A stretch of 64,000 nt of DNA from a virus. Under the pieces are notes generated by a model. That model saw only the letters and a program-made list of their open reading frames with translations. It had not been told where the DNA came from and did no database searches. The DNA lies in the IMG/VR virus record IMGVR_UViG_3300017963_000201, positions 64,001 through 128,000 of that record; one strand, 5' to 3'. The position numbers were made by a program, and so were the translations under genes. Shown piece after piece: positions 1-64,000 of the stretch; the stretch's first letter is position 1; each line of letters opens with the position of its first letter.

Positions 1-426
1 AGCTTTAAGTTCTTCTTCTTTTATCTTTACGTTTTGATTACCAATTTTTATGTACTTTTCACCAAATTCAACTTTTCTTTGCTCTTCCTTAACTCGTCGT
101 CGTGCCTTTCTAGTTAGTTGATCCCACTTTACAACTTCTGCACCAACCAACTCGGCTTCTTGTCTACGATATTTTAATAGCTCTTTCAGTTCACCTCCTT
201 GAGCAATAATACTCTGTTCCATTTTTTTAGCAGCAGCCACAGCAGCTTGTGCTAACTTTGGATCTATTATAGACAGTTCTGGGATTTGTGCGCGTATCTG
301 AGCTACTTCTTGCATTGCTTGTTTAATGCGCTCAGTTTGCTCTGCTGTACTTTTTGCGTGAATAGAACCTTGCTCAAATAGTAAAGTAGCCTGTTCTATA
401 CTCGATACGTCAAAAACATCTGCCAT
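1..426 (-). CDS. Tape measure protein, N-terminal part (runs off window)
   Basis: ATG at 426 opens MADVFDVSSIEQATLLFEQ..., helical and Ala/Gln/Glu-rich, open to position 1; lies directly after tube and chaperone genes. Confidence 0.7.
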   Translation of the reverse strand, partial: MADVFDVSSIEQATLLFEQGSIHAKSTAEQTERIKQAMQEVAQIRAQIPELSIIDPKLAQAAVAAAKKMEQSIIAQGGELKELLKYRRQEAELVGAEVVKWDQLTRKARRRVKEEQRKVEFGEKYIKIGNQNVKIKEEELKA

Positions 427-429
427 TAG

Positions 430-878
430 TTACCCCAAGATATCGTCATAATCTTCATTTTGTACTCTTGTCTCTGGATCTTCGAGATTTACTCGGACAA
501 CTTTACCTTTTTTGACACCTTCTTTAATAGAATTTATAGCATCATTGACATAATCTGGAACCCATGCCTTACCAGTAGCATGACCAATGGCACTTTGCTT
601 ATCAAAAGTCTCATTTACATGAATACCCTCAGTGCTACCTTTTTCCTCAAATTCTTTCTCTGCAGCATAGATTTGAGGATTAATATAAAATTTAACAGAA
701 TCAATCATATCTTTTGCAAGCATAATCTTATCATAAAGATCTTTGTCTATCGCAGATAATAACACTATTTTTTGTAGAAGGTTTAAACTTTGATAATTCG
801 GATCAGTTGGTAGGACTTTAAAGTACGTAATCAAAGCTAGATCGACTCGGAAGACTTCTGACTTTTCAATTTTTTTTT
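430..878 (-). CDS. Tail assembly chaperone, frameshift extension (GT-like)
   Basis: Listed ORF has only a TTG start (834); its frame is open up to the A9 run at 870-878 and is the -1 frame of the upstream chaperone. Confidence 0.7.
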
Positions 879-1349
879 AATATCCTGAAACTCTTTACTA
901 ACTTTTTCTGTAAATTCTACATAAGCCTCATACATGAGATCTAGTAAGTCAGGGGATTTTATCTTTTGCTTAAAGATAATCTGAGCTTGTTCCAATGGGG
1001 TAGGATTACGTTCTGCTTTATCGTAGAATTCTTTTATTTCGTTGTTCGGTAACAGTAAAGGCATACCATTAATCAACTTAACCGCTCTGGACAGTGTTTC
1101 GAGTTTACGGGTTACTTCCTGAGCCATATATGTCTCGTACTTGCCCATAGCTGTAAATATGTCTCTATGTTCTATGGGAGTTAAAGTACGAAATTGCACG
1201 GTAAGCTCTACCTTTTTTGCTTCGTCTTTAAATAAGGTAATAGGATCGGACTGTGTATAACCTAAATAAAATACGTCCTCTAATATGGGAAAGGATCCTG
1301 AGATTGGGGATTCTAGGCTATTATTCTCTTGTGTGGGATCGAATGTCAT
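837..1349 (-). CDS. Tail assembly chaperone (G-like)
   Basis: 170 aa between tube and tape measure; ends ATT AAA AAA AAA TTG, a slippery run. Confidence 0.7.
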   Translation of the reverse strand: MTFDPTQENNSLESPISGSFPILEDVFYLGYTQSDPITLFKDEAKKVELTVQFRTLTPIEHRDIFTAMGKYETYMAQEVTRKLETLSRAVKLINGMPLLLPNNEIKEFYDKAERNPTPLEQAQIIFKQKIKSPDLLDLMYEAYVEFTEKVSKEFQDIKKKLKSQKSSESI

Positions 1350-1389
1350 TTTCTACTCTTTTCGTGGATACAACAACAACTAAATTATA

Positions 1390-1848
1390 CTATTCACGCT
1401 TTCCTGTAATTGTCCTAACTTCCAAAGTCATACTTTCGACAGTTCTAACTGTCCCTGTATCGATATCTTTACTCCAGGATGAAGGGACACAATCCGTGTA
1501 ATGGATAATTCTTTTTGAACTATTTGTTGGGTTTTTTTGAATTTCCATTACCTGGATCGGTTGATTAAAGTCCTCAATCGAATAGATATCGAAACCGAAA
1601 GCTTCGTACAGGGAAAGCGTATACATCTCTACCCGAGATAGATCTATACTTATATCCGTACCACCCCATACAATCTCAACAACCTCGGGGCCTGTTTTAA
1701 ATAGGATTTCTCGAATCCTCTCTGTGTTTCGAGAAGCCCTAATCGATAAGCGCTCAAACGATCCGATATTAACACCACCAACCTGAATTGTGTGGCTATA
1801 AAAGACCGTGTGGCGCGTGTTTGGCACTTGGGTCTGTGGATAGGCCAT
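1390..1848 (-). CDS. Tail tube protein
   Basis: 152 aa, beta-rich, immediately downstream of sheath; C-terminal YTDCVPSSWSKDI...VESMTLEV typical of contractile tail tubes. Confidence 0.8.
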   Translation of the reverse strand: MAYPQTQVPNTRHTVFYSHTIQVGGVNIGSFERLSIRASRNTERIREILFKTGPEVVEIVWGGTDISIDLSRVEMYTLSLYEAFGFDIYSIEDFNQPIQVMEIQKNPTNSSKRIIHYTDCVPSSWSKDIDTGTVRTVESMTLEVRTITGKRE

Positions 1849-1858
1849 TCCCTAACTC

Positions 1859-3226
1859 CTAAGAGCTGAAGCTCAAAACGAACGTAAAGGTGATATCCAT
1901 ATACTGCATGCCAAATGCTGGTTGGACACTAGCAGTCACATTAATTTTTCGTGGCTCAGTAGAATCCTGAGTTACAGATACATTTTTGTAATCTGCTATG
2001 ACTACTTCCTTTATTAAATATTTTAGAATATTAGTTACAGATCCATCGACACTAGTAAGTAAATCTTCATTAATCGGTTTATTACGATAGAGCACCCACA
2101 ACTGCTCTCGTAGGTATTTCTTAACATAGTCTCCAACGTCTTGTACCCCTAGATCTTCTGTCAAAGCACTAGTGGTATCAGTTGTTCCTATGAATACGTT
2201 GCGAAGAACCTCACCCTTGATTCTTACTGGACCTACACCACGACCAACTAGCCACGTTTCAACCTCTGGGCTGTAATTATCGGTTACGGTAACATTGGGT
2301 ATAATCTCATCGGAGATATTAATACCAATACCTACTGAACAAATCTTACCAGCTAAAGCCGCACTATAGAACCGCGAATCGTAATTACTAGTAAAACCAT
2401 TTACCTTAGAAATACCATTGTACGGAAATGGCACAACCATCCGACTATGGGCATAACTCATAGCAAATGCTGCAGCGTCTGTGTATGCTGTACTTTGTGG
2501 CAAAGAAGCAATTACGGTTCGTTCCTGCTTTTGTGTTGGTTCTGAGGCAAGAACCGCATGATTAAACATGATATTGGCTGCAGATGTTGTATTGAGTGTA
2601 CCAGAAGACATAGGAACAAGGAATAATTTATATCCTGTGATCTTTTCTAGTTCATCCACCATTGCCGTGAAGGCATTTTCTAACTCTTGTCCCGTAGGGC
2701 TATCTGGATCTGTTGCCGAACTTAGATCTAATTGTGCGATAATTACACCCGTAGATCCAGCTTGAAGACCTAAATACCCCCCAACGGATACATCATTTAT
2801 ATTTCCATTGGTCCTTGTTTTGTTTCCATGGTCTTCGTAAATAAGATTTTCATTAAAATAAAGGGTAGGAACATAGGCAGAAGCTGCACGGGTTTCTGTG
2901 AACGTTACATAGTAATTGTTTCCGACAGTAGGCTCACTACCTGCGGGGTTCCAACTAATTTTATTCCCGGTTACCAAAGTATAGTCGGTTCCATCGACAT
3001 ACTTAGCAACCCCCGGCAAGTCACCCACAGAAACAATTTCGTTGATTGTACTACCAGAAACTAAATTGTCTACTACCCCCGCAGATCTAACTACCCTTTG
3101 ATTACTAATTAGCTTGTATGGGTCACCTTCACCGATATAAACAGGATACCGTTCATATAAAGGTGGGGCAACAATACCCGTATCGTTTACAATTCTAACT
3201 ATGATACCTGGAAGTTGTAATGCCAT
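1859..3226 (-). CDS. Tail sheath protein
   Basis: 455 aa; N-terminal LPGIIVR, C-terminal IADYKNVSVTQDSTEPRKINVTASVQPAFGMQYMDITF sheath signature. Confidence 0.9.
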   Translation of the reverse strand: MALQLPGIIVRIVNDTGIVAPPLYERYPVYIGEGDPYKLISNQRVVRSAGVVDNLVSGSTINEIVSVGDLPGVAKYVDGTDYTLVTGNKISWNPAGSEPTVGNNYYVTFTETRAASAYVPTLYFNENLIYEDHGNKTRTNGNINDVSVGGYLGLQAGSTGVIIAQLDLSSATDPDSPTGQELENAFTAMVDELEKITGYKLFLVPMSSGTLNTTSAANIMFNHAVLASEPTQKQERTVIASLPQSTAYTDAAAFAMSYAHSRMVVPFPYNGISKVNGFTSNYDSRFYSAALAGKICSVGIGINISDEIIPNVTVTDNYSPEVETWLVGRGVGPVRIKGEVLRNVFIGTTDTTSALTEDLGVQDVGDYVKKYLREQLWVLYRNKPINEDLLTSVDGSVTNILKYLIKEVVIADYKNVSVTQDSTEPRKINVTASVQPAFGMQYMDITFTFVLSFSS

Positions 3227-3275
3227 AGTATAGAGATCTCCGCAAAGGTTAGAAATCTTGCGCTATTCAAGTCTA

Positions 3276-3307
3276 ATTATATGGGAATTAAGACTAAATG
3301 ATTTAAC
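3276..3307 (-). promoter_or_regulatory. Candidate late promoter GTTAAAT-N19-TATAAT upstream of sheath
   Basis: Same bipartite motif recurs upstream of six minus-strand genes in the structural module. Confidence 0.5.
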
Positions 3308-3324
3308 TAGCGTTCAGATCTAAA

Positions 3325-3918
3325 CTATGAGTCTAAATCTATGGAAAGTGTAATATTGATAAATAGTTCAGAAAGTGTATCTGGTGAACCTGTTGAGTCA
3401 CGCCAAGTACCAATCGCTCGCATTGTTACGTTATTTCGATACACAGGATAATCAATTTGAGGTTGCATTACCTCCCCACCATCCCTAAACGATGCAGCTT
3501 CGGGCAATCGAATATAGTATTTTTCAAAATAAGTACGGGCCATAGGATGCGAAAGATAAATACAAACGATATCCGTTAACTTATCCCGCTCTTCCATGCT
3601 ACTTGCCCAAATTTCAAACTCAATACTAGTTTCTATATCCCCACCGTACTCAATATTGGTGGTGCCGTAATCAATCAAATCATTGGTAAATGATATGATC
3701 TTAAAGTTTCCAGAAGCTGCCCCAATCAAAACACAGGGAATTGATCTAAAATCCCAGGCAGCTCTCTTAATGGCTTTGGGGCGACTAGAAAATTTAGCTT
3801 GGCGATTACCGTCCCAAAAGGATACTTGTTCCTTTTCTTCCGCAAGGAAAATATAATTAAGATACTTAACAAAATGATCTTTAATAAACTCTACACCACG
3901 ATAGTAACGAACACTCAT
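3325..3918 (-). CDS. Putative tail terminator / tail-completion protein
   Basis: 197 aa directly upstream of sheath; IEFEIWASSMEERDKLTD resembles tail-completion folds; synteny. Confidence 0.55.
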   Translation of the reverse strand: MSVRYYRGVEFIKDHFVKYLNYIFLAEEKEQVSFWDGNRQAKFSSRPKAIKRAAWDFRSIPCVLIGAASGNFKIISFTNDLIDYGTTNIEYGGDIETSIEFEIWASSMEERDKLTDIVCIYLSHPMARTYFEKYYIRLPEAASFRDGGEVMQPQIDYPVYRNNVTMRAIGTWRDSTGSPDTLSELFINITLSIDLDS

Positions 3919-4838
3919 TAGACCGTCCTAATGCTTACGCTATAAAGACTTGATCTAGGATCAATCTCAGCCAAGTCAAAGTGCTGACTCACTAGGATAT
4001 CTTCGATATAAATAGGAGTATAGTTTACTATTTGGAATCTTTGGCTTGTAGCAACACGAATTACCATATCGTGTTCGACCGCTGTAGGGCTGTAAGGAGG
4101 TGGTGTTGTCCAATATGCTGCCCTAGATTCCCGAAGCAAGCCTGAGTCTGTGATCGTAAAGTCTGTTAGGGTACCGGGGAACGCTAGTAAAAACTGATTA
4201 GGCGAAATCTTTGTACGGATCCTAGCATCTGATTTTAACCATTGTTCAAATCCCCAAAGCGATCTATAATATCCAGTCTCAGTATCCCGGACAGGTTGCA
4301 TGCCTTCAAACTTAACTAACGGATTTATTGTCCCGTAGGTAAAGGTAGCAATACTAGATGTGTGCATAGGGGGCGTATTAAAGACAACATACACAGCGTC
4401 CTCAATAGGTTCCCCATCGCTGTCTACTTCATCTTGATAAATGTCGAATGCGTACTCATTCCAGCCAGAAATAAAAGTGTACTTGTCAATTGCAGATTCC
4501 CAAACATCGGTAGACCCCGTAGCAGCTACCGTGGTTGTAAATACACCAATGTCTGGGTATTCATCAACAGGATCAGAGTTGCGACCCCAAAGTTTGAATC
4601 TTAAACAACCCGTATCTGGATCAGTTGAGTATGATGAAGCAACTTTAGTTATTGTTGATACTCTTCTACTATCAACTTGAAATGGAGCACTTGCCCGAGC
4701 TTGGCGTTTGAATAGGTAACAAGCCTCCCCGCCTGTATTTAATAAATCCCAATTTTGTCTGACAGCAAAAGACAAAATTTGAGTGCTACGTCTTATTTTG
4801 TATGGCTGTACCCAGAAAGGCAAAATACTATCCTCCAC
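3918..4838 (-). CDS. Putative head-closure / neck protein
   Basis: Synteny; C-terminal WTTPPP...EHDMVIRV...RFQIVN...SQHFDL beta-barrel-like; start may be TTG 4823 after GGAGG. Confidence 0.5.
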   Translation of the reverse strand: MEDSILPFWVQPYKIRRSTQILSFAVRQNWDLLNTGGEACYLFKRQARASAPFQVDSRRVSTITKVASSYSTDPDTGCLRFKLWGRNSDPVDEYPDIGVFTTTVAATGSTDVWESAIDKYTFISGWNEYAFDIYQDEVDSDGEPIEDAVYVVFNTPPMHTSSIATFTYGTINPLVKFEGMQPVRDTETGYYRSLWGFEQWLKSDARIRTKISPNQFLLAFPGTLTDFTITDSGLLRESRAAYWTTPPPYSPTAVEHDMVIRVATSQRFQIVNYTPIYIEDILVSQHFDLAEIDPRSSLYSVSIRTV

Positions 4839-4843
4839 TCAAA

Positions 4844-4875
4844 AGTATAGAGAAGGATAGTAAGTATTGTTTAAC
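4844..4875 (-). promoter_or_regulatory. Candidate late promoter GTTAAAC-N19-TATACT
   Basis: Recurrent motif. Confidence 0.5.
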
Positions 4876-4881
4876 AGACGG

Positions 4882-5397
4882 CTATTTAGTAAACAACGGT
4901 TCTTTAGCTTTTGGAGGACAAGAGCACATAAGTTTCCAACATTCGGGTGCCTTGAACGCTAGTCCATAATTTTTGTACATGCCCAAGACATAAAGATCGT
5001 CATCGAACGAAACTAAAGATTCTGATGCATAGGGTACGTATGGAAGGATTTTTTGATTAAGAATTCGCTCTTTATGCTCTGTTCCTGTACTTAGCTCACC
5101 ATTGGGGCGCATATAAAGATTAATGTTCTCTTTATGAAGCGGAAAATAATTAGAAATCCATAGCAAGGTTACACTTCTAAGTCTTTCGTTCCGTCCAGTT
5201 ACAAAATGGACAGAGCTAGACTCTACGATTAATTTTGCCACACATTCTACAGAGTATGGCATGGGTGTGTCTCTTAGAACTAAGGTTGGTGATGTAAAGG
5301 TTTTCCAATCTTCTATAGTAGGTTCGTCCTTGTCTACTATGTTTTGTCTGTGAGAAAAATCACTCAAAGTCCCATCAATATCCAGGATGGTAATCAT
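4882..5397 (-). CDS. HAD-family phosphatase resembling the polynucleotide kinase 3'-phosphatase domain
   Basis: DIDGTL motif I, VTGR motif II, LYMRP, K, FDDD motif IV. Confidence 0.8.
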   Translation of the reverse strand: MITILDIDGTLSDFSHRQNIVDKDEPTIEDWKTFTSPTLVLRDTPMPYSVECVAKLIVESSSVHFVTGRNERLRSVTLLWISNYFPLHKENINLYMRPNGELSTGTEHKERILNQKILPYVPYASESLVSFDDDLYVLGMYKNYGLAFKAPECWKLMCSCPPKAKEPLFTK

Positions 5398-5478
5398 TAA
5401 TAAACTTTCTTTTAATGCCCGTCACAGATTTACATGTATTATACCCATACTACAACAAAAAGTTTACCTGAGGTACGT

Positions 5479-6792
5479 ATGCCATACAACCCAAACGAGC
5501 TAAAAAACAAGATAATTGGTAAGGAAATAAACATTGGTATTGTGGGTTTAGGATATGTAGGTTTACCCTTAGCTATTCAGTTTTGTAAGAAGGGATTCAA
5601 TGTTATAGGATTTGACATTGATCCGTATAAAGTGTATTGCCTTAAGCACGGAACAAGTTACCTAAGCCACGTTGATCCAGAATCTTTTATTGAGTACATC
5701 CAAGCAAAAAAGTTTTTTCCTACTAGTTTCTTCAAAAATTTAACATTTTGCACTGTAACAATAGTATGTGTACCAACCCCCCTTACAGCAAATAGAGAAC
5801 CAGACTTAAGTTACATAAAAGCAACCATGGAAAGTATTCAGCCCTATGTTGGAAAATACGTAAACATCGTATCTCTAGAAAGCACGACGTATCCAGGAAC
5901 AACCAACGAGGTAGTAAGACCAATCTTAGAAAAAGAAGCTGCTGTTGGTAAGGATTTTGCTCTGATTTACTCTCCGGAACGTGAGGACCCAGGAAACCCT
6001 TTTTTTAGTATAGGTAATACTCCCAAAGTTGTAGGAGGCCAAACAGAAACATGCGGATTACTTGGTAAGGTACTGTATCAACAAATCGTAGACACTGTAA
6101 TATTAGTAAGTTCTACCAATACCGCAGAGATGGTCAAAATCTTAGAAAATACCTATCGAGCAGTCAATATATCTTTTGTAAATGAACTAAAGATGCTGTG
6201 CCATAAAATGGGCATAGATATTTTTGAAGTCATACGAGCAGCACAAACCAAACCTTTTGGCTTTCAAGCCTTTCGTCCTAGTTGCGGTTTTGGTGGGCAT
6301 TGCATAAAGGAAGATCCGTTTTATCTCACTTGGAAAGCACGGCAATATGACATTAACACAAAGTTTATAGAACTGGCTGGAGAAATAAATTCGTATATGC
6401 CAGAATATGTTTCCAATCGAATTCAAGATGCATTAAATTCTAGAGAAAAAAGTATTAAAAACTCGGTTATATTAATTATTGGGGTTGCGTATAAGCCAAA
6501 TGTCAACGACACCCGAGAAAGCCCTGCTTTTAGAATTATAGATCTGCTACATAAAAAAGGTGGGCATATACTATACCATGATCCTTTTATTCCTATTCTG
6601 CCAGAAACTAGGAAATACAATTTCAAACTTAAATCGCAAGATTTATCTAAGGATTTATTAAATATTGTGGACTGTGTTGTTATAGTAACGGCGCATAAAG
6701 ATATCGATTACAAATTTATCCAAAAATATGCCAAGATCATCGTTGATACCTGCGACACGTTTAGGGATAAAACAAACGTCTACTGCGCATAA
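5479..6792 (+). CDS. UDP-N-acetylhexosamine / nucleotide-sugar 6-dehydrogenase
   Basis: GLGYVG Rossmann motif, CVPTP, LESTTYPGTT, YSPEREDPGN, KILENTYRAVNI, GGHC, AYKPNVNDTRESPA; start placed at ATG after GAGG. Confidence 0.92.
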   Translation: MPYNPNELKNKIIGKEINIGIVGLGYVGLPLAIQFCKKGFNVIGFDIDPYKVYCLKHGTSYLSHVDPESFIEYIQAKKFFPTSFFKNLTFCTVTIVCVPTPLTANREPDLSYIKATMESIQPYVGKYVNIVSLESTTYPGTTNEVVRPILEKEAAVGKDFALIYSPEREDPGNPFFSIGNTPKVVGGQTETCGLLGKVLYQQIVDTVILVSSTNTAEMVKILENTYRAVNISFVNELKMLCHKMGIDIFEVIRAAQTKPFGFQAFRPSCGFGGHCIKEDPFYLTWKARQYDINTKFIELAGEINSYMPEYVSNRIQDALNSREKSIKNSVILIIGVAYKPNVNDTRESPAFRIIDLLHKKGGHILYHDPFIPILPETRKYNFKLKSQDLSKDLLNIVDCVVIVTAHKDIDYKFIQKYAKIIVDTCDTFRDKTNVYCA

Positions 6793-6803
6793 AGGAGACG
6801 GTC

Positions 6804-7196
6804 ATGGAGGACGCAAAAATAATCAATAGTAGTGTTTTTAACTTTGGGCTCATTGGGATTGGTACTACTATCGTGGGTTCCCTAGTTGGTCTTTTGCTCT
6901 TGAACTACTCTTTAGGCTTGCGTATCCAAGACGAGCGTGCTAAACAGGATGAGTTACGTACCCAACTAGCAGATCAACAAAATACAATTTACGACCTAAG
7001 AAGAGCATTGGATAGGACAGAGGGGCGGTTGGGAGTTTACGAGGATTTTTTAATCGGAACACAAGTACATGCACTCAAACGTATGGTGCGGGACTTTTTA
7101 AGGAGCAACAAAGTTAAATCTACAGAAGTAACCTTGCTAGAGTTTGAGCAGTGGGCAAACCAAAAGGTATCTTATCCTGTAGGTATCGGAGGGTAG
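6804..7196 (+). CDS. Membrane-anchored coiled-coil protein
   Basis: N-terminal hydrophobic helix then coiled coil; AAGGAG RBS. Confidence 0.5.
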   Translation: MEDAKIINSSVFNFGLIGIGTTIVGSLVGLLLLNYSLGLRIQDERAKQDELRTQLADQQNTIYDLRRALDRTEGRLGVYEDFLIGTQVHALKRMVRDFLRSNKVKSTEVTLLEFEQWANQKVSYPVGIGG

Positions 7197-7197
7197 C

Positions 7198-8385
7198 TTG
7201 GATTTCTCTATAGCAGATCACACTAGTTATTTAGTGGTTGCAGGATCGCATGCCTATAAGACACACCACCAAGATAGCGACTATGATGTTAGAGGTTGGG
7301 GAATACCCCCACTAAAATACCAATTTGCTTTTGACAAACATTTTGATCAATACGATGCAAAGCATACCTATCGAAATTACCCTTTTAGGGTAGATCTAAA
7401 TTCGTATATTAAATCTCATAACCTTAGGCCACTTCCAGAAGACGAAATGATAGATCAAACTGTTTACTCAATTTCTAAATTTTTCAAGCTGGCATCAGAT
7501 TGCAACCCTAATGTGATTGAGTTATTATTTGTTGACGATACAGATATATTAATCTGTGATCCCTATGCCACAGAAGTTAAAAAACACCGAGACTTATTTT
7601 TGTCTGCCCGCGCCAAATTTAGCTATTTAGGGTATGCAATCAGTCAACTGAAGCGTATTAAAACTCATCGGAGGTGGTTACTTAATCCACCTAAAGAAAA
7701 ACCCACTAGGACTAAATACGAGCTTCCAGAGCAATCTTTAATACCACCAGAGCAACGAGGTGCTGCAGAAGCCTTGGTAAAAGCAAAAGTACGGGAATGG
7801 ACCTTACAAGATGCCGATCTTTTTTCAAAGACTGAATTAAATATGGTCCATGTAAATCACCTATCAGAGTTTGTAGGGTATCTAATAGACCGTAAAACGG
7901 ATATACAAGAAATGCTTACAGCAGCTCGCATAGCTGCAATGCACTACTACGGACTGTCAAAAAATATGATCGAAGTTTTACAAGCTGAAAAATCATATAA
8001 GGCGGCATTAATAGAATGGAACCAATACAAGAATTGGAAAGAAACCAGAAATCCTTATAGAGCTGGATTAGAAAGGGACTATGGCTATGATTTAAAACAC
8101 GCCATGCACCTTGTTAGACTAATTTTTCAAGGCGAAGAATTACTCACTAGAGGAAAAATTACAGTAAGGTGTAATCACATTCCAGAGATCGAAGAAGTAA
8201 AAGAAGGTAAGTGGAGCTACGAAAAATTAATTTATTTTGTAGAGACTAAAGAAAAAGAATTTAATATTTTGTATAATGACAAGAAGTACGTCGTACCAAA
8301 GAAGCCGAATATAAAGGCTCTGAGTAAGCTAAATACGGATCTATTAAAGAGGTATTACCATGAGAAAATTTTTCTACGACACTGA
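7198..8385 (+). CDS. Pol-beta family nucleotidyltransferase (RlaP-like)
   Basis: GSHAY...DSDYDVRG catalytic motif, CNPNVIELL, GYD-KHAMHLVRL. Confidence 0.85.
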   Translation: MDFSIADHTSYLVVAGSHAYKTHHQDSDYDVRGWGIPPLKYQFAFDKHFDQYDAKHTYRNYPFRVDLNSYIKSHNLRPLPEDEMIDQTVYSISKFFKLASDCNPNVIELLFVDDTDILICDPYATEVKKHRDLFLSARAKFSYLGYAISQLKRIKTHRRWLLNPPKEKPTRTKYELPEQSLIPPEQRGAAEALVKAKVREWTLQDADLFSKTELNMVHVNHLSEFVGYLIDRKTDIQEMLTAARIAAMHYYGLSKNMIEVLQAEKSYKAALIEWNQYKNWKETRNPYRAGLERDYGYDLKHAMHLVRLIFQGEELLTRGKITVRCNHIPEIEEVKEGKWSYEKLIYFVETKEKEFNILYNDKKYVVPKKPNIKALSKLNTDLLKRYYHEKIFLRH

Positions 8386-8866
8386 ATTCATAGAATACCC
8401 TAGCCACATTGATCTAATATCCATAGCGCTTGTATCTGAGTCCGGGGGGTTTTTTTACGCAGTCAATAATGAGTGTGACTTTAGTAAAGCAAATCCGTGG
8501 GTCAAGGAAAACATAATTGACCATCTAGAGCCCCAGTCAGATCCTTCCTGGATGACAAGGGAAAAAATAAAAAGTGATCTGTTAAACTACTTAAAACCTG
8601 AGATAGAAGATCCTGTTCAGCTCTGGGGATATTACGCAGATTACGATCATGTAGCTTTGTGTTGGCTATTTGGGCCTATGATTAATTTACCAAAAGGTAT
8701 GCCCATGTATACCTTGGACCTAAAGCAATTGGCTTATCACCTTGGTAATCCACCATTACCGACACAGGATCTCCCAGAGCACAACGCAAAGCACGATGCC
8801 CTATGGAATCGAAGAGTTTATTTTTACCTAAAGCAGATAGCCAAACAAAAAAATATTGAGGTTTGA
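8360..8866 (+). CDS. DEDDh 3'-5' exoribonuclease (Rv2179c / RNase AS-like)
   Basis: FYDTEFIE, LISIALV, WGYYADYDHV, EHNAKHDA. Confidence 0.88.
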   Translation: MRKFFYDTEFIEYPSHIDLISIALVSESGGFFYAVNNECDFSKANPWVKENIIDHLEPQSDPSWMTREKIKSDLLNYLKPEIEDPVQLWGYYADYDHVALCWLFGPMINLPKGMPMYTLDLKQLAYHLGNPPLPTQDLPEHNAKHDALWNRRVYFYLKQIAKQKNIEV

Positions 8867-9073
8867 TGTGCAAGAAGCATTGATGGTTATGTTAGTTGTA
8901 TTGGGTATAATCGGTTTGGTACTACTTAGTAGATCGATAATATATGGTAGACTGCTTTGCCAAGGAAAAATTAGTAGCTATAGTTACACAAAAGTAAAAA
9001 CAAGAGAAGCAACAAATTTTATCTATGGGATCATGTTTTTAATTGCATCCATATCCTTATTTATTGTCCTCCC

Positions 9074-9379
9074 ATGAAAAAAGAAGTTACTGATAAAGAC
9101 CTAGCGAAGATGTACAATTGGGGTGCTGCCCTTAGACTGTTACGTAAAATGACTGGATTAGGTCTTATAAAGTTCGGTTACGAAGTTGGTTATTTCAACG
9201 GACAAATATGCAATTGGGAAAACAATAAAATGTTACCCGATCTTAGAACGCTATATCGCTATTGTTTTGCCCTTAATGTCCCTTTATCGTTCATTGCCTA
9301 TCTAGCAGAGAATGAAAACGTAAGGGATCAAATTAATAAAGGACTCTCCTATTACAAGCGAGGATTCCATGTCGTATGA
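9074..9379 (+). CDS. XRE/Cro-like HTH protein
   Basis: GAALRLLRK...ICNWENNKMLPDLRTL...ALNV. Confidence 0.75.
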   Translation: MKKEVTDKDLAKMYNWGAALRLLRKMTGLGLIKFGYEVGYFNGQICNWENNKMLPDLRTLYRYCFALNVPLSFIAYLAENENVRDQINKGLSYYKRGFHVV

Positions 9380-9554
9380 TGACGAAACAGTAGAAATCGA
9401 AATAGTGAATAAAGTACATGAAACCGATCATGCTGTCTTGTTCAATATCGAAGGTGATGAATTTTGGATTCCCAAGTCAGTAATTGATGATATGGACGAA
9501 TGCATGGTTGTGGTGCAAAAATGGTTTGCAAAAAAGGAAGGATTTATCGAATGA
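9369..9554 (+). CDS. Small conserved phage protein
   Basis: HETDHAVL...WIPKSVI...WFAKKEG pattern common in phages. Confidence 0.6.
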   Translation: MSYDDETVEIEIVNKVHETDHAVLFNIEGDEFWIPKSVIDDMDECMVVVQKWFAKKEGFIE

Positions 9555-10096
9555 AAATTAGAAGTTTTCTATCGTATAGTTCCTATGTAATAAAGCACAA
9601 ATGGTATGTTTTTTTAGAGTGCTGTAAACGAGGTATACCTATTCGTGGGTTGCTTCATGATTGGCATAAATTTTTACCTGACGAGTTTATCCCCTATATG
9701 AACTACTTTGGTCCTAAAGGGATTCAAAGAGGTAGAAATAAAACTGGCTACTATAAGCCAAACGATACAGGGGATAGTGCTTTTGACCGAGCTTTTTTTC
9801 TACATCAAAAACGCGGAAGCCACCATTGGCAATACTGGGTGATGCCTCTTTCTAAAGAAGAAAACACAGAAGGTATGCGGATTTTTGAGATGCCACCTAA
9901 AGCGAGATTAGAAATGCTATGCGATTTTTACGGGGCAAGCCGTGCCCAAAAAAGTACAGGAACAGTGCGTGATTGGTATTTACAAAATGGTAGTAAGTTA
10001 GTTTTGCATCCAAATACTAGGCAATGGTTAGAAGATAAGCTAAACATTAATACGGGAGAAGAAAATGTGCGACCTATTCGTGTTCAAAAATCCTGA
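9551..10096 (+). CDS. HD-like protein (DUF5662-like)
   Basis: KHKWYV, LLHDWHKF, H...HHWQYW, EMLCD; start taken at ATG overlapping the upstream TGA. Confidence 0.65.
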   Translation: MKIRSFLSYSSYVIKHKWYVFLECCKRGIPIRGLLHDWHKFLPDEFIPYMNYFGPKGIQRGRNKTGYYKPNDTGDSAFDRAFFLHQKRGSHHWQYWVMPLSKEENTEGMRIFEMPPKARLEMLCDFYGASRAQKSTGTVRDWYLQNGSKLVLHPNTRQWLEDKLNINTGEENVRPIRVQKS

Positions 10097-10442
10097 CGGT
10101 ATGGTAGTATTTGCTGTAAGACTAGCAAATAATAAATTAATGACGGCAGCAGCTTGCTGCAATCCTCTTGATTTAAATACCCCAAAAAGGATAAGGACAA
10201 AACGAGCAATAGCTATCGCTACTAACAGACTGAAGAGATACCGTCTGGCTTTAATAATCCCACCACAGTTAGATCTTAATAAACCAATTTCTGAACAAAG
10301 AAAAATTGTTTGGGATTATCTAAGAGAGCATTTGTTAAGATATAAACAACATAATATGGGGTTACGAAGATATCAAGGAGATCCAGAAAAAAGCGAATTC
10401 CATAAATGGTTGGGGAAATTCGTAAAACACTATGAGAGGTAG
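10065..10442 (+). CDS. Hypothetical protein
   Basis: ORF with GGAG RBS in a tightly packed operon. Confidence 0.55.
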   Translation: MCDLFVFKNPDGMVVFAVRLANNKLMTAAACCNPLDLNTPKRIRTKRAIAIATNRLKRYRLALIIPPQLDLNKPISEQRKIVWDYLREHLLRYKQHNMGLRRYQGDPEKSEFHKWLGKFVKHYER

Positions 10443-10444
10443 GT

Positions 10445-11053
10445 ATGTTTATTGTCATCGAGGGTATTGACGGATCTGGAACGACTACACAAACAAAGCT
10501 ATTAGCAAGTTACATCAATAAGCAAAAAGGTCAAGTAGCGATTGAAACAAAAGAGCCCACAGAACAAACTGTTGGAAGATTAATCAGAGAGATCCTAAGA
10601 AACAAATGGATTAAGATTAATGAATTGAGTATGGCCTTATTGTTTGCTGCAGATCGACTGGATCATATGGAACGTATGGAGCAACATTTGGATAGAGGAC
10701 TGCATATCGTATGTGATCGCTACCTCCATTCTTCTTTATGCTATCAGGGAACCCAGGAAACTTTAGACTTTGTTGCAGCAATAAACGCAAAAGCAAAAAT
10801 ACCTGACGTGACGTATATTTTAGAAATTGATCCAAAGATAGCCCATGAAAGAATCCTCTCTCGGGGCGAACAAGAACAACGATATGATGCTATAGAAAAG
10901 CAAAAACAAATAGCAGACAACTACGATAAAGTATTAAGATCTATGTTTGATGCTAATAAGTTAGTATATCTTCAAGGGGACCGCCCAAAAGATCAGGTAC
11001 ACAAGGACATAGTAAATGATTTTAATAAAAGGATAGGTAATGGTAAAGTTTAG
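10445..11053 (+). CDS. tmk: Thymidylate kinase
   Basis: FIVIEGIDGSGTTTQ P-loop, KEPT, LLFAADR, CDRYLHSSLCYQG. Confidence 0.93.
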   Translation: MFIVIEGIDGSGTTTQTKLLASYINKQKGQVAIETKEPTEQTVGRLIREILRNKWIKINELSMALLFAADRLDHMERMEQHLDRGLHIVCDRYLHSSLCYQGTQETLDFVAAINAKAKIPDVTYILEIDPKIAHERILSRGEQEQRYDAIEKQKQIADNYDKVLRSMFDANKLVYLQGDRPKDQVHKDIVNDFNKRIGNGKV

Positions 11054-11372
11054 AAAACCGATACCAACAATTGAAAAAGAATTCAATATAGAAGAGCATG
11101 TACCCCCAAGGGAAGAGATACCCAAAGAGTTTAAGACATTTATAGGCCAAAGAAACAAATGGGTAGTTGCCGCTGAGGATTGGTTCTATTTTGGGCTATC
11201 CAAGGACAGTCTTAAACCTAAAGATGGTATTGATCTAAATGCCGCACTTATACATCTACAACGATTACTCCACTCTTTTAGTCTAGAGCACAACCACAAA
11301 ATAGCTGCGGCATCTTACCTAATGTCTTTGTGGTTTCAGGAATATACCCCGAGCAAAAGAGATATACCCTAG
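11040..11372 (+). CDS. Conserved hypothetical phage protein
   Basis: 110 aa; WFYFGL...HNHKIAAASYLMSLWF. Confidence 0.55.
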   Translation: MVKFRKPIPTIEKEFNIEEHVPPREEIPKEFKTFIGQRNKWVVAAEDWFYFGLSKDSLKPKDGIDLNAALIHLQRLLHSFSLEHNHKIAAASYLMSLWFQEYTPSKRDIP

Positions 11373-11463
11373 TGCGGGGTACTGTGTCAAGCCAATTCTT
11401 AATGTTTAGGAAAGTGCCTAGAACCTAAATCTTTTTCCTTGAAAAAATTAATCTTTTTATTGC

Positions 11464-11491
11464 TTGACGTACCCAAAAACTTTTGTATTAT
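11464..11491 (+). promoter_or_regulatory. Sigma70-type promoter for the ncRNA cluster
   Basis: TTGACG-N16-TATTAT with AT-rich upstream sequence. Confidence 0.7.
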
Positions 11492-11519
11492 ACACTAAGC
11501 AGCACAAAGAATGATAAGG

Positions 11520-11532
11520 GATCTTTGACAAT
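11520..11532 (+). promoter_or_regulatory. boxA-like antitermination element
   Basis: GATCTTTGACAAT about 25 nt after the predicted start, resembling rrn boxA. Confidence 0.5.
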
Positions 11533-11543
11533 CGGTTGTGGTT

Positions 11544-11600
11544 TTCCCTCTGGGATCTTTAACTCTTTTCGCTTGGACGTTTTAGTCATGCCAGAGGGAA
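11544..11600 (+). ncRNA. Hairpin cassette H1 (10-bp stem, 37-nt loop)
   Basis: TTCCCTCTGG ... CCAGAGGGAA. Confidence 0.5.
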
Positions 11601-11657
11601 TTAATGTGCCCTTGTTCCGGTAACGCTAGGCACGGGACCCTAACAAGGGTAGCCTTT

Positions 11658-11794
11658 GGGCAAATGCTGTATGGCACTCCATAGCTTATATAAGTTCGAA
11701 TCTTATTATACCCTTCGGGGTATATAGCCTAACTGGTAAGGCAGCTTCTTATAAAGAAGCCAAGCGAAAATGTGCCACACAATACTTGTTGCCC
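11658..11794 (+). ncRNA. Y-RNA-like element Y1 with permuted tRNA (anticodon loop UUAUAAA)
   Basis: GGGCAA-ATGC-TGTATGGCAC / GTGCCACACA-ATACTTG-TTGCCC stem encloses T arm (ATAAG TTCGAAT CTTAT), acceptor stem closed by UUCG, D arm and anticodon arm. Confidence 0.8.
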
Positions 11795-11809
11795 TTTATT
11801 AGTCAGATT

Positions 11810-11883
11810 TCTTGCTGAATGCAGTTTATGATTACATTTTTGTGTAAAAAAATCAGATCACAAACTAATCCTTGTCAGCAAGA
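11810..11883 (+). ncRNA. Minimal Y-RNA-like element Y3 (no tRNA domain)
   Basis: TCTTGCTGA-ATGC-AGTTTATGAT ... ATCACAAACT-AATCCTTG-TCAGCAAGA; same internal loop as Y1, Y2, Y4. Confidence 0.72.
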
Positions 11884-11892
11884 TTAATCCTT

Positions 11893-12123
11893 GGGGATCT
11901 AAATGCGCGTCAGGATTACATTGCACTTAACTGTTAATTAAGAGGTTGTTGGTTCGAGTCCAACCTGGCCCATCTCCGCTAGTGGGGGTAGGAATCCATG
12001 TCATAGGTTTACAGTCCCTCCCGTATGCTTGTGGCTTCCGCTCTTTTCTTACCCTCACTTTTATGGGCCAGTAGCTCAATTGGTAGAGATAATATGGTCT
12101 TGGCAAATACTTGTTAGATTCCC
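11893..12123 (+). ncRNA. Y-RNA-like element Y2 with permuted tRNA (GUU anticodon) and nested hairpin
   Basis: GGGGATCTAA-ATGC ... AAATACTTG-TTAGATTCCC; anticodon arm 11926-11942, T arm 11948-11964, acceptor strands 11965-11971 and 12065-12071, D arm 12074-12088. Confidence 0.82.
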
Positions 12124-12135
12124 TTTTTATTATAA

Positions 12136-12210
12136 AATAACTGCATAAGAACGTACACTAACTTAATAAAAATTTTCGATGCACGCCTGCTCTACTCTTA
12201 TGCAGTTATT
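12136..12210 (+). ncRNA. Hairpin cassette H3 (15-bp stem, 45-nt loop)
   Basis: AATAACTGCATAAGA ... TCTTATGCAGTTATT perfect inverted repeat. Confidence 0.55.
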
Positions 12211-12217
12211 ATTTTTT

Positions 12218-12274
12218 GGGGCATTCAGTTTTGTTTAAATATTTGGGGCAATAAAAATATTTCCTGAGTGCCTC
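12218..12274 (+). ncRNA. Hairpin cassette H4
   Basis: GGGGCATTCAG ... CTGAGTGCCTC; the GU pairs favour the + strand. Confidence 0.45.
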
Positions 12275-12288
12275 TCTTAATTGTACTA

Positions 12289-12363
12289 AGAAATCGACGT
12301 TGACCATCCTTACCCCGCATCCCTACCTCAGCTTTCTAGACTTCCCTGGCAACGTCGATTTCT
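12289..12363 (+). ncRNA. Hairpin cassette H5 (14-bp stem, 47-nt C/U-rich loop)
   Basis: AGAAATCGACGTTG ... CAACGTCGATTTCT. Confidence 0.55.
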
Positions 12364-12530
12364 AATTTTGGAGCGTCCGAAGCGTGACTGGATCATTTAA
12401 CATCCAAAAAATCAGCACTAGTTTTTACTTTGGAGTCTAGTATGCCTTCTGTGGATAACGTCTTTAATTTGATTATGGCTTTATTTGCTTCCTGGATTAT
12501 AGTAGTATTTATAGCATCGCACTTTGGCAA

Positions 12531-12603
12531 GGGGCACTAGCCTAACGGATAAGGCATCGGCCTTCTAAGCCGACCAATCGGGGTTCGATTCCTCGGTGTC
12601 CCG
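12531..12603 (+). tRNA. tRNA-Arg(UCU)
   Basis: Full cloverleaf GGGGCAC/GTGTCCC, anticodon arm TCGGC CTTCTAA GCCGA, T loop TTCGATT; CCA not encoded. Confidence 0.93.
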
Positions 12604-12614
12604 TAGGAGATGCT

Positions 12615-12800
12615 ATGAATGATAAGGAAATCGTTGCGGAGCTAAGAAGAATTGGATCTGATGTTTTGAATAAACTTTGGAAAGCTCACCATGATTATCA
12701 TTTCAAAACCATAGATGCCCAAGAGTTTATCAAAATATTTAAACAAGCTGTAGCTAAGTTTAATGAAGCAAATACTATCATAGAAAGAGAAAGACATTAG
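12615..12800 (+). CDS. Small hypothetical protein within tRNA cluster
   Basis: AGGAG RBS, 61 aa, fills the gap between two tRNAs. Confidence 0.55.
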   Translation: MNDKEIVAELRRIGSDVLNKLWKAHHDYHFKTIDAQEFIKIFKQAVAKFNEANTIIERERH

Positions 12801-12883
12801 GCTGCTGTGACGGAATGGTATACGTATCAGACTTAAAATCTGATGCCCAGATGGGATTGAGGGTTCGAGTCCCCCCAGCAGCA
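12801..12883 (+). tRNA. tRNA-Leu(UAA)
   Basis: GCTGCTG/CAGCAGC acceptor, TCAGA CTTAAAA TCTGA, long variable arm, discriminator A. Confidence 0.92.
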
Positions 12884-12886
12884 TAC

Positions 12887-12970
12887 GGATCGGTGCCCGA
12901 GCTGGTCAAAGGGGACGGGCTGTAAACCCGTTGTCATGTGGCTACGATGGTTCGAATCCATCCCGATCCA
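12887..12970 (+). tRNA. tRNA-Tyr(GUA)
   Basis: GGATCGG/CCGATCC acceptor, ACGGG CTGTAAA CCCGT, long (bacterial-type) variable arm. Confidence 0.93.
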
Positions 12971-12980
12971 TATATAAGTC

Positions 12981-13118
12981 TTACTCCGAATGCAGTAAGA
13001 GATTACATTGCTCTTCGAAAGCCGTGGTTGCGGGTTCAAGTCCCGCTCCCCCGATTTCGGGGGATAGCTCAATTGGTAGAGCACGTAAAATAATCTCTTG
13101 CAACCCTTGTCGGAGTAA
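12981..13118 (+). ncRNA. Y-RNA-like element Y4 with permuted tRNA (UCG anticodon)
   Basis: TTACTCCGA-ATGC-A-GTAAGAGATTA ... TAATCTCTTGC-AACCCTTG-TCGGAGTAA encloses anticodon loop, T arm, acceptor stem closed by ATTT, and D arm. Confidence 0.85.
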
Positions 13119-13133
13119 ATTTTTGGAGGTTTT

Positions 13134-13718
13134 ATGAATACGCATATTGAGTACGAACGAAAGTTTTTGATTGGGAAGAGCGATTGGATGCACTATGTCT
13201 CTAAGACAGTTTACATAGTTCAAGGCTACCTGTCTTTTGATATCCCTAGTGTTCGTATTCGAAAACAATGCTCCGTAAATCAATGTGATAATTTATTTTG
13301 CAATCAATGCACCTTTGGGGATAAATTTACAATTCAACTATCGTACAATATAACAATTAAAGGTACTAAAAACAAAGAAGACCTAGCATGTAGGGATGAA
13401 TTTAACATACCTGTTAGCCCCACTATTGGAGATCATATTCTTCGCCAAGTAAAAAAAGATTTTATAGTTAAACAAAGACACTTTGTCAAATACGATGATA
13501 TCATTTGGACCATTGACGAGTTTAAGAGAGATAACCAAGATCTTATAGTAGCAGAGGTTGAGAATAGTAATAACTTACCAAAAGATGAATTTAATAAATC
13601 GGTAAATACTCATATGCCAACATGGGTACTAGAAGAAGTAACACAAGATCCAGATTATTTAAACGTAAATTTAGCTAGGCATCCCTATAACACATGGGAC
13701 TTAAACAAAAACAAATAA
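13134..13718 (+). CDS. CYTH-domain (triphosphate tunnel metalloenzyme) protein
   Basis: EYERKFL, QGYL, VRIR, WTIDEF, LIVAEVE, EVTQDPDYLNVNLA. Confidence 0.9.
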   Translation: MNTHIEYERKFLIGKSDWMHYVSKTVYIVQGYLSFDIPSVRIRKQCSVNQCDNLFCNQCTFGDKFTIQLSYNITIKGTKNKEDLACRDEFNIPVSPTIGDHILRQVKKDFIVKQRHFVKYDDIIWTIDEFKRDNQDLIVAEVENSNNLPKDEFNKSVNTHMPTWVLEEVTQDPDYLNVNLARHPYNTWDLNKNK

Positions 13719-13908
13719 CCGCAACCGATAAATTTATTAATGAGCTACAAAAATTAATAGGATCTAGAATTACTCAAATCGATCTTTGGTACAAAGATGG
13801 TATTATAAGAATGGAGTTCAGAGATAGAGAAGGCATCCAGGTAGACATTAAAAAAGGGCTAATAGAAATTTTTAAGGAAGATAAGTTAATACAAATAAAA
13901 ATATTTTA

Positions 13909-13971
13909 GGCAGCGGTAGTGTACTAATCTTTCCCAAAACAGTGTCAAATGTGTCCATGCCTATCGCTGCC
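13909..13971 (+). ncRNA. Hairpin cassette H6 immediately upstream of the Ro60 RBS
   Basis: GGCAGCGGTAG ... CTATCGCTGCC, 41-nt loop. Confidence 0.45.
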
Positions 13972-13999
13972 ATTGTCCTCACAGAAAGGGGAATGCATT

Positions 14000-15553
14000 A
14001 TGAATAAACAAGTCTTCAAAACGACTAGAGGGAAAATACCCGAAAGGGCTAATACCTACAATAAGGCAGGAGGTAAAGCTTATACGAGATCCCCAGAGGC
14101 ATCTTTAGTACAGATGGCTTTGACAGGAACTTTCTATAATACGTTCTATTGCTCCGGTAGAGCACAACTGAACGAAACGATAGATTTGTGCAAAAAGGTA
14201 GATCCTAGATTCGTAGCACAGACAGCTATCTACGCAAGAAGCAAAGGGCTCATGAAAGATATGCCTATGTTTCTTTGTGCTCATTTAGCAAAAGAAGATC
14301 CTAAACTTTTGGAGCTGATCTTTCCACAGGTAATGAGCAATGGGATAGTCCTCAAGAAGTTTGTACACATGCTTAGGTCTGGGGTTGTCGGGCGTAAAAG
14401 TATGGGGACCACGATCAAAAGAGCTGTTACTAATTGGATCCAGAATCGATCTTACCATGGGTTGTTCCGAGACGCTATCGGTGGGGATGTCACGATTGCA
14501 GACATAATAAAAATGGTTCACCCCAGACCTCAAGATAAATCAAGAGAAGCGTTCTATGCTTATTTGATCGGTAAGAAATATAATCATGAATCACTGCCTA
14601 CTATTGTAAAAGAATATGAGGCTTTCAAAAAAGGAGAAACCAAAGAAGTACCCAATGTAGAGTTTCGTTACTTAACTTCTCTGAAACTGGGTAAAACCGA
14701 ATGGACCCAAATTGCCTTGAACGCCCCTTGGCATATGTGTCGAATGAACTTGAATACCTTTGATCGCCATGGGGTATTCAAGGATAAAAAAGTGACAAAA
14801 AGAATTGCCGACAAAATCAGGGACCGCGAATCAATAAGAAAGGTTGGCGTATTCCCCTACCAACTTTTGGCAGCATACAAAGCAGAGAAGGATTTGCCAC
14901 GAGAGATCATTGAGTCTCTGCACGATGCAATGGAAATCGCAACCAAGAATGTGCCCACTGTTGAAGGGAAAGTTGTATTGTGCCCGGACGTATCAGGTTC
15001 TATGCAAAGCTATAGCGTTACAGGGTCAAAAAATTCTAGTATAAAGCCGTTAGACGTTGCCGCTTTAGTTACAGCCGTGGTATTGAGAAATAACCCAGAC
15101 GCTTTGGTTTTACCCTTCGATACAGGATTACACAATATAAGACTCGAACCTAGAGATACGGTTATGACTAATGCAAACAAACTAGGGAGAATTTATGGTG
15201 GAGGTACCTCAGTAAGTGTACCCATGCGGTATCTTATAGACAAAAGGATCAAAGCCGATGTCATTATCTACATAAGCGACAACGAGTCTTGGGCAGATCC
15301 TTATCACCGAAGTACTGCTTTAGAAGGGTACTGGCAACAATTCAAATCAAAGAATAGAAACGCTAAACTTATTTGTATCGACACTTATGTAGAGAAAAAC
15401 GTACAGGCTAAAGATGCTCCAGATGTATTAAACATTGGTGGTTTTTCAGACAACGTTTTTACGCTAATAAATCTTTTTCTTAATGGAAGCATTGGTACTG
15501 AGGGTATCGTAAGCGAAGTCAAAAAAATTAACATGGGAGAGCGTGATGCCTAA
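14000..15553 (+). CDS. rsr: Ro60 / TROVE-vWA RNA-binding protein
   Basis: NKAGGKAY, TGTFYNTFY, AIYARSKGLMKDMP, RMNLNTFDRHGVF, FPYQLL, vWA MIDAS DVSGSM, GGGT, SDNESW, IGGFSD; start at ATG 14000 after AAAGGGG. Confidence 0.93.
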   Translation: MNKQVFKTTRGKIPERANTYNKAGGKAYTRSPEASLVQMALTGTFYNTFYCSGRAQLNETIDLCKKVDPRFVAQTAIYARSKGLMKDMPMFLCAHLAKEDPKLLELIFPQVMSNGIVLKKFVHMLRSGVVGRKSMGTTIKRAVTNWIQNRSYHGLFRDAIGGDVTIADIIKMVHPRPQDKSREAFYAYLIGKKYNHESLPTIVKEYEAFKKGETKEVPNVEFRYLTSLKLGKTEWTQIALNAPWHMCRMNLNTFDRHGVFKDKKVTKRIADKIRDRESIRKVGVFPYQLLAAYKAEKDLPREIIESLHDAMEIATKNVPTVEGKVVLCPDVSGSMQSYSVTGSKNSSIKPLDVAALVTAVVLRNNPDALVLPFDTGLHNIRLEPRDTVMTNANKLGRIYGGGTSVSVPMRYLIDKRIKADVIIYISDNESWADPYHRSTALEGYWQQFKSKNRNAKLICIDTYVEKNVQAKDAPDVLNIGGFSDNVFTLINLFLNGSIGTEGIVSEVKKINMGERDA

Positions 15554-16304
15554 ACTTCATGAATTATTGGCAGTAGAGTCAGATCTAAAAAATCAATTTG
15601 ATAAGATCTTGCAAGAGACTATTGTTACATTCACCAAAAAGCAAGATCATTTTATGGGCGTGCATAAGACTCTAAAAATGATCGATGATAATCGGGCTCA
15701 TGAGGAAGAAGCAGCTACTCAGTACAAAGAGCTTGATGATACCGTAGACGGTAAATTGGACTATACTTGGAAGTATGTTTCCAAGTATATTAATGCGATT
15801 CATCAGAAGGAAAGTACAAACCAAACTGCTAAAGCAGACCTGGTTGTGGAAGGTAAGGTTTTAGCCAAAGACCTTCCTGCCACTTTACTTTTGAGCATGG
15901 AATCGAAGCTAAAGTTTCTTCGTGGGGTCTACGAAAAGATACCCACGCTACAACCCGGAGTAAAGTGGGTACCAGATCCACAAAGAGGTAAAGGTGTGTT
16001 TCAGGCAGAGCCTCCAGAGATGACCCATAAAACGGAGAAGGATCTGAAATCGAAAACTCTGTTTGAGGGTAATAAAGAACACCCACCACAAATTGAAAAG
16101 TGGATGGAATCTTTCGTTGTGGGTACCTACACAAAAGATATGTGGTCTGGTATGTATTCTCCAGCCAAGAAGTCTGAGGTTTTGGGTAGATTGGATACCC
16201 TGATTCAAAGCATCAAAAAAGCCCGTATGCGTGCAAACGATACAGAGGTTTTGAAGACCGAAGTTAATCTTGCGGGTGCGTTGTATAGCTATTTGACAAA
16301 GTGA
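15546..16304 (+). CDS. Conserved uncharacterised protein overlapping the Ro60 3' end
   Basis: MPKLHELLAVE..., NQTAKADLVVEG...LPATLLL.MESKL, EHPPQIEKW, SGMYSPAKK...IKKARMRAN; I recall a similar uncharacterised bacterial/phage family (unverified). Confidence 0.75.
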   Translation: MPKLHELLAVESDLKNQFDKILQETIVTFTKKQDHFMGVHKTLKMIDDNRAHEEEAATQYKELDDTVDGKLDYTWKYVSKYINAIHQKESTNQTAKADLVVEGKVLAKDLPATLLLSMESKLKFLRGVYEKIPTLQPGVKWVPDPQRGKGVFQAEPPEMTHKTEKDLKSKTLFEGNKEHPPQIEKWMESFVVGTYTKDMWSGMYSPAKKSEVLGRLDTLIQSIKKARMRANDTEVLKTEVNLAGALYSYLTK

Positions 16305-16625
16305 ACAAGCTTTGGGCCAGCATCATAATTAGTCTCTGTTGTTAATTTTGTCCTTGGTGTTTTGCCCACAGCTTTAAACCTAAAGACGGATCAATTACTG
16401 GGCATGAATAAAAACCGCGTGCAGTGCGGGTTCAAGTCCCGTTCCGACCACCATATGGTCGGATAGTTCAATGGTAGAACGCATGCTTGATCAGATTCTA
16501 AATCGTGTGCCAGGAAAGATTCGGTACAGGGGGCTCGCTGGATGCCCTGTATCCCAGCACTTGGGTGGGATTGCTGTTGTGAAAAATGGTGATTTTTTAT
16601 AGCGGGCAATCCCATCTCTTTTTAT
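16305..16625 (+). ncRNA. Structured RNA containing a permuted tRNA-like module (16417-16486)
   Basis: GCGTG-CAGT-GCGGG TTCAAGT CCCGT-TCCGACC-ACCA-TAT-GGTCGGA-TA-GTTC AATGGTA GAAC-G-CATGC; outer boundaries approximate. Confidence 0.7.
16563..16624 (+). terminator. Long-hairpin intrinsic terminator
   Basis: GGGTGGGATTGC ... GCAATCCCATCT followed by T6. Confidence 0.65.
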
Positions 16626-17109
16626 TATGAAAAGTATAAATTTTACTATAGATATACCATACCGCTTATACCAACATTTTAATCTTAATTTTTACTTAAT
16701 TATAGGAAAGAATGAATTCCAGGTATCCCCCTTAAATTATTTTTGTCTCAATAATCCCCCCATAGAAAGCATGCGAAAGCTTATAGTTGATACACTGGTA
16801 TCCTATGACAAAGACAAAAAATAATTCTTTAGATGCGGACATGGGAGATCTTAGATTAAAGATTATACCGAATCCTTATTTAGAAAGTAGAACTATAGTA
16901 GTTTCTTTGGACGTATTTCGAGATCTCGGGTTTGCTTACCAGGAATTTAGGGATGAAAGAAACGATACTGGAAGAAAAAAAGACTGAGTATAAAAGATCT
17001 ATGACAGGATGCGTACCGATAGATCACGGAAAAACATATATTAAATTATATAGATCTTTATTTTGGTACCAACAAAAACATGCTTTATATGATGCCCTAC
17101 TAGAGTTAT

Positions 17110-17370
17110 GTGAAAATGATTAAGAATATCTTAGAAACTATATTTATCGTACTGAGCCTTGCTGCCGGGATAACGGGGTATGTTGGCTTCCTTATACTAG
17201 GTTTGTATTCTTTTTGGTGTACTTTAGAATATTTTAATAATCATGAAAGTATACTAGTTGGCATAATTGTCGGGGTATTCCCATTGGTACTAATATCTGC
17301 GCTAACCTTTATCTTTGGTCGATTATTTTTTGAATGGTGGCTCATAAAATATAGGAGGAGTCACCTATGA
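17110..17370 (+). CDS. Two-TM membrane protein
   Basis: Two hydrophobic stretches. Confidence 0.55.
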   Translation: MKMIKNILETIFIVLSLAAGITGYVGFLILGLYSFWCTLEYFNNHESILVGIIVGVFPLVLISALTFIFGRLFFEWWLIKYRRSHL

Positions 17371-17687
17371 TTGATTACGCTAAATTAAAAATGGATCTCG
17401 CCAAGGCTAAACAGAGAGCAAAAGACGCAGCAGATAAAGTGGAAGACACAGGGTCCTGCAACACGGATCACGTATTTATTCCTGTAGGATCGTGTAATAA
17501 GATCAAAAGAGGTAGCAAGAAATTATCAGAAATTTTCGGGGATGTCATTTTTCATAGTGGTTGGCACCATGGGTATTTTGCACCTATACCCACGTATGGC
17601 TTAGGATATAAAAATACTGTTGCTCAGGAAGCTGCAGCAAAGGCACTTCGAGAATATGGGGCATACGTATTTTACCAACTTGATTAA
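17367..17687 (+). CDS. Hypothetical phage protein
   Basis: AGGAGGAG RBS, ATGA overlap with upstream gene. Confidence 0.6.
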   Translation: MIDYAKLKMDLAKAKQRAKDAADKVEDTGSCNTDHVFIPVGSCNKIKRGSKKLSEIFGDVIFHSGWHHGYFAPIPTYGLGYKNTVAQEAAAKALREYGAYVFYQLD

Positions 17688-17892
17688 TGAAAAAAAGATT
17701 ATTAAAGGAATTAGAAAAACAAAGGTTTTGGAAAATAGCCAAGAAAGTAGGCTTTCTAAAACTAGACTATGAAGATCAGCATTTATTAATTTTCAAAATT
17801 TATCAGATTGCGGAAGAAATGAGTAGCAGGAAAATGGATACTACCCCAATGATCGGTGAGCTAGTATCTAAATACCTTATCGAGGACTAATT

Positions 17893-18213
17893 ATGGGATT
17901 TGGAGATCAAAAGTTAATAGAAGAACAAAAAAGATTAGCCAAAATAGAAAAAGCAGAAAAAGAACATAAGCCCGTATTATATAAAGTTGTGGGTGAGAGG
18001 CAAGTGTCGGTCAAGACAGAATTAACTATTAAAGCCAGATCGGAAGAGGAAGCTGAAGATTTGTTTTTCAAAGAAATTAAAAACTACGATTTAAATCAAT
18101 TTGATTATTGCCCTGGAAATGAGGACATCGAAATTGAATCGATTGAAGCTTTACAAGCCATAGAAGAACCAGATGATAAAACGCTAAATCTTTTTAATAC
18201 AAAATCCTCATGA
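17893..18213 (+). CDS. Hypothetical protein
   Basis: GAGGA RBS; IKARSEEEAEDL motif common in small phage proteins. Confidence 0.55.
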   Translation: MGFGDQKLIEEQKRLAKIEKAEKEHKPVLYKVVGERQVSVKTELTIKARSEEEAEDLFFKEIKNYDLNQFDYCPGNEDIEIESIEALQAIEEPDDKTLNLFNTKSS

Positions 18214-18794
18214 TATTTTTTACGGCTGATACGCACTTTAACCATACAAATATTTTAAAGTTATGTATGCGTCCTTATTACTGTATCAAGGAAATGAACG
18301 AGGATATAATTGAAAGGTGGAATACCACAGTAACAACAAATGATATTGTTTTTCATTTGGGTGACTTTAGCTTTTCAGACCCAAGACCCTTTTTAGCTCG
18401 ATTAAATGGGCAAATTATTATTATAAAAGGTAACCACGACAACAGATCTGTACGTAAAAAGTTTAATATATATTCACACCAAATGCGCATGAGGATTGGC
18501 AACTTTTTTTGTTTATTAAATCACCGACCCCTATACTCAGGGACTAATAAAGATCACCACGATCCAAAAGAAGAAATAGCTTATCCAGCAAGATACGATT
18601 TTATAATTTCCGGCCACGTTCACGAGAAATGGCTCTGGACGGGCCGATCTTTAAATGTAGGGGTTGATCAACACGAATTTACGCCTCTGAGTTACCCCCT
18701 TGTCCTAAACTTACTTTATGCTCGTAAAGAGCACCTTATGACTAAACATGCTACATCGTGGGATAAAATTAAACAAAAAAACTTAGACGAATAG
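18210..18794 (+). CDS. Calcineurin-like metallophosphoesterase
   Basis: DTHFNH, HLGDF, GNHD, H-P, GHVH, NVGVD. Confidence 0.92.
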   Translation: MIFFTADTHFNHTNILKLCMRPYYCIKEMNEDIIERWNTTVTTNDIVFHLGDFSFSDPRPFLARLNGQIIIIKGNHDNRSVRKKFNIYSHQMRMRIGNFFCLLNHRPLYSGTNKDHHDPKEEIAYPARYDFIISGHVHEKWLWTGRSLNVGVDQHEFTPLSYPLVLNLLYARKEHLMTKHATSWDKIKQKNLDE

Positions 18795-18939
18795 TTGGTT
18801 CATTCAACCAACTTACCTACCTAAACTAAGCAAACTTTACCTACTAAAATTTTCCAAAATTGCAAAATTTATATAGGATTTTCGTGTAGGTTTTATGCCT
18901 ACTTCTTTATAATTCGAATACTTATACGTAATACAATTG

Positions 18940-18955
18940 TGGCACGCTATTTGCT
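18940..18955 (+). promoter_or_regulatory. Sigma54 (-24/-12) promoter
   Basis: TGGCACG-CTAT-TTGCT, exact consensus and spacing, in an intergenic region. Confidence 0.65.
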
Positions 18956-19061
18956 AATTATATAAATTGTAATGGCTACCGGACTCAAAAAAATAGGGCT
19001 AGTGGTTATGGTCGCCCTGGCCATCTGCAAAACCGAGCCCGGTGGCTATCGAAAAAATACC

Positions 19062-19091
19062 TTGACAAACGTAACACGTTTGTGTTACGTT
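19062..19091 (+). promoter_or_regulatory. Sigma70 promoter with overlapping 10-bp inverted repeat (operator-like)
   Basis: TTGACA-N18-TACGTT; AACGTAACAC-GTTT-GTGTTACGTT spans the spacer and -10. Confidence 0.6.
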
Positions 19092-19113
19092 AGACGGTAG
19101 AAAGGGAATTTCC

Positions 19114-21099
19114 ATGAAAATCCATTACAGCGCACAACAAAAATTATACTATGCGGAAGCGACGAAGGAAGAGCGCTTCCCACTAAAAGAAGCGGGGTTC
19201 TGGTTCCACGGGCCAGAATACCGTTGCAGCTTCTCTGGGTGCAAATGCTGTGCCATCAAACTAGAGTGGGTTTGGTGGACCACCAAACCTGAAATCGCAG
19301 CCAGACTCCTGGAAGTCTGTGACGATGACGCAAAATGTGCCCTCACGGGGCACGTCGAGAGCGTGGAGGCTTCCCGAGCCTCCGACGCTGAGATAGATAT
19401 TCCCTGCCCCGAAAATCTCGCTTACCGCCCCTTCCAGCGGGCCGGTGTAGCCTACGCAGCCGAGCGTAGCGCTACAATGATCGCCGACGAAATGGGGCTT
19501 GGAAAAACAATACAAGCCCTGGGGATTGCCAACTATAAAAAAGCAAAAAACATCTTAATTGTTTGCCCCGCGTCTCTACGATTAAATTGGAAGCGGGAGG
19601 CCCAGAAATGGCTCGTAGAGCCACACACGATCCAAGTTGTCACCAAGCCATCGGACGACGTGAGCGCTGCTGATATCGTAATCATTAATTATGACCGCTG
19701 TAAAGGTCAGCACCTTGAAGCGCTGAAAGCCAGAGAGTGGGATCTTATAGTAGTGGACGAGGTTCACTATTGCAAAAACCCGAAAGCCCAGCGGACCAAG
19801 AATATCCTGGGCTATTGGGATCGCAAAAACCGTACAGCGGTCCCCGGCCTGGTAGACCGAGCGAAAATTAAACTTTTTCTCACGGGCACCCCGATCACAA
19901 ACCGCCCCATTGAGCTGCACCCACTGGCCGCAAAACTCGATCTCCGAGAGTTTGGAAATTTTATGCGCTTCGCCAAACGCTACTGTGACGCCCACGAGAC
20001 CAGATACGGATGGGACTTTTCGGGCGCGAGTCATCTAGACGAACTCCAAGCCAAACTTCGCGGAAGTTTTATGGTTCGCAGGCTAAAGAAAGACGTGCTC
20101 AAAGAGCTTCCGGCAAAAGTCAGACAGGTTGTCATTTTGAACCAAAATGGGTGCGCAAACGCGGTAAAAGCCGAACAAAAGGCATGGGCGCAAGCCGGGG
20201 GAGCGGACTTTGAAGCACTAAAAGCTAACGTGGAGCTTGCCGCTGCCAGTGAAGATCAAAATGCTTACAGGTCTGCAGTACATGCCCTTAATTCAGCAAT
20301 CCGGGTCGCTTTTGAAGATATGGCCGAAATTCGACATGAAACAGCAGAAAAGAAAACCCCAGCAGTGCTTGAACACTGCGATGACATACTTGAAAATGTC
20401 AGCAAGCTGGTGATTTTTGCACACCACAAAAAAGTAATTGCAGGGATCAAAGAGCATTATGGCGAAAAAGCAGTAGTCGTGGATGGATCAACTCCTAATG
20501 ATGCCCGGCAAGCAGCTGTAGACGCATTTCAAAACGATCCTAGCATTAAAGTTTTCATCGGATCGATCAAGGCTGCTGGTGTTGGCCTAACACTGACCGC
20601 AGCCTCCCACGTTGTTTTTGCCGAGCTGGATTGGACACCAGCAAACATGACGCAAGCGGAAGATCGTTGCCACCGGATCGGGCAAACCGATTCCGTCACT
20701 GTCCAGCACTTGGTTGTCAATGGCAGCCTTGACGCCAGGATGGCTGAAATCCTCGTGTGGAAACAGGAAATTATTGAAGCTGCGCTGGATAATCCTGAGA
20801 AGGCCATAGAGGTTCCTGAGCCCACCGAACTCCCCAAACCCAAATATCCCAAAGCGACTGATGAGCAGCGCAAGGCTTGCACCGATGCCCTCCGAATGCT
20901 TGCAGGACTGTGTGATGGGGCACTTAAAATAGATGGGCATGGATTCAATAAATGCGATAGTACAATTGGAAAAAGTTTAGCTTCGCGCTCTATGGATCGT
21001 GAGCTAACGGACGGCGAAGTGTTCTTGGCCAAACGAATCCTGCCAAAATACCACAGGCAGGTCGGTAGCGATCTCATTGAAAAGGTAAAAGCGGCATGA
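19114..21099 (+). CDS. SNF2/SMARCAL1-like SF2 helicase
   Basis: IADEMGLGKT, VCPAS, DEVH, LTGTP, RRLK, FAHH, GVGLTL, QAEDRCHRIGQ. Confidence 0.93.
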   Translation: MKIHYSAQQKLYYAEATKEERFPLKEAGFWFHGPEYRCSFSGCKCCAIKLEWVWWTTKPEIAARLLEVCDDDAKCALTGHVESVEASRASDAEIDIPCPENLAYRPFQRAGVAYAAERSATMIADEMGLGKTIQALGIANYKKAKNILIVCPASLRLNWKREAQKWLVEPHTIQVVTKPSDDVSAADIVIINYDRCKGQHLEALKAREWDLIVVDEVHYCKNPKAQRTKNILGYWDRKNRTAVPGLVDRAKIKLFLTGTPITNRPIELHPLAAKLDLREFGNFMRFAKRYCDAHETRYGWDFSGASHLDELQAKLRGSFMVRRLKKDVLKELPAKVRQVVILNQNGCANAVKAEQKAWAQAGGADFEALKANVELAAASEDQNAYRSAVHALNSAIRVAFEDMAEIRHETAEKKTPAVLEHCDDILENVSKLVIFAHHKKVIAGIKEHYGEKAVVVDGSTPNDARQAAVDAFQNDPSIKVFIGSIKAAGVGLTLTAASHVVFAELDWTPANMTQAEDRCHRIGQTDSVTVQHLVVNGSLDARMAEILVWKQEIIEAALDNPEKAIEVPEPTELPKPKYPKATDEQRKACTDALRMLAGLCDGALKIDGHGFNKCDSTIGKSLASRSMDRELTDGEVFLAKRILPKYHRQVGSDLIEKVKAA

Positions 21100-21847
21100 G
21101 TCACTACATATGGTCATGCGGGCATAAGACTGCTAAGTCTTACAAAACCTATCCGATGTGCCCTGTTTGCGCAGTAGAGCAAGGCAAATATGCGGCTATG
21201 ATTGCTCAGATTGAGGCGATAAGAGATCAAGAGAATGAGCGAAACAGAAGAGAAGGGATTGCTTGGTCCAAAATTTTCAACCGGCAAGGTTGCCCTTACT
21301 GTGGGGGAATCACATGAAAGCTCAAGTTACTTTTCACTTTGACATGGAAGACATTATATCGATATGTATTCATTGCTATCGGTACACCGGAGTTAGCTTA
21401 ATCAAAAGTAAAAAACATATACTTAAAACAGTCCGTAACCATTTTGAAAACTACGGCTACTGTTTGCTACAGACGGAAGTACCGTCTTGGGATAAACGCC
21501 TAGATCTAACTATGGAAGAAAAATTGTTCGCAGCATGGTGCAAAGAACAAAAGTGGGGAAACTAGGCCATGTCTAGATTCCATTGTTATCACGATTGGGC
21601 TAGCGAGCCCGCTTTGCTTACTCATACAAAAAATGGCTATTGAATACGAGAAAAATAATGCAAGATAAAAACCAAATACAAGTACGTGCTTGCCAATGTA
21701 TCCGTTGTGGGCATCTTTGGGTTGCGAGAGTTATACTATCAAGCAATACAACCAACCTATCAGGGGAAGCTACAAAGTGGTGCCCTTCTTGCGGATCAAA
21801 AGCGGGATACTGTGGCCCAATACAGATATTAAAATTTGAGGAAAACC

Positions 21848-22003
21848 ATGAAAACAATCTGCGCACAATGCGGAAAAATACTTACTGATGAGTTTGGGAA
21901 TCGTTTACATTCTGCTAATTTTGATTCAGAAATACCACACCCAACTAAGTACTTTACGTATGCATGGTGTAATATATGTGCAGCAAAACGCAAAAAATGG
22001 TGA
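21848..22003 (+). CDS. Small zinc-finger protein (51 aa, not in ORF track)
   Basis: GAGG RBS; MKTICAQCGK...WCNICAAKRKKW. Confidence 0.5.
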   Translation: MKTICAQCGKILTDEFGNRLHSANFDSEIPHPTKYFTYAWCNICAAKRKKW

Positions 22004-22232
22004 AAAGAAACGGTATGTACGTATATATTTTAGAGATCACAACAGAAAAGCTAAATGGTATTGGGCTATAAAGATTAAGAATAAAAAATATATAAGATGC
22101 AAAAAAGATGGTGATGATTTTTCTTACATGAGAAAATGTGGTACTGAAATAGAGAAATTGTATATTATGTTTGGAGAGCCGGAAAAAGAGATCCCGTTTA
22201 GGGTATATAGAATATTTTAAACGAGGTAGGAG

Positions 22233-22922
22233 ATGTGGAGTTACTACGGTAGCAAAAAAAAAAAGATTGCAAAACTTTACCCTTTTCCCAAATACGAATT
22301 AATTATAGAACCGTTTGCAGGTGCAGCTTGGTATAGTGTTTTGCACCGAGATAAAAATATATTGCTTAACGAAAAGTATATTGTAATATATAATATTTGG
22401 AATTGGTTAATAAACAGAGCAAGTTCTAAATTGATTTTGGAAAATGCAGACTTCTATAACGGCCAAGATATTAGCTAAATTGATTTGGAAAAACCGCATA
22501 AAGACTTGATAGGTTTTTGTATCAATAGAGGTAGCATAGCACCTAAAAATATTGTTCAAAAATGGAGTTGCCAAGTAGCATCTAAGCCCAATTGGGCAAG
22601 CACAACTAACTTTTTTTTAAAGAGAGTAGCAAAACTATTGCCTTAAATTAAGCACTGGAAAACACAATTTGGCGATTACAAAAAACTACCTAATGTTAAG
22701 GCAACTTGGTTCATTGACCCGCCTTATCAGTTTGGGGGCGAACACTACGCAATCAATGATATTAACTATCATGAACTTAGTGACTGGTGCAAAACACGAA
22801 AGGGGCAAGTAATTGTCTGTGAAAATAATAAGTCTGATTGGCTGCCATTTGTAGCTTTAACAGGAATTACAGGACAGCGTTGTAACACAACAGAATCGGT
22901 TTGGATAAATGAAAATCTATAA
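22233..22922 (+). pseudogene. Dam-like DNA adenine methyltransferase with two in-frame TAA stops
   Basis: YYGSK, IEPFAGAA, WFIDPPY all in one frame; TAA at 22476-22478 and 22644-22646. Confidence 0.85.
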
Positions 22923-23207
22923 GATTTAGTTATGAAACAGGGAATGCGTCAAATATACAATGGGTTTACTCGAGGTACTGGTGGATTAAAGTGCTATTGT
23001 TGCGGTGCCCGCTATAGAGCTATGAAAGCTATAAGAGCAAAAAACAAAATAAAAAATAAGCAAATTACCCGCGAAGCAAACTCTAATGGGTTACACACCC
23101 GATAACCACTCTTTGTATTGGGTTTATGGGTGTGGTGATAAGAATAGGGCTTTTACTGAGCTAGATCCCTACCTAAGTTTCATAAGATAACTGGTATTAT
23201 ACACTTT

Positions 23208-23639
23208 ATGAAATCTATTACAAGCTTCCGTGGTGAATACGCTTTTCTAAGTAATTTCTATCCAGCATCAGTCCCCTTTCGGGGTATCATCTTCCCTACC
23301 GCCGAGCATGCTTATCAAGCGCAAAAGTCAAAAAGCCTAGAAGACCAAAAAAGGATAGCACAAGTCAAAACTCCCGGAGAAGCTAAAAGACTAGGTAGAT
23401 TTCTTAATCTTTATTCCGGATGGGATCAGATACGTATCCCCATCATGTTTGCAATTATTTACCGCAAATTTACTCACAACAAATATTTAGGTAAAAAGTT
23501 AGTAGCGACTAACCCAAAGATACTTATTGAAGAGAATACCTGGGGCGATAAATACTGGGGAAAAGTAAACGGAGATGGGCTTAATCTATTAGGATCACAG
23601 CTAATGCAGGTACGTTGGCTTCTCATAGAAAAAGGTTGA
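23208..23639 (+). CDS. NADAR family protein
   Basis: FLSNFY, TAEHAYQAQK, EAKRLGR, KF, LIEENTWGDKYWG, NLLGSQLMQVR. Confidence 0.92.
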   Translation: MKSITSFRGEYAFLSNFYPASVPFRGIIFPTAEHAYQAQKSKSLEDQKRIAQVKTPGEAKRLGRFLNLYSGWDQIRIPIMFAIIYRKFTHNKYLGKKLVATNPKILIEENTWGDKYWGKVNGDGLNLLGSQLMQVRWLLIEKG

Positions 23640-24041
23640 CACACTCAAGTACTATTATTAATATAGGTACTAGAGAGTCGATTCAGCTTGGTATCCTGGT
23701 TCGATGTCTAAGTTGGCAGACTCTCTTGCTCCTAAGCTAAATGCTTAGGAGTTTTTATTTGACAGGATTAGCCTAATACAGTATATTACCTTTTGGGTGT
23801 TAGAAGTGGCCTTGGATTGATGATCGCTCCCGGAATTATCCGGGAGCACTTTTTTATTGACACGTATTACTATTTTGATAAGTTAGCTAACGAACGTGAT
23901 CTCCGGAATAACCCCCTTCAATTACCGCTACGATTGAAGGGGGGTTTTCCTTGACACTGTGAATTAATTAAGATATAAGAAAAATACTGCGTATCCGTCT
24001 GGCCCCTCAGACTTTGGCAAGAGTTTGGGGGGTACTTTTTT
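23636..24041 (+). ncRNA. Four tandem promoter-small RNA-terminator units
   Basis: TTGACA at 23636, 23759, 23857, 23951, each with a -10-like hexamer 16-17 nt later and ending in a GC hairpin plus T run. Confidence 0.72.
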
Positions 24042-24912
24042 AATCACTTCTAGCAGAAGAAAAGAATCTGGACCAGAATCCTGCAGGTAGTGCGGAGTAG
24101 ATTCTCCCGGCCCCCATATAGCCCCCAGGGCCAACCTGATGCAAAACAGTACCCTTGGTCCTATATTGTTGTTTGAAGCCCACAGAAGCCTTTGTAAAGC
24201 GGTTCAGGATGGCGCTAATCATCCCAGACAACTTTCCGTAGTGATCAATGACTAGACTATTCCCACCCAAAGCATAATTGAAATCAGTATCGATAGAAAA
24301 GATTCCCTGAGATTCCAAAGCTGCTATAGTAGCAGCATCGATTAAAATTGTACCGTATTGAGCAAATGGGTAGTTGTCTACGGTCAAACTCGTATAAGGT
24401 GGAATTGCATTTATGAATTGAACACCGCGATCTAGGTAAAAGATTAAATGTTTATCATCATATCCATAGAAAAGCTGAATGTCGGGGTCGGTAGAAGCCC
24501 GATCCATGTTTTCGATATAATCACTGATTGACTTTCTTGCCTTATCTACTTGGACTCTGAGTTGAGCCGCGTATGCATAATACTTGGTAGAAACGGATTT
24601 TACAAAAACGTTATTACTGACAGTGACGTTTTCTAATATGCATCTCGTAGCCAGTAAATACTCTTCGTTATAGGTAGAAGCATCAAAGGAATATTGATAT
24701 ATCCCTGTACCCGCGTGAGTAATACTAGTCCCGCCAGATGCCGTAAATGATCCTGAATCTTCCGATGAATCATCTGATATGTTAATCAAATTAAAAGAAC
24801 TAGTGCCTGCTACATCTGTTAGGGAGTTTGTCAACGTATCCCGAACATAGAAAGTAATGGGCTCGGTTTGGTTAGCCAACACTACATGAAAATCGGTAAA
24901 TGATTGGCTCAT
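24040..24912 (-). CDS. Putative head-tail adaptor / neck protein
   Basis: Downstream of capsid genes; Ig-like N-terminus (HAGTGIYQYSF) and helical C-terminus. Confidence 0.5.
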   Translation of the reverse strand: MSQSFTDFHVVLANQTEPITFYVRDTLTNSLTDVAGTSSFNLINISDDSSEDSGSFTASGGTSITHAGTGIYQYSFDASTYNEEYLLATRCILENVTVSNNVFVKSVSTKYYAYAAQLRVQVDKARKSISDYIENMDRASTDPDIQLFYGYDDKHLIFYLDRGVQFINAIPPYTSLTVDNYPFAQYGTILIDAATIAALESQGIFSIDTDFNYALGGNSLVIDHYGKLSGMISAILNRFTKASVGFKQQYRTKGTVLHQVGPGGYMGAGRIYSALPAGFWSRFFSSARSD

Positions 24913-25166
24913 GCTGTCCTCTGGGCAAAGAGTAATTTCTTTAGCTTTCTTATAGCATCGTCAAAGATAGCACAATCGGAATTTACATACTGATATTGTA
25001 AGCTCTGAATTCTAGGCTCATCCTTAAAAGAAAACTTATAGCTAGTCCCTAGCCTTCTAGCGTCAATAAGTTTGATTCGATGCATAAGCAGGTAAGCTGC
25101 TAAAGGTAGGTCGTTTGTAACAAAGACCTTTACAGAGACAACCTTTTCTTTATCTTGCTCATTCAC
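24909..25166 (-). CDS. DUF5659-like small protein
   Basis: FVTNDLPLAAYLL...YKFSF pattern. Confidence 0.55.
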   Translation of the reverse strand: MNEQDKEKVVSVKVFVTNDLPLAAYLLMHRIKLIDARRLGTSYKFSFKDEPRIQSLQYQYVNSDCAIFDDAIRKLKKLLFAQRTA

Positions 25167-25364
25167 TATTGTTTAGCATATCCATGATACTTTGAAATTG
25201 ATCTTCCGTGGCCGCGTCAGCAATAGACTCAAAGATAATATCTGGATGTAGATCAAATAACCTGTCTAGCATAGTATATTGTTGGTTAGCATCAAATTGA
25301 TCTAAGAACAGATCAATAACTGCCATACGTTCTTGCTTGGTTAAATCGTATAGATATTTTGGCA

Positions 25365-25567
25365 TTAATAACTCCAATCAAAGTCAGGCATCCTATCACC
25401 ATATATCTCGTAATAATCTGTCAGATAAATGGGTATATAGGAATGTCCATTTCCTCAATCGATTCTAAAGTATCCCTAACATGCTCTGGCAATATATCTA
25501 GGGCTTTGTCTAACGATATAGTAATACTTACACTATCTTTTTGGGCAAATCTTGAGCGCATCATCAT
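25365..25567 (-). pseudogene. Frameshifted AQ-tagged small protein
   Basis: MMMRSRFAQKDS...DIPI, then 2 surplus nt in a TATATA run (~25434-25439); continues PIYLTDYYEIYG...SY-TAA overlapping the next ATG. Confidence 0.5.
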
Positions 25568-25571
25568 AACC

Positions 25572-26276
25572 TCAAAAGCTAATATTCCAAACATCCATTA
25601 CATAGCTAACATTACCAAAATCGTCCTGGACAATTAGGAATGGTTCATTGTCAACTTCTAACACTTGGAAGTCTTCCCCAGGAAATGCTGCGTGCTTTAC
25701 CCAGTCTCCTGGTTGTATATCAATTGGGAACTTTCTGCCTGTAATCTTTTTCTCAAGCATGTATGCTTGATGGTTCATCCTAGAAGCAATAGTCCTAAGC
25801 TCTTTACCTTGTGAAGTCTTGGATAGGATGTATTCGCTATATAGCTTAGATCCAAAGTCAGGCATACGGGCATTGAGATAAATCATAGCCTGATCTTCTT
25901 CGTCAAATACCGCAGCATGCTCCATCAAGCTTATGAAATTTTGAGGAGTAATACCCAAAGACATATACCAATGTTTTGGGTAAGGATCTTTAATATGGTT
26001 TTCCACAACCTGAGCAATGAAATCCTTGAAGCTCTTTTTCGCTGCAGTCTTCAACAAACGGTTGGCACCACGAAACAGACCGAATAGAAATAGATGCAAA
26101 CTCTCGGTCCAGTCTTCCGGGTTTTGAATCTCTGCATTCTTAGCAAACTCTAAAACCTTATCGTAATCCCCTTCCATTTCTTGCCAAAATACAGCCCATT
26201 CGGGTCGGTGCTCTTCCGCAAACTGGTACACACCTTGAGGCTTTGGATCTAGCCAGGGTCTTTGTGCAAAGGGCAT
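25572..26276 (-). CDS. Hypothetical virion-associated protein, SH3-like C-terminus
   Basis: AAGGAG RBS; IQPGDWVKH...FQVLEVD. Confidence 0.55.
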   Translation of the reverse strand: MPFAQRPWLDPKPQGVYQFAEEHRPEWAVFWQEMEGDYDKVLEFAKNAEIQNPEDWTESLHLFLFGLFRGANRLLKTAAKKSFKDFIAQVVENHIKDPYPKHWYMSLGITPQNFISLMEHAAVFDEEDQAMIYLNARMPDFGSKLYSEYILSKTSQGKELRTIASRMNHQAYMLEKKITGRKFPIDIQPGDWVKHAAFPGEDFQVLEVDNEPFLIVQDDFGNVSYVMDVWNISF

Positions 26277-26765
26277 ATTAGTACTCCTTAATACATCATA
26301 CGAGTTCCAGGCTCATATACTTCTCTAAAATACTCTAAGGCCAGAGTCTTAGCATCTGACTTACTTCTAGCTTCTTCACGCGCAAGCTCTAACGCTTCCT
26401 GCCAGGTATTATAGTCTACTCTAATACCGCGTTCAGCTTTGAATTCCTCAATCGCTTGATCTACACCTTTATCGATCATGGGACCTTTGGCCGTGTAGTG
26501 CATGGCAAGACCTTTCCTATAGTAAACTCCTAGTGCTTAGGACAGCACTATCCAAAGTTTCTGTCGATACAATACCGTAAACCGCTGCGAATTTTACTTC
26601 TGTATCGTCTTTATCTACGTATAAAGCATCTATATCGGAAGCTATTTCTACCAATCTATCTTTTTTCATACCCCGAAGCAAGCCCATCTAATAGGAACTC
26701 TAGATCCTCCTTGCACCATTGACCCCAATCCTCCTCTTCCATAAAAGGTAGGGAATAATCTTTAC

Positions 26766-27197
26766 TTACTCCTCTTGGTTAGCGCGTACAAACGTACAAT
26801 TGTTATAGCCTTTGAAAATAGCCATGACTTCAAAAGATCGATTCCCTGAACTATTATTGGTAATAGTAATTTGTACAGGTAAACCTATATACACATTTCG
26901 ATTTGGATCAAAATATTTTGGTATCGTATCTACTCCAACATTAGCAGGGAACCAAACATTAGGATAGTTCATATGCGCTACGACTCTAGCAGCACCGTCA
27001 GGGTAATTATGGCTCTCAGATAATTCCCCATTGAAATAAACATCCACTTGGTAAGTAACAATAGCTTCCAAAGGTCGAACAATTAAAGTCAAATCTGTAA
27101 ATGGTGTATTGCTTCTTACGGGTATTACTGAAGCCGTACCAGATGCACTCGTAGTAACAGTACTGACAACCTGATTGACAATAGGATAGTTCATCAA
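26766..27197 (-). CDS. Putative virion structural protein (beta-rich)
   Basis: Thr/Val/Asn-rich, within head module. Confidence 0.5.
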   Translation of the reverse strand: MMNYPIVNQVVSTVTTSASGTASVIPVRSNTPFTDLTLIVRPLEAIVTYQVDVYFNGELSESHNYPDGAARVVAHMNYPNVWFPANVGVDTIPKYFDPNRNVYIGLPVQITITNNSSGNRSFEVMAIFKGYNNCTFVRANQEE

Positions 27198-27211
27198 AAC
27201 CTCACAAAATG

Positions 27212-27272
27212 CAAGGAAGGGGGATAATGCCGAGGTGGGGGGATTGTCCTAACATTATCCCCTTTCCTTTGC
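27212..27272. terminator. Long intergenic hairpin
   Basis: AAGGAAGGGGGATAATG ... CATTATCCCCTTTCCTT. Confidence 0.5.
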
Positions 27273-27275
27273 TAA

Positions 27276-27905
27276 CTATTTAATCGCTTTTTCAATAGGA
27301 TCGTTTAATTTATTCAATCGATCCTGTGCCCACTTCTTTACTTTATCGTATACACCATGCTTCTCAATATAAGCATAGTCAGCTTCTTTCAAAATCTTTT
27401 GAATCTCTCTAAAACTTTCCATGACATTCAGCTCTGGGACTTTACGGCTTGCTATCTGCGAACAGATATTTTCAACCTTCGGATGAATCAAACTCTCAGG
27501 CTGCTCTACCGCAGGGGGGATAAGAACGTCAGGAAGATTACGACGTACTCTATTAATCTTGTCTTTAGAAATTGCCCTACGTTCACGGTTGATCCGATAA
27601 TACTCTTCAGCTTTATCCGGATCTAATAATTCTAAAGCACCCGCATTCACTGCAGCATATAGGTCACGGCACGTTCTCAAAGATTCAGGATCCATCTGAT
27701 CCGTAATACACACAGGATCATCTCCCGGTGGAATAATAACCCTACCACGAGTTTCACCCGCACCGACCTGTAACGGGATGAAACCGGGTTCTTTAGTAAT
27801 CCCAGGATCTCCGGTAGCATTTCTTACCCAAATGGGTAATCGCTTATTAATAAGGTATTGCAAAGTTAATTTCACAGGTTTTTCACTTCTCTTCTTGGCT
27901 TGCAT
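27276..27905 (-). CDS. Conserved hypothetical protein in head module
   Basis: Start MQAKKR after AAGGAG; candidate late promoter at 27947-27978. Confidence 0.6.
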   Translation of the reverse strand: MQAKKRSEKPVKLTLQYLINKRLPIWVRNATGDPGITKEPGFIPLQVGAGETRGRVIIPPGDDPVCITDQMDPESLRTCRDLYAAVNAGALELLDPDKAEEYYRINRERRAISKDKINRVRRNLPDVLIPPAVEQPESLIHPKVENICSQIASRKVPELNVMESFREIQKILKEADYAYIEKHGVYDKVKKWAQDRLNKLNDPIEKAIK

Positions 27906-28377
27906 TTTTTTCTCCTTTTCGTTGGCAAAGCAAAAATAATAATACAATACTAACAAGTATACATAGTATAAAGTTAACTATTGTATGCTATCTTTGATAA
28001 AGTTAATAAGATGATCAATAGTAACTAAAGATTTTTGTACCTTAACTTTTTTCCCATCTAACAACACAGATCCAAGACTAAGATCTTCCCCATTGGGTGC
28101 TTCTATCTGACCACCAATTATAGATCCTCTTTCTGTCTCAGTCTCAGTCTTGTTTAATATAAAGCCCATCTCTTTTAGTTCAGGTACTCTGTCACTTAGT
28201 CTATCTATAGCTATGGGGTTAAAGTATACATCCTCTACCTTGAATTGATCCGATAATATATTAATTATCTTTTCTATCTTTAGTCCTAGTTCGTGAGGAA
28301 CCATAAAACCCTCCAATAAAAAGGGCGCAATCAAGGATCCCTCGAATGCGCCCTAATGCATACATATCTAAATTTGG

Positions 28378-28860
28378 TTACCGAAATCGCCTACGAGGAA
28401 GCGGACGCCTAGAGATACTGGCCCTTCTTCGTGCCCTACGCAAAGAAGCTAATCGGGGGCTTACTCTTCGAGCTTGCCTCATGCGACGTTGTGCTGCTCT
28501 ACGCGCCAAAGCTCGAAGCCTTGCTCTACGTACTGCTTCTGCGGCACGAAGGGGTCTACGTCGAGCTACGGGCCTTCTGCTAATAGGTCTCCGAGCAACA
28601 GCCCGCCTACGTGCCACCGGGCGTCTACGTGCTAACGGTCGCCGCCTAGCTACCGGGCGACGTGATCTACGATCTTCGAGTTGATTATAAATGCGCTCTA
28701 GGCCACGCTCAACCATAGCTACTGTGCGCAAGTCCCTAGCACGCATAAGCATATCGTTATATCTATCCACTTTAGCCGCCAAGTCATTTCGACCTTCACG
28801 CTCAAGATACTCAGCCGCTTTGTCCAATTCGTTTCTAAGTGCGATTTTATTGATCCGCAT
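28378..28860 (-). CDS. Arginine-rich protamine-like protein
   Basis: AAGGAG RBS before MRINKIALRN; C-terminal half is (RRPVARR)-type repeats; directly after the capsid gene. Confidence 0.75.
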   Translation of the reverse strand: MRINKIALRNELDKAAEYLEREGRNDLAAKVDRYNDMLMRARDLRTVAMVERGLERIYNQLEDRRSRRPVARRRPLARRRPVARRRAVARRPISRRPVARRRPLRAAEAVRRARLRALARRAAQRRMRQARRVSPRLASLRRARRRASISRRPLPRRRFR

Positions 28861-28955
28861 AGCCCTACTCTCCTTAGTATAGATTAGAAAAGTGGTTACC
28901 CTGACCAAGGGCTAGTTGATCAAGGTAACCGATACGAAGCACTCGCCACAAGTAA

Positions 28956-30092
28956 CTACAGCCGCGAACCGTAGGCAACACCAGCAGCATTGCCAAGGTA
29001 CATAGAGATCAGCTCATAGAAGAACCAACCCTCGCGGGGTCTACCTTCCATGAATTCATCCGTGGGTTTCGAGAACAGCTCAACCCGGATAGGCATGCCA
29101 CCCAGGTACTCAGGAGCCGCAACACCGTAAACCTCTCCCGGACTCAAGATCTCATAGGTGTTTGTGCCAGCGGTCGTAATAACCATAGCATTGAGAATCA
29201 CACCGATATAACCAGCAAGAATTAATTCACGTTGCGCAATCGGGTCTACCTGCTGGCTTACGGTGGTTACGAGATCAGAGATCTCTTGACGATGGACGAT
29301 GAATTTGTCCAAGACAAGGCGATGCCGTTCAACCTGATATCGAATACTCTCTAAGGCAGCCAGGTTCAGAGCCGCAAAGAAAGTAGTCGTATTAGCCGCA
29401 TTCGCGCCAGCGGCAAACAGGTTAATCATAGCCAGGTCTTCTTGGTATTCGATGGCTTGACGTGCCTTATCTTGCGCTCGTTGCACGATATCAAACTGTG
29501 CGCGGAACTTATCCTTGATCTCAATCGAAGGATAGGCGGTAACTTCAAACTCCGGTGGGTAGTAGTAGCGACCCTCAACTACGCTCTGTGGAGTCTGACC
29601 ATCCTCGGCAATCTGAAAGCCAAGGACATACGGATCTTTATCATAACGAATAACATCGCCTGATCCTACGGTACGGGGCATCCAAACTTTTCGAGCAAGA
29701 CCCTCGTAGTCAATCACTTCTTTGATCACGTTGATTATGCCCTGGCCAACCATCCTAAATCCCTGAGACGTGGGATCCGAGAAAGCCTCTTTCAAGATAG
29801 CTTCAGCTTCGGCATCCTCCATACCATCTGAAAAAGAAGCTTCACGAGCAATCTGATACTTACCACTCGCAACACCGTCCAATACGCCTTGGATCTTATC
29901 CAGAGCTTCTGGGTTATTGGATGCATTCAGCTCGCCATGCTGACTAAATAAACGTTCGGAAGAAGACTCAGGACGCTTACCGTTCCGAGCCACCCTACCG
30001 AAACTAGGCGGATTGAATTCGTCTCCCGTCCGCTTGTCAATAGAGACCGTGGCAGCGGCGGCTTTTTTAAGATACGGATTATTGAAGCGCAT
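28956..30092 (-). CDS. Major capsid protein (HK97-like)
   Basis: 378 aa after protease, scaffold and decoration genes; AAGGAGGAG RBS; biased codon usage; YEGLARKVW, PEFEVTAYPSI, GWFFYELI. Confidence 0.85.
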   Translation of the reverse strand: MRFNNPYLKKAAAATVSIDKRTGDEFNPPSFGRVARNGKRPESSSERLFSQHGELNASNNPEALDKIQGVLDGVASGKYQIAREASFSDGMEDAEAEAILKEAFSDPTSQGFRMVGQGIINVIKEVIDYEGLARKVWMPRTVGSGDVIRYDKDPYVLGFQIAEDGQTPQSVVEGRYYYPPEFEVTAYPSIEIKDKFRAQFDIVQRAQDKARQAIEYQEDLAMINLFAAGANAANTTTFFAALNLAALESIRYQVERHRLVLDKFIVHRQEISDLVTTVSQQVDPIAQRELILAGYIGVILNAMVITTAGTNTYEILSPGEVYGVAAPEYLGGMPIRVELFSKPTDEFMEGRPREGWFFYELISMYLGNAAGVAYGSRL

Positions 30093-30130
30093 TCTTAGTC
30101 CTCCTCCTTACGATTTATTTTTATTATTGT

Positions 30131-30865
30131 TTACGCAGTCACACGAACTTGGGCAACCCCAAGGAACGGGTTAGCAGCAGTAGGAACGTTAATACAGCGA
30201 CCACAAACAGAACTGATAGCACCACCGGCAATCCCAGCACTTGTCCACAGGCTGTTAGCATCGGAGCGCAGCGCACAATTCAAAGTGTAGGTTTGCGCTA
30301 CATCGTATTGATCGGTGTAGAGAATTGCATCGCCTTCGGCAATCGCAATCCGATCACTCCCTAAAGTGTCGTTACGGCACCGATCATAATTCTGACTCGT
30401 ACTCCACCTAGTCGAAGACATCTCGTACTGAAGCTGAGAGCTACTTACCGAATACTCATACCAAATAACCACAGTCTGGCCTGCCGTGATTGCACCTGCA
30501 GCAATTCGAGTCACAACACCATTAGCCGTCGAGATAGAGTAATCGGTACCCTGCGTATAGGTGGTCGTGCCCGCAGAGTTAGTAACCTTAATCTTCGTGG
30601 TACCAGTGATATTGCCACCGCGAAGATTAATAGTTCCGGTCGTAGTTGAGAAGCTCTGAGATTCTACCGTTGTTCTAATATAAGTAGAAGCAGCATCCTT
30701 CCAAAAGGTCCCAATAGGAACCGTACCCGAAGCTGCGGTTGTAGCAACGGTAACACCGCTGGCATCAGTAGCCAAAAAGGCAATCATACCAGCAACGATA
30801 CTAACATTGCTATCCACATGGTAAAATGGACGATAGTAAGCATAGGATACTTGTTTGTCGATCAT
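30131..30865 (-). CDS. Capsid decoration / cement protein
   Basis: Thr/Ala/Gly-rich, between scaffold and capsid genes; YTDQYD...VCGRC...PTAANPFLGV. Confidence 0.65.
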   Translation of the reverse strand: MIDKQVSYAYYRPFYHVDSNVSIVAGMIAFLATDASGVTVATTAASGTVPIGTFWKDAASTYIRTTVESQSFSTTTGTINLRGGNITGTTKIKVTNSAGTTTYTQGTDYSISTANGVVTRIAAGAITAGQTVVIWYEYSVSSSQLQYEMSSTRWSTSQNYDRCRNDTLGSDRIAIAEGDAILYTDQYDVAQTYTLNCALRSDANSLWTSAGIAGGAISSVCGRCINVPTAANPFLGVAQVRVTA

Positions 30866-30918
30866 AGTTTATCTCCTTTGTAGAAAAACAAAAATATAGG
30901 TTTACTCAGAACAATGGC

Positions 30919-32241
30919 TTACATCTTTTTTACATACTGCCCGACATGGGACAGTCTTGGTTTAGGTAATGCACGTTGAATTCTCTGTGCTAACGATTCA
31001 GCTTCATTAGGGGTATAATCACTTGCTGTCGAAATATTTAAAGAGTTGTGAGACGCCTGCCTTCGAAGATCTTGCGCCTTTTGTGACAATTTAGATCCAG
31101 AAGAAGCAACCTTGGGAACATCAGTGTTCATCTCACCAATGGCAGCTTCAATCTCAACAAAAGCTTCATCGCTCTTAGCTAAGTATTTTGCGGTCTCATT
31201 AAGCGCTACATCGAAATGATCCATAGACGCCTTATGGAAAGTGCCTTCTATAGCCGTAATGGCATCCGAAGCTTCAATGCCAAAGTTGTCTAAAACCTCA
31301 AGCATGGAAGCCTTGAGCGGATTCGAAACTAGATTTTTATTCATAGCGGTCAAAGCCAATTTGAAAGCACGGACAAACCGTCTGTGGTGATCTTTACCGC
31401 TTGCGGTCTTGTGTGCCTTTTTCTTAACCACGATGCGTTTGGCATTGTACTTTTTGAGTGTATTTACAACACCTCTAGCCTTCATTTGCCGCAAAAGATT
31501 AATCCCGAAAGATCTGGTAGCCTGAATAGGATTTTTAACCGGGACGATACAAAATGGGATTTCTTTTCCCGCTTTCTTCTGTAAGACGATCCAATTCCTT
31601 TTGTCTCTACCAAGCTCCAACTCGATATTAGCAATCTTGAACATATCGGGGGCCGGATCTGCCTTAACCTTAGTATTAGGGGCAGAGGGAATCGTGCTTT
31701 TGTACTTCTTACTCTTTGCCTTATCGTAACTAAAAGAATCACCAAGATCCTTAAACGGAGTCATGCTCTCGGACTTCTTGTATAGACGGGCCTTTCTCGC
31801 AGCTCTTAATTTTGATTTAACGCTCATTGGATCCTCTTTGCTCACGACCAGATTATCGGGATTGATACCGAATTCCTCCGCAGTGAAATCTTCGCTTTCT
31901 TCCTCTTGGGCTTCATCCAGCTCTTCTTCCATCCCAGAATCATCAACACCTTTTTCAATAACCTTTTTAATATCTTCTAAGGAATCCACGATGACTTCGT
32001 TAGTATCGGCCAACTCATCAAGTTTATCGCCTAACTCTTCGAGCTGTACCTCTTCCTCTTTTTCTTCCCGAACCTCTTCTTCTACCTCTTCCTCAATTTC
32101 AGCCTTGTCCGGACCTTCATTTCCACCGCTCGGTCCTTCATCCCCAATCTCAGGAACGGGAGCTTTGGCTTCTTCCTCTTGCGCTCGAATTAGATGCCTA
32201 CGCGCTTTGTTGGCTATTTTAGCTCTAAGCCCTGGTTTCAT
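30919..32241 (-). CDS. Capsid scaffolding protein
   Basis: Highly acidic low-complexity N-terminal region and basic middle; between protease and capsid genes. Confidence 0.65.
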   Translation of the reverse strand: MKPGLRAKIANKARRHLIRAQEEEAKAPVPEIGDEGPSGGNEGPDKAEIEEEVEEEVREEKEEEVQLEELGDKLDELADTNEVIVDSLEDIKKVIEKGVDDSGMEEELDEAQEEESEDFTAEEFGINPDNLVVSKEDPMSVKSKLRAARKARLYKKSESMTPFKDLGDSFSYDKAKSKKYKSTIPSAPNTKVKADPAPDMFKIANIELELGRDKRNWIVLQKKAGKEIPFCIVPVKNPIQATRSFGINLLRQMKARGVVNTLKKYNAKRIVVKKKAHKTASGKDHHRRFVRAFKLALTAMNKNLVSNPLKASMLEVLDNFGIEASDAITAIEGTFHKASMDHFDVALNETAKYLAKSDEAFVEIEAAIGEMNTDVPKVASSGSKLSQKAQDLRRQASHNSLNISTASDYTPNEAESLAQRIQRALPKPRLSHVGQYVKKM

Positions 32242-32259
32242 GTGTTACTCCTTTGTACA

Positions 32260-32290
32260 ATTTTAGGATTGATTAAATAAATTGTTTAAC
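32260..32290 (-). promoter_or_regulatory. Candidate late promoter GTTAAAC-N18-TAAAAT
   Basis: Recurrent motif. Confidence 0.5.
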
Positions 32291-32309
32291 TAGTGTTTTC
32301 TAACCTTAG

Positions 32310-33188
32310 TTAAATCAACCTATCAACTACCCGTAAAACGGATTCGGGTAATCTAGATAGGTTGCCCTGAACATAACGAACAAACTCTCCAGCGTCCTCC
32401 GTTGAAACCAGATTATAGAGTAAAGGATGGGTAGCTACACTTGCTGCTTTTTGTCGTTTACGTGCTGCAGCTTTTAGCAAGTACTGTGTTGTCGCTCCAG
32501 CATATGCGGGATCACCCACAGAGGACAGCTCTCGATACTCAACGTCACCACACTTTTCGTATACTAATTTACCGTTGATATAGCTCATCTTGTGCCAACG
32601 GATATGATCACAAAGATCGTTATCTGTATAAGCACGCTTATTACAGTAGCTACAGTCAACATGCCCACAGGCACAGCCCATGGAGAATTTATCAATATCC
32701 CCGCTCAACAAACCTTCCGCTAGTGGGGGATCCTTTGTCGTATCCATAGCAACAACAGTAAGTACATGCCTATCTTTAGGATCACTCTGCATATAGTAGG
32801 CATCAGGGATAAAACCACGAGCCGCTTTCGGGTTAGCTGAAGCATGCTCAATATGAAGAGGCACGTTACGAAAAGTCTGAAACACAAGACACTTGTGCGC
32901 TGAAGAAAACCTAACTAGCTCTTCATGCGGAAACATATCACCATTACTGTTTGGGATATCTGCAGCAACCGCTCTGGGAACAGGGAAAATGTAATCGTCA
33001 ATGCTTGGAGAAAGATCGTATACCTTAGCAACCCCAGCCAGAACACTAGGCGATATTAAGTTTAGTGCTCTTTGTACCGTATCGTGCTCTATATTGCTGA
33101 TGTCAGCGTTTTTCTGAGCGCATTTACTAAATTTCCCTGAGGATTGATATACACCTACGACGGGTACTGAGGCAATCTTATAAAACAT
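32310..33188 (-). CDS. Prohead maturation protease
   Basis: PNSNGDMF..EEL, LHIEH, ARGFIPDA, FSMGC, CSYC, C-H, ELSSVGDPAY. Confidence 0.82.
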   Translation of the reverse strand: MFYKIASVPVVGVYQSSGKFSKCAQKNADISNIEHDTVQRALNLISPSVLAGVAKVYDLSPSIDDYIFPVPRAVAADIPNSNGDMFPHEELVRFSSAHKCLVFQTFRNVPLHIEHASANPKAARGFIPDAYYMQSDPKDRHVLTVVAMDTTKDPPLAEGLLSGDIDKFSMGCACGHVDCSYCNKRAYTDNDLCDHIRWHKMSYINGKLVYEKCGDVEYRELSSVGDPAYAGATTQYLLKAAARKRQKAASVATHPLLYNLVSTEDAGEFVRYVQGNLSRLPESVLRVVDRLI

Positions 33189-33226
33189 TAATCTACTCCT
33201 ATAGGATGTGAACTACCTATAGAAGT

Positions 33227-33257
33227 AGACTAACTTTTTTTTGAAATAATGTTTAAC
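33227..33257 (-). promoter_or_regulatory. Candidate late promoter GTTAAAC-N18-TAGTCT
   Basis: Recurrent motif. Confidence 0.45.
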
Positions 33258-33406
33258 TAATGTAGTTTTTTAATCTTTTGGTGGGGTGTATTCTTTACCG
33301 CACTTCTCACATTTCTTAGTTTCCTTATTAATCTTACCTCCACACGAACAATAGATTTCTTGGATTGGTGCCTGACCACTTTTCTTAAATGCCATTTCAA
33401 ACCTCA

Positions 33407-34414
33407 CTAGGTATCGATTACAGGAGCTAAAACACCCTTGCAAGCCTGATAAAATACATACAAAGGTTGCTTTTCTTCACCAAAAGCTATCTTTACCTCA
33501 TCCTCATGATCATAGAGTAAATCTTTTAGCAACTTCGAATTAAACTGAGCCCTAGCCTTTGTCTTCATGTCGATCCGGTTATCTGAAGAGAGTTTTACAC
33601 TATCCATATCGGATTCTAAAGTCAACTCCTTATCTAGATCAAGGTAGACATGCTGACTCGTGTTACTAAGGGCGTTTATAACAGCGTTATTCTGAAATAC
33701 CCCAGTAGCCGACCACGATTTTTTATCAACCACAGATTTACATTCTTTTACCTCATCTGTTTTTACTAATCGGGAAACAATGTGCCATCTATCCGTAGAA
33801 AACCTAATATAGTTTTTGTAAGCTGATACCTCAATATTACTCATCTTCCTCAACAGTACAGAAAGAACCTTAATCACCCCAGAACTTGTGACACCGCTTT
33901 CTATATCAGCCCAATTAAAATTTGCCCCATGTATCCTATGAGGATCAGCTACAAATATGCCATCATTACAAATGTAAGCGGGCATCGAACTTTGCGCTCT
34001 TAGGGTATACAGTAGTTTGGGTAGATCTTCGGCTGTTAAGGTATCTTGAACCCCCCAAGTACAAGAACTCAATAGGTCATCTTCTTTTCGTATTTTAATA
34101 TCAAACTTTTCGTGCTTAGTAGAGTTTCCGATCACCACACTTTTATTTTTAATCTTGAGCGCAATCCTACCATTATTGGGGATACTTAATCGAGGACACC
34201 CAAAACTGTATACCGTTCTTGGTTCCAATTTATCCCCGGAGTGTTCCTTAGCAGGTATGTCTGTAAATATATAAAACTCCCCATTAGTAATAAATAACCG
34301 TAAAGTGTTAATCCGCTTAGTAAAAGACAAGCCATAAAATCCGAATAAATACTTGTCTGATAACTTTCGAAGCGTAGCTATAGACTTATTAAAAATCTCA
34401 GCATCAATAATCAT
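33407..34414 (-). CDS. Divergent DNA sliding clamp (DnaN-like)
   Basis: 335 aa; VADPHRIH (cf. ATDGHRL), SRLV, FNSKLLKDLL, QPL, GVLAPV. Confidence 0.65.
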   Translation of the reverse strand: MIIDAEIFNKSIATLRKLSDKYLFGFYGLSFTKRINTLRLFITNGEFYIFTDIPAKEHSGDKLEPRTVYSFGCPRLSIPNNGRIALKIKNKSVVIGNSTKHEKFDIKIRKEDDLLSSCTWGVQDTLTAEDLPKLLYTLRAQSSMPAYICNDGIFVADPHRIHGANFNWADIESGVTSSGVIKVLSVLLRKMSNIEVSAYKNYIRFSTDRWHIVSRLVKTDEVKECKSVVDKKSWSATGVFQNNAVINALSNTSQHVYLDLDKELTLESDMDSVKLSSDNRIDMKTKARAQFNSKLLKDLLYDHEDEVKIAFGEEKQPLYVFYQACKGVLAPVIDT

Positions 34415-35202
34415 AATCCATCCTCCCCATCACGGTTACAATACAATTTGTAGTCACAGTTAAAGCAATATTGATACTTAGTGTTTCTAGGAAATTTTGC
34501 CCCATTTTTTAGCTCAAAAACTACTCGGCTGTATTTTTCAATGGCATCAGCAATAAGTGCATCTGTGATCTCATAGGTCTTTGCTTCCCGCTTCGTGCCC
34601 ATATGCTTTAGGTATATGTATTCACCGTAGATAGGAAAATCTTCTGGTATCTTACCCATCCTCCGTAACCAAATACCATAAGTAGGAAGCTGAACTGACT
34701 CTTTGATTTGATTCTTCGTAAACGGCTTAGAGTTGGTTTTATAGTCTACAATTTTTACACAGTCATCGAGCTTATCCACTCTATCGGCTTTCCCCCAAAC
34801 CTGAACATCAGAGATAGATACATTAAACAACCGCTCAATAAATACCGTCTTTGGAAAAGAAGCAAAACCAGAGTAATACTCTAAGTAGCCTTTGAGCATA
34901 GTATGGATACTTTGTACATCGTTTTTTACAAACAAACCACTCTTTATTTTATCCGGGACTTTATATTCTTGGTAAGCCTGCCTAAAACTATCACTCATTA
35001 ATTTTCGTATATCTGTCGATCCTGAATTAGGTAATCCCTTGTGGAAATTTTCCAAAGCCTTGTGGGCAATACTCCCAATCAGAAAATACTTATTCTCAGG
35101 TACCTCAAAAGGTGCCTTTATATAGCGATACTTGAAAAGACGCTTACAGCCAAAGTAACAATCAACCTTGGTCGGCGATAAAGACTTAACTGGCAATCCC
35201 AC
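34411..35202 (-). CDS. PD-(D/E)XK nuclease (RecB/Cas4-like)
   Basis: LSPTKVDCYFGC, GSIAHKALE, GKADRVD, IVDYKT, QLPTYG, CFNCDYKLYC. Confidence 0.88.
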   Translation of the reverse strand: MGLPVKSLSPTKVDCYFGCKRLFKYRYIKAPFEVPENKYFLIGSIAHKALENFHKGLPNSGSTDIRKLMSDSFRQAYQEYKVPDKIKSGLFVKNDVQSIHTMLKGYLEYYSGFASFPKTVFIERLFNVSISDVQVWGKADRVDKLDDCVKIVDYKTNSKPFTKNQIKESVQLPTYGIWLRRMGKIPEDFPIYGEYIYLKHMGTKREAKTYEITDALIADAIEKYSRVVFELKNGAKFPRNTKYQYCFNCDYKLYCNRDGEDGL

Positions 35203-35818
35203 TTTCGTACCTCACTAGTCTTAGGTTTTTATCAGCTATGGCCCAACCCAAAGATATTCTTTCTCGAAGAACTGACTTTACAATACTTTCCAAATTTTCA
35301 TAACCCCACTGGATCTTACCATCATACCAATTACTGACATAGGCCCATCGGATAAAATCGTTGAGTCTATAATTAAAAACGCAAACATTATGACCGCCAA
35401 CATTATGACCGTAAAATGGAACGGACAATAAAAAAAGATCTCGAACCTTAATCTTAATTCCAGTTGTCCCGGTCAAAACACCACGCTCACTCATGCTCCT
35501 AATCATATGCATGGCAAAGTAAGAATGATCATCGCAATCTCCTTGGGGTGCGCCCTTCTCTAACCATCTACCGTAAATTGCCTTTGGGCTTGAGATAACG
35601 TCACCTAACATGTACCATGTATCTTCACGCCAACCAAATGAACCTATTAGGTTTTCAAACTCGGTTGTAGAAAGTGGTTGGGGTAGAACAACTGAATCCC
35701 ATTTGGATTCAAAAGCACATTGATAAAAGCGACTCCAAAGGTAGTAAAGCCTACAGCGAAGAGCAAACCAAACTAGCACCTTAAGTATTTTTATCTTCAA
35801 TCCCAATTTCTTTTGCAT
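35186..35818 (-). CDS. Transglutaminase-like cysteine protease fold protein
   Basis: GDCDDHS and GHNVCVF motifs. Confidence 0.6.
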   Translation of the reverse strand: MQKKLGLKIKILKVLVWFALRCRLYYLWSRFYQCAFESKWDSVVLPQPLSTTEFENLIGSFGWREDTWYMLGDVISSPKAIYGRWLEKGAPQGDCDDHSYFAMHMIRSMSERGVLTGTTGIKIKVRDLFLLSVPFYGHNVGGHNVCVFNYRLNDFIRWAYVSNWYDGKIQWGYENLESIVKSVLRERISLGWAIADKNLRLVRYESGIAS

Positions 35819-36214
35819 GGATCTGCTTTCCTAATTTTCTTTGAATAGCTTCTGGTAATTTAGAACCCGCGTAGTAAGAAAGATACCCATCTTGTTGGAT
35901 AGCCCAAACACGCCACTTTTGTTCTTTAGCTTTAGCAATGGCATCCTTCTTAATCTTTTCTTCGAAAAAACCTTCGAACCAACGACCCATTACTTCCCTT
36001 TCCTTCTACGTCTTTGTGCTTTTCTAGTTTGTTTTGCAACTTTAGCTCTTGCCCTTCGTCTAGCCAATTCCTTTTCATAGGTTATTTTCTTTTGTAGAGC
36101 AGCTACCCTACTCAGCGGGGCATCACGACCGATAGCTCTAATAATTTCTTCTTTTGCTTGCCCCGGTAATTCCTTAGTCCTATCTTCTTTAAAATCAGTA
36201 TCCATATTTTCCTC

Positions 36215-36769
36215 CTACTCAACATAATACTGGAAATGCATTGGATCTTTGGGTCTTCGCCAAAAACCACCCCACTGCCACCCATACTGTTTAAACAGCG
36301 TCACAACCTCAACAGGCATATTTCCCCGGGTGTTTAGTTTATTCTCCTTCCAATTAATATCGATTGCCATACCATAAGCATGTAACGACAATGACTTTGT
36401 TGGATTAGACAGCTTATGCCTTGGAACAAAACCACCTAGTTGGTAGATCGGATATAGATTGTCGTATTTATTAATTATGTAGTCGTAGAACAAATTTCTA
36501 ACGTTCAAAGCTAATTTTTTGTGAACTTGTATTGTCCAGAACTTATCCATTAAAGGGATTGGGACAGGCAAATTTAGTATGACCAAATTTTCTTTGATCC
36601 ATGCAGGATTAATCTTTACAAAACCCTTTCTTTTAGGGTCCTCAACATAGCCCATCTTTCCTACAAAATTTTTGAGTTCTTTAGGATTACTAGGCGGTGT
36701 ATATGTTTTTGATCTGTATTCGCCCTTGATTACTTTGTATAAAAAATTAACGTACCAACGTATTAGCAT
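36215..36769 (-). CDS. M15-family peptidoglycan peptidase (endolysin-like)
   Basis: R...SLHAYGMAIDIN, WGGFW, DPMHFQ. Confidence 0.9.
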   Translation of the reverse strand: MLIRWYVNFLYKVIKGEYRSKTYTPPSNPKELKNFVGKMGYVEDPKRKGFVKINPAWIKENLVILNLPVPIPLMDKFWTIQVHKKLALNVRNLFYDYIINKYDNLYPIYQLGGFVPRHKLSNPTKSLSLHAYGMAIDINWKENKLNTRGNMPVEVVTLFKQYGWQWGGFWRRPKDPMHFQYYVE

Positions 36770-36772
36770 TTC

Positions 36773-38629
36773 TTACCCCGATCCTGTTAGCAAATTTGCC
36801 CCTCCCTTCGGAATTAACCTCTCTATATTATCTATACGCTTCTTAGTATCCCCATCTACAGGCCCATTACTCTTAATAAGATCTAGAACGTCTTGCACAT
36901 GAACCCGATCATCCATTTCTGCTAGTTTAGAAATCTGGTCCTCCAGATCCTCTGCAAATTCTTTAGTAATCGAGCTTTGCTTCGAAGCCCCAGGTAAGGG
37001 CAAAGGTGATGCCCCACCGCCTCCACCGCCCCCAGGGGCACTTCTAGGGGCTCTAGGGGCCGGTCCTGGAGCTTCCTCACCTTCCTCCTCACTTTCAGCT
37101 TCAGGGAAAAACTCAGGATGGTCTACTACGTATTGTCGCTCTTCTTCCTGATTCTTACGCTCAACATCCAGGTCAACACCCGCACCCTGAGAGTATGTTC
37201 TGTCAGAAAGAATACCTCTATCCTTAAGATCTCGCCACACACCCAGGATAGAAACATCTTGACTTGGATCTAGGTTTTTGCGCCACTTAATAGTAGGTAC
37301 CAAAGGATCTTTAGGTCTTTGTACTCTGATCCTGTTTTCTAATTCTTTTTCTGGGGTCTTATAAAAATCGTGCATTTCCGCAATAGGAACACAAAGTTTC
37401 TTTATGATCCACTCTTGCTCAAAAAGCATACGGATTGAAGCCAACCTTTCAAGCAAGGTCTGAAGACCCGCAATAGCAGCCGCGAATGAAGCCTCACCTA
37501 TCAAAAAGCTCTTGGCAATACCCATCGCCAACAGTTTGATACGCTCGATAAAATCCCATTCACGAGAGATCAATAAAACCCTATCGCTTACTCCGACTAA
37601 CTCAACACTTAAAGCATTATGCGTGATGATGGCAGCCAAAGGATCCGACTCTGCCAAACTTAGCTGATACGCTAAGGCTTCTTCGTCTTCTTGACTACCT
37701 AACCACCCTGTCGCCGGATCACCCAATTTGAAAATTCTTAATGGAGCTGCATGTCTTTGTGCAATTGCCAAAGATGCATTAACTACAAAGTCTTCGTACA
37801 TAGTGGTACGATATAGTCTTGTATAGAAACTCGTTCCACGTATATCTGTAGAATTAATCTTACGCGCTAGAAATGTCGTGTTCAAAGACTCCAAAGGAAT
37901 AGCTCGATTCATCCTAAAAGCATTCATAATGTCTCTAGGTATGAATTTTTGAAGTCTCCTAAACAAAGGGTCCTGCGCGTTTACGAGTTTTCGAATCTCT
38001 GGCGTTGGTAATAACCAAAGCAAAGGTTGTTCTACCGCAAGACCAACACCTTCAATTCTTACGTAATCTGGATCATGCGGAATAACACGCGCCCATATAC
38101 CTTCTGTAGAGTCAAAGATAGCATGCAGAATAAGCTCTCCGGTTATCAAGTAATCCCTGGTAAAGCCCGCGAGCTTTGGGACTAAGTTTAACTTATTAAA
38201 CATATCCTCGTAAACTTTTTTTATTCCTGGATCATCAATACCAACTAGGTCGAAAGCAGACCATGGAAGCTCAGAATACATGTCAGTTGCAATTGACACA
38301 ACCGCGTCCCTGCGATACATCTCACGCCATACAGCATTTGCTAATCTTCTATTCCTTGGAAAGTAATATTTATCAGGGGTAGACTTTCTATAATCGTAAA
38401 AAAGAGGGGCCTGTGCAACACTGTTACCCCCAGTATTCTCACTTCCATAAGCGTTTGTTGCGTTCAATTGCCCACGCTTACGCATAGAGCTGTAAAGGGT
38501 AAAGCTGTGAGGGGTTTTTGGTGGGCTCTCTACAGCACTACTCTTTTCGTATGGTTGTTGATCTGCTTGTCTTCTGGGATCCCCATCTTTACCAGGCACA
38601 ATTAATTGTCCTGTTTTTTTCATACCCAA
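36773..38629 (-). CDS. Portal protein
   Basis: 618 aa in head module; DAVVSIATDMYSELP, RGTSFYTR, LAMGIAKSFL, acidic and Gly/Pro-rich tail. Confidence 0.82.
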   Translation of the reverse strand: MGMKKTGQLIVPGKDGDPRRQADQQPYEKSSAVESPPKTPHSFTLYSSMRKRGQLNATNAYGSENTGGNSVAQAPLFYDYRKSTPDKYYFPRNRRLANAVWREMYRRDAVVSIATDMYSELPWSAFDLVGIDDPGIKKVYEDMFNKLNLVPKLAGFTRDYLITGELILHAIFDSTEGIWARVIPHDPDYVRIEGVGLAVEQPLLWLLPTPEIRKLVNAQDPLFRRLQKFIPRDIMNAFRMNRAIPLESLNTTFLARKINSTDIRGTSFYTRLYRTTMYEDFVVNASLAIAQRHAAPLRIFKLGDPATGWLGSQEDEEALAYQLSLAESDPLAAIITHNALSVELVGVSDRVLLISREWDFIERIKLLAMGIAKSFLIGEASFAAAIAGLQTLLERLASIRMLFEQEWIIKKLCVPIAEMHDFYKTPEKELENRIRVQRPKDPLVPTIKWRKNLDPSQDVSILGVWRDLKDRGILSDRTYSQGAGVDLDVERKNQEEERQYVVDHPEFFPEAESEEEGEEAPGPAPRAPRSAPGGGGGGGASPLPLPGASKQSSITKEFAEDLEDQISKLAEMDDRVHVQDVLDLIKSNGPVDGDTKKRIDNIERLIPKGGANLLTGSG

Positions 38630-39280
38630 CCATACCCTTCCGGTTTAGTGTCCCTCAATATGTCTACGCAGTTTTGATCATGATCATTGGCAATACATAA
38701 ATCACAGTTTGTTAAACCAGAGAAAGGGCAACGCCCATTCCTTAACTTAACATAAACCTGCAGCTTACATGGAGGATTGTATATAACATTATGTATTCGC
38801 CGCCCTCTCCATTGCTCTAACATAGAATTTGCTCCCCGCAATCCTCTCGATGGTATGCATATTCACAGGAGCACCGCCATTAAAGACTGCTTGCAATACA
38901 GCTTCCCGTGCTTGATTACAGGTAAAGCCGTACTGTTTTAGTTTTTGTACGGAATGGGTAATAGGTCCCAGGAAGATAACCTCTTCCCTAGCTACCAAAG
39001 TAAACATTTTACTAACTCTGTCATAGAATAATTCCATAACATCCTCCAGGCTATAATACAAAAATTACTTATGTTTTTGTCACGGCAGTAATCTTGGTTA
39101 TGTACTTTCTACAAAATATTTCAAAGTCTTTTTTATTTATATGTATTCTATAGTTCCCAAAATTAAAAGATACGTAAGGCTCACCTGATGCCATCACGGG
39201 AACATAAGCAATACATGCACCACGCCCAACGCATTTTAGCGTTCCAGGCTTTTCTTCTTTGTAGACCGCAGCTCTGAGCT

Positions 39281-40594
39281 TCATCGTCTTCTTGCTAACC
39301 GCATAGCTTGGCTAACCCTCTTTGCCTTTCTTCCGGTTTCAGAAGCTACTAAAAATTGATCCATTATACCTATACCCTCTTCAACCTCATCTATGCTTTG
39401 CTCAATCCCAAAGATAGCATTCTTTACAGAATCCCACACATCCTTGAACCAGTTTTTAACCTTGGTCCATACCTGCGCATCAACCCTATAACCCATTCGG
39501 GTCTTTCCTGGTTCAATAATCGCAAACTCTTTTTGTAGCTTCTCTTCTATAGTATCGTTTGCCATCCTAAATAATTCAATCTCTTTATCCACCTCTTCTG
39601 CAATCTTTGGGAATTTGTTTTTCAAAAAGTCTAATACATAATTCATCTCTTCAATTGGGCCTGCAGGTACTGGGGTACTCAACACTTGGGCTCTTACGGC
39701 TACAATTTTCTCTTTAAAGCGTCTTACAACCACATCTTCAAGTTTAGACAATGTTTGTTGTTCATTGCTCAAAGTAGCATAGATAGACTGCATAATCTCG
39801 GTACGTTTCATTTGCTTTTTCTTTAGCTTTTCTTGAGCTTCCTTCATCATTTCTTTTGCAAGATCAACTTCGGATTGGATATTATCAATATCTTGCCCCA
39901 ACGCTTCTACCCGATTTAATGCTTGTTGCGCTGCTTTATCAACTTCCTTCACATCCATAAACTTCTCAGGAATAAATTCACCGTAATCATGAGGAGCCCT
40001 TCTAGTAGGGGTTGTTCGTTCCTTAAACGTCTCAGGCATATCTGGTTGATCTGGGGCTGCCATAGGTGCGCCAGGAAGCGTAATACTAGTAGTTGGTCCC
40101 TTGAGTTTCTTTTGACTTTGTACGTAAATCTTATGAGCTACTTTTCTTAGCAAGTAAGCCTTTCTTAATAACCTAGATGCATCAAAGTCAATCTGATTGG
40201 CCTTGACTTCCAGCTCTTTCTCTGGTTCCATCCCTACTACTACGTGATTAGCCGATCTGCGAATCAAAGGATATACATCTTTGTTATTAAGCCTTATAAG
40301 CTGCCCCTCTTTGAGACTCTTAAATGGACCTTGATTTAATGTCTCATGGGCATATTCTTGGGTTTGTTTAATTACGCTATTTACAATCTGAGGCGAGAAG
40401 CCCATGTCCTCTAGTAAAGCCTCTATCTCTTCCCACGCCATGCCCATGAACCAATAAGACTTGGCATGCTGAAGAGCATCGTCTTTAGCAGAGTAGTTAT
40501 CTTCCTCTTGAGCTACCCTGTTTATGGGCTCTTTATTTATAAGCCTTTGGGCCAGTCTAAGAGTTTCTTTAGGGTACTTATTGGTCAAGCGCAT
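39281..40594 (-). CDS. Coiled-coil protein with several basic-AQ motifs (putative head protein)
   Basis: LRLAQ, NRVAQ, RVDAQ; heptad region. Confidence 0.6.
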   Translation of the reverse strand: MRLTNKYPKETLRLAQRLINKEPINRVAQEEDNYSAKDDALQHAKSYWFMGMAWEEIEALLEDMGFSPQIVNSVIKQTQEYAHETLNQGPFKSLKEGQLIRLNNKDVYPLIRRSANHVVVGMEPEKELEVKANQIDFDASRLLRKAYLLRKVAHKIYVQSQKKLKGPTTSITLPGAPMAAPDQPDMPETFKERTTPTRRAPHDYGEFIPEKFMDVKEVDKAAQQALNRVEALGQDIDNIQSEVDLAKEMMKEAQEKLKKKQMKRTEIMQSIYATLSNEQQTLSKLEDVVVRRFKEKIVAVRAQVLSTPVPAGPIEEMNYVLDFLKNKFPKIAEEVDKEIELFRMANDTIEEKLQKEFAIIEPGKTRMGYRVDAQVWTKVKNWFKDVWDSVKNAIFGIEQSIDEVEEGIGIMDQFLVASETGRKAKRVSQAMRLARRR

Positions 40595-40604
40595 AGTTAA
40601 ACTC

Positions 40605-40823
40605 CTATAGGTTATCTAGCAGACTATCAATCTCAGAAGCGTGCTGTTGAATCTCAAACATGTTATCCCGTAACATATTCTCAAGACCGGGATCTAGCTC
40701 TACAATCTTATTACCTACCTCTTGAGATACTTCACCGGCAAGCATAGTAATGGCATAGAGCAAATCTATAATGTTGGATTTAACTTCATCTGGATCGTAG
40801 TATTCTTGGGCTTTGATCTTCAT
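40605..40823 (-). CDS. Small acidic AQ-tagged protein
   Basis: MKIKAQ then acidic body; GAGGAG RBS. Confidence 0.65.
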   Translation of the reverse strand: MKIKAQEYYDPDEVKSNIIDLLYAITMLAGEVSQEVGNKIVELDPGLENMLRDNMFEIQQHASEIDSLLDNL

Positions 40824-40835
40824 AAATAAACTCCT

Positions 40836-41819
40836 CTAGTGTTGATAATCAATAACACCTAAATTTCTAGTATACATATCGTCTATATCATAAACCACTA
40901 ATCCGTCATTAGTAATCACAGCAGAAGGATCAAAATGATCCCCAAACCAATTAACCAATTCATAGTTGTCAAACGCTTCTGCAGATTCTACTATATTTTT
41001 TGGGTTAAATTCCATACTCAAAGATTTAATAGAATCTTCATAATCATCATCCGGGTTTCCTTCTCTCTCTATGTATTCTTCTATGTATTCTGGTAAAATG
41101 TTTCCACTAAAAAAGTCTTCAGTAATAGCTTTAATCACTAGATTTAACATTTGTGGCTCATTCATATTAATAAGTCTAGCATTAGGCTTTGGCTGAATAA
41201 GCCATACACCACCATCTTCAGTAGAGTACTGAATACCAACATCCCAACTTTTGCTGCATAGGATAATGTGACCCGTATTTAGGTCGTGTCTACTAGACCT
41301 ACCATGGATCCAAACATCTTTAGGTAAGGGATCAAAAGGATTTATATCCTGTATACCTACGCTACCAAAAAATCCTTGTCTTAAATACTTTCCCTTTCGT
41401 ATAATTTCTACCAATTCTAACTCATCTTCACGACCCGTCATAGGGACGATATAAACTGTTCCCTGCTCATCTATGTCTTCGCAACCATCGAACCCCATTT
41501 TTTTACCACACTCACCCCGCTTACCCTGAAGCCACCACGAATCTTCCGCGTCTGCTTTGTCGTGATACTCTGATGCTCTTCCATCAAGTATCTTTTCTGC
41601 AGTTTCTAAATCAACCCTAAAGCGTTCTGCAATATCGTTAATAATCTCTTCGTCGTATAACTTATACACAGGCACACAATCGAAATCCGCTTCATACACA
41701 TAAACAGTAGAACTTTCTGTCATCATATAAATACCATCAGAGAAGAATAAACAATCACCCGCTACACCAAAAGGGTTAATATCACCCTTCTCTATAGGTT
41801 CTGGGCTAGTATGAATCAT
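40836..41819 (-). CDS. Acidic two-domain protein, possibly ADP-ribosyltransferase-like folds
   Basis: HTS...LFFS...YVYE...GFDG and WIHG...CSKS...QYS...VITND patterns. Confidence 0.4.
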   Translation of the reverse strand: MIHTSPEPIEKGDINPFGVAGDCLFFSDGIYMMTESSTVYVYEADFDCVPVYKLYDEEIINDIAERFRVDLETAEKILDGRASEYHDKADAEDSWWLQGKRGECGKKMGFDGCEDIDEQGTVYIVPMTGREDELELVEIIRKGKYLRQGFFGSVGIQDINPFDPLPKDVWIHGRSSRHDLNTGHIILCSKSWDVGIQYSTEDGGVWLIQPKPNARLINMNEPQMLNLVIKAITEDFFSGNILPEYIEEYIEREGNPDDDYEDSIKSLSMEFNPKNIVESAEAFDNYELVNWFGDHFDPSAVITNDGLVVYDIDDMYTRNLGVIDYQH

Positions 41820-42072
41820 TACTACTCCTCAGGAGTAATAACATCTAGCAAATCGTTTAGCTGCACAGACATTTGATCCGCATGGTCAGCTAAAGAATCC
41901 GTAATCTCTATCGATGCTTCACCTTGATCCAATAGCTTCTCTATTTTTTCTTCGTTCAACTCTTCTTTGGCCATACCTAGTAGCTTTTCTACAGAGGCTA
42001 CCAAAGATCCAGAGATCTCTTGGATCTTAGTTTTCAATTCCATTATGTTTTTGATTTGTGTTTCCATTTTTA

Positions 42073-42591
42073 TTAATAACTTCTATTGCGTGGGGCTTCA
42101 GGCATTAAAGCACGATCAAATATATCCCAGGCTTTTACCCAAATGTGCTCCGGGATAGCTTCTAATTCTGATCTAGAATATTTATCAGATAAATGATCTA
42201 AAACAATTCCCCAATCCTCTAGCAACTCTTCTTTTACCACCCAAGATGCAAAATTATCTTGTAATACCTCAGCCAGCTTTCTTGCATCCCAGTCCCTCTG
42301 CGCCCATTTTCTAGAACTATACTTCTTCCGAATCTCCTCCCATTCCGACTCATCCATCTCATAATAATTCGAATCATCCACTTCGTAACCATCAGCTTTT
42401 AGCTCTTCTACCAAACCGGGTTTATCCATAATAATAGCGTATGCTATATCCATATCACTGGGTGCTTCCCACATAGTATCCATGATACTAAATTCATATA
42501 CAGCCTCTTCAATATCGAAAGTATGGACAGTTACGAAACCGTCGTCATGGTCCATATTATCTAAATAGATTTTGAAAGCATTGCGTTTCAT
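42073..42591 (-). CDS. Acidic two-module protein with internal RKWAQ
   Basis: ORF track; motif. Confidence 0.6.
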   Translation of the reverse strand: MKRNAFKIYLDNMDHDDGFVTVHTFDIEEAVYEFSIMDTMWEAPSDMDIAYAIIMDKPGLVEELKADGYEVDDSNYYEMDESEWEEIRKKYSSRKWAQRDWDARKLAEVLQDNFASWVVKEELLEDWGIVLDHLSDKYSRSELEAIPEHIWVKAWDIFDRALMPEAPRNRSY

Positions 42592-42594
42592 GTT

Positions 42595-43167
42595 TTACCC
42601 CTTTATAATTTCCCACAGATCTCTTTTGGCCTGATTAACATCTTCACGATCTACGTCGTAATCTTTAGCATGATTATTTATATAATCCAATGCATACTGA
42701 TAAAATTCTTCTGGGTAAGCATCGCATGCGGCATCCTCAGTAATTAAAACAATACCACCATACGTATGTCCCTCCCCTAACTCTGGGTGATCCTCCAAAA
42801 CTTTTGCTCTAGCATAAATATACGAATCGCTAAGTAATTCCAGTAACTGTATACTATAAATCCCAGAAAAATTGGTAGATATGTCTACCTCAGATCCATC
42901 ATAGTATGCCTGTGCAGCTACGTCTTCTATCTGATCAAAAAAGTTTTTTGCGTCATCGGGGTGATTAAACAGCATAATCCACCCATATTTTCCTGCATCC
43001 AGGTCCTTTTGATTATACTTAACTACAGCGGGTTCTCTAGGAAATAGCGCGTAAACCAACCCATCCTCACTAGATAAAAAATCATCTTCTGGAGTACCTA
43101 AAGCATAAATCTCATTGAAAGGAATTTTCTTCCATTCTGCTGCCTGTGCTCTAACTTTACGGTACAT
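42595..43167 (-). CDS. Acidic AQ-tagged protein
   Basis: MYRKVRAQ then acidic body. Confidence 0.65.
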   Translation of the reverse strand: MYRKVRAQAAEWKKIPFNEIYALGTPEDDFLSSEDGLVYALFPREPAVVKYNQKDLDAGKYGWIMLFNHPDDAKNFFDQIEDVAAQAYYDGSEVDISTNFSGIYSIQLLELLSDSYIYARAKVLEDHPELGEGHTYGGIVLITEDAACDAYPEEFYQYALDYINNHAKDYDVDREDVNQAKRDLWEIIKG

Positions 43168-43169
43168 TC

Positions 43170-43844
43170 TTACCCCCTTTTATGTGCTGCCTTATCCACT
43201 CTATTGTCACGCAGGATTTCATCCAAAACGTCTTCAGCTTCCTCATCTGACATTTCCAGGATCATAGTCTCTAGCTCATCATCTGGACCTGTAATTTGAA
43301 GCACCCGATCCAATTTATCTAGCACCTCGGCTTGGAACGCAGAGTTATGTCTTAGAGCAGCACCTTTTCCCTTAGGTATTTTATAAATACCATCAGCCGG
43401 GCTTATGCGTAACCCACAAGGACAACCAACACTCTCGTTTTCAATAAACCCACCAACACCATACTCCTCATAAACAAAAAGAGGACGATCACATATAGGA
43501 CAGCGTTTGTTGTCTCTCACGTACTTAAAAATTTTTCGGGCTTCCCTATATCGGGTTTCCCAATCTTGGGTTTCCAGATCTTGGAACGCGGCATTATGTC
43601 TTCGATAACCTCTACGTCCACTAATAGGAATTGGGGGGTTACCCTCATCATCTACCCAATCTTCTGCACAGTCTTCACAAAGGTACACCCAACGATCTCC
43701 TGTATTACCAAAGGGGTGATGCATATACGCTTTGTACTTTGCTGGATTCTTATTGCTCTCATCGTAGTACAAACAATTCTCACACAGTTCTTGTCCTGCA
43801 CTATGTCTTCGATAACCTCTACGTCTTTGTGATCTGACTCTCAT
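43170..43844 (-). CDS. Modular protein: two zinc-finger-like modules and an acidic module separated by repeated RH(S/N)xx(F/G)Q-type linkers
   Basis: CENC/CEDC, CPIC/CPC; linkers RRGYRRHSAGQ, RRGYRRHNAAFQ, LRHNSAFQ. Confidence 0.65.
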   Translation of the reverse strand: MRVRSQRRRGYRRHSAGQELCENCLYYDESNKNPAKYKAYMHHPFGNTGDRWVYLCEDCAEDWVDDEGNPPIPISGRRGYRRHNAAFQDLETQDWETRYREARKIFKYVRDNKRCPICDRPLFVYEEYGVGGFIENESVGCPCGLRISPADGIYKIPKGKGAALRHNSAFQAEVLDKLDRVLQITGPDDELETMILEMSDEEAEDVLDEILRDNRVDKAAHKRG

Positions 43845-44069
43845 AATTTCTCTCTCTCTCTCAAAAGTTATTAAACTTAGTTCCAATATCACCCAGTATA
43901 GAAATTAACTTTTCCATACTTTCTTTGAGAACTTTATACTTCTCTAAATCTTCTACAGGTATATTATCGTCTTTAGCTGCTAATTCATTTAACTGTCGAT
44001 ACTTTGAATCTAATTCAACTAAAGATTTAGCAACAGTAATATTAAGTTCAGCAATTTTTTGATTAATCA

Positions 44070-44603
44070 TTAGGACACTTCAACAGAAGAATTAAGCTTA
44101 ATACCAAGGGCTTTGCAGCTACCACCAGGAATTTCCAAAACACCACGAACCCTATCACAAGACCAATGCTCTCGGGCACCCGGTTGGGCATTATGGATAA
44201 TCTTGGCCACCTTGAGACCTAGAATGCTATCCTTGATAAACAGGATGTCTATTGGAAAGCCCACAGAGCCCATATGGAACGTTACGTGGTCCCCACCAAA
44301 GGGAAACCACATCCCCTCGTCTTCGGCAAGGCTAGAGACCACTTCTAGCCCTCGGGCTTTTTGCCAAGCCGTCGAAGCTACGGTCACCCTAAAATTGTAA
44401 TCATTTACCTTGACACGCTTGGTAGCTTTTGGTAAGAAGCTAAGATTCCTGACAGGCCACCAAGATCCATCCACATAGGCATAGATACTCGATGTGGCTT
44501 GGACTATACCCTGCTCACCGTTTGGCAAAATAACTTCCATACCTTTTTCTATAAAAGGTACATGGGGTCTCTCAGGATTTCTAAAGTTTACTTTGTGGCG
44601 CAT
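44070..44603 (-). CDS. DUF192-domain protein
   Basis: VASTAWQKARGL...EGMWF...FHMGSVGFPIDILFI...VLEIPGG. Confidence 0.82.
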   Translation of the reverse strand: MRHKVNFRNPERPHVPFIEKGMEVILPNGEQGIVQATSSIYAYVDGSWWPVRNLSFLPKATKRVKVNDYNFRVTVASTAWQKARGLEVVSSLAEDEGMWFPFGGDHVTFHMGSVGFPIDILFIKDSILGLKVAKIIHNAQPGAREHWSCDRVRGVLEIPGGSCKALGIKLNSSVEVS

Positions 44604-44993
44604 TCATTCCTCCACAGTACCAAGGTTTCTGGTATTCATAGAATCCACGTCATAAACTACAAAGCCCTCGTTTGTAACTACCGCCGATGGATCAAAAGGT
44701 TGTATATATTCCAACGATTCAGTCATAGTAATTGCTTAAGCAAACCATTCTTCGCCAAATTCCTCGGCATATAATAAAGCCATTTCGTTAAGGACCTCCT
44801 CAAAAGAATCCACACGAATAAAAGAGATATTAAAACCTAAAGATTTGGCTAAAGCCTTAATATCTCCTCTATCTCTTAGGTTGCGACCTGACCAATCGAT
44901 TACAAACTTTGCTTGCCCATTCTCACTAACCACGGCCACATCCATACCAGTGTCTATGTACGCTTTCTTCATCCCAACACATCCTGTTCCCAA
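44604..44993 (-). pseudogene. ORF with in-frame TAA (44736-44738) before a segment paralogous to the 40836-41819 C-terminus
   Basis: After the stop: FDPSAVVTNEGFVVYDVDSMNTRNLG vs FDPSAVITNDGLVVYDIDDMYTRNLG. Confidence 0.55.
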
Positions 44994-45262
44994 TATTCTC
45001 CACCAAGAGCATTAATAACACGCTCTTGTGTTTTATTAATTATGTCTTTCACAAAGTCAAACTCCGCACCTTTAGGGTGAGTGAATATAGAATTAATGTA
45101 ATTACCGACCCGAAGGGCAGCATCGTCTAAGATTAACTTTGTAAGTATACTCACATGATGTTCTACATAATCCTTCCATTCTTGATCCGTAAGGTGAGCA
45201 TATTCATCCTCAGTATCAAATATGCCCGGTGTATTGTACTCTCTTTGGGCTATTCTATACAT
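44969..45262 (-). CDS. AQ-tagged protein
   Basis: MYRIAQ after GAGGGAG. Confidence 0.6.
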   Translation of the reverse strand: MYRIAQREYNTPGIFDTEDEYAHLTDQEWKDYVEHHVSILTKLILDDAALRVGNYINSIFTHPKGAEFDFVKDIINKTQERVINALGGEYWEQDVLG

Positions 45263-45503
45263 GTTACGCTCCCTCAATCAGCAAGATAACATTGTTGAAC
45301 TTTCAAACCGTTCTCATTTAGGGCATCCCATATGTCCTCAAATTCTTCTTTTGACATAGGATCTGAGAATTCTACCTTATTAGGGCCTACCATTACATCG
45401 TCCCTCCCATAATCATCCAAAATGTCATAGAGTAAATCCTCAGAACCGGGACTAAGGTACCAAACAAATTTAAAGTAGGTACGATCTACTTCGTTGGGCA
45501 TAA

Positions 45504-45707
45504 CTACCCTCTCAATCCTCGAATAGCCCTTCTCAGATATAAACTAGCCAACCTCCCTGTACCTTTGCCCCTTCCTTCCCCTTCACCGTACCCAGGTCCA
45601 TCCTCTTTGCATGGACCTGTGTTTCTATTCCTACGACCACTTCCGGGTTGCCCTCTACCCTTACCAGACCCATCTTGCCTTGGTCCCCTTTGTGATCTTC
45701 TAAACAT
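45504..45707 (-). CDS. Gly/Arg-rich small protein
   Basis: MFRRSQ after GGAGG; ends YLRRAIRGLRG. Confidence 0.6.
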   Translation of the reverse strand: MFRRSQRGPRQDGSGKGRGQPGSGRRNRNTGPCKEDGPGYGEGEGRGKGTGRLASLYLRRAIRGLRG

Positions 45708-45891
45708 TTTAATCCTCCACACTTTCTAATTTTGATACATCACCACCATCTGATTCATAAGAATCAAATGTCTCAAGAACTAATTCACCATTTTCATATA
45801 ACCCATCTGAACCCCTAGTTAGATAAGGACGATCCCAACCCATCTGATCACACATATCATAAAATTGATCTTCAGTTATAATATAGGGATC

Positions 45892-47667
45892 CTATGAGTA
45901 ATGATCGCTCACAAGAACATACTTTTGATCTTCTTGAGCTAGAATTCTTAATGCTTTATTTAGTTGTCTTTTTGCACTACCCTTTAATACATCCCTGTCA
46001 CCATTTTCATAGATCACTTCTACCCAAACATCACCTTTACCCAGCACTCTTTCAAGTGACCTTTTTGCTTCTAATGCAGTTTCTTTATCCCAAGTTGTAA
46101 TATAGGCATCGTCACAATATAGCTTTTTTCCTGCATCTTCTAATTCATAACAAACATCTTGATAATTTCCATCAATTGCATTTTTACCAACGACATGGTA
46201 TTCTACTACATTTTCCTTTTGTGCTTTCATACCTTTTCTCCTTGAGGCTAATTCTAATGGTCCCTCATCAGTGTCTTCAAATTCTACAAACTCACGATAC
46301 TCATGAGTCTTCTCAGGACCCTTGGTGTCTTCTTTAGTTTTCCAAAGTGCATCCCAAATAGATTTCAGATGATTCCAAGTTGAGCTTTGTTTTACCGCTT
46401 GGATCCATTCTTTGAGATTAGGAAGTTTTGGTTCCCATGCTTGCAATGCCCTAATCAACTCGTTTTGCTCCCCGGCAAAATCCAAGGCTTGAGCACCCCT
46501 ACTTAGCATATCCGATATACTTCTGTTTTTGTACATCGGGATGTCAGTAGGCCCGCTCCAAAGATCGTCCTCAACCTTGGTATAGTTTCGGTTCTTTACT
46601 TTGACGTTTGTACCAATTGGAGCTTTATCTACATCAACTTGGGCTCTTCTTCTATTTGCTCTTTGTACCGTAACAGGATAAAAGCCGTACCCCTCTAATT
46701 TTTGTTCTGCTTCCTGTAAAGAATCTGCGTCTACTATATTACCGTCCGCATACTCAACAAAATAATATGGCCCTTTCTTTATAATCCAGGCATCTTCATC
46801 TTCGGTACGCCACTTGCTAATAGTCTCTTCGGGAGCAAACTCTTTAATCACTTTGCCGGTATTAGCATCAAAAATACTTAAATCTTCTTTGAGCACATCA
46901 ATGTCTTTTGCCAATAGAGCATAGGCTTCTTCAGCTTGCTCCAAGTTATCATAATCCTCTTCGTACAGAATCTCACCATGCCCCTCCCCCGGAACTAAGC
47001 CAGTAATCGCTACCGTATATTGATCAGGGTATTTTTCACTCCTAGGTGGCACATGGAAAAAGTCATCGTGACCTTGGGCTCGCTTACGCATAACGGATCC
47101 TTTCTTTAGTTTTCTACGCTGTTCCCGCAATGATTCCACTTCGTTTTGCGGAAGCAAGGTACGCAACTTCCTAAGAGCACTTCCGGGAGATGGGTTATCG
47201 ATAGCCAAAAATAAATCGATTGCTTCCTGTATCTCAGAATCCTTAATGAGTTGGGCGCTCTCAAACTTATCTATATACCCACGCGCTAAATTACCAACAT
47301 ACGCATCTATAGTCTTATCCCCCCGATCCTTTGCTGCAAACCACCTATGCTTACCATCTAGTATAATAACATCCGGAGGAACACCATGGGTACCAAACTC
47401 GCTCTGAATTCTTCCTACATTATTAATATTAATATCTACTATTATAGGACCTTCTGACATAGATTTGCCATCTTCAACCAAGGTAACCGGAGCTACAGAG
47501 TCTATAGGTATAGTATCAAGATAAAAGACATCACTTTCGATCCAATAATCAGCAAGATCCTGCGCGTCTTTACCCAAGTTGTAATACTGATCAGCTAAAA
47601 TTTGTGCTACTTGATCTTTATCTATACTATTAGACAATATTACCTTCCTCGTCGAATTCGTAGTCAT
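45892..47667 (-). CDS. Multi-module protein with ParB/Srx-like N-terminal domain and five internal AQ motifs
   Basis: GPIIV...ILDGKHRWFAA; MRKRAQ, RRRAQ, RGAQ, MKAQ, RILAQ; exact start uncertain. Confidence 0.7.
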   Translation of the reverse strand: MTTNSTRKVILSNSIDKDQVAQILADQYYNLGKDAQDLADYWIESDVFYLDTIPIDSVAPVTLVEDGKSMSEGPIIVDININNVGRIQSEFGTHGVPPDVIILDGKHRWFAAKDRGDKTIDAYVGNLARGYIDKFESAQLIKDSEIQEAIDLFLAIDNPSPGSALRKLRTLLPQNEVESLREQRRKLKKGSVMRKRAQGHDDFFHVPPRSEKYPDQYTVAITGLVPGEGHGEILYEEDYDNLEQAEEAYALLAKDIDVLKEDLSIFDANTGKVIKEFAPEETISKWRTEDEDAWIIKKGPYYFVEYADGNIVDADSLQEAEQKLEGYGFYPVTVQRANRRRAQVDVDKAPIGTNVKVKNRNYTKVEDDLWSGPTDIPMYKNRSISDMLSRGAQALDFAGEQNELIRALQAWEPKLPNLKEWIQAVKQSSTWNHLKSIWDALWKTKEDTKGPEKTHEYREFVEFEDTDEGPLELASRRKGMKAQKENVVEYHVVGKNAIDGNYQDVCYELEDAGKKLYCDDAYITTWDKETALEAKRSLERVLGKGDVWVEVIYENGDRDVLKGSAKRQLNKALRILAQEDQKYVLVSDHYS

Positions 47668-48238
47668 TTGCGATAAGTGTTTCTGCTATAGCTTCATCTG
47701 ATGTTATACTTTCGTACGCATCCTCTAGTCTCTCATAGATCTCATCTGCAAAGTCTCTAGCATCGTCTAAGACGGCATCCTCTAGCATATCAGCTTCTCT
47801 GTTTAATCCGGCTAAGTCTTCTTCACTTAATTCGTATTCAGAATCTAGCCATTGAATAAATTTTTCCATATTGTCGCCGTCTATGTGCATTGTCTTAGAG
47901 TGGTTATAAAAACCAGCATGATAAATTTTTGCTCCCTCGCTTATTTGATCTATAAACTCCATAAAAGTAGGAAACTCATCTGCATGTTTAGGAATCCAAT
48001 CGTCATATGAAACACTGCCTACCCAACAGGCACCATCACCCTGAGACCAAAACCCAGAAAAATATATGTCATCAATATAAAATCCTTTTTTCTCTCCGTC
48101 TTCTTTAACCCAATCGTACACGTAATCCCACCAGTCTACTAAATCTGTATTGATATCTCGATTATTCTCTATAGCTTTTTTTTGGGTTTCAGGATCCAGA
48201 TCTTCAAACTTCTTCCCTTCTTGTGCAAAGCGCCTCAT
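47630..48238 (-). CDS. Conserved acidic phage protein, AQ-tagged
   Basis: MRRFAQ; IYFSGFWSQGDGA...SDEAIAETLIANDYEFDEEG. Confidence 0.7.
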   Translation of the reverse strand: MRRFAQEGKKFEDLDPETQKKAIENNRDINTDLVDWWDYVYDWVKEDGEKKGFYIDDIYFSGFWSQGDGACWVGSVSYDDWIPKHADEFPTFMEFIDQISEGAKIYHAGFYNHSKTMHIDGDNMEKFIQWLDSEYELSEEDLAGLNREADMLEDAVLDDARDFADEIYERLEDAYESITSDEAIAETLIANDYEFDEEGNIV

Positions 48239-48239
48239 T

Positions 48240-48926
48240 TTAGCTCTCCTCATAGCCTAAATAAAAATAGTCTTCGAGTAATCTGATTACTTCGTCAGCC
48301 GCTTTATTTCCAGGCATACCCATACCACCAAAATAGGTATCCTTAAAATCGCTGATGTCAGGCAACTCTTCCAATACCCATTCAGGTGCAGAATTTAAAT
48401 CGATACTCCATCCGGCAGGGATCCTAGATACATCAACGTAATCACCTGTAGCATAACCAATGATTAATATGATATCACCAAACACACCCTGTAAAATTAA
48501 TTCGAAATAGGCTAGTCCAAGGATACCATCATTCGTGTCTGTCTCAATAGGGCTAAAAACATAGTCATGCCAAATACGGTCATACTTTAAATAGTCATCT
48601 AGTAAACTACCGAGGTGGTCTATTAATGATTGAAGTTTACTTACAGGGTCCTCTTTGGCTTTTTTATTAATTGGAAACTCTTTACCCTCTATGGCATAGG
48701 CTAAGTTATATTCTCCAGTATTAATATCCTGAAAAGCTATAAGGGTACCGGGGATATCCTGTAAGGTCATCTCATCTTTGAGATCCTTTTCTATTTCCTC
48801 AAGGGCATCCCAAGAATCCGCTTCTACATCCAAGAAATAAAAATACCCATCTTTAGTATTCGGATCGTGATACTTACCCGGTTCCTTAAGAATAGCTTCG
48901 AGGGCTTTTTTAATTTGATTAATCAT
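48240..48926 (-). CDS. Acidic hypothetical protein
   Basis: ORF track; coupled to neighbours. Confidence 0.6.
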   Translation of the reverse strand: MINQIKKALEAILKEPGKYHDPNTKDGYFYFLDVEADSWDALEEIEKDLKDEMTLQDIPGTLIAFQDINTGEYNLAYAIEGKEFPINKKAKEDPVSKLQSLIDHLGSLLDDYLKYDRIWHDYVFSPIETDTNDGILGLAYFELILQGVFGDIILIIGYATGDYVDVSRIPAGWSIDLNSAPEWVLEELPDISDFKDTYFGGMGMPGNKAADEVIRLLEDYFYLGYEES

Positions 48927-49387
48927 TAATAATCTTTACCGGGCCAGGTCGTGACAGGACCTAACCTTTCGGCTTCGCCTACAATGTCATCGTATACGTT
49001 TCCCGAATCATACCCTTGAGATTCGACAAACTTTTCCACTTTGTTTATGGCTTTAATCATTCTGTCATAAAGCCTTTCTTGATCTCTAACCCTTGCACCT
49101 TGGCTTCCCAGATATTTTCTTGTAGCCTCTACGGCATCATCTAGCATTTTTTTTGGTGGTCTTTTCTGCGCCTTCTTCCTTGTAATACCTGTCCCATATT
49201 CTCTGGGTGTTTTCCAGGGAGGCAAAAACATATCGTCTTTAAAATCATCATGGACATCTTGCTTAATCATCCAATGCCCAGTTTGGTAAGGCCAATTAAC
49301 CGAAGGTAAACCATCCAATACATCTTGAGGTGTTCTTGTAGCTTTGAGTGTACGTATAGCCCGTCTCAAGTAAACTAAAGATTTCAT
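48926..49387 (-). CDS. Hypothetical protein with YLRRAIR and RKKAQ motifs
   Basis: AGGAG RBS; motifs. Confidence 0.6.
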   Translation of the reverse strand: MKSLVYLRRAIRTLKATRTPQDVLDGLPSVNWPYQTGHWMIKQDVHDDFKDDMFLPPWKTPREYGTGITRKKAQKRPPKKMLDDAVEATRKYLGSQGARVRDQERLYDRMIKAINKVEKFVESQGYDSGNVYDDIVGEAERLGPVTTWPGKDY

Positions 49388-49396
49388 AGTAAGCTC

Positions 49397-51046
49397 CTAA
49401 TCGATATCCAAGTCTTTTGGAAGCATATTCCTAATCTTCTGTTCAACGAACTCAGACATTTCTATACCAACCTCTTCCAAGGCTTCATACTGCTCATTGG
49501 TTAGCAAATCTTTAGCTACATCTTTTGCTGATATCTCTATGCCGGACAACTCAGAAAGTTCTTCGGCAATTTCTTCAGCCCTTAATATTCTTTCCTCTGA
49601 TCCACCCCAATAACTTGGGTATCCGAGAAGAAGGGACCACAAAGATCCTATAGCATCTTCTTCATCCTCTGGTATTTCCTCACCCCCAGCATACCTAATA
49701 ACCTCTCTAGCACTTTTATCCCATATAATTTCTGTTATGGGGATATTCTCAAAACTACCATAGGCATTCATAAGATTTTGGTAATTTTCCATCATACTAC
49801 CAATATCTACGTCACCCCCAGTGTAACCCCACCACCCATCTTCACTATAGCCAAAGTCAATAAATTCTACACCCTCCCCACCATCCCACTTGAGTTGAAT
49901 ACCGCCATGCGTTAAATAGTCCACATCACCGTAGTTTACCCATTTATCTTTAATGGATGCTAATACCTCACCTATAGTTTTGGATCTAGGTTTGTCTTCG
50001 TATACGTCTTTATCAAACATCTCTTCTTGTTGTGCTCTAAGTCTTCTCATTGTTCTTTTTAGACAGGCTTTACTATCCAAAAAATCATCATTATCATCAT
50101 ACCCTAAAAAAATCCCGCACACTATACCACCAACTTCATTGGCTACTTCTTGGGCTTCCTCCTCTGTTTCATACCATTCTTCAGACATAGGGGAATTAGA
50201 CCATTCTTCCCCAGTCCACACAGTGTTGCTGTCATCAGGATCTTCCACTACATATTTAATAATCTCACCGGCAATGTGCCTCCTAGCATTAAAGTCTCGT
50301 ATAGTTCCTCCTGATCCCTGACTATCTTTAACAACATCACCATTTTTTAAAAGCTGAATAACATATTCATCCAAGCGGTCCCCATACTTATCTAGCATTT
50401 GTTGGAAGCGACCTTCAGGATCATTGTCTCCTCGTATGTTTTGCACCACTTGATCATTGAGGGTATCAATAACTTCTATTGTATAATTAGCAGCAGTTTT
50501 CCTACTCTCCATAGGGAAGCCCCCCAAGTAAGGATTACCAAAGTAGGCATCAGGGGACTGTGCAAGCCTACGACCTTTAATCTTATTCACGTTGGGATGC
50601 TTTACCATGTCTTTTACCTCTTTTTTGTACTTATCAGAGATTGGTTTTTTAGGTTGGTTTGGCTTCATAGGTAAACCAGAAGCTACAAGCCAAGTATTAA
50701 TGTCACGAACAAGACGAGCATTTGTGATATGGTGCATCAGTTTGTCATAATCATCTTCGTAAATGCACCCCTGCTTATAAGCTATCTGCTCAAACTCATC
50801 CTGGAGATTTTCCAGTTCACGGTTTTGTACCTTGATACTTTCTGCAGCCAAACCCATGGTAAATGCATTTTGCTCCGTCTCACCGAGCTTAGAAAGCAGC
50901 CCAACATACCAAGACTCTTCTAGCTCGTTGTCTACAATATGAGCTAAAGCAATCTCCAAGGCTTGATCCACTGTGAGGTTCAAAACTTTGTCAAGATCTT
51001 CTGGGACAACAATTTCCGTAGAAGTGTCTTGGGCAGTGATACGCAT
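49397..51046 (-). CDS. Multi-module acidic protein with repeated basic-A(Q) motifs
   Basis: MRITAQ, RRLAQ, RKTAA, RRHIA, MRRLRAQ. Confidence 0.7.
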   Translation of the reverse strand: MRITAQDTSTEIVVPEDLDKVLNLTVDQALEIALAHIVDNELEESWYVGLLSKLGETEQNAFTMGLAAESIKVQNRELENLQDEFEQIAYKQGCIYEDDYDKLMHHITNARLVRDINTWLVASGLPMKPNQPKKPISDKYKKEVKDMVKHPNVNKIKGRRLAQSPDAYFGNPYLGGFPMESRKTAANYTIEVIDTLNDQVVQNIRGDNDPEGRFQQMLDKYGDRLDEYVIQLLKNGDVVKDSQGSGGTIRDFNARRHIAGEIIKYVVEDPDDSNTVWTGEEWSNSPMSEEWYETEEEAQEVANEVGGIVCGIFLGYDDNDDFLDSKACLKRTMRRLRAQQEEMFDKDVYEDKPRSKTIGEVLASIKDKWVNYGDVDYLTHGGIQLKWDGGEGVEFIDFGYSEDGWWGYTGGDVDIGSMMENYQNLMNAYGSFENIPITEIIWDKSAREVIRYAGGEEIPEDEEDAIGSLWSLLLGYPSYWGGSEERILRAEEIAEELSELSGIEISAKDVAKDLLTNEQYEALEEVGIEMSEFVEQKIRNMLPKDLDID

Positions 51047-51048
51047 AG

Positions 51049-51546
51049 CTACTCCTTTTCACTATCCCCAATAAAAGTCATAGGGCCAAAGTCTGCAATT
51101 GCCGCTTCGATAGGATCAACTTCTTCCTTTTTAGTTTTCTTCGATTTCACTGCTTTCTTCTTTGCTGCAGCAGCTTTCTTTTCTTTAGTCTTTGTCTTTT
51201 TCTTGGGTTTGACTTTTTCTACCACCTTGGGTTTTATCTCTTCTTCCTCTTCTAGGGGCTCTTCGTCAAAATCGATAACAATAGGCTCGTCGATCTTTTT
51301 AGCCTTCGGTAGCTTTCGAATTCTAGGGTGAGCCTTTAGCTCATGCTTACCGATAACTTTCTCAGAGTCATGAAGTACAGTGAGATTACCCGTATTAACT
51401 AAATAATTAAAAACTGGATCTTCCTTAATCCACTTACGAGAGCATATGCCATCCACATCGTAAGATTGTCCAGGGTTAAGAATAATGCTTCCCTTTTCAA
51501 GTTGCAAAGGTAACGAGCCGCCTGTGCCATTTCTAACTTTAAACAT
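51049..51546 (-). CDS. Protein with Lys-rich low-complexity C-terminus
   Basis: AAGGAG RBS; candidate late promoter at 51590-51621. Confidence 0.6.
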   Translation of the reverse strand: MFKVRNGTGGSLPLQLEKGSIILNPGQSYDVDGICSRKWIKEDPVFNYLVNTGNLTVLHDSEKVIGKHELKAHPRIRKLPKAKKIDEPIVIDFDEEPLEEEEEIKPKVVEKVKPKKKTKTKEKKAAAAKKKAVKSKKTKKEEVDPIEAAIADFGPMTFIGDSEKE

Positions 51547-51627
51547 AAACTTTCTCCTTTAGCTTTTCTTGGTCTCTGCCTCTGATTGAATAATAAGGTA
51601 AAAAGATAAAGACAATTTAAGTATTGT

Positions 51628-53547
51628 CTACACGAACCTCTTTAGTCGAATAACTCTAAGGGAGGGCCTTGGGTTTGCTTTTCGGATCATACTAACTTTA
51701 TGTCTGTCCTGTATAGCTTTGTTAGTAAAGACCCTCTCGGGAGTCTTTAGTAATCTATGAACCCCAATATAACATTGGATCATATCGTTCGATCCATCAC
51801 TTCTGTGGTCTACCTTGACTCCATTATCTTGCAAACCTCTAAGCTCTCTTAGAGCTAAAGAACAAGGCATATTTCTGTGATAATAGGGATCTAGTGCGGG
51901 ATGTTCTTTAGCCGGAAAACTTAATTTATTATTACGCATACTTTCTAAAAACTTAATATGATCATCCCGATCTATATCTTTACCCATGGCCAAGATTCCT
52001 ACATTTCTTAGCCTATCAATTTGTTCCATTGAATTCCAACGGTCATAGGATACATACTTAATAGTTAACTTCTTATGTAGCTCCAATATCAAATCTGTCA
52101 TCGCAGGAAAATAAACTTCTCTTGGCTTTAGCTTTTGTTTATTCCCCTTGGGGATCGGCTTCAAAGTCACAGCACCGTCTATGATAACTTTATCTTCTTC
52201 GAGGTGTCCTATACATAAACAAAAGCTATCCTTCTTTTTTCCTGGATCACAATGTATAGCATACTCAGCTAAGTTTTTATATTTTACGTTTTTTATTTCT
52301 AGCCCAATATAACTAAAGATAACATTCCCAACCTTCATATCGAAGTACTTCTCACCATAATCAAAAATAGAAAATCTAGTATTGTCTGTACAGGCTTCTA
52401 TAATTCTCGTATCTCGAATAAAAGGATTCTCCGCACCAGGGGGGTTAGCACCGTAATCCCTTTCGGCACCCAAGGGATCATCCTCAAATTCGTCTGCCAG
52501 GTCCTCTTGAGTAATCTCAGGATTTGCTTCCCAGGTAGCTTTCCTAAAAGCAAACATCTTGTGCTGTCTTTGCGCTTGCTCTAACAATTGCATAATCTTA
52601 TCGTCTTCAAACATCGGACTCGATATACTAATCATCCTGGCATCGGGTAAATTATAAATACCAAGCTCCCGTGCCCTTCGTACAGCAGAGCTAATCGTTC
52701 TAAGGGATCTCTTGAGTACCCTGTAGACTTCCTGAGCGCTTTTCTTACTGTCTCCCGTATCAAATCTTGCCAGCTCGTCAATGATCGCAATCAGTCGTGT
52801 TTTACCGGCCAGGGAAGCTGAGTTAGAATGCAAAGCCTTCAAAGCTAGATTTTTATACTTGAAGTGGATTTCTTTGTCGGTTTCTTTATAGAGCTTACCT
52901 GTCTTGTACTTAGGGTGCGTCTTTTCTAAAGTCTGTAGCTTTTCTTTGAGATCCTGAAACCAGGGGCTCTCTTCGTAAAAAGCCCTAAAGTGCCCCCAGA
53001 CCGTCTCAGAAGCCTGTTGGGCACTCGTAGCGACAAAGGCTATATCCAAGGTCTGCCTTTTGATAACTCGTAGCCTAGACTGAAGATCTGGGGTACAGAG
53101 CGCGTCGTGGACTAGCCCAGCAGATAAACAACCTATGGTCACACCCTTGCCCGAGCGCATCCCCTCGCATCCAACGAATTCATTGTAGAAGCTCAGATCG
53201 TCTACTATATCTGATTTCTTTAGCCCACAATTTGGACAAACCTCATACTCAAATAATATCTGATCTCTTCTGGGAACATCATTTATAGTACGGATTCTCT
53301 GTACGTCGTTACACATGGGGCAGAGTAATTCTAAGAAGTCCCTAATTACTTCGTACTGAACCGGCCAAAGCTCAGGACCATTAAGGTATTCTGGAGATTC
53401 TATAAAATGGATTACGTTGGGTGCGCGTTTGAGGGTGACAAGATCCGTAGTTACTAAGTTTGACGATTGAGTAATTTTGCCCTCAATCATGTCATCTAGA
53501 TCTGCAAATAAATTATCTCTAGCTACATACTCCATATGACTTAACAT
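51628..53547 (-). CDS. terL: Terminase large subunit
   Basis: Walker A GMRSGK, Walker B IAIIDE, ISISSP, ATWEANP, nuclease HCDPG...D, YDRWNS, VDH...SND. Confidence 0.9.
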   Translation of the reverse strand: MLSHMEYVARDNLFADLDDMIEGKITQSSNLVTTDLVTLKRAPNVIHFIESPEYLNGPELWPVQYEVIRDFLELLCPMCNDVQRIRTINDVPRRDQILFEYEVCPNCGLKKSDIVDDLSFYNEFVGCEGMRSGKGVTIGCLSAGLVHDALCTPDLQSRLRVIKRQTLDIAFVATSAQQASETVWGHFRAFYEESPWFQDLKEKLQTLEKTHPKYKTGKLYKETDKEIHFKYKNLALKALHSNSASLAGKTRLIAIIDELARFDTGDSKKSAQEVYRVLKRSLRTISSAVRRARELGIYNLPDARMISISSPMFEDDKIMQLLEQAQRQHKMFAFRKATWEANPEITQEDLADEFEDDPLGAERDYGANPPGAENPFIRDTRIIEACTDNTRFSIFDYGEKYFDMKVGNVIFSYIGLEIKNVKYKNLAEYAIHCDPGKKKDSFCLCIGHLEEDKVIIDGAVTLKPIPKGNKQKLKPREVYFPAMTDLILELHKKLTIKYVSYDRWNSMEQIDRLRNVGILAMGKDIDRDDHIKFLESMRNNKLSFPAKEHPALDPYYHRNMPCSLALRELRGLQDNGVKVDHRSDGSNDMIQCYIGVHRLLKTPERVFTNKAIQDRHKVSMIRKANPRPSLRVIRLKRFV

Positions 53548-53636
53548 AGCTTGATTAATTTAAATAAGTCAAGTTGTGTTTTAGTTTATCCCTGATAAAC
53601 GATCACTTTTTATATTATACAAACAAGGAGTAAATT

Positions 53637-53918
53637 TTGAAAAAGATTTTAATTTGTCCCATCTATCAAACCCATTATTTAGCAGATACTAATAGACTTA
53701 AGTTTGGTAGACAAACTACATGTAGTAGATCCTGTTCTTATAAATTAAGGTCTATAAAAAAGAGCAAGAGTATTACATTTAAATGTTCTGTATGCGGAAA
53801 ACTAACCAAGCGCAGCCCCTCTTGTTTAAAAACTAAACATGAAGGACATTACTGCATGATTATCTTTGATGACAAGATTGACACAAATTTCATTACGAGA
53901 TTTCATTTTTACTCATGA
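53637..53918 (+). pseudogene. Possible truncated zinc-finger / HNH endonuclease remnant
   Basis: TCSRSC, FKCSVCGK...YC zinc-finger repeats without a nuclease domain; lone + strand ORF beside terL. Confidence 0.4.
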
Positions 53919-54080
53919 TCAAAGATTCCTGAAGTTTCTCTTCAAGTATCTTTACCCTTGCTCTTAGGTCTTTTATGTCTTGGGTAACTTCCTGGATAAA
54001 TTCTGCAGGGTGAGTACTGACTTTTAAATGTCCGTATTGATAAAGGTCTGCCAGTTCATTAATAGCTTTGTCAAAATTCA

Positions 54081-54497
54081 TTACGCTACCGCAAATGGAT
54101 TAAACAATACTTGTGTATACCCCGCGTGCTTTAGTATGTCAACCATTCTAGTAGCTCCCGCATGATTCCAACTATGAACTATAATCTTTGGGTCAGCTCT
54201 AATGTATACTTCAATACCTGCCAAAGACTGAGCTAATGCTACCCCGTTATTATTCTCATCATGATTAGGATCCATATCGTGGTCCAGGCATATAAGTTGA
54301 AACAAATAAGGACTATTAACCTGACGGCTTCTTTGTACGGATTCTAATAAGAGGGATCTAGCTTGAAAAACATTATACGCATGCACAATAATAAAATTAT
54401 CCCTAGTACAAGTATGGACCTGCCCATGTTGTTTATGTTTGCGCGTACAGATAAAATCATGCCTAGCGGGGCTGTCATCAACGAATAGGATCTTCAT
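54081..54497 (-). CDS. Cyclic-phosphate-processing receiver-like domain protein
   Basis: ILFVDD..R, ICLDHDM, NG, IIVHSWN.AGATRM. Confidence 0.72.
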   Translation of the reverse strand: MKILFVDDSPARHDFICTRKHKQHGQVHTCTRDNFIIVHAYNVFQARSLLLESVQRSRQVNSPYLFQLICLDHDMDPNHDENNNGVALAQSLAGIEVYIRADPKIIVHSWNHAGATRMVDILKHAGYTQVLFNPFAVA

Positions 54498-55027
54498 CCG
54501 TAGCTTCCTTTATCTTTATACCTGCAAGCTCATGGGACATAGCTCCGTACTCGTGCATTACATCCTTACATAGCTGTGTAAGATGATCCACCTTTCTCTT
54601 GAGCTGTATTATCTCAGATGCTTCTTTAGCTTTGATAGCATCAAAGATAGCCCGAGCATGATTCCCGGTTGCACTCATGATGCCAGAGTAAGCAAAAGGA
54701 ACATTAATATCCCAATCTTTAATACATTCCCATATCGCATTAAAGATCGGATTATCCAACATCTCTTTGGTGGGATCTGGCCAAGGTTCATTTCTTAATC
54801 TTTCTAGATATTCTTTTTTCATGGGCTCTCTCACATTTTAAACAAGTAATTTCTCCGTCATGGTTGTTAGTTAATATATACCAATTTTCGTCAATACTCT
54901 TTCCGCATAAGGTTTGACTACCATCCTCACTTCCGTGGATTGGGCCGTAAAGCTTATCACTCTTTGTTATCTTCTGTACTGTGTATGGAGGATTCATTAA
55001 ATTTTTCCTTGCTGCAGATGACATAAC

Positions 55028-55239
55028 CCTCGGCATCAACCCAAGTTCTTTTCTGTGCGCATAGTAGGTTTGCAACGTACCTTTGGCGTCTTCTATCGCA
55101 TCCTTAACTGTATGTCCCGTACCCGTTGCTCCCGGGATCTCTAAGCACCCGGCAAAGAATCACTTACAGGTAATTCAAAATATGGGAAATCTAAGTTGAT
55201 ATTCTTGCACTCATCTTTTGCAAGTAATACAGCATACAT
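55028..55239 (-). pseudogene. Frameshifted HicB-like fragment
   Basis: MYAVLLAKDE... in one frame; FAGCLEIPGATGTGHTVKDAIEDAKGTL in another frame with no start. Confidence 0.4.
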
Positions 55240-55487
55240 TACTCTTTCTCCACAGGGCATGTAACCATTACCGGCTGTTCATCAATAACCACATACTTAG
55301 GAAATACAGAAACCCCACTACCCTGAGAAAATACTAAATATACAATACCATTAATACAAGTTTCTTTAATAGGATCTCTTTTGGCTTTCGAACTCTTCTC
55401 ACCTACCGGAAAAAACATAACCAAAAAAATTGCTACAATACAAACTACAATCATTAACTCTATCAGTGTAAATCCTCTTCTAGGCAT
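55239..55487 (-). CDS. Prepilin-type N-terminal cleavage/methylation motif protein
   Basis: RRG|FTLIELMIVVCIVAI. Confidence 0.8.
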   Translation of the reverse strand: MPRRGFTLIELMIVVCIVAIFLVMFFPVGEKSSKAKRDPIKETCINGIVYLVFSQGSGVSVFPKYVVIDEQPVMVTCPVEKE

Positions 55488-55735
55488 AATACTAACCTCG
55501 GCTTGTTGTCCTCTAGCACATATCTAGGTGCCAACGCAAATCCCGATTTATCTTTATTCGTAACCAATACATAAACAGTACCCTCAATACAAAGATCCGT
55601 CGTAATCATAAGATCCATATTCATGCTAGGATCTTCTTTATAATACCCAGCAAAGAGCATACCTAACCAAAAAGTAGATCCTAGTATTCCTATAATACCC
55701 ATGAATACCGAGATACCTTCTATTAGCTTTGTCAT
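55463..55735 (-). CDS. Membrane protein paralogous to the pilin-like protein
   Basis: TM helix plus CIEGTVYVLV...APRYV...LVLC vs CINGIVYLVF...FPKYV...MVTC. Confidence 0.6.
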   Translation of the reverse strand: MTKLIEGISVFMGIIGILGSTFWLGMLFAGYYKEDPSMNMDLMITTDLCIEGTVYVLVTNKDKSGFALAPRYVLEDNKPRLVLCLEEDLH

Positions 55736-55743
55736 GGGTAAAC

Positions 55744-58700
55744 CTAATCAGATTCTCCGGATTCGTCATATGTATCTAGATCTATTTTTGCGGACTCAGG
55801 ATAACAATCAGGGCAGAGCATACCTTTGGGCATAGGAGTAACCCAAGGCCCCTCATTCCCACATTGCCAGCATGGGCTAATCGGAATCTTGCGGATAACT
55901 TCCGGTGGGCAATCGTACTGCCTAACTTGCTCAAATAGATCTTTAAGAGGTTTTGGTGGATCAAACTTCTTCACAGGGATACCATCTTTTCCATACTTAG
56001 GATGATACTCAATTTCTGATAAGGCTTGATCCATCATTTCTTGGTCATTTTATATCACTAAGCTCCTTTTTAAACTTTTGTTCTTTTACGTAATCCTGCA
56101 AAAACCAGGAAAGTTCATAAATAACCTGATGACCTGTAGATTCTAAGTACCACTCAACCCCATTCAAAGAAAGATAATTCTCTCTCTGAGGTGTCTTCTT
56201 CCGGAAGCGCTCCCACCAAGTTTGATTAAATTCTAAGGTTATGGATATAAGTCCTTTGGCTTTTGTATATTCGATAACCCGGTACATCTTATGGCCCTTT
56301 CGACATAAGATAAATACACCGTTCGATCTATTAGTATCTGTTCTACCTCAAATTTAGTCAAATACAATCCTTTACTTTTCTCTACGGCATTTTGGAGTTT
56401 TTTTTGTTAATGTAGTCATATGGTCTAAGAATCCTGCATAACTTTATTAAATAAACTACGAAGCTCGTTTACTTGATCCAGCATCTCTTTTGTATCCTCG
56501 TGGAACTGTAAGGCATCTGAAGCAAGTTTATCAATTAATGTTTCCATATCCTTTATCAAGACGCTTTTACTTATTTTAGGATATTCTGTTTCTAGTTTTT
56601 CCATGCTTATCCCCTTTTCAAAAAACAACACCAGACCAGGGTGCTTTATCTTCTGTCAATGGTAACAGTTCTTCTTGGGTAGGTCTTCTAAGATCCCCAC
56701 CCTGTAAATGCTCCCAATTTTCACTATCATCAACAACTTCTTTAGGATCATAACTTACCGTGTATACGTACAGACCATTAGGATTCTTCCCACCTTCTAT
56801 GTTATGCAAATAGATAGATTCAAAAAACGCCTCCACATTAAGGGAACTCTCCCAAAGAGCATAAAACCCATATTCTGCATAAGGGATCTTATCGGGGTTA
56901 TCTTCCCAACTATGATGGGAGCATGCAATGGGTAAACAATGATCGGAACCTATAATACCAGCAGGTCTACTAGAAACAAATCCTTTATGCACCGCAAACA
57001 ATAATTGTTCCGTAATAATCATACAGATTCTCCTTGTAATAATTTAGGTTTTGCATGCCCATAAATCTTATCGTTCTCAGCAAGTTTTGTTTCTCTAAGA
57101 TCAATAATACCCGATCCAAGAAACTTAGAATCTTCTAACACACAAAATTTATCTTCTACAAGTAAAGACCACTCAGCAATACCCAACCGCTTTACTACCC
57201 AAGTGAGCTTACCATTTACGAACCATGCTAGATGATATTGTCCGTTTAAGTATGAGTCTATAAAGTCTTGCGGGTGATGCCCCTCTCTTCTCCAATAAAA
57301 CCTTCTTGCACAAGCAGGAAAAAGGCTCACACCTTTAATTTTGTGTGTCATGCCCGTTACTAAATCTCTAATTGTACTAAATTGGTCTTTTTCCTCACAA
57401 GAGAAACTATCAAGATAAACTTCCATTATCCGTTCATCGTTATATTGTTTAGTTTCGATTGCTTTTTTGAGCATTTGATCGTCTAGTAGACAGGCATAGT
57501 AATGAGCTTGTAACCTTTGTTTGCTATCCAAAGATTTATAATCTATATAAGAATTCTTATTTGGAGTGTCAAAGTGTAAGGGTTTAAATTGATTATTAGT
57601 ACACACCCGTACAGGAAATATATCACCATTCTTATTGATATGATCTTTCCGTTCTATAGGGAAGGTAAAAACTTTTTGTGCCTTTTCGAATTTAGGTTCA
57701 TCGGGAAGAGTTTTTGTGTATTTACTAAACTCAACCAAAAATCTTGAATTTATATCTTGGGCTATTTCTTTCGCATATACTCTAGATATTATCCTGATAA
57801 GCTCTTCTAGCCCGTTCAAGGGACTAATACTTTCTTGTTTCCATGATAAGATCATTTCCCTCATTTTTTTAGTATCCATTATCTTTCCTTCATAGCTGTT
57901 TCTTGTAAAGCCTTAACCACGTCATACTTAGCATTCTTTATCTCACTTGCTACAATCCTAACAACTTGATCTTGGGATACTGGCTTTGGACCTTCCTCGT
58001 GCTTCCAATACTTATACAAAGTTTCGAATGCTTCTTTCTTAGTCTTATACGGGCCGAATACATGAGTATACTCTATGCTCCAGAAATACCAGCCGGGTTT
58101 ATCGTACCCTGCAAGTTTCATATCGTCGTTCTGAGGATCTTCAAAATACCTCACAGGCATCCTGGTATGAAACTCTACATAAGCTACTACTGCAGCTTCG
58201 GCAAAAGTTAAGTACTTCCACTGATCTTTAGACTTTATGTAAGAGATTGCACCCAAGACAGTTATACTATTCTTACTATAATTATACCAATCCCGCCAAG
58301 GTAAATCTTCTTCGAGAATGTATCCTGCCACTGTCTGTACGGAATCGCTATCAGTTTCTAGACCACACGCTCTTGCTGAATCCAAGTAGCTCTTCATGGC
58401 TTTGTATTATCCAATTCTCTTTTCTGTTCTTTAGTTAATTTTTTCTTTTCTTCAGGGATAAGTGACATAACCACTCTCTCCATCTCTTCTATAGACACAA
58501 GCATCTCAGACATAGCATTGGTAACCTTATCCCAATCCTTTTGCATTTTCTTTAGCTCTCCGGAAGCAAACTCAGAAGATGTTATTAATGACTTGGCATA
58601 TAGCCTAAGCTCGTTCAAATGACCTTTCAAGGTTCTAGCTACGGATTGGGTAGACATTTATCTATACCTATAGTTCGATTTAGTAATTAATTCCCATATT

Positions 58701-60267
58701 ACTTTCCTTAGTGTTTGTATCACAGACTCTATTACATTATCTGTGGCTAACCAAAAATTACTTAATAACTTATCACAGACAGATCTTAATGAGTTACGTG
58801 GGTACAATTGTTTAAATAGACCATCCGCAGCCATCTTTTTATCAAGGGACTTCATCTTCGTCCCTCACAATATGCTTTTTCCCACAGACCCAACCCTCAT
58901 CATAATCTACAGGTTCACCCGGATCGACCATAACCGCACTGCTAGAAACGTCTGACCAATTCATATTACCTTCGGCCCACTCTTTAATCTCATCCTTATT
59001 AGATTCAAATAGCTCCGTAGTTTCTTTCAGAGCTTTATCAAAACTTATATTATCCCTCTCGGCGTAATACTCTGCTCTGTCATTCGCAATAACTTCAACA
59101 GGAATCTTCCAGGTTGATCCATCCAACATCTTTACGTGCAAATACCAATTTTTCATAGCCGCTCCTCGATTTCGTTTAATACACGCTTTAGCTTTCCTGC
59201 CAAAGCCTCCAAACCTTCCTTGCATGCCTTATCAGGATCCCTCCCACTTAGTTTATAGGAATCCACATTCAAACCTTTAACATGCATCCATAAACCATCA
59301 TAATCCTCATCTATAGTAAAATATACCCTACCCAGATTAATATTCACCACGGTCTTATCTGCCAAAAACTCACTACAATTCTTATTCCCCATAGTCTTTC
59401 CTTTAAGGCACTCAGTATAGCCACCTGGATCGTCTTTTCCTAATGCATCGTAATAAAGAAAGCGACATTTACAGCAAGGCTCTAGAGTATTCATTGTATA
59501 TGACCTGTACCTAATCTTTCAATAATAAGTGCATCGGGAAATACTTTACTTACTTCCTGAGCATCCTTACAGATGATATAAATTATACCCAGGTCAGCTT
59601 TTACGTACTTATCATTAATAACCACGGTATCATGCAACACATTGGTGCATTCCAATTTTACCCTATAACAGTAAACCATTATACGTCCTTTTTCTTACCA
59701 AACCCGGTACGTTCTGCTAAAATTGCAATCCCATCCTTATACGAATCGTCTCTCCAGCCCAGAATCTCTCTTAGGCACTTCAAAGCAAAGCTATCCTTAC
59801 CAAACCCTGCCTGAACCGCAAGGAATGATTCTCTGAGCCTCTGAACGGCCCCTGCCGCGCATTCTACCGCTTGTAGCATCTGGGATTGCTCCCATGCTTC
59901 CCAGTGCTCTACTCTTTTAGTGGCTTCAGATGGGGGATTATTAATATTATAATACTTAGCAAAAACTGACGCCCAAACCAATTGTTCTCCGAGTGTCATA
60001 GCCCAATCAACCTATCCTCATCCCACGTAGGGATTCAGTTTCGTATTTGTTTCTTTCAGCAAGCTTACAAGCCAAACATCTTAAAAGCCAACTATCCTTC
60101 TCTTCTAACGCTATGGGTTGTCCTCGGTTATCTTTAGCATGGAATATCTGGCAGTAGTAAAGAGTACCGAATTTGTTAGTTCTTAGAAAAACACAAAACT
60201 TACCTGGTTCACTCGCGCAGGTATTTTCACCGCAATTTATCTCCAGCCTTATAATTTTCACACTCAT
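55744..60267 (-). other. Run of small, tightly packed hypothetical phage genes
   Basis: About 13 coupled ORFs of 60-290 aa with no motif I recognise. Confidence 0.6.
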
Positions 60268-60562
60268 GGATCATGCCATCCTCTTCTTGTAATCTCCAAT
60301 TAGGCTTTCCTCTACTACCAAGATTATACCAAGACAAACCCCCCTTCCCACAGTACTTACACTTTAGTGTACCTTCGTATCCTCAATCATGCCATTATCA
60401 TTTACCCAATCGGCCATATCTCCCATGGCATTCTCCTTAGCTTTTCTACGTGCTCTTTTCTTACTAACATTATACTGCAAGCAAATCCCGCATTCATTGT
60501 GGGGGTGTATCTTATGAGTTCATTTTTCTAATCCGTAGGTTTTCATGGCATACCAATAAAAA

Positions 60563-60622
60563 GTGGGGAGCGCTTCTTTAGGTCAACATAGGGGGTAGTT
60601 AACTTTTCCGGTCGCTCCCCAC
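60563..60622 (-). terminator. Large-loop hairpin with T run
   Basis: GTGGGGAGCG ... CGCTCCCCAC then TTTTT on the minus strand. Confidence 0.45.
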
Positions 60623-62172
60623 CCAATCTTGTAACAGATTTGGCAGGTTCAAAACTATTACAAAATATTCGCAATGTGTCAGAGTCAATCCAAGGGGGAC
60701 TCCTTTCTTTGCGCCTGCTAGTTAATATGCAAATAGGGTTCTCATAGATATTATCTCTTGGGGGTTCAGTTAACTATATTAAAAGTATTAATAACAGCAT
60801 CGGTAATTAAATAACAAATTGGCTCCATCGAACCTAGCTTACCCTTTTCCCACTGGGAACTACGTGCAGGAACATACCAATTATTAAGATAAGGATGATA
60901 GAATGGTCGCGCCACAATTAAATGAATGCACGTAATCTTTGATACCCTAACCATTAGAATAACCCCAGGCTTCGGTATAAATTCTGTCTCTATATATTAA
61001 GAACATTAAAATGTAAGGTTAGCTCAAGCATTCGGCCCTTTCAAAACCTTCCACGCTTTAAGTAATCTCGAAACCATAGGTGGGGTATCAGGAAGCAATA
61101 CCCACCTACCATCTTGAAAATCAATCGTTGTCTCGGCAATGATGGCTAATAATTGTGGGGGACAGTTATGAGCAAGCTCTTCTAATGTGTTTGCCTTATC
61201 TTGGTACTCTTGTGCTTTCTCTCTGTACTCTCGGGCAAGATTTAGGATTTGCTCAATCTGTGTTGGTTGTTGTTCTTCTTCTTTGGTCTTTTCTTCTGTC
61301 TCCAAGTCTTTCCCATTCATCGAGCTTGCTCCTTATCTTTTCCTTAGCTTCTTTAGTTTTTGTCGTCACTGTGTCTACTAGCATTATACCACTCATTACC
61401 TTATCAAACAGTGCCTCATGAATTCTTAATCTTTCCCCTATAAGATAAAGATGGTCAGCAACGATCTCTAGCTTATTCTCGTCCTCTTCCAAGGCCCCAT
61501 CGTAACGATCCTGTAGCCTATCCAGGATAACATCAAAGGACTCTCGGAGCTTGTGCATACTTGAGCGCCAATCATTATAGACCTGCGTCTCAAACCACTT
61601 TTGGTATTGTTTAAAATGCACATGGAAAAGAGATTTGATCAAAAGCATAACTAGGAGCATCCATACGGCTGAAACCACAAGTACCATCTTGAACAAGGGC
61701 AGTAACCCAATAGTGACTTGTTGGCCTGTAATGTAATAGTAGTCTTGTGGATTCATACCTAATATTATATCTAGGTTTTACTATCTTATTAAATTATTAT
61801 CCCTAACCGCCTTCCGACTAACTCAATAATAGCTTGATCTACTTCTTTAGCATATCTCAATGCCTCTTGTTGGCTTTCCAAATCTTTCAAGAAATACCCA
61901 GACCGCCCAGAATTAGGCGAGGGCATTAATTCAACCAACCAAGGCTTATCTAAATTACTCATAGGAATGTCATAGCGTACTTGAACAAACACAAGATTAT
62001 TTTTATCTATTGGTTTCATTACCCATGTGTCTTTGTATAGGCACAGCGTAAGCATTGGAAAAGCTAACACCAGGAAGATTAAGAACCATACCCAAGACTT
62101 TTACTAGGTATGATCCTAATGCGGCATACATGGTATCATAAACCCCAACCTTACAATACGCTCTACCCCAAA

Positions 62173-62529
62173 CTATTTCTCGCATTCTATACCCCATGCC
62201 TCACAGAGTTTTCTGATTACTACCTCAAGCTTGACTACCTTATCATAGGTTGCTTCTTGTAGGTCTCGTTCATAGTCTAGCATTTGATTAGCTACCCTAT
62301 CCCAGGCTTCATCCTTGGTAGCTTGATCTCTTTCCTTTATTCTTTGGAAGTACCTAGCACATGCTGCCCCGGTTACGATAACATCAGGTAAAAGTTTTCC
62401 GGCTACCGCGTCCCACCAATTCTTTTTCGAGTAACCTTGATTAGTATAGTGCTCCATAAGAGGCATACACTCTTCAATAGCTTTGATTAATCTTTGCTCA
62501 TCCTCTTCTGTCCACTTATGACTCTTCAT
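62173..62529 (-). CDS. Myb/SANT-like (RsfA-like) DNA-binding protein
   Basis: KWTEEDEQRL...WDAVA..L...TGAAC..YF. Confidence 0.5.
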   Translation of the reverse strand: MKSHKWTEEDEQRLIKAIEECMPLMEHYTNQGYSKKNWWDAVAGKLLPDVIVTGAACARYFQRIKERDQATKDEAWDRVANQMLDYERDLQEATYDKVVKLEVVIRKLCEAWGIECEK

Positions 62530-64000
62530 TGGTCATACCCCACTGGTACATGGCTCTTTTAATTAACTTATCTTTCTCTTCTACGGTTTTTTTATCAAGT
62601 ACCGCTTCTAGAATTGTCTTTACGGATTCTTTAAGAGATTTAATCTTAAGATCATTTTCGTTGTGTGTCGCATCCGCAAGCATGGCAATACTTATAGGGA
62701 TGGCCCTCATATATGTCGCTGGGTGATCCAGAAGCATATCTCTTATTGACCTTTCATACTTGTCCATTACGACTCTTTCCTATATTTAGTAAGCGGTAAT
62801 TACCTACCCTCCAGTGATCCAACCAAAGAACCTTTTTCTTGCACCCATTACAAATTAACCAAGTACCTTGTTTATCTCTATAGATTGACATTTACATATG
62901 CCCCCTCGTAGCTTTCCTTGGATATCTACTGCCCAGGTATTGGTAAGAGTCTGAAGTAAAGGTATCCTCGGAATAATGCGTGTAGCTTCATCCATGGAAT
63001 CATACAGAAAACAAGAATACTCATCAATTCTCTCTATTAAACTTTTCATTCCTCAAACTCAACTCTATTGTCATGCCCACCTTACTAAAACTAGCTAATA
63101 GGTACTGAGGATTCATAAAGCACTCTAATATCAGTAATCTTTTGTAAATATTGCCCACCTCGTCTGGTATCGTAATCTTTTTCAAACAATAACTCCTACA
63201 TCAATGGGTAATTTAGGTTGTAATAAAGAATCCACCATCCTTGATTGTTTAAAACATAGACAGGTAACCAAGCAGGTTTCATTTAGCTATATCCTTTCGG
63301 AGTCTTTGATCTATTAGTAACCTACCCAAAAGCATATTATCTTTATTTAGTGACTCAATACCCTTGGGTGAACAATAACGATCTTTCATAAGATTTAACT
63401 GTACAAGAAGTAATCTGTGATTAATTGCTATCATTCTCTAAACTCTTATCCACTTCAATTCTAAATTTGGCATACCATCTACCATCACTAGTTGGTTGCA
63501 AAGGTACTATAGGTTTAATCGAAAAAAGAAATCCGTACTTTTCAATAACCCACTTCCTTAAGTTATCCAATGCCTCTATTCTATCGCTTCCTCGTACTTT
63601 GACTTCAAGCTCTTCCAAAGGGATTCTCCCATTATATGTTGATTTACACGCCACAAAAAATGGGGATAACAGTAGCCTTTACCCATGAGGACACGAAAAT
63701 ATAATTTGCTTATATATATATATTATTTAATTTCTTCATTTTTGTTCCACGTGGAACATTGATCCACTTCCTCAACACTTATCTTGACTTCTTCACGACT
63801 AATAATTAACTCACACATGTATTTCTCTGTCCCATTGCTCTCTGAAACTATCTTTGCCCCTATAACTTCTGGCTTTACATTAAATGTTAATCTTTTTTTA
63901 TCATCCCCTGTGGCATCTTGCAACATTATAGATGTCAAAAATGGAACATTAACTATTAAGTTTTGATCCATTTCCTCTAGGATATAAATTAATTCTTTGA

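What the first reader, a model, noticed from the sequence alone, without database searches (positions are those of the whole stretch)
11464..16625. Phage Ro60 locus with an array of Y-like RNAs that carry whole, circularly permuted tRNAs
Seen: four RNAs (11658-11794, 11810-11883, 11893-12123, 12981-13118) have different terminal stem sequences but the same internal loop, 5'-AAUGC opposite AA(U/C)(A/C)CUUG-3'. Three share GAUUACAUU at the end of the upper stem. They lie upstream of CYTH and Ro60/TROVE on the same strand. Three enclose tRNA parts with the 3' half before the 5' half and the acceptor stem closed by a loop. Known: Ro60 binds Y-RNA stems with a CGAAxG / CUUG helix, and bacterial YrlA RNAs mimic tRNA with T, closed acceptor and D arms, the Ro stem taking the place of the anticodon arm. 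Unusual here: the anticodon arm is retained, and the Ro stem is inserted at three different points (end of D stem, inside the anticodon stem, variable loop). Joining the halves on paper gives complete cloverleaves. Inference: either Ro-chaperoned decoys that display different anticodon loops to host anticodon nucleases, or caged pre-tRNAs released by cleavage and ligation.
Basis: partly seen in the sequence, partly recalled or inferred. Interest (0 to 1): 0.93.

Follow-up and report, generated by a model that had tools for sequence, protein, structure and literature searches.

The report
Phage Ro60 locus with tRNA-mimic Y RNAs
A phage carries a Ro60 RNA-binding protein gene next to four or five small YrlA-type RNAs that imitate tRNAs; the "retained anticodon arm" is real, but it is the hairpin already published as the V stem-loop of YrlA RNAs, which across phages and bacteria turns out to look like an anticodon loop.

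Summary
Four RNAs at 11658-13118 have different terminal stems around the same AAUGC/…CUUG internal loop. Three enclose a T arm, a closed acceptor stem and a D arm in permuted order. All lie on the strand of a true Ro60 gene.

They belong to the known YrlA/YrlB Y-RNA family. Rfam YrlA hits reach E 7e-13 and 4e-7, both below the gathering score. The window's Ro60 is 43-46% identical to Ro60 of Rhizobium, Methylosinus and Novosphingobium rsr-rtcB loci, whose Y RNAs use the same scaffold.

The "retained anticodon arm" of RNA4 is not special to this phage. The same hairpin sits in mycobacteriophage and Rhizobium/Methylosinus/Novosphingobium Y RNAs. By position it is the "V" stem-loop described in 2014.

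What appears unreported in the papers I could read:
- In 18 such RNAs the hairpin has a 7-nt loop (U33 17/18, R37 17/18, A38 16/18).
- It sits on a covarying split stem (27-28:42-43 paired 36/36).
- Attachment topology varies. RNA1's variable-arm attachment is unique among 32 modules.
- NCCA follows the acceptor 3' strand in 7 of 27 phage-locus modules.
- tRNA-like modules are swapped inside an otherwise identical scaffold.

Function is untested. A role as tRNA mimics held on Ro60 is most likely; true pre-tRNAs are unlikely. The scan holds only first-reader notes on this same stretch.

The parts
11464..11491 (+). Best sigma-70-like promoter match of the region (TTGACG, 16 nt, TATTAT), upstream of RNA1-3
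   Evidence: 10 of 12 matches, the top site in 11300-16800. This is a consensus match only; expression was not tested.
11658..11794 (+). Y RNA 1. The Ro-type stem (GGGCAA/UUGCCC, AAUGC / AAUACUUG) continues into a 4-bp stem at the tRNA variable-arm position. That stem encloses a T arm, an acceptor closed by UUCG, a D arm, and a 5-bp hairpin after the D arm with loop UUAUAAA.
   Evidence: YrlA 40.7 bits; z -4.7; re-permuted: tRNA-Tyr(ata); the only one of 32 modules with a perfect hairpin after the D arm. The MFE fold zips that hairpin into 7 bp with a 3-nt loop. There is no YUAY motif.
11810..11883 (+). Y RNA 2. A short Ro-type hairpin without a tRNA-like module (YrlB-like): AAUGC / AAUCCUUG loop, with GAUUACAUU.
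   Evidence: (z -4.3). Similar short forms are common in related loci.
11893..12123 (+). Y RNA 3. Order: Ro-type stem, GAUUACAUU, a complete 5-bp anticodon-like arm (loop CUGUUAA), a 5-nt variable loop, T arm, acceptor 3' strand + A, a 93-nt insert (11972-12064) with a 14-bp stem, acceptor 5' strand, D arm.
   Evidence: tRNA model 35.1 bits on 11907-11972; z -3.6; re-permuted: tRNA-Asn(gtt); insert fold; the insert carries an antisense copy of the tRNA-Leu/Tyr junction.
12136..12219 (+). Perfect 15-bp inverted repeat with a 45-nt loop, followed by a T run. Possible end of the RNA1-3 transcription unit.
   Evidence: I2; sequence. The terminator scan did not call it because the loop is too large.
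12531..12603 (+). Canonical tRNA-Arg(UCU)
   Evidence: 60 bits.
12801..12883 (+). Canonical tRNA-Leu(UAA)
   Evidence: 58 bits.
12887..12970 (+). Canonical tRNA-Tyr(GUA). These three are the only tRNAs in the 145-kb phage record.
12981..13118 (+). Y RNA 4. A YrlA-type RNA: CCGAAUGC motif, GAUUAC(YUAY)AUU, hairpin GCU-CUUCGAA-AGC, CG(42-43) pairing with CG(27-28), 5-nt variable loop, T arm, acceptor closed by AUUU, D arm.
   Evidence: YrlA 60.7 bits, E 7e-13; the hairpin is a 16-nt insert relative to the model. Also (z -6.0; re-permuted: tRNA-Arg(tcg); covariation).
13134..13718 (+). CYTH-like protein (194 aa). Not conserved next to Ro60 in related loci.
   Evidence: no homologues beyond itself; Atlas CYTH, TM 0.76-0.82.
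13949..15553 (+). Ro60 / TROVE + vWA protein (534 aa), with the DxSGS MIDAS motif conserved.
15543..16304 (+). DUF7873 protein (253 aa), a family found mostly in phages, function unknown. Not conserved next to Ro60 elsewhere.
   Evidence: (3e-64).
16387..16620 (+). Structured RNA 5. It contains a permuted T arm, an acceptor whose closing loop begins ACCA, and a D arm (16426-16480). It has no AAUGC/CUUG scaffold, and ends in a long hairpin followed by a T run.
   Evidence: YrlA positions 30-81, 30.7 bits; z -4.4; kept, with ACCA, in two sister contigs at 97-99% identity.

Best explanation
This is a phage version of the Ro60/Y-RNA system.

What the parts are:
- RNA1, RNA3 and RNA4 are YrlA-class Y RNAs. 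RNA2 is a short YrlB-like Y RNA.
- The conserved helix with the 5'-(C/U)(G/A)AAUGC and 3'-CUUG internal loop is the presumed docking site for the phage Ro60.
- The distal module folds like a tRNA elbow and presents a tRNA look-alike to other proteins.

RNA4-type members are found widely in phage and bacterial Ro60 loci. The first two pairs of the anticodon stem (27:43, 28:42) are formed in trans by the two ends of the module. At that point the helix branches into the Ro60-binding stem and a 3-bp hairpin. The hairpin's 7-nt loop has the hallmarks of an anticodon loop. The RNA is therefore a whole-tRNA mimic, with the Ro60 handle leaving from the middle of the anticodon stem.

This phage also has two variants. 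In RNA3 the anticodon-like arm is completed in cis, and the acceptor stem is closed by a 93-nt insert. In RNA1 the handle leaves from the variable-arm position.

Likely role (inferred, not shown): the RNAs tether Ro60 to host proteins that recognise tRNA. Alternatively they compete with real tRNAs for such proteins, for example anticodon nucleases, modification enzymes, RNase P or CCA-adding enzyme. This would act during infection alongside the phage's own tRNAs.

Shown here: sequence, fold, family relationship and covariation. Inferred: Ro60 binding, expression and the effector.
For: Family and scaffold:
- A full-length Ro60 lies on the same strand.
- Rfam YrlA hits on RNA4 and RNA1 score about the same as the hairpin-bearing Y RNA of the R. 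etli rsr-rtcB locus, 57.5 bits.
- The same CGAAUGC…YUAC…CU(U/C)G scaffold occurs in R. etli, Methylosinus and Novosphingobium Y RNAs. Their Ro60 is 43-46% identical to the window's.
- The four window RNAs keep the loop while changing every stem pair.

Permuted modules:
- 19 modules on the Ro60 strand and 0 on the other strand in 497 kb.
- T, acceptor and D stems covary (13 of 16 predicted pairs have compensatory changes).
- The 15:48 Levitt pair is G:C in 10 and A:U in 6 of 18 RNAs.

Split stem and hairpin, in 18 RNAs:
- 27-28:42-43 paired in 36 of 36 cells, with 4 and 3 pair types. Partner shuffles average 18.3, and 0 of 2000 reach 36.
- Hairpin stem paired 51 of 54.
- Loop: U33 17/18, R37 17/18, A38 16/18.
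- An unbiased hairpin search gives a 7-nt loop in 12 of 22 best hairpins. Of those 12, U33 is present in 11 and R37 and A38 in all 12.

Other support:
- Arrays of 3-10 Y-like RNAs interleaved with tRNA genes are common in related phage Ro60 loci.
- Published YrlA RNAs bind Rsr and carry tRNA modifications (Chen 2014, PMC4201824). A crystal structure shows a tRNA L-shape (Wang 2018, bioRxiv 10.1101/312249).
Against: - No expression or binding data exist for this phage.
- Rfam scores are below the gathering cut-off, and RNA3 gets no YrlA hit.
- RNA1's topology has no homologue, so it rests on one sequence. Its 'anticodon loop' can zip into a 7-bp stem with a triloop.
- The hairpin is dispensable in some homologues: it is deleted in L015 relative to L011 and L030.
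- The triplet differs between close homologues, and some triplets (ACU, AUC) are not natural anticodons. This fits poorly with mimicry of specific host tRNAs.
- The 18-RNA set was hand-picked for having the hairpin, and the register was optimised per sequence. The pairing counts are therefore somewhat flattering.
- Which helix stacks on the 27-28 pairs cannot be told from sequence.
Confidence: 0.72

Rival explanations
1. Acceptor-opened, two-piece tRNA-like RNAs. RNase P and 3' trimming or CCA addition would open the acceptor 'loop', as reported for M. smegmatis YrlA. The result would be a nicked RNA with a free NCCA end, still held together by the Ro stem and bound to Ro60, which might even be aminoacylated. 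This would apply best to RNA3 (93-nt insert) and RNA5 (ACCA), and not to RNA1 (UUCG cap).
For: - NCCA follows the acceptor 3' strand directly in 7 of 27 modules, against about 0.4 expected. Most cases are in phages whose own tRNA genes encode CCA. RNA5 has ACCA, which is kept in sister contigs.
- Long inserts in the acceptor loop occur in RNA3 (93 nt) and L030 (97 nt). Both begin A(CCA)UCUCCG and end CUUUUAU.
- Acceptor stems are 7 bp.
- Precedent: M. smegmatis YrlA is cut by RNase P and receives CCA (Chen 2014, PMC4201824, section 10).
Against: - RNA1 and RNA4 have 4-nt closing loops (UUCG, AUUU) and no CCA.
- S. Typhimurium YrlA is not cleaved at this site (PMC4201824).
- NCCA could simply be a relic of descent from CCA-encoding tRNA genes.
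- The phage encodes no CCA-adding enzyme.
Confidence: 0.2
2. Caged, circularly permuted pre-tRNAs. The Ro stem would be cut out and the ends ligated, and the acceptor then opened. This would yield functional tRNA-Asn(GUU), tRNA-Arg(UCG) and a Tyr-like tRNA to add to the phage's three tRNAs.
For: - The rejoined halves are called as tRNAs by ARAGORN.
- Tertiary-pair nucleotides are intact.
- In bacteria the Y RNAs sit next to the RtcB ligase.
- The idea was raised by Wang 2018 (bioRxiv 10.1101/312249).
Against: - The 145-kb phage record has no RtcB and no clear RNA ligase. Only 1 related phage locus (L006) among those searched has RtcB within the fetched flanks.
- No bacterial splicing endonuclease is known (stated in Wang 2018).
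- The scaffold and hairpin are those of YrlA RNAs, which are reported to be bound by Rsr (Chen 2014).
- Triplets such as AUA (RNA1) and ACU, AUC (homologues) are not natural anticodons, and the hairpin is absent in some homologues.
- RNA3 has discriminator A, where, from general knowledge of AsnRS identity (not checked here), G73 is expected.
- RNA1's acceptor is capped by a stable UUCG tetraloop.
Confidence: 0.06
3. Non-functional debris of rearranged tRNA gene arrays. Tandem tRNA genes would recombine into permuted chimeras that happen to lie near Ro60, and the anticodon-like hairpin would be a decaying leftover of the upstream tRNA.
For: - The published 'dimeric tRNA origin' model for YrlA (cited in bioRxiv 10.1101/312249).
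- RNA1's D arm matches the phage tRNA-Arg D arm at 17 of 19 positions, and RNA3's insert holds scrambled pieces of the tRNA-Leu/Tyr region.
- Neighbouring tRNAs in L004 already have complementary acceptor strands.
Against: - Stems covary while loop positions 33, 37 and 38 and the Ro loop stay fixed, across RNAs from phages and three bacterial genera.
- The strand bias is strict, 19 against 0.
- All four RNAs fold far better than shuffles.
- The scaffold is kept 5' and 3' of swapped modules in L044 and L051.
Confidence: 0.04

Closest known systems
YrlA Y RNAs (Rfam RF02553; Chen et al. 2014, PMC4201824; structure in Wang et al. 2018, bioRxiv 10.1101/312249)
   Same: - Encoded beside Ro60 on the same strand.
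- Same CGAAUGC-type 5' motif and YUAY motif.
- T arm, closed acceptor and D arm in that order, with the Levitt pair.
- Optional stem-loop ('V') between YUAY and the T arm.
- Already reported in 22 phages.
   Different: - Scores fall below the Rfam cut-off, because the model is built on the hairpin-less form.
- Here the V hairpin is read as an anticodon stem-loop mimic on a split stem. The structure paper states that YrlA lacks an anticodon loop.
- RNA1 is attached through the variable-arm position.
- RNA3 has a 5-bp cis anticodon-like arm and a 93-nt acceptor insert.
[quoted passage not shown]
   Same: RNA2 has the Ro60-binding type helix only, with no tRNA-like module, and is encoded in tandem with a YrlA-type RNA.
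   Different: No sequence homology was shown. According to Chen 2014, YrlB orthologues were found only in Salmonella serovars.
Thermus phage phiLo Ro60 with Yrl1/Yrl2 (NAR 2025, PMC12135203)
   Same: A phage Ro60 (phmmer E 3e-23 to the window protein) with two Y-like RNAs encoded upstream on the same strand. Binding was shown in vitro, and a complex with host PNPase was proposed.
   Different: The phiLo Yrls are described as stem-bulge-stem RNAs with a CGAA motif, and the text reports no tRNA-like module. The window has 4-5 RNAs, three or four of them with tRNA modules.
Circularly permuted tRNA genes of Cyanidioschyzon merolae and an archaeon (Soma 2007, Chan 2011, as cited in bioRxiv 10.1101/312249)
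   Same: The 3' half is encoded before the 5' half, the acceptor is initially closed, and the termini are paired.
   Different: Those are matured by a splicing endonuclease and a ligase through a circular intermediate. No such enzymes are known in bacteria or found in this phage. Here the terminal helix is a conserved Ro60-type scaffold, not a bulge-helix-bulge motif.
M. smegmatis YrlA (RNase P-cleaved and CCA-added; Chen 2014)
   Same: A 7-bp acceptor stem, and a possibility that the acceptor loop is opened. This is relevant to RNA3, RNA5 and the NCCA-bearing modules.
   Different: Processing was not tested here. RNA1 and RNA4 have tetraloop caps.

Membership tests
YrlA (RF02553) | Encoded within a few kb of a Ro60 orthologue, on the same strand | tested here: met
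   RNA1-4 lie 0.8-2.3 kb upstream of Ro60 (13949-15553), all on the + strand.
YrlA (RF02553) | 5' Ro60-recognition motif GNCGAAN0-1G (Rfam consensus CgaAUGC) | tested here: met
   RNA4 has CCGAAUGC. RNA1 has GCAAAUGC, RNA2 CUGAAUGC and RNA3 CUAAAUGC, each 1-2 changes from the motif. R. etli Y RNAs carry the same motif.
YrlA (RF02553) | Conserved YUAY after the 5' strand of the stem | tested here: met
   GAUUAC is present in RNA2, RNA3 and RNA4. It is not evident in RNA1.
YrlA (RF02553) | T arm, closed acceptor stem, UA, D arm in this order, with tRNA tertiary nucleotides | tested here: met
   (Levitt 15:48 G:C or A:U in 16 of 18). Met by RNA1, RNA3, RNA4 and the module of RNA5; RNA2 lacks it.
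YrlA (RF02553) | Score at or above the Rfam gathering threshold (69 bits) | tested here: not met
   RNA4 scores 60.7 bits, RNA1 40.7, RNA5 30.7, and RNA3 gets no hit. Hairpin-bearing Y RNAs of bacterial rsr-rtcB loci score similarly (49.9 and 57.5). The hairpin-less R. etli copy scores 98.4.
YrlA (RF02553) | Bound by Ro60 in vivo | not testable with these tools
   Needs RIP or EMSA.
Functional tRNA (RF00005) | Contiguous cloverleaf with free acceptor ends | tested here: not met
   ARAGORN calls only Arg, Leu and Tyr in the window. RNA1, 3 and 4 pass only after in-silico re-permutation.
Permuted pre-tRNA (C. merolae type) | 3' half before 5' half, with paired termini | tested here: met
Permuted pre-tRNA (C. 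merolae type) | Machinery for excision and ligation (splicing endonuclease, RtcB-type ligase) available | tested here: not met
   The 145-kb phage record has no RtcB, only a 16-bit RNA_ligase-domain hit in a 643-aa ORF, and no CCA-adding enzyme. The record is about 79% complete, and host enzymes are unknown.
Ro60 / TROVE protein | TROVE ring plus C-terminal vWA domain with MIDAS | tested here: met
   vWA_Ro60 4e-23. TROVE scores 21.3 bits, just under its cut-off. Full-length phmmer matches to Rsr 2NVO and phiLo Ro60 9KOP. D347-x-S349-G-S351 is invariant.
CYTH (triphosphate tunnel) for 13134-13718 | CYTH fold or profile match | tested here: inconclusive
   No Pfam hit. PDB phmmer gives only E about 0.7, to NeuTTM 2FBL/3TYP. 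Atlas feature score 0.95 and TM 0.76-0.82 to CYTH clusters.

The most novel reading that the evidence does not exclude
The 'V' stem-loop of YrlA RNAs may be a true anticodon stem-loop mimic. YrlA RNAs would then be complete tRNA mimics, with the Ro60 handle branching out of the anticodon stem. Phages would carry panels of such mimics with fast-changing triplets, swappable tRNA modules and several attachment topologies. The panels would occupy or be cut by host anticodon-loop-directed enzymes (anticodon nucleases, or the tRNA-damage signalling of RtcR/RtcB), with Ro60 holding or disposing of the products. Some members would be opened at the acceptor to expose an encoded CCA end.
Probability: 0.25. 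Interest if true: 0.8.

Novelty: new variant of a known kind. Interest (0 to 1): 0.55.

Why it matters
[quoted passage not shown] In the papers I could read, that domain is described as lacking an anticodon loop.

Many YrlA-type RNAs, in phages and in bacterial rsr-rtcB operons alike, in fact display a hairpin with the geometry and signature of an anticodon loop on a covarying split stem. This narrows the search to proteins that read anticodon loops. It also ties the Y RNAs more directly to the published finding that the rsr-yrlBA-rtcBA operon is switched on by tRNAs cut in the anticodon loop.

This phage offers a compact test set of three attachment topologies plus a module-less control, all next to one Ro60.

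For annotation, it shows that the Rfam model under-scores the hairpin-bearing form. It also shows that phage tRNA islands hide many unannotated Y RNAs.

Tried and rejected
- Close relatives for orthologue covariation. blastn of the locus against 50,697 phage records found only tRNA matches. Ro60-based scans of IMG/VR, GTDB genomes and JGI metagenomes gave relatives at 50% identity or less. The exceptions were two sister contigs covering only Ro60-DUF7873-RNA5. RNA1-3 therefore have no orthologues to compare.
- Conserved protein partners. tblastn with the CYTH-like protein, DUF7873 and nine other neighbours found none of them in any related Ro60 locus. Only Ro60 + Y RNAs + tRNAs travel together.
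- RNAalifold on 16 hairpin-bearing modules recovered the T, acceptor and D stems but missed the hairpin and the 27-28:42-43 pairs. MAFFT mis-registers the region when the variable loop is 4 rather than 5 nt. I counted those pairs from structure-based parsing instead.
- A loose motif scan for Y scaffolds has a real background: 26-61 hits on the wrong strand. I used it only as a guide, not for statistics.
- Do the hairpin triplets match natural anticodons or the phage's own tRNAs? By my count 14-16 of 18 are natural, against about 12.6 expected by chance. That is not informative, and I saw no pattern with co-resident tRNAs.
- Rfam Y_RNA (RF00019) gave no hit.
- The homologue search for the CYTH-like protein returned only itself, so I attempted no alignment-based fold.
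- The supplements of Chen 2014, the 2018 and 2020 Wolin-lab reviews, and Burroughs & Aravind 2016 are not held. I could not check whether the anticodon-like nature of V is already noted there.

Full report
WHAT IS THERE

The window is part of a 144,959-bp IMG/VR virus record with 39.8% G+C. Between 11.46 and 16.62 kb, all on the + strand, lie:
- the best promoter-like site of the region, at 11464-11491;
- RNA1 (11658-11794), RNA2 (11810-11883) and RNA3 (11893-12123);
- a 15-bp hairpin followed by a T run (12136-12219);
- tRNA-Arg(UCU), tRNA-Leu(UAA) and tRNA-Tyr(GUA), the only tRNAs of the whole record;
- RNA4 (12981-13118);
- a CYTH-like ORF, a Ro60 gene and a DUF7873 gene;
- a fifth structured RNA with a permuted tRNA module (16387-16620).

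The Ro60 call is solid. Pfam vWA_Ro60 scores 4e-23. There are full-length phmmer matches to D. radiodurans Rsr (2e-25) and to the Thermus phage phiLo Ro60 (3e-23). The MIDAS motif is conserved.

The CYTH call rests on ESM Atlas similarity (feature score 0.95, TM 0.76-0.82) and on weak PDB sequence hits to NeuTTM.

The four RNAs have unrelated, fully complementary terminal stems of 6-10 bp. All share the internal loop 5'-AAUGC opposite AA(U/C)(A/C)CUUG. Three carry GAUUACAUU. All fold much better than shuffled controls, with z from -3.6 to -6.0.

RNA1, RNA3 and RNA4 contain a T arm, a closed 7-bp acceptor stem, UA and a D arm, in that order. A purpose-written scanner for this arrangement found 19 modules on the Ro60 strand and none on the opposite strand in 497 kb. 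Rejoining the halves in silico gives sequences that ARAGORN calls tRNA-Tyr(ata), tRNA-Asn(gtt) and tRNA-Arg(tcg).

WHAT FAMILY IT IS

Rfam's YrlA model matches RNA4 (60.7 bits, E 7e-13) and RNA1 (40.7 bits, E 4e-7). Both are below the gathering score of 69. For RNA4 the shortfall comes from a 16-nt insert relative to the model, which is exactly the disputed hairpin.

The window's Ro60 is 43-46% identical to the Ro60 of plasmid-borne rtcR / Ro60 / Y RNA / RtcB loci of Rhizobium etli, Methylosinus and Novosphingobium. The Y RNAs there use the same scaffold: CGAAUGC, 7-8 nt, (A/G)NYUAC-A…, then CU(U/C)G followed by the stem.

In R. etli the hairpin-less copy scores 98.4 bits. The hairpin-bearing copy scores 57.5 bits, about the same as RNA4.

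GAUUAC contains the published YUAY motif. The AAUGC loop overlaps the published GNCGAAN0-1G motif (Chen et al. 2014, PMC4201824). RNA2, which has no module, corresponds in design to the short YrlB.

I therefore file the RNAs as YrlA/YrlB-class Y RNAs of a phage Ro60. Chen et al. already reported YrlA-related RNAs in 22 phages. A 2025 study showed in vitro binding of two upstream Y-like RNAs by a Thermus phage Ro60 (PMC12135203).

THE 'RETAINED ANTICODON ARM'

In RNA4 the segment after GAUUAC-AUU is GCU-CUUCGAA-AGC, then CG, a 5-nt linker and the T stem. After the D stem come A and CG.

I tested this on relatives fetched through Ro60: 31 IMG/VR loci, 11 metagenome loci, two GTDB contigs, three isolated phages and three plasmids. 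Results for 18 hairpin-bearing RNAs, 15 from phages and 3 from bacteria:
- 27-28:42-43 pairs form in 36 of 36 cells, with pair types CG, GC, AU, GU and GC, UA, CG. Partner-shuffled sets average 18.3, and none of 2000 reaches 36.
- The hairpin stem pairs in 51 of 54 cells, with 4 pair types at each position.
- The loop has U at position 33 in 17 of 18, a purine at 37 in 17 of 18, and A at 38 in 16 of 18.

A hairpin search that put no condition on the loop gave a 7-nt loop in 12 of 22 best hairpins. Eleven of those 12 have U33, and all 12 have R37 and A38.

The structural reading is therefore well supported, with one caveat. The set was chosen for having a hairpin, and I optimised the register per sequence.

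WHY THIS IS NOT NEW TO THIS PHAGE

The same hairpin-plus-2-bp design is present in several known systems:
- Mycobacterium phage Dandelion: CUC-AUUGCAA-GAG with CU:AG. Dandelion is classed as a Bixzunavirus; from my own knowledge ET08, the phage aligned in Chen 2014, belongs to the same group.
- R. etli: AGG-CUGUUAC-CCU with GG:CC.
- Methylosinus and Novosphingobium.

[quoted passage not shown] By position this is the same element, which they interpreted as a variable arm. Topologically it is not at the variable-arm position, because two stem pairs and a normal 4-5-nt variable loop separate it from the T stem.

The structure paper states that (Salmonella) YrlA 'lacks the anticodon loop'. So the anticodon-loop character of V seems not to have been stated in the papers I could read. 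The two Wolin-lab reviews and Burroughs & Aravind 2016 were not available to me.

WHAT IS UNUSUAL IN THIS LOCUS AND ITS RELATIVES

(a) RNA3 has a full 5-bp anticodon-like arm made in cis (loop CUGUUAA) followed by a normal 5-nt variable loop. The Ro stem therefore leaves between the D stem and that arm. Its acceptor stem is closed by a 93-nt insert with a 14-bp stem. A related phage RNA in L030 has a 97-nt insert. Both inserts begin A(CCA)UCUCCG and end CUUUUAU.

(b) RNA1 has its hairpin after the D arm, and a 4-bp stem at the variable-arm position leads to the Ro stem. It is the only one of 32 modules built this way. There is no YUAY, the acceptor is capped by UUCG, and the loop can zip up. 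This topology rests on a single sequence.

(c) In L001 one Y scaffold encloses an unpermuted tRNA-like module through its acceptor stem (8770-8899).

(d) NCCA directly follows the acceptor 3' strand in 7 of 27 modules, where about 0.4 is expected. Most cases are in phages whose tRNA genes encode CCA. RNA5 of the window has ACCA, and this is kept in two sister contigs.

(e) L044 and L051 share nearly identical Ro scaffolds on both sides but carry entirely different hairpins, T arms, acceptors and D arms.

(f) Close homologues differ in the triplet (UAG in L011, UAU in L030) or have lost the hairpin (L015).

(g) Arrays of 3-10 Y-like RNAs interleaved with tRNA genes are common in these phages. 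R. etli itself has five Y RNAs in a row.

HOW IT MOST LIKELY WORKS

Shown: family membership by scaffold and module, the fold, and covariation.

Inferred from the family:
- Ro60 docks on the AAUGC/CUUG helix.
- The distal module folds into a tRNA L-shape (Wang 2018).
- It recruits or competes for tRNA-recognising proteins.

The anticodon-like loop points to enzymes that read that loop. Hughes et al. 2020 (PMC7790460) showed that the Salmonella operon is induced by tRNAs cut in the anticodon loop. They suggested that YrlA might competitively inhibit the nuclease. The phage arrays, which sit inside tRNA islands, fit a role in conflicts over tRNA integrity, but nothing here tests that.

The pre-tRNA idea is unlikely, for these reasons:
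- no RtcB, no clear RNA ligase and no CCA-adding enzyme in the record;
- RtcB within the fetched flanks in only one related phage locus, L006;
- triplets that are not natural anticodons (ACU, AUC, AUA);
- tetraloop-capped acceptors in RNA1 and RNA4;
- the same design in bacterial Y RNAs, which are reported to be bound by Rsr (Chen 2014).

Opening of the acceptor loop in some members (RNA3, RNA5 and the NCCA-bearing modules) remains a live possibility. [quoted passage not shown]

VERDICT

The headline novelty (anticodon arm retained, whole permuted tRNAs) is largely the known V stem-loop under another name, and both proposed functions are already in print as speculation.

The added value is threefold. 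There is covariation-backed evidence that V is an anticodon stem-loop mimic on a split stem, in phages and bacteria alike. This phage and its relatives show a variety of attachment topologies. And there are the NCCA and module-swap observations. I score it as a new variant of a known kind, with moderate interest.

Noticed in passing
window 12006-12034 versus 12875-12928: The 93-nt insert of RNA3 contains an antisense, internally deleted copy of the tRNA-Leu 3' end / tRNA-Tyr 5' half. A 22-nt arm is 82% complementary, including 9 perfect nt against the Tyr anticodon loop, and a 14-nt arm is 86% complementary. A sense T-arm-like piece lies at 11987-11999. This could be a rearrangement scar or a functional antisense; my rough chance estimate for the 22-nt arm is about 0.06.
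   Followed up: partly
window 16387-16620; L041, L049: RNA5, downstream of DUF7873, has a permuted T / acceptor / D module whose closing loop starts ACCA. It lacks the AAUGC/CUUG scaffold. It is kept, with a few substitutions, in two sister metagenome contigs at 97-99% identity.
   Followed up: partly
L044:6173-6300 and L051:1207-1330: The two loci have almost identical Y-RNA scaffolds and flanks but completely different tRNA-like modules: hairpin UCC-AUACUAA-GGA versus CAC-CUAUCAA-GUG, with different T, acceptor and D arms. The module looks like an exchangeable cassette.
   Followed up: partly
L001:7777-10130 (IMGVR_UViG_3300029288_000067): About ten Y-like RNAs are interleaved with eight tRNA genes downstream of Ro60. 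They use a variant loop, 5'-AACUAC / 3'-UUUG. One has a Leu-like class II D arm plus an extra variable-arm hairpin. One (8770-8899) encloses an unpermuted tRNA-like module that ARAGORN calls with a 4-nt anticodon.
   Followed up: partly
27 permuted modules in 23 loci: NCCA follows the acceptor 3' strand in 7 of 27 modules, against about 0.4 expected. Most cases are in phages whose tRNA genes encode CCA (L011, L029, L030, L044).
   Followed up: yes
window 12136-12210 and 12289-12363: Two perfect inverted repeats of 14-15 bp, with loops of 45-47 nt, each followed by a T-rich run, lie between RNA3 and tRNA-Arg. They could be large-loop terminators or a separate hairpin family.
   Followed up: no
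window 11725-11743 versus 12538-12556: RNA1's D arm (UAGCCUAACUGGUAAGGCA) matches the D arm of the phage's own tRNA-Arg(UCU) at 17 of 19 positions. The same D-arm type recurs in L001 and L018 modules, which suggests a second, Arg-like lineage of modules.
   Followed up: no
window 11566-11576 versus 11760-11770: An 11-nt stretch of the 5' leader is perfectly complementary to the CCAAGCGAAAA junction of RNA1. About 0.4 such matches are expected by chance in the region.
   Followed up: no
L005:5001-6604: The Ro60 match in this MAG contig, translated as one frame under table 11, has 17 stops. It could be frameshifted, recoded, or split across frames. A Y-like RNA with a T arm but no D arm follows at 6633-6731.
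   Followed up: no
L006:9099-10175: This was the only related phage locus with an RtcB homologue (34% identity to Methylosinus RtcB) near Ro60 and a run of seven Y-like RNAs.
   Followed up: no
L037 (Myxococcus phage Mx1), L038, L039: GenBank records of isolated Ro60-encoding phages annotate no Y RNAs. Mx1, the closest isolate (Ro60 43% identity), gave no YrlA hit at E <= 0.001 and no module with my scanner within 8 kb.
   Followed up: partly

What the first reader, a model, noticed from the sequence alone, without database searches (positions are those of the whole stretch)
11893..12123. Y2: permuted GUU-anticodon tRNA with a 79-nt hairpin nested in the acceptor loop
Seen: joining 12065-12088 (GGGCCAG TA GCTC AATTGGTA GAG) to 11924-11972 (C A CTTAA CTGTTAA TTAAG AGGTT GTTGG TTCGAGT CCAAC CTGGCCC A) gives a complete cloverleaf, with the missing D-stem C supplied by the other half. 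The 92 nt between the acceptor strands hold a 14-bp hairpin (11981-12059). Known: tRNA-Asn normally has G73, and this RNA has A73. Inference: RNase P and 3'-end processing of the tRNA-like fold could release the nested hairpin as a separate small RNA, making this an RNA within an RNA.
Basis: partly seen in the sequence, partly recalled or inferred. Interest (0 to 1): 0.78.

Follow-up and report, generated by a model that had tools for sequence, protein, structure and literature searches.

The report
Phage Y RNA with tRNA-Asn body
This 231-base stretch is a phage small-RNA gene of the known YrlA (Y RNA) kind, the partner RNA of the phage's Ro60 protein. Its middle is a complete, rewired copy of an asparagine tRNA with an unusually long hairpin plugged into the end where an amino acid would normally attach.

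Summary
Joining 12065-12088 to 11924-11972 gives a sequence that ARAGORN calls tRNA-Asn(GTT). A stable hairpin (z -4.5) fills the 92-93 nt between the acceptor strands. It is not a tRNA gene. It is the third of four Y RNAs lying 1.8 kb upstream of a phage Ro60 gene. It has the YrlA order (T arm, closed acceptor stem, D arm) and the shared closing stem with AAUGC/CUUGU loop. A model built from 23 other phage YrlAs finds it at E 1e-6.

The "anticodon arm" corresponds to the published "V arm". About half of 33 phage YrlA modules carry a 5-bp, 7-nt-loop anticodon mimic, and CUGUUAA is the commonest loop. What is unusual here is the uninterrupted anticodon stem and the insert: other acceptor loops span 3-38 nt. 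A co-occurring relative has the same arms but a plain 7-bp acceptor hairpin.

Release of the hairpin by RNase P and 3' trimming has precedent (M. smegmatis YrlA; encoded NCCA in 6 of 47 modules) but is untested, because no RNA data exist.

Verdict: a new variant of a known kind. This scan has noted YrlA-like permuted tRNA mimics on many other genomes.

The parts
11893..11902 (+). 5' strand of the closing stem (GGGGAUCUAA); pairs with 12114-12123
   Evidence: 10-bp stem in the MFE and centroid folds. Same position as the closing stems of the neighbouring Y RNAs.
11903..11908 (+). 5' side of the internal loop with the shared AAUGC motif; presumed Ro60 docking site
   Evidence: AAUGC follows the closing stem in Y1, the small Y, Y2 and Y3 and in 23 phage YrlAs. 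It corresponds to the end of the published GNCGAAN0-1G motif (PMC4201824). Y2 reads UCUAAAUG, so the CG of that motif is not kept.
11909..11923 (+). 5' strands of the upper Y stem (GUCAGGAUUA, C, AUUG), including the conserved YUAY (UUAC, 11916-11919)
   Evidence: Pairs with 12090-12104 in the MFE. GGAUUACA aligns with the consensus of model R1. In run X4 a variant carries G12103A, which turns the U11910-G12103 wobble into U-A.
11924..11925 (+). C and A that take tRNA positions 25 and 26 in the rejoined cloverleaf
   Evidence: ARAGORN pairs this C with G12074. Locally the D stem closes with a G-A mismatch at 12074/12089.
11926..11942 (+). Anticodon-arm mimic CUUAA-CUGUUAA-UUAAG (5 bp, 7-nt loop, GUU, U33, A37, A38); equivalent to the YrlA 'V arm'
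   Evidence: The same CUGUUAA loop sits on stems of different sequence in at least 10 other phage YrlAs.
11943..11947 (+). Variable loop AGGUU; U48 can pair with A15 (Levitt pair)
   Evidence: Positions 15:48 are A:U in 22 and G:C in 17 of 47 modules. Y2 has A:U.
11948..11964 (+). T arm GUUGG-UUCGAGU-CCAAC
11965..11972 (+). Acceptor 3' strand CUGGCCC plus A at the discriminator position (73)
   Evidence: 7-bp pairing with 12065-12071. No CCA follows; UCU does.
11973..12064 (+). 92-nt insert in the acceptor loop: 14-bp helix 11981-11994/12046-12059 carrying an inner hairpin 12000-12035
   Evidence: z -4.53. Unique in the 145-kb record. No Rfam match. Kept at 1 change in 92 nt in a contig from another study. 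Absent from a co-occurring relative (table 5c).
12065..12073 (+). Acceptor 5' strand GGGCCAG plus U8 A9; U12064 is at position -1
12074..12088 (+). D arm GCUC-AAUUGGUA-GAG
   Evidence: Separate weak R1 hit at 12075-12088.
12089..12113 (+). 3' strands of the upper Y stem (UAAU, UGGUCUUGGC) and the 3' side of the internal loop AAAUACUUG
   Evidence: The CUUGU motif is shared by all four Y RNAs of the array.
12114..12123 (+). 3' strand of the closing stem (UUAGAUUCCC)
11464..11491 (+). Promoter-like site TTGACG-16-TATTAT upstream of Y1, the small Y and Y2
   Evidence: 10 of 12 consensus matches. A consensus match only.
11657..11798 (+). Y1: sister YrlA-like RNA with a UUCG-capped acceptor stem and the anticodon-like hairpin 3' of the D arm
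   Evidence: Rfam YrlA 40.7 bits. R1 45 bits. The rejoined form is called tRNA(ata).
11810..11883 (+). Small Y RNA with the Ro-type stem and loop but no tRNA-like domain
   Evidence: z -3.67. R1 hits its 5' motif at 16.1 bits.
12981..13119 (+). Y3: sister YrlA-like RNA whose anticodon stem (UCG loop) is split by the Ro stem
   Evidence: Rfam YrlA 60.7 bits. The rejoined form is called tRNA-Arg(tcg).
13949..15553 (+). Ro60/Rsr (TROVE + vWA) gene, the presumed protein partner
   Evidence: Pfam vWA_Ro60 4e-23 and a weak TROVE match. Homologues named 60 kDa SS-A/Ro at E 1e-165.

Best explanation
Y2 (11893-12123, + strand) is a phage-encoded Y RNA of the YrlA type, not a decoding tRNA gene.

Its 5' and 3' ends pair into a closing stem with the internal loop AAAUGC / ACUUGUU. 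All four Y RNAs of this array share that loop, and it is the presumed docking site for the phage Ro60 protein encoded 1.8 kb downstream on the same strand.

The rest of the RNA is the effector module: a complete class-I tRNA-Asn look-alike wired in circularly permuted order. The order is anticodon arm, variable loop, T arm, acceptor 3' strand, insert, acceptor 5' strand, D arm. The Ro stem leaves the cloverleaf between the D stem and the anticodon stem. The acceptor stem is closed by a 92-93-nt insert that folds into a long hairpin.

Shown here: the anatomy, the family membership, the recurrence of anticodon-arm mimics in phage YrlAs, and that the long insert is exceptional.

Inferred: the RNA tethers or gates Ro60 and shows a tRNA-Asn-shaped body, anticodon loop included, to a tRNA-recognising factor. 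The setting is phage RNA repair or counter-defence. I rate the following steps at about 40%: the 7-bp acceptor helix is opened by host RNase P after U12064 and by 3' trimming after A11972, as in M. smegmatis YrlA. That would give a two-piece Y RNA and free the hairpin, most likely as a by-product.
For: Context:
- Ro60 gene on the same strand within 2 kb.
- Two flanking RNAs match Rfam YrlA at 40.7 and 60.7 bits.

Family membership:
- A covariance model built from 23 other phage YrlAs, with Y2 left out, finds 11901-12003 at 34.3 bits, E 1e-6.
- T arm, 7-bp closed acceptor stem, D arm, the UA linker, YUAY and the A15:U48 Levitt pair are all present.
- The tRNA-like fold is isoenergetic with the MFE.

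The anticodon mimic is general:
- 16 of 33 modules from unbiased Ro60 loci have a 5-bp stem and a 7-nt loop with U33 and R37 (14 of them as closed hairpins), against 1.6% of control placements.
- Loop position 38 is A in 19 of 24, although this was not required.
- CUGUUAA recurs on stems of different sequence.
- Mycobacteriophage Catera's known YrlA has the same design with a UGC loop.

Processing:
- M. smegmatis YrlA with a 7-bp stem is cut by RNase P and gains CCA (PMC4201824).
- NCCA is encoded just after the acceptor 3' strand in 6 of 47 modules, where about 0.7 would be expected. Two of these are among the five other modules with acceptor loops of 26-38 nt.
- U is at -1 in 23 of 47 modules.

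Conservation:
- A contig from another study keeps the insert with 1 change in 92 nt, and its G12103A change improves a predicted pair.

Function setting:
- PNK-type phosphatase, RlaP nucleotidyltransferase, a 3'-5' exoribonuclease and a metallophosphoesterase flank the array.
- A phage Ro60-like protein counters a defence system in Bas63 (10.1101/2024.10.10.617714).
Against: - Rfam's own YrlA model does not report Y2 even at E up to 5, presumably because of the insert.
- The published GNCGAAN0-1G motif is degraded to UCUAAAUG, so Ro60 binding is an inference from the sister RNAs.
- Only near-identical copies of Y2 were found (99.94% and about 97%). The Y stems and the insert therefore have almost no covariation support of their own.
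- Against cleavage: no CCA is encoded, the record holds no CCA-adding enzyme, and A11972-U12064 and U11973-A12063 can extend the acceptor helix to 9 bp.
- The local D stem closes with a G-A mismatch. The exact junction geometry (branch at 24/25 or at 26/27) is unresolved.
Confidence: 0.78

Rival explanations
1. Y2 is a precursor from which RNase P and RNase Z-type trimming release the 79-92-nt hairpin as a separate small RNA with its own function (an RNA within an RNA). A two-piece tRNA-like Y RNA is left behind.
For: - The hairpin is unusually stable (z -4.53).
- It is conserved at 1 change in 92 nt in a second study's contig.
- The 7-bp acceptor plus 5-bp T stem, U at -1 and G at +1 fit RNase P substrates.
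- M. smegmatis YrlA is cut at this site (PMC4201824).
- Two other YrlAs with nested hairpins (L082, L183) encode UCCA right after the acceptor strand.
- L082's nested hairpin shares GGGGGUAG/UACCCUC with Y2's.
Against: - No RNA data.
- The insert has no copy elsewhere in the genome and no Rfam family.
- Two pattern scans of 2.9 million viral contigs found no further true case.
- Its best antisense match in the genome is 12 nt, and 126 of 300 shuffles reach that length.
- A relative does without the insert, so it is dispensable for the Y RNA design.
Confidence: 0.15
2. Y2 is a true permuted tRNA gene, as in Cyanidioschyzon or Thermofilum. The ends are ligated, the Y stem is removed and the acceptor loop is opened, yielding a decoding tRNA-Asn that the phage otherwise lacks.
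For: - The rejoined sequence is a flawless cloverleaf with all standard tertiary partners.
- The phage record has only three tRNAs and no tRNA-Asn.
Against: - The junction is not a bulge-helix-bulge motif: a 4-bp AUUG/UAAU helix is flanked by 1-2-nt mismatches.
- No RtcB is detectable in the record, and only a sub-threshold RNA-ligase-like match. Bacteria are not known to have the splicing endonuclease this route needs (10.1101/312249, discussion).
- A73 instead of the G73 expected of tRNA-Asn.
- The closing stem carries the Y RNA loop shared with RNAs that have no tRNA part.
- The same design recurs with never-used or redundant anticodons such as AUA in Y1.
Confidence: 0.03
3. The two halves are unrelated leftovers: a tRNA-Asn 3' fragment such as a phage attachment site, or the T arm of one tRNA gene and the D arm of the next (a dimeric-tRNA false positive).
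For: - Rfam's tRNA model hits only the 3' part.
- Tandem isoacceptor tRNA genes in other phage loci (L023, L028, L071) do mimic long 'acceptor loops' in a naive scan.
Against: - ARAGORN calls no tRNA on either side.
- Neither half has its own partner strand, yet the two are perfectly complementary over 7 bp.
- The whole is enclosed by a 10-bp closing stem with the Y RNA motifs.
- No tyrosine integrase in the record.
- Relatives keep the same arms around a plain acceptor hairpin.
Confidence: 0.02

Closest known systems
YrlA (Y RNA-like A; Rfam RF02553; Chen et al. 2014, PMC4201824; structure in Wang et al. 2018, 10.1101/312249)
   Same: - Encoded next to Ro60/Rsr on the same strand.
- Closing stem formed by the 5' and 3' ends, with the Ro-type motif.
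- Conserved YUAY.
- T arm, then a closed acceptor-like stem, then the D arm.
- tRNA tertiary partners, including the covarying 15:48 pair.
- A further stem-loop ('V') upstream of the T arm.
- Occurs in phages and in arrays with tRNAs.
   Different: - Acceptor loop of 93 nt, against 3-38 nt in 46 other phage modules.
- The stem-loop upstream of the T arm is a full, uninterrupted 5-bp, 7-nt-loop tRNA-Asn anticodon arm. The papers I could read describe a variable arm there and say that S. [quoted passage not shown] - The CG of the GNCGAA motif is replaced.
- Not reported by the Rfam model.
M. smegmatis YrlA (processed, two-piece form; PMC4201824 section 8)
   Same: A 7-bp acceptor stem closed by a loop. 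That RNA is cleaved by RNase P at the tRNA +1 site in vitro and in vivo, and its 5' half gains CCA. This is the precedent for opening Y2's acceptor loop.
   Different: There a short loop is opened and nothing sizeable is released. Y2 would release a structured piece of about 92 nt. Processing of Y2 is untested.
Circularly permuted tRNA genes of Cyanidioschyzon merolae, some green algae and Thermofilum (cited in 10.1101/312249)
   Same: The 3' half lies upstream of the 5' half, and the acceptor stem is initially closed by a loop that RNase P and RNase Z open.
   Different: Those precursors carry a bulge-helix-bulge junction, are circularised by splicing enzymes and become decoding tRNAs. Y2 has a Y RNA stem instead, no such motif, and sits in a phage of bacteria.
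Phage tRNAs that counter tRNA-cleaving defence (T5 tRNA-Lys/Thr/Asn against PARIS AriB; PMC12409363, PMC11464382)
   Same: - A phage-encoded RNA that shows a tRNA-Asn(GUU) anticodon stem-loop, including the U36-A-A-U39 sequence noted near AriB cleavage sites.
- Lys(UUU) and Thr(UGU) loops also occur among phage YrlAs.
   Different: Those are ordinary decoding tRNAs. Whether any Y RNA is cut by, or inhibits, an anticodon nuclease is unknown. This is an analogy, not a test.

Membership tests
YrlA-type Y RNA | Encoded within about 4 kb of a Ro60/TROVE gene on the same strand | tested here: met
   Y2 ends at 12123. Ro60 runs 13949-15553 on the + strand.
YrlA-type Y RNA | Conserved T stem-loop followed by an acceptor-like stem-loop and then a conserved D stem-loop | tested here: met
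   GUUGG-UUCGAGU-CCAAC; a 7-bp CUGGCCC/GGGCCAG stem; UA; GCUC-AAUUGGUA-GAG. The D stem has only 3 local pairs.
YrlA-type Y RNA | 5' and 3' ends pair into a stem carrying the GNCGAAN0-1G motif | tested here: inconclusive
   A 10-bp closing stem plus AAAUGC/ACUUGUU is shared with the sister RNAs. The motif itself reads UCUAAAUG, and the CG is replaced by UA with a matching change on the opposite strand.
YrlA-type Y RNA | Conserved YUAY and a fourth ('V') stem-loop upstream of the T arm | tested here: met
   UUAC at 11916-11919; hairpin at 11926-11942.
YrlA-type Y RNA | Match to a family covariance model | tested here: inconclusive
   Rfam RF02553 gives no hit at E up to 5. Custom model R1, built from 23 phage YrlAs without Y2, gives 34.3 bits, E 1e-6 over the 5' two-thirds, with the D arm found separately. 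The 93-nt insert breaks a full-length match.
YrlA-type Y RNA | Bound by Ro60/Rsr | not testable with these tools
   Needs pull-down or gel shift.
Decoding tRNA-Asn | Contiguous cloverleaf with free 5' and 3' ends | tested here: not met
   ARAGORN calls nothing in the native order. It calls a tRNA only after in-silico rejoining.
Decoding tRNA-Asn | GUU anticodon plus G73 discriminator (identity set, from general knowledge of E. coli tRNA-Asn) | tested here: not met
   GUU is present. Position 73 is A11972.
Permuted tRNA genes (algal/archaeal type) | Bulge-helix-bulge motif at the junction of the precursor ends, and splicing endonuclease/ligase | tested here: not met
   The junction is a 4-bp helix flanked by 1-2-nt mismatches. 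No RtcB in the record. The record is only 79% complete.
Two-piece (permuted) tmRNA | tRNA-Ala-like acceptor/T domain plus a tag reading frame; detected by ARAGORN | tested here: not met
   ARAGORN with tmRNA search finds none in the window or the genome. Y2 has D and anticodon arms that tmRNA lacks.

The most novel reading that the evidence does not exclude
Phage Y RNAs are not generic tRNA-elbow mimics. They are full, isoacceptor-specific tRNA bodies, with Asn(GUU) the commonest and Lys(UUU), Thr(UGU), Pro(UGG) and Arg also present, tethered to Ro60. They would act as decoys, sensors or repair substrates for host anticodon-loop nucleases of the PARIS/PrrC/colicin kind. RNase P would open many of them into two-piece, CCA-tailed molecules. 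In Y2 that opening would also release a 92-nt hairpin, possibly a vestigial nested Y module, as a second RNA.
Probability: 0.15. Interest if true: 0.8.

Novelty: new variant of a known kind. Interest (0 to 1): 0.5.

Why it matters
What the tRNA-like domain of YrlA binds has been open since 2014. The published view is that conserved D and T stems at the elbow are the interaction site, and that S. Typhimurium YrlA has no anticodon loop.

Y2 is the cleanest example of a different picture: a phage Y RNA that keeps every tRNA element, including a tRNA-Asn anticodon stem-loop. My survey shows that about half of phage YrlA modules do the same, usually with the Ro stem branching out of the anticodon helix. 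This makes a concrete hypothesis testable: the partner may read the anticodon arm. Candidates are a modification enzyme, a synthetase-like factor or a defence nuclease.

The 93-nt acceptor insert, together with encoded CCA in sister RNAs, also gives a handle on whether Y RNAs are routinely opened by RNase P.

The family itself, its permuted wiring and its link to Ro60 are already in print, so this refines a known system and does not add a new kind.

Tried and rejected
- **RNA evidence.** No RNA holder is listed among the public runs for this stretch, so expression and RNA ends could not be examined.
- **Orthologues for covariation.** The Ro60 protein look-up gave only a 99.94%-identical contig. 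The phage GenBank collection holds nothing similar beyond tRNAs. A single-protein scan of viral contigs gave one distant locus.
- **Insert as a repeat or mobile element.** No second copy in the genome.
- **Insert as a known RNA family.** Nothing in Rfam.
- **Insert as an antisense guide.** The 12-nt complement to genome position 44159, noted by another first-stage note, is within chance: 126 of 300 shuffles have a match of 12 nt or more.
- **Insert motif shared with L082 (GGGGGUAG...UACCCUC).** Two pattern scans of viral contigs returned only L082's own contig and three coding-sequence chance hits.
- **Insert as a nested Y module.** The motif order AUG(U)C..GGUUUACA..CUUGU is enriched: 4 of the 6 genome matches lie in the Y array, against 0.85 expected per shuffled genome. 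But I wrote the pattern after seeing the insert, and the Y-like fold is 7-11 kcal/mol worse than the MFE. I keep it only as a possibility.
- **Long 'acceptor loops' in L023, L028 and L071.** These turned out to be tandem isoacceptor tRNA genes.
- **attP reading.** No integrase in the record.
- **Phage-encoded ligase or CCA-adding enzyme.** None found in the 79%-complete record.
- **MAFFT alignment of the insert with the small Y RNA.** Uninformative.

Full report
**What is there.** The window is part of a 145-kb IMG/VR virus record, estimated 79% complete. ARAGORN finds only three ordinary tRNAs nearby: Arg-tct, Leu-taa and Tyr-gta at 12531-12970. There is none elsewhere in the record and no tRNA-Asn. 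Rfam's tRNA model hits only 11907-11972, at 35.1 bits.

When 12065-12088 is joined in silico to 11924-11972, ARAGORN calls a canonical tRNA-Asn(gtt). It has a 7-bp acceptor stem, a 4-bp D stem whose last pair uses C11924, a 5-bp anticodon stem, the loop CUGUUAA, the variable loop AGGUU and a standard T arm. The 92 nt between A11972 and G12065 fold into a long hairpin with a 14-bp helix (11981-11994/12046-12059). Its energy is -31.4 kcal/mol, z -4.53.

**What it is.** A permissive Rfam scan finds YrlA (bacterial Y RNA-like, RF02553) on either side: 11657-11798 at 40.7 bits and 12983-13119 at 60.7 bits. The 534-aa ORF at 13949-15553 is a Ro60 orthologue. It matches Pfam vWA_Ro60 at 4e-23 and has homologues named 60 kDa SS-A/Ro at E 1e-165.

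Published YrlA RNAs have four defining traits (PMC4201824):
- They lie within about 4 kb of Ro60 on the same strand.
- They close their ends into a stem with a Ro-type motif.
- They carry, in this order, a 'V' stem-loop, a T arm, a closed acceptor-like stem and a D arm.
- The structure paper calls them circularly permuted tRNAs with closed acceptor stems (10.1101/312249).

Y2 has all of this:
- A 10-bp closing stem (11893-11902/12114-12123).
- The loop AAAUGC / ACUUGUU, shared with Y1, a 74-nt tRNA-less Y RNA at 11810-11883, and Y3.
- A second stem ending in the conserved YUAY (UUAC, 11916-11919).
- The tRNA-like core.

I built a covariance model from 23 other phage YrlAs, leaving Y2 out. It finds 11901-12003 at 34.3 bits, E 1e-6, and the D arm separately. 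The 93-nt insertion explains why no full-length match, and no Rfam YrlA hit, is obtained. A hand-built structure with every tRNA arm formed costs -77.5 kcal/mol against an MFE of -77.7.

**The 'anticodon arm' is a general feature, seen here in its most complete form.** I fetched 80 phage loci through an alignment of Ro60 proteins. I then scanned them for modules of T arm, closed acceptor stem and D arm that ARAGORN does not call as tRNAs.

- Of 33 unique modules from this unbiased set, 24 can form a 5-bp stem with a 7-nt loop exactly where a tRNA has its anticodon arm, if the first 0-4 nucleotides of the stem may come from the strand that follows the D arm. Shifted control placements do so in 22 of 264 cases.
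- Requiring U33 and a purine at 37 leaves 16 of the 33. The matching control is 6 of 376, computed over all 47 modules. Fourteen of the 16 are closed hairpins.
- Position 38, which I did not constrain, is A in 19 of 24.
- After rejoining, ARAGORN of 35 such modules as tRNAs.

The Ro stem therefore branches out of the 5' strand of the anticodon helix at varying positions. In Y2 the whole stem is uninterrupted. CUGUUAA is the commonest loop. A pattern scan of viral contigs found it in at least ten more YrlA-type RNAs, on stems of different sequence: UUCA/UGAA, UCUA/UAGA, UCAGA/UCUGA, UCGU/ACGA, UUCCA/UGGAG, CCA/UGG and UGCA/UGCG. That is covariation around a fixed loop.

The Levitt pair 15:48 is A:U in 22 and G:C in 17 of 47 modules, and Y2 has A:U. 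Mycobacteriophage Catera's long-known YrlA has the same design, with CUCUC-AUUGCAA-GAGAG split after two pairs. The feature is therefore present in published RNAs, where it is labelled the V (variable) arm. The papers I could read do not describe it as an anticodon mimic, and one states that S. [quoted passage not shown] Y2's is 93 nt.

- Several of the longer loops hold a nested hairpin: L082, L183, L160, L003 and also Catera.
- L082's nested hairpin shares GGGGGUAG/UACCCUC with Y2's, but two viral-contig scans found no further true case.
- The insert has no second copy in the genome and no Rfam match.
- Its 12-nt antisense match is within chance.
- Contigs of public runs add two points. A soil-metagenome contig from another study covers 11968-12190 at about 97%, with only A11998G inside the insert and G12103A turning a predicted U-G pair into U-A. 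In two runs that also hold this phage, 431-nt contigs join 11965 to 12071 through 21 other letters, CGCCGCG-TTCGCGA-TGCGGCG. That is a relative with matching anticodon, T and D arms but a plain 7-bp acceptor hairpin.

The long hairpin is thus a lineage-specific addition to an otherwise standard design.

**Is the acceptor loop opened?** M. smegmatis YrlA, the one studied YrlA with a 7-bp acceptor stem, is cut by RNase P in vitro and in vivo, and its upstream half acquires CCA (PMC4201824, section 8).

In favour of opening:
- Six of 47 modules encode NCCA immediately after the acceptor 3' strand, where about 0.7 would be expected. These include L082 and L183, which have nested hairpins, and the module at 16426 in this window.
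- U is at -1 in 23 of 47 modules and A at -2 in 24.
- Y2 has the 7-bp stem, U at -1 and G at +1.

Against opening:
- Y2 encodes no CCA.
- Its -1 and -2 nucleotides can pair with 73 and 74.
- The record holds no CCA-adding enzyme and no RtcB.

No RNA run holds the stretch. I put opening at about 40%, and an independent role for the released hairpin at about 15%.

**Function.** Transcription probably starts at a good sigma-70-like site at 11464-11491. The array sits among genes for a PNK-type phosphatase, an RlaP nucleotidyltransferase, a 3'-5' exoribonuclease and a metallophosphoesterase.

In bacteria Ro60 and Y RNAs work with exoribonucleases and sit in RNA-repair operons. A phage Ro60 binds phage Y RNAs and host PNPase (PMC12135203). 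A Ro60-like protein of phage Bas63 counters the Ppl defence system (10.1101/2024.10.10.617714).

The PARIS nuclease AriB cuts tRNA-Lys(UUU), Thr(UGU) and Asn(GUU) near a UAAU sequence, and phage T5 tRNAs of these three kinds neutralise it (PMC12409363). Y2 carries U36-A-A-U39, and Lys, Thr and Asn loops all occur among phage YrlAs. A decoy, sensor or repair-substrate role for the anticodon mimic is therefore a reasonable hypothesis, but nothing here tests it.

**Rivals.**
- A true permuted tRNA gene is unlikely. There is no bulge-helix-bulge junction and no ligase, position 73 is A, and the closing stem is a Y RNA stem.
- Leftover tRNA fragments or an attachment site are excluded by the enclosing stem, the perfect acceptor complementarity, the lack of an integrase and the relatives.

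**Verdict.** This is a real, well-formed member of a known RNA family, with two unusual traits: a complete uninterrupted tRNA-Asn anticodon arm and a 93-nt structured acceptor insert. It is a new variant of a known kind. This scan has already noted YrlA-like permuted tRNA mimics on many other genomes.

Noticed in passing
window 16392-16486: A further module of T arm, closed acceptor stem and D arm lies just downstream of the DUF7873 gene (15543-16304) that follows Ro60. Its acceptor loop reads ACCAUAU, that is, a discriminator plus an encoded CCA. Rfam YrlA 30.7 bits; custom model 48.1 bits.
   Followed up: partly
L049:6915-7017, L106:5-120 (- strand): Two phage YrlA-type RNAs combine a GUU anticodon mimic with G73 followed by an encoded CCA in the acceptor loop. 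If opened by RNase P they would carry the full tRNA-Asn identity set.
   Followed up: partly
L211:3330-3480 (Mycobacterium phage Catera): The known YrlA of a Bxz1-type mycobacteriophage has a split 5-bp anticodon stem with the loop AUUGCAA (UGC, Ala) and a small nested hairpin in its acceptor loop. The GenBank record annotates nothing there.
   Followed up: partly
window 12124-12225: Directly after Y2 lies a stem of about 17 bp (AAAAUAACUGCAUAAGA / UCUUAUGCAGUUAUUAUUUU) around a loop of about 45 nt, followed by a U run. It may be a terminator or another small RNA. Four of the seven differences in the variant contig fall here.
   Followed up: no
window 11973-12064: The insert carries, in the order of a Y RNA module, GGAAUCC-AUGUC-AUA-GGUUUACA ... 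CUUG-U-GGCUUCC. It may be a vestige of a Y RNA duplicated into the acceptor loop. The corresponding fold is 7-11 kcal/mol worse than the MFE.
   Followed up: partly
L003:6840-7900: A 224-kb phage has at least five Y RNA-like elements interleaved with tRNA genes downstream of its Ro60 gene. All share GGRUUACA. One (7398-7512) has a 17-nt acceptor loop with a nested hairpin.
   Followed up: partly
window 4882-11053 and 18210-18794: The Y RNA/tRNA array is flanked by genes for a PNK-type HAD phosphatase, UDP-glucose dehydrogenase, an RlaP nucleotidyltransferase, an Rv2179c-like 3'-5' exoribonuclease, DUF5662, thymidylate kinase and a metallophosphoesterase. This looks like an RNA end-healing and turnover neighbourhood.
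   Followed up: partly
window 11925-11965 and 12071-12088 (contigs of runs X1-X3): Several short contigs from the same metagenomes match only the anticodon/T-arm part or the D arm of Y2, at 88-92%, and continue into other sequence. Some continue into short acceptor hairpins. Related Asn-type Y RNAs from other phages therefore co-occur in these samples.
   Followed up: partly

What the first reader, a model, noticed from the sequence alone, without database searches (positions are those of the whole stretch)
12981..13118. Y4: UCG-anticodon tRNA split inside the anticodon stem
Seen: the 5' half ends GAGC-A-CG (13079-13085) and the 3' half starts GCT-CTTCGAA-AGCCG (13010-13024). CG+GCT rebuilds a 5-bp stem CGGCT/AGCCG, so the Ro stem branches out between tRNA positions 28 and 29. 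Known: ArgRS generally needs A20, and this D loop (AAUUGGUA) lacks it. Inference: more likely a structural or anticodon mimic than a chargeable tRNA-Arg.
Basis: partly seen in the sequence, partly recalled or inferred. Interest (0 to 1): 0.7.

Follow-up and report, generated by a model that had tools for sequence, protein, structure and literature searches.

The report
Phage Y RNA with anticodon-arm mimic
This 138-base phage gene encodes a known type of small RNA (a YrlA-class Y RNA, partner of the Ro60 protein) shaped like a rotated tRNA. Its extra hairpin, described in print as a "variable arm", behaves across about 130 relatives like a complete anticodon arm, so the RNA mimics a whole tRNA but cannot be charged.

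Summary
Window 12981-13118 (+) is a YrlA-type Y RNA: Rfam RF02553 scores 60.7 bits (E 1.6e-12), below the gathering score because of a 16-nt insertion. It lies 0.8 kb upstream of a phage Ro60/Rsr gene.

The insertion is the hairpin GCU-CUUCGAA-AGC. Together with CG(13084-85)/CG(13023-24) it makes a 5-bp stem with a 7-nt loop. Homologues keep both features.
- In 126 phage and bacterial relatives aligned at fixed offsets, pairs 27:43 and 28:42 are 96% paired, with four Watson-Crick types each.
- 101 of 206 permuted modules have exactly 5 bp plus a 7-nt loop. Other loop lengths give 8-15 and shuffles about 3.
- The loop has the anticodon-loop signature: U33 92%, purine-37 97%, A38 94%, and a free triplet at 34-36.

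The RNA is not a chargeable tRNA-Arg. The acceptor stem is capped by a loop, there is no CCA, and the scaffold is the same for every triplet.

The hairpin itself is published (Chen 2014, Wang 2018), but read as a class-II variable arm. I found the anticodon-arm reading in none of the papers I could search. Earlier notes of this scan describe similar RNAs on other phage DNA. Y4 is therefore a new member of a known family. Function, expression and Ro60 binding remain inferred.

The parts
12981..13118 (+). Whole Y RNA 'Y4' (YrlA class)
   Evidence: Rfam RF02553 match at 12983-13119, 60.7 bits, E 1.6e-12. MFE -57.2 kcal/mol, z -6.0.
12981..12989 (+). Terminal stem, 5' strand (UUACUCCGA). It pairs with 13110-13118 (UCGGAGUAA).
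   Evidence: Fold and Rfam alignment.
12985..12993 (+). UCCGAAUGC, the likely Ro60-contact motif (published motif GNCGAAN0-1G). Opposite it is CUUG at 13106-13109.
   Evidence: Sequence; motif from PMC4201824 section 6. RAAUGC is shared by the other Y RNAs of the window. Binding is inferred.
12995..13005 (+). Upper stem, 5' strand. It pairs with 13091-13101 (11 bp).
   Evidence: Fold and constrained fold.
13003..13009 (+). Conserved YUAY element (UUAC, 13003-13006) followed by the 5' junction linker CAUU (13006-13009).
   Evidence: Sequence. UUAC(U/A)UY or CUACAU precedes the hairpin in phage and bacterial relatives. YUAY is named in PMC4201824.
13010..13022 (+). Hairpin GCU / CUUCGAA / AGC, equal to tRNA positions 29-41. 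The loop is 13013-13019 and the 'anticodon' UCG is 13015-13017.
   Evidence: Sequence. It is the 16-nt insertion relative to the Rfam model. Stem covariation and loop signature.
13023..13024 (+). CG = positions 42-43, pairing with CG at 13084-13085 (positions 27-28).
   Evidence: 96% paired with four Watson-Crick types per pair in 126 relatives; 65-66 of 68 in the unbiased sample.
13025..13029 (+). 5-nt variable loop UGGUU. U48 can form the Levitt pair with A15.
   Evidence: NGGUY is conserved. The 15:48 covariation is in PMC4201824.
13030..13046 (+). T arm GCGGG-UUCAAGU-CCCGC.
   Evidence: Rfam alignment; 99.7% paired in relatives.
13047..13064 (+). Acceptor-like stem UCCCCCG/CGGGGGA closed by the loop AUUU. 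It has no free end and no CCA.
   Evidence: Sequence; 97.8% paired with changes on both sides at all 7 pairs.
13065..13083 (+). U8-A9, D arm GCUC-AAUUGGUA-GAGC (U at position 20), and A26.
   Evidence: Sequence; Rfam alignment.
13084..13090 (+). CG (positions 27-28) followed by the 3' junction linker UAAAA.
13949..15553 (+). Ro60/Rsr orthologue, the presumed protein partner.
   Evidence: Pfam vWA_Ro60 4e-23 and TROVE 1.8e-4. About 50% identity to thousands of bacterial Rsr proteins.

Best explanation
Y4 is a YrlA-class Y RNA of a phage. Its paired 5' and 3' ends form the long stem that carries the Ro60-binding motif (UCCGAAUGC opposite CUUG). Its other end is a circularly permuted tRNA body in the order T arm, loop-capped acceptor stem, D arm.

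Two base pairs equal to tRNA pairs 27:43 and 28:42 close that body. A 3-bp hairpin with a 7-nt loop follows them directly on the same strand with no spacer. The two therefore most likely stack into a 5-bp anticodon stem with a U-turn loop. The Ro-binding stem leaves sideways through two flexible linkers of 4 and 5 nt.

The result is a complete four-armed tRNA look-alike tethered to Ro60. It cannot be aminoacylated because it has no acceptor end. By analogy with studied Y RNAs, it would gate Ro60 or tether it to a tRNA-binding effector during RNA surveillance or repair in the infected cell.

Shown: family membership by sequence and structure, gene linkage to Ro60, covariation of the composite stem, and the loop signature. 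Inferred: expression, Ro60 binding, coaxial stacking, and function.
For: - Rfam YrlA match over the full model, E 1.6e-12.
- Ro60 gene 0.8 kb downstream on the same strand.
- Pairs 27:43 and 28:42 are 96% paired with four Watson-Crick types each in 126 relatives.
- Hairpin stems differ freely while staying paired, for example GCU/AGC, UCA/UGA, AGC/GCU, CGC/GCG, AGG/CCU and GAC/GUC.
- Exactly 5 bp + 7 nt occurs in 101/206 modules, against 0-15 for other geometries and about 3 in shuffles. The branch point shifts (28/29 in 80 RNAs, 29/30 in 17) while the total stays 5 bp.
- Loop signature in 99 non-redundant phage RNAs: position 32 is never G, U33 in 91/99, purine-37 in 96/99, A38 in 93/99, and 34-36 are variable. 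In 32 bacterial Rsr-linked RNAs, Y32 is 32/32 and U33 is 30/32.
- The junction has 0 nt between the hairpin and position 42, but medians of 5 and 6 nt towards the Ro stem.
- 98 of 99 re-joined modules, Y4 included (tRNA-Arg tcg), are called tRNA by ARAGORN.
- A Ro60-like gene is present in 30/48 viral records carrying such RNAs, and in 14/20 of those at least 90% complete.
Against: - There are no expression, end-mapping or binding data.
- The Rfam score is below the curated gathering score (60.7 against 69).
- The MFE fold of Y4 alone pairs UAC-like linker bases with 13024-13026 instead of CG/CG, and the centroid leaves the hairpin open.
- RNAalifold on the 126 rows predicts the T, acceptor and D helices but neither the 3-bp hairpin nor the 2-bp helix.
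- Stacking of the hairpin on the 2-bp helix is an inference from junction lengths, not a structure.
- The published reading of this hairpin is a variable arm.
- 6 of 20 near-complete phage genomes with such RNAs have no detectable Ro60.
Confidence: 0.8

Rival explanations
1. The hairpin is a class-II-type long variable arm, as published for YrlA RNAs. In that reading the Ro-proximal stem is the anticodon-stem equivalent and no anticodon arm exists.
For: Chen et al. 2014 call the stem-loop upstream of T 'V' and equate it with the variable arm, with YUAY beginning the V loop (PMC4201824 section 6). Wang et al. 2018 speak of long variable loops typical of class II tRNAs and say YrlA lacks the anticodon loop (10.1101/312249). 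In hairpin-less Salmonella YrlA the stem does continue towards Ro60.
Against: - The hairpin lies 5' of the covarying positions 42-43, not 3' of them, and a normal 5-nt variable loop (NGGUY) is retained between 43 and the T stem.
- The loop is always 7 nt with U33/R37/A38. From general knowledge, class II variable-arm loops are 3-5 nt.
- Hairpin length compensates for the branch point, so the total stays 5 bp.
- The Ro stem is separated from the 2-bp helix by linkers on both strands.
Confidence: 0.15
2. Y4 is a permuted or split tRNA-Arg(UCG) gene. Processing in the acceptor loop (RNase P, trimming, CCA addition) would yield a two-piece or re-ligated decoding tRNA.
For: The re-joined sequence is called tRNA-Arg(tcg) by ARAGORN. 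M. smegmatis YrlA is cut by RNase P and receives CCA in vitro or in vivo (PMC4201824). Y4 has a 7-bp acceptor stem and sits at the end of a tRNA cluster.
Against: - The acceptor loop is AUUU, with no CCA. Only 11/99 relatives have NCCA there, and many have stable UUCG or GNRA caps.
- One constant D/T scaffold carries 30 triplets. 23 have Ser or Leu triplets with a class-I variable loop, and some triplets are unnatural with A at position 34.
- U20 replaces the ArgRS determinant A20 (identity rule from general knowledge).
- The Ro stem would remain attached inside the anticodon stem.
- No RtcB ligase was found in the record.
Confidence: 0.03
3. A functional sub-hypothesis, compatible with the best explanation. 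The anticodon-arm mimic is a bait or decoy for enzymes that read anticodon loops (host anticodon nucleases, position-37 modification enzymes, synthetase anticodon-binding domains). Phages carry several Y RNAs with different triplets for that purpose.
For: - The triplet is free to vary while the loop frame is fixed.
- The window holds Y RNAs with the triplets AUA, GUU and UCG.
- Positions 36-37 are coupled (UA 59, GG 21 of 99), matching the determinants of t6A37 and m1G37 enzymes (enzyme rules from general knowledge).
- Neighbours include a RlaP-type nucleotidyltransferase and a 3'-5' exoribonuclease.
Against: - There is no direct evidence.
- Bacterial relatives carry many triplets that match no natural anticodon.
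- The link between the Y triplet and tRNAs of the same locus is weak (21/68 against 15.8 +/- 2.7).
- No RNA ligase was found.
Confidence: 0.15
4. The 3-bp hairpin and the CG/CG match are chance features of an otherwise ordinary YrlA.
For: A 3-bp stem plus 2 bp is short. Thermodynamic predictions do not insist on it.
Against: Covariation and geometry controls.
Confidence: 0.01

Closest known systems
[quoted passage not shown] 2014 PMC4201824; structure of the Salmonella tRNA-like domain, Wang et al. 2018, 10.1101/312249)
   Same: Terminal Ro-binding stem with a CGAAUG-type motif. YUAY element. Permuted order of T arm, loop-closed acceptor stem and D arm. 5-nt variable loop with the Levitt pair. 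Gene next to Ro60. A fourth stem-loop upstream of the T arm is reported for 'many' YrlAs.
   Different: Y4 scores below the Rfam gathering score because the model treats the hairpin as an insertion. The crystallised Salmonella RNA has no such hairpin. In print the hairpin is read as a variable arm. Here it behaves as positions 29-41 of an anticodon arm, with the Ro stem branching at 28/29.
Class I elongator tRNA (for Y4: tRNA-Arg, anticodon UCG)
   Same: All four arms, a 7-bp acceptor stem, a 5-bp anticodon stem, a 7-nt loop with U33 and A37, and a 5-nt variable loop. The re-joined sequence is accepted by ARAGORN.
   Different: The order is permuted. The acceptor end is closed by a loop with no CCA. 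A 60-nt Ro-binding stem is attached inside the anticodon stem. U20 replaces A20. The scaffold is not isotype-specific.
Permuted and split tRNA genes (Cyanidioschyzon merolae permuted tRNAs; Nanoarchaeum split tRNAs), from general knowledge
   Same: The 3' half is encoded before the 5' half, and a helix of flanking sequence holds the halves together.
   Different: Those are processed at bulge-helix-bulge motifs into ordinary decoding tRNAs. No such motif, enzyme or free acceptor end is evident here, and the flanking helix is a conserved protein-binding site.
D. radiodurans Yrn1
   Same: A Ro-bound Y RNA with a T-arm-like hairpin. Chen et al. 2014 note a possible 'anticodon arm' with a 5-bp stem.
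   Different: That loop has 6 nt, the D arm is incomplete and the orientation differs (PMC4201824). Y4-type RNAs have the full 7-nt loop and all arms.

Membership tests
YrlA-class Y RNA | Encoded next to a Ro60/Rsr (TROVE + vWA) gene | tested here: met
   The Ro60 gene at 13949-15553 lies on the same strand, 830 nt downstream.
YrlA-class Y RNA | Long stem formed by the 5' and 3' ends, carrying the motif GNCGAAN0-1G | tested here: met
   A 9-bp terminal stem and an 11-bp upper stem. The motif reads UCCGAAUG, with U in place of the first G (motif).
YrlA-class Y RNA | Conserved T-like and D-like stem-loops with a closed acceptor-like stem between them, plus YUAY | tested here: met
   Rfam alignment over model positions 1-114. 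UUAC at 13003-13006.
YrlA-class Y RNA | Reaches the Rfam RF02553 gathering score (69 bits) | tested here: not met
   60.7 bits, E 1.6e-12. The deficit coincides with the 16-nt insertion that the model does not contain.
YrlA-class Y RNA | Bound by Ro60 in cells and modified by tRNA enzymes (TruB, DusA) | not testable with these tools
   No expression or binding data could be obtained.
Functional tRNA-Arg | Free 5' end and 3' CCA acceptor end | tested here: not met
   The acceptor stem is closed by AUUU (13054-13057) and has no CCA. ARAGORN does not call it in the genome.
Functional tRNA-Arg | ArgRS identity set (A20, C35, U/G36; rule from general knowledge) | tested here: not met
   C35 and G36 are present, but position 20 is U. 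The D loop is the family constant.
Anticodon arm (structural mimic) | 5-bp stem directly after position 26 and directly before a 4-5-nt variable loop; 7-nt loop with U33 and purine 37 | tested here: met
   The stem is discontinuous on its 5' strand between positions 28 and 29. Coaxial stacking is not testable here.
Class II tRNA variable arm | Stem-loop emerging 3' of position 44/45 and 5' of position 48 | tested here: not met
   The hairpin lies 5' of the covarying positions 42-43, and a separate 5-nt variable loop follows.

The most novel reading that the evidence does not exclude
The fourth stem-loop of YrlA RNAs, in phages and bacteria alike, is a true anticodon arm and not a variable arm. 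Ro60 would then be tethered to a complete tRNA mimic whose freely varying triplet selects which anticodon-reading enzyme (anticodon nuclease, position-37 modifier or synthetase) is captured. Phages would carry sets of such RNAs with different triplets to sense or blunt tRNA-directed host defence.
Probability: 0.15. Interest if true: 0.8.

Novelty: new member of a known kind. Interest (0 to 1): 0.45.

Why it matters
What the tRNA-like domain of bacterial Y RNAs binds has been unknown since 2014. If the 'variable arm' is in fact an anticodon arm with a conserved U-turn frame and a free triplet, the search for the effector narrows to proteins that read anticodon loops. Simple tests follow: modification at position 37, cleavage by anticodon nucleases, and synthetase binding. 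It would also correct the covariance model, which treats the hairpin as an insertion and so scores such RNAs, Y4 included, below threshold. For this phage, Y4 is one of several Ro60 partner RNAs inside an RNA-processing gene cluster.

Tried and rejected
- **Pattern AATGC..GATTACATT in viral contigs.** It returned only chance matches apart from the window's own record.
- **blastn of the region against isolated phages.** Only the flanking tRNAs matched.
- **Ro60-based locus search in viral contigs.** It gave one relative, L004. That locus carries an array of Y RNAs, one with the same split (UCA-AUGUUAA-UGA + CG).
- **MAFFT alignment with variable 5' flanks (A2).** It scattered the hairpin's 5' strand over several columns. 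I replaced it with a fixed-offset alignment (A3).
- **RNAalifold on A3.** It recovered the T, acceptor and D helices only. The short helices are not favoured by the energy model, and a third of the rows lack the hairpin.
- **The alternative pairing in Y4's MFE fold (linker bases with 43-45).** It is possible in only 34/91 relatives, so I rejected it.
- **Test of whether the Y triplet matches a tRNA gene in the same locus.** The result was 21/68 against 15.8 +/- 2.7 expected, which is weak.
- **RNA ligase search in the record.** No RtcB was found, and there was only a faint RNA-ligase-domain match outside the window.
- **Literature.** Two reviews by Sim and Wolin are not held. The supplements of Chen 2014 are not held either, so I could not inspect their drawings of the 'V' stem-loop.

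Full report
**What is there.** The window is part of a 145-kb IMG/VR phage record. On the + strand, directly after tRNA-Leu and tRNA-Tyr, lies a 138-nt element at 12981-13118. Scanned with relaxed thresholds, Rfam matches it over the whole YrlA model (RF02553; 60.7 bits, E 1.6e-12, gathering score 69). The strand folds far better than shuffles (z -6.0).

The gene at 13949-15553 on the same strand is a Ro60/Rsr orthologue. It hits vWA_Ro60 at 4e-23 and TROVE, and is about 50% identical to thousands of bacterial Rsr proteins. A RlaP-type nucleotidyltransferase, a 3'-5' exoribonuclease, thymidylate kinase and DUF7873 lie nearby. Y4 is therefore a Y RNA of the YrlA class next to its presumed protein partner.

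**Anatomy.** From the 5' end, the RNA consists of these elements:
- terminal stem 12981-12989 / 13110-13118
- UCCGAAUGC opposite CUUG, the published Ro-contact motif with one change
- upper stem 12995-13005 / 13091-13101
- UUAC (the published YUAY) and the linker CAUU
- hairpin GCU-CUUCGAA-AGC
- CG
- variable loop UGGUU
- T arm
- acceptor-like stem UCCCCCG/CGGGGGA capped by AUUU
- UA
- D arm GCUC-AAUUGGUA-GAGC
- A
- CG
- linker UAAAA leading back into the upper stem

CG(13084-85) can pair with CG(13023-24).

**Is it more than chance?** I collected relatives in three ways.
- Two scans of viral contigs used the T-loop-to-D-arm pattern. The second was biased to CG at positions 27-28.
- One scan was blind to both the hairpin and the 27-28/42-43 pairs. 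It used only the linker motif, the variable loop and the T loop.
- A Ro60-profile search of one genome per prokaryotic species gave 80 bacterial loci.

A parser kept modules with a T arm, a closed 7-bp acceptor stem and a D arm in that order. It discarded everything that overlapped an ARAGORN tRNA or looked like tandem tRNAs. This gave 206 phage modules. Of these, 101 have a composite 5-bp stem with a 7-nt loop in the exact tRNA register. Loop lengths of 4-6 and 8-10 give 8-15 each. Stem totals of 4, 6 and 7 give 15, 0 and 3. Shuffled flanks give a mean of 3 and a maximum of 10.

In the blind sample of 68 modules:
- 27:43 is paired in 66.
- 28:42 is paired in 65 (UA 25, GC 19, CG 15, AU 6).
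- The three hairpin pairs are paired in 55-61.
- Off-register controls reach only 13-39.

On a fixed-offset alignment of 126 phage and bacterial rows, the 2-bp helix is 96% paired with four Watson-Crick types at each pair. That is comparable to the T stem (99.7%) and the acceptor stem (97.8%). The whole structure is 94.4% paired, against 63.5% in shuffles (0 of 500 reach the observed value) and 30-46% when partners are slid.

**An anticodon arm, not just a hairpin.** Several results point the same way.
- In 99 non-redundant phage RNAs, position 32 is C, A or U and never G. Position 33 is U in 91, position 37 is a purine in 96, and position 38 is A in 93. Positions 34-36 take 30 different triplets: GUU 23, UGU 10, GCU 9, UGG 6, UUU 6, and UCG 2 including Y4.
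- The branch point is after position 28 in 80 RNAs and after position 29 in 17, but the total stays 5 bp.
- The hairpin's 3' strand runs into positions 42-43 without a spacer. The Ro stem is reached through linkers with medians of 5 and 6 nt, and 4 and 5 nt in Y4. By the usual behaviour of three-way junctions (general knowledge), this favours stacking of the hairpin on the 2-bp helix.
- When the parts are re-joined in tRNA order, ARAGORN accepts 98 of 99 as tRNAs with the triplet of the hairpin loop. Y4 is called tRNA-Arg(tcg).
- The same design is present in 32 of 68 Rsr-linked YrlA modules of bacteria. There Y32 is 32/32, U33 is 30/32 and purine-37 is 28/32. It is therefore a family feature, not a peculiarity of this phage.

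**Not a working tRNA.** The acceptor stem has no ends and no CCA. Only 11 of 99 relatives have NCCA in that loop, and many are capped by UUCG or GNRA. One nearly invariant D/T scaffold carries all triplets. Of the 98 re-joined modules that ARAGORN called tRNA, 23 have Ser or Leu triplets yet a class-I variable loop. Bacterial copies include triplets with A34 that match no natural anticodon.

**What is already known.** Chen et al. [quoted passage not shown] They equated it with the tRNA variable arm and placed YUAY at the start of the V loop (PMC4201824, section 6). Wang et al. 2018 solved the hairpin-less Salmonella domain. They state that YrlA 'lacks the anticodon loop' and describe the longer forms as having long variable loops like class II tRNAs (10.1101/312249).

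The hairpin is therefore in print. The pairing of the two nucleotides before the 5-nt variable loop with the two after position 26 appears in none of the papers I could search. The same is true of the resulting anticodon-arm reading. Two reviews and the 2014 supplements were not available. The data here argue against the variable-arm reading:
- The hairpin lies 5' of positions 42-43.
- A separate normal variable loop is retained.
- The loop is always 7 nt.

Earlier notes of this scan describe similar RNAs on other phage DNA and the Y RNA array of this window. I treated them as leads only.

**Link to Ro60.** A Ro60-like gene was found in 30 of 48 viral records that carry such RNAs, and in 14 of the 20 that are at least 90% complete. 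The link is strong but not absolute. Some phages may rely on the host protein or on another partner.

**Weak points.** Energy-based predictions do not by themselves produce the short helices. Coaxial stacking and every functional statement are inferences. The decoy idea rests only on the free triplet, on the coupling of positions 36 and 37 (UA 59, GG 21), and on the RNA-processing neighbours.

**Verdict.** Y4 is a new member of the known YrlA family. Its 'extra' hairpin is the published V stem-loop, which the homologue data re-read as the distal part of a split anticodon arm.

Noticed in passing
window 11657-11798 (+): Another YrlA-like RNA (Rfam 40.7 bits). Its complete 5-bp/7-nt anticodon-like arm (GCUUC-UUAUAAA-GAAGC) follows the D arm without interruption. 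The Ro-binding stem seems to leave at the variable-loop position instead. This is a different wiring from Y4 in the same phage.
   Followed up: partly
window 11893-12123 (+): A third tRNA-bearing Y RNA. It has a contiguous arm CUUAA-CUGUUAA-UUAAG (triplet GUU) before the variable loop, and an insertion of about 90 nt in the acceptor loop. Rfam's tRNA model hits part of it (11907-11972, 35 bits). It shares GAUUACAUU with Y4.
   Followed up: partly
window 11810-11883 (+): A short Y-like RNA with the GAAUGC/CUUG stem and GAUUACAUU but no tRNA-like body, analogous to YrlB-type short Y RNAs. L004 has a similar short one at about 7020-7090.
   Followed up: no
window 16425-16480 (+): A partial YrlA-model match (30.7 bits) downstream of the DUF7873 gene (15543-16304). 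It is a permuted T/acceptor/D module without the Ro-type stem.
   Followed up: no
99 phage relatives (for example L252:8165-8243, L413:1590-1669): Positions 36 and 37 of the loop are coupled. U36 goes with A37 (59 cases) and G36 with G37 (21 cases), even for triplets such as CUG or GUG whose natural tRNAs have A37. This matches the determinants of t6A37 and m1G37 enzymes but is unexplained.
   Followed up: partly
L413, L436, L461, L463, L406 and bacterial L472, L483, L501: In a minority (17 of 99 phage RNAs and 14 of 32 bacterial RNAs) the Ro stem branches one pair further down, between positions 29 and 30. The hairpin stem is then 2 bp, so the total stays 5 bp.
   Followed up: yes
L226:2275-2460 (+): The sequence after the D arm (GCUUAC) is also perfectly complementary to GUAAGC, which spans the loop and the 3' stem of the hairpin. 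This 6-bp alternative excludes the hairpin. It could be a switch or a coincidence.
   Followed up: no
viral records G001, G010, G015, G021, G026, G049 (loci L177, L268, L292, L326, L347, L398): These phage genomes are complete or nearly so and carry Y4-type RNAs, but have no detectable Ro60-like gene. Many RNAs of this group have a ..CAGCAA.. or GGYGYAG stem motif instead of CGAAUGC.
   Followed up: partly
window 11464-11491 (+): A promoter-like site (TTGACG-16-TATTAT, 10/12) lies upstream of the Y RNA/tRNA cluster. No terminator-like site on the + strand was found between 11300 and 14000, the stretch scanned. The cluster may be one transcript that is processed.
   Followed up: no
bacterial loci L476, L485, L493, L495, L505: Three or four YrlA-like modules sit beside a single Rsr gene. 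Hairpin-bearing and hairpin-less forms are mixed in the same locus.
   Followed up: no

Follow-up and report, generated by a model that had tools for sequence, protein, structure and literature searches.

Four stacked promoter-terminator units at a convergent gene junction of an uncultured myovirus-like phage as candidate small RNA genes

What purpose is served by four near-consensus promoters that follow one another on the same strand of a phage genome, each of them closed by a terminator within 90 nt and none of them followed by a gene? The question is raised by a gap of about 400 nt in an uncultured, myovirus-like phage of about 145 kb. The stretch of DNA analysed here, referred to as the window, has a length of 64,000 nt and comprises bases 64001-128000 of the 144,959-bp IMG/VR virus record IMGVR_UViG_3300017963_000201, which is estimated to be 79% complete; coordinates are those of the window unless another contig is named. 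The gap is the place where an early-type gene block on the + strand and the virion gene block on the - strand meet tail to tail. The rightward block, which extends from about 5400 to 23639, is non-structural and encodes, among others, a UDP-glucose dehydrogenase, an RlaP-type RNA-repair nucleotidyltransferase, a thymidylate kinase, tRNAs, a Ro60/TROVE-vWA protein, a DUF7873 protein, an SNF2 helicase and a NADAR protein. From 24040 upward, the - strand carries genes for a tail-sheath-like protein, the major head protein and the portal. The last rightward gene encodes the NADAR-domain protein of 143 aa (23208..23639, +; Pfam PF08719, E = 9.7e-26; phrog_1017), and its TGA stop codon falls inside the first TTGACA of the block. 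The convergent gene (24040..24912, -), taken from the ORF list, encodes a protein of 290 aa with a weak match to a head-tail connector family (phrog_17327, E = 4e-4). It is the last gene of the virion block in the window haplotype, in which the major head protein and the portal are encoded farther away on the - strand, and the terminator scan found no - strand intrinsic terminator after it.

Two features of the wider genome were recorded alongside. The + strand holds an RNA-centred gene set consisting of the RlaP-type nucleotidyltransferase (7198-8385), the tRNAs (11907-12970), the Ro60/TROVE-vWA protein (13949-15553) and DUF7873 (15543-16304); the tRNAs number three (Arg-TCT, Leu-TAA and Tyr-GTA), in addition to a weak tRNA-like match at 11907-11972 (35 bits). 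Elsewhere, a GC-rich island (G000:C1:32187-35692, L102) with 52-58% GC as opposed to 38% carries an ORF of 677 aa that is 68-72% identical to ORFs in metagenome-assembled genomes (MAGs) labelled Deltaproteobacteria or Myxococcales, which as a similarity of sequence is a possible but weak clue toward a host in these groups.

The first-pass annotation had described the gap as four back-to-back mini transcription units, with a perfect TTGACA followed after 17, 17, 16 and 17 nt by TAATAT, TATATT, TAAGTT and TATAAG, and with a GC-rich hairpin and T run at the end of each unit that runs straight into the next -35 box. All of these elements were found as claimed when the sequence was read again, and the closing hairpins were confirmed by the terminator scan. 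Promoter 1 (23636..23664, +) consists of TTGACA at 23636-41 and TAATAT at 23659-64 and agrees with the consensus at 10 of 12 positions. The RNA predicted from it has about 86 nt (23672..23757, +) and is composed of a long imperfect hairpin of 55 nt (23672-23726), whose first base is the predicted +1, and, directly after it, the terminator hairpin (23728-23752) with its T run. The long hairpin, noted earlier as an extra feature of this unit, is borne out by the predicted fold of RNA 1, which has an energy of -41.1 kcal/mol (z = -6.5 against shuffles) and is paired from the 5' end onwards. Promoter 2 (23759..23787, +; TTGACA 23759-64, TATATT 23782-87) agrees with the consensus at 11 of 12 positions and is the best promoter match in the 20 kb scanned; the predicted RNA 2 of about 61 nt (23795..23855, +) has a weakly structured 5' part of about 31 nt, a terminator at 23826-23847 (9 bp, seven of them G-C) and six T. 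Promoter 3 (23857..23884, +; TTGACA 23857-62, TAAGTT 23879-84) has the weakest -10 box and precedes a predicted RNA 3 of about 59 nt (23891..23949, +) with a single-stranded 5' part of about 21 nt, a terminator at 23912-23943 (12 bp) and TTTT. Promoter 4 (23951..23979, +; TTGACA 23951-56, TATAAG 23974-79), whose -10 box is likewise weaker than those of the first two units, precedes a predicted RNA 4 of about 56 nt (23986..24041, +) with a 5' part of about 16 nt, a terminator at 24002-24033 (14 bp) and a run of six T, which extends up to the stop codon of the 290-aa gene on the opposite strand. The starts of all four RNAs were inferred by setting the +1 about 7-8 nt after each -10 box. The folds of RNAs 2-4 reach z = -2.4 to -3.4, which is mostly owed to their terminators.

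The units are not repeats of one another, and only the hexamers and short chance matches are common to all of them. No direct-repeat family longer than 20 nt was found among them, the longest shared strings having 12-20 nt at 75-83% identity. The motif TGATC..CCGGAAT, which had been reported as common to units 2 and 3, does correspond to a 12-nt match of 83% identity, but this is not above chance. The statement that the block contains no ORFs holds in the sense that none of them is credible; mechanical ORFs of 34-56 aa are present, which run across the predicted terminators and promoters, show no Shine-Dalgarno sequence ahead of them by eye and have no match among the PHROG families at E <= 1. 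No gene was found downstream of any of the four promoters. Since even promoter 4 transcribes only 56 nt before the convergent stop codon is reached, none of the promoters can serve a protein gene, and the product of the block must therefore be the RNAs or the act of transcription itself.

The arrangement was also compared with what the rest of the genome contains. TTGACA occurs 69 times on both strands of the 144,959 bp, in 14 cases with a usable -10 box, and three of these 14 lie in the block. For four TTGACA of one strand to fall within 321 nt, the expected number of clusters in the genome is 0.005, with the -10 boxes and terminators not yet counted. A scan of the 145-kb genome for the architecture, defined as a promoter and a terminator within 160 nt, recovered units 1, 2 and 4 only, unit 3 being below the -10 threshold. 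As such a cluster is expected so rarely and the genome holds no other unit of promoter plus terminator, the pattern is not due to chance. The promoters of the block are the best sigma-70-type matches on this strand. Its four hairpin/T-run sites are, moreover, the top four terminators in 5000-24900, and in the remainder of these approximately 20 kb promoter-like and terminator-like sites occur at the frequency of shuffled sequence. Outside the block, sigma-70-like promoters and canonical intrinsic terminators are thus no commoner than in shuffled sequence (5000-24900 and the whole genome), so that there is no independent support for the phage relying on such promoters. The promoters were scored against a sigma-70-type consensus, and the host may use a different promoter type. 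No clear phage-specific promoter motif was found upstream of the operons.

Relatives were sought via both flanking proteins, via DNA patterns and in the metagenome collection. In the collections searched, a single other haplotype was found, which is about 98% identical and is represented by five contigs from four samples. Samples in which the phage is present are JGI 3300018080 and 3300017991, ENA ERZ27256773 and SRA SRR6963352. Over the 406 nt of the block, the two haplotypes are separated by five mutational events. In the stem of RNA 1, a G>T exchange at 23677 disrupts one pair. Terminator 1 is affected twice, by a G>T exchange at its foot (23728) and by the inversion of its loop at 23737-23743 (CTAAATG as opposed to CATTTTAG in the contig L061), the stem that carries this loop being unchanged. 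The other two events are A>G exchanges, one at 23820 in the 5' segment of RNA 2 and one at 24022 in terminator 4, where a U-A pair becomes U.G, so that the pair is kept. The loop inversion is probably a hairpin-loop flip by template switching. All four promoters, including their spacers, and the whole of RNA 3 are identical in the second haplotype, and the fold of RNA 1 is kept with one internal mismatch. In the two flanking genes, 39 of 1298 positions differ, 28 of them at third codon positions. Five events in 406 nt compared with 28 changes at 433 third codon positions corresponds to p = 6e-5 in a Fisher test. At the third-position rate, about nine changes would be expected in the 139 nt of the promoters, where none occurred, and about eight in the 124 nt of the RNA 5' parts, where there were two (p = 0.013). 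The low rate of change fits purifying selection on the whole block, in a comparison of two near-identical sequences. Identity between the haplotypes ranges from 96.8 to 99.1% among neighbouring segments of this mosaic region, and the small number of changes in the block could in part be due to recent recombination instead of selection.

The mosaic character of the region is visible on both sides of the block. In L061:3860-4320, which corresponds to window 24041-24066, unit 4 is separated from the 290-aa gene by an additional - strand ORF of 134 aa without a Pfam or PHROG match. A direct repeat of 26 nt, AATCACTTCTAGCAGAAGAAAAGAA, lies on both sides of this ORF, as a result of which the last eight codons of both genes are identical; the presence or absence of this ORF is an indel by recombination at the repeat, adjoining the block. 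Upstream of the NADAR gene, the haplotypes are mosaic over 21762-23129, and the segment from about 22192 to 22912 cannot be aligned to L061, so that small genes have been swapped there.

In our preferred reading, to which we give about an even chance on the signals and conservation described, the block holds four small RNA genes, each transcribed on its own, and the series of their terminators at the same time closes the rightward gene block. Four short non-coding RNAs are most likely made from the block, as far as predicted promoters and terminators allow a judgement. The host RNA polymerase with its primary sigma factor would transcribe each unit from its near-consensus promoter, and each of the four RNAs (about 86, 61, 59 and 56 nt) would be ended by its own intrinsic terminator. 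Each would consist of a unit-specific 5' part, i.e., the 55-nt hairpin in RNA 1 and 16-31 mostly open nucleotides in RNAs 2-4, and, at its 3' end, of a stable hairpin that carries a U tail. This is the usual build of trans-acting small RNAs in bacteria and phages, in which the seed lies upstream of a terminator that also guards the 3' end and can bind chaperones. What is characteristic of base-pairing small RNAs, namely an own promoter, a non-coding body and an intrinsic terminator with a U tail, is predicted for all units. The most likely action of the RNAs would be to pair with or bind host RNAs or proteins soon after infection. A secondary effect of the arrangement would be that the four serial terminators close the rightward block and keep its transcription from running antisense into the virion genes. 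This reading is the simplest, given the separate body of each unit, the conservation of these bodies and the strong fold of RNA 1; counted against it are the broken stem pair at 23677, the lack of a target in the phage and the lack of an Rfam family. The earlier proposal of a battery of early small RNAs fits in its promoter-to-terminator anatomy, its lack of coding capacity and its conservation between two haplotypes, whereas two of the roles suggested with it, a type III antitoxin and a polymerase sink, are unsupported.

The searches for families, relatives and targets bear on these roles. No Rfam family matched the block at its gathering score, and at E <= 10 the region 23400-24300 gave chance matches only; the candidates ctRNA_pT181, PyrR, P9 and ncS54 were rejected, as all of them score far under their cut-offs. 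A tRNA or tRNA-like identity was likewise rejected, with neither ARAGORN nor Rfam RF00005 finding a cloverleaf in the block. Because the phage encodes Ro60, its partners Y RNA and YrlA, in which the paired 5' and 3' ends form a Ro-binding stem, were considered as well. They were rejected, as none of their Rfam models matches, either at gathering score in the window or at E <= 10 in 23400-24300, and as the distance between the block and the Ro60 gene is 8 kb; a single AAUGC string is present, in the terminator loop that is inverted in the second haplotype. A blastn search of deposited phage genomes with the block gave no match, and when it was searched against five related contigs only the 98% haplotype was found. 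In L002-L008, relatives detected via the 290-aa protein at 55-62% identity, the junction is absent and the operon continues past this point; the 136-kb relative G002 has no comparable unit, the equivalent junction probably being located at the contig ends. The search via NADAR covered 46 viral loci and 153 proteins; the next protein in rank has no more than 53% identity, and no battery is adjacent to any of them. A 17-mer from the loop of RNA 1 gave 59 matches in metagenome contigs, of which two are the known haplotype and the others stop at the 17-mer and look like chance. Against the five MAGs that hold the closest relatives of the 677-aa ORF, the block gave chance-level matches only.

For antisense regulators acting on phage genes, no target in the phage rises above the background of shuffled seeds: blastn-short with each unit found only chance matches of 9-15 nt in the phage genome, and the duplex energies of the four 5' parts with 228 phage translation-start regions never beat those of shuffled seeds. 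ToxI-like type III antitoxin RNAs are tandem direct repeats of one unit of roughly 36 nt that adjoin a toxin gene. The units of the block share no such repeat, and the scanned neighbours, the NADAR protein and the 290-aa gene with its connector match, include no toxin gene, which speaks against this suggestion.

The alternative that we take most seriously assigns the function to the junction itself. It takes the units as terminator-promoter cassettes of the PeSL type that were stacked between the rightward block and the virion operon and yield short RNAs as by-products; the terminators would stop rightward transcription, and the strong head-on promoters with their bound polymerases, or the antisense RNAs released from them, would block or trim read-through from the virion operon. 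This appears possible though on the unlikely side. It is a serious rival because the layout provides a four-fold stop and opposes a virion operon whose read-through is unterminated, with the block placed exactly at the convergent junction. PeSL (promoter-early stem-loop) cassettes are known from the T4-type phages RB49 and phi1 (Arbiol et al., 2010; PMC2839356). Like the block, they join a strong promoter of the sigma-70 type to a stable stem-loop at which transcription from upstream is terminated, signals that are here read from the sequence, and the hairpin and T run of the block adjoin the next -35 box in the same way as in these cassettes (PMC2839356). Also common to both are an A/T-rich region upstream of the promoter, an intergenic position and variable gene content nearby, and the stem-loops of the PeSLs were proposed to hold early transcription out of the late virion genes (PMC2839356). 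Gene content beside the block differs between the haplotypes as well, by the indel of the 134-aa ORF with its repeat and by the unalignable upstream stretches, and the promoters are the most conserved part of the block. However, PeSLs are a repeated family of about 50 copies per genome that stand before ORFs and end in a Shine-Dalgarno sequence and a start codon, as opposed to four units in 145 kb, none of which precedes a gene or has anything in common with the others beyond the hexamers, and no scattered copy was found in the genome. Recombination between cassettes would leave one of them, not four with unique bodies of 16-55 nt, and the RNA bodies, too, have changed less than third codon positions. 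The first-pass annotation had named, as the outcome that would speak against small RNAs, hairpins that serve only as terminators of the flanking convergent genes. This may apply in part: all hairpins are oriented on the + strand and can therefore end the rightward block, but not the convergent - strand operon, and the promoters drive no gene.

The remaining explanations concern the RNAs or the DNA in other roles. Anti-defence decoys, i.e., RNAs that would mimic a host CRISPR repeat, an antitoxin RNA or a tRNA arm and thereby disarm a defence system, would suit a phage so rich in RNA biology, in which 12 kb of the + strand hold the genes for the Ro60/TROVE-vWA protein, the RlaP-type nucleotidyltransferase and three or four tRNAs, and the strong host-type promoters of the block are in keeping with very early expression; short D-loop-like and T-loop-like strings can be seen by eye in RNA 1. 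We nevertheless consider this quite unlikely, given that neither a tRNA, a Y RNA nor any other Rfam family matches even at E <= 10, that the units share no repeat and that they have no similarity to the five MAGs with the closest relatives of the host-derived phage gene. The hairpins are followed by T runs and are therefore read as terminators, and the terminator loop of RNA 1, being inverted in the second haplotype, is not constrained. The idea of crRNA mimics in particular finds no support, since the hairpins are not repeated and have the character of terminators; as regards RNA anti-CRISPRs, which are solitary repeat units close in sequence to the CRISPR repeat of the host, the comparison with the five MAGs gave chance-level matches. 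Both T4 and T7 have origins that depend on promoters, and the cumulative GC skew peaks at the block, where the gene orientation also changes; the short transcripts of the block could prime or activate an origin, or its hairpins act on single-stranded DNA. This seems highly improbable, since the gene orientation explains the skew switch, every transcript is terminated within 90 nt, and neither iterons or direct repeats nor, by eye, an AT-rich unwinding stretch beside the block are present. Near-consensus promoters with no gene to drive would finally be in accordance with a sink for host RNA polymerase, for which no evidence was found, or, more generally, with a neutral remnant without function. 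With four sites per genome, no more than a negligible part of the cellular polymerase could be bound, a sink needs neither a terminator nor a unique body in each unit, and the conservation of the block exceeds that of third codon positions, which leaves very little probability for either.

The architecture was also sought in 2.9 million viral contigs by two pattern scans, in which perfect -35 boxes had to follow T runs at the pitch seen in the block; most matches were tandem repeats, those of the first scan mainly tandem direct repeats or iteron-like arrays without promoter-terminator units. True batteries were found in three unrelated contigs, with three units in L084 (IMGVR_UViG_3300045988_107305), three in L278 (IMGVR_UViG_3300021256_000075) and four in L314 (IMGVR_UViG_3300037400_003678). 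Like the block, they are made up of consecutive units with a near-consensus promoter, a non-coding body of 50-80 nt and a hairpin/T run that abuts the next -35 box, at a pitch of about 90-100 nt, and their existence is a point in favour of the small RNA reading. They differ from it in that no common sequence exists, the -10 boxes are of an extended type typical of other hosts, and the contexts vary. The battery of L084 is located at a convergent junction as in this phage, in agreement with a boundary function; that of L278 lies antisense between two opposite-strand genes, and that of L314 is found upstream of a co-directional gene, so that the context is not uniform, which argues against such a function. 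Searches of deposited phage genomes gave no match for L084 or L314. It is conceivable, though we consider it improbable, that tandem batteries of unrelated, strongly promoted RNAs of 55-90 nt are a recurrent and undescribed phage device, with independent instances in this phage and in L084, L278 and L314; such a device would use a first-minute burst of host polymerase to mark a gene-block boundary and at the same time deliver several RNA effectors, regulators or decoys, against the host.

Other arrangements came to light in further unrelated phage contigs. L306:10700-11934 contains two promoter-terminator units followed by an array that looks like the CRISPR type, with spacers and a 36-nt repeat starting with GTTTGAGAGAAGTG. 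Two or three tandem homologous units of 99 nt are present in L094:1300-1760 (-) and L073:7650-8100 (-), each with TTGACA, an extended -10 box and a conserved AT-rich hairpin (…AAATGATTGAA…TCATTTGA…), and the last unit drives a gene; unlike the battery of this phage, these arrays are a repeated leader or operator module. In L312:4300-4800 (-), a promoter-terminator mini-unit stands directly before the promoter that drives a tRNA gene cluster.

Among known systems, the OOP RNA of lambda and the sar RNA of P22 are single mini-genes with their own promoter, an RNA of 60-80 nt and an intrinsic terminator, located at the 3' end of a convergent gene, and they overlap this neighbouring gene and act antisense on it. 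The block differs from both by its four units and by ending exactly at the convergent stop codon without overlap. The early promoters A1-A3 of phage T7 are likewise strong, of host type and arranged in tandem on one strand at distances of about 100-125 bp; they drive the early operon with no terminators between them, whereas every promoter of the block is shut off within 90 nt. A phage-borne counterpart is the Pas family of prophage-encoded, Hfq-dependent small RNAs of pathogenic E. coli, in which PasB has a proposed seed in a single-stranded stretch just upstream of the 3' terminator hairpin and U tract (bioRxiv 10.64898/2026.05.13.724894). The Pas RNAs have no sequence relation to the block, the copies of pasA and pasD reportedly lie far apart and did not arise by tandem duplication, and they are backed by northern blots and RIL-seq targets, compared with the predicted RNAs described here (cited in 10.64898/2026.05.13.724894). 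The ncRNA candidates of six Pseudomonas phages derive mostly from untranslated regions (10.1101/2023.10.13.562163). Free-standing small RNA genes in virulent phages appear to be rare in the phage transcriptome literature examined, in which no battery of four unrelated small RNA genes was found described.

The block is thus a real and unusual variant of two things known from phages, small RNA genes and terminator-promoter cassettes. Even if its units were only boundary elements, it would be a compact natural example of stacked insulators. If the RNAs are made, terminator-promoter cassettes would have a second use beside the gene shuffling of the PeSL type, and there would be four defined candidates for the way in which a large uncultured phage with Ro60, RNA repair and its own tRNAs acts on its host.
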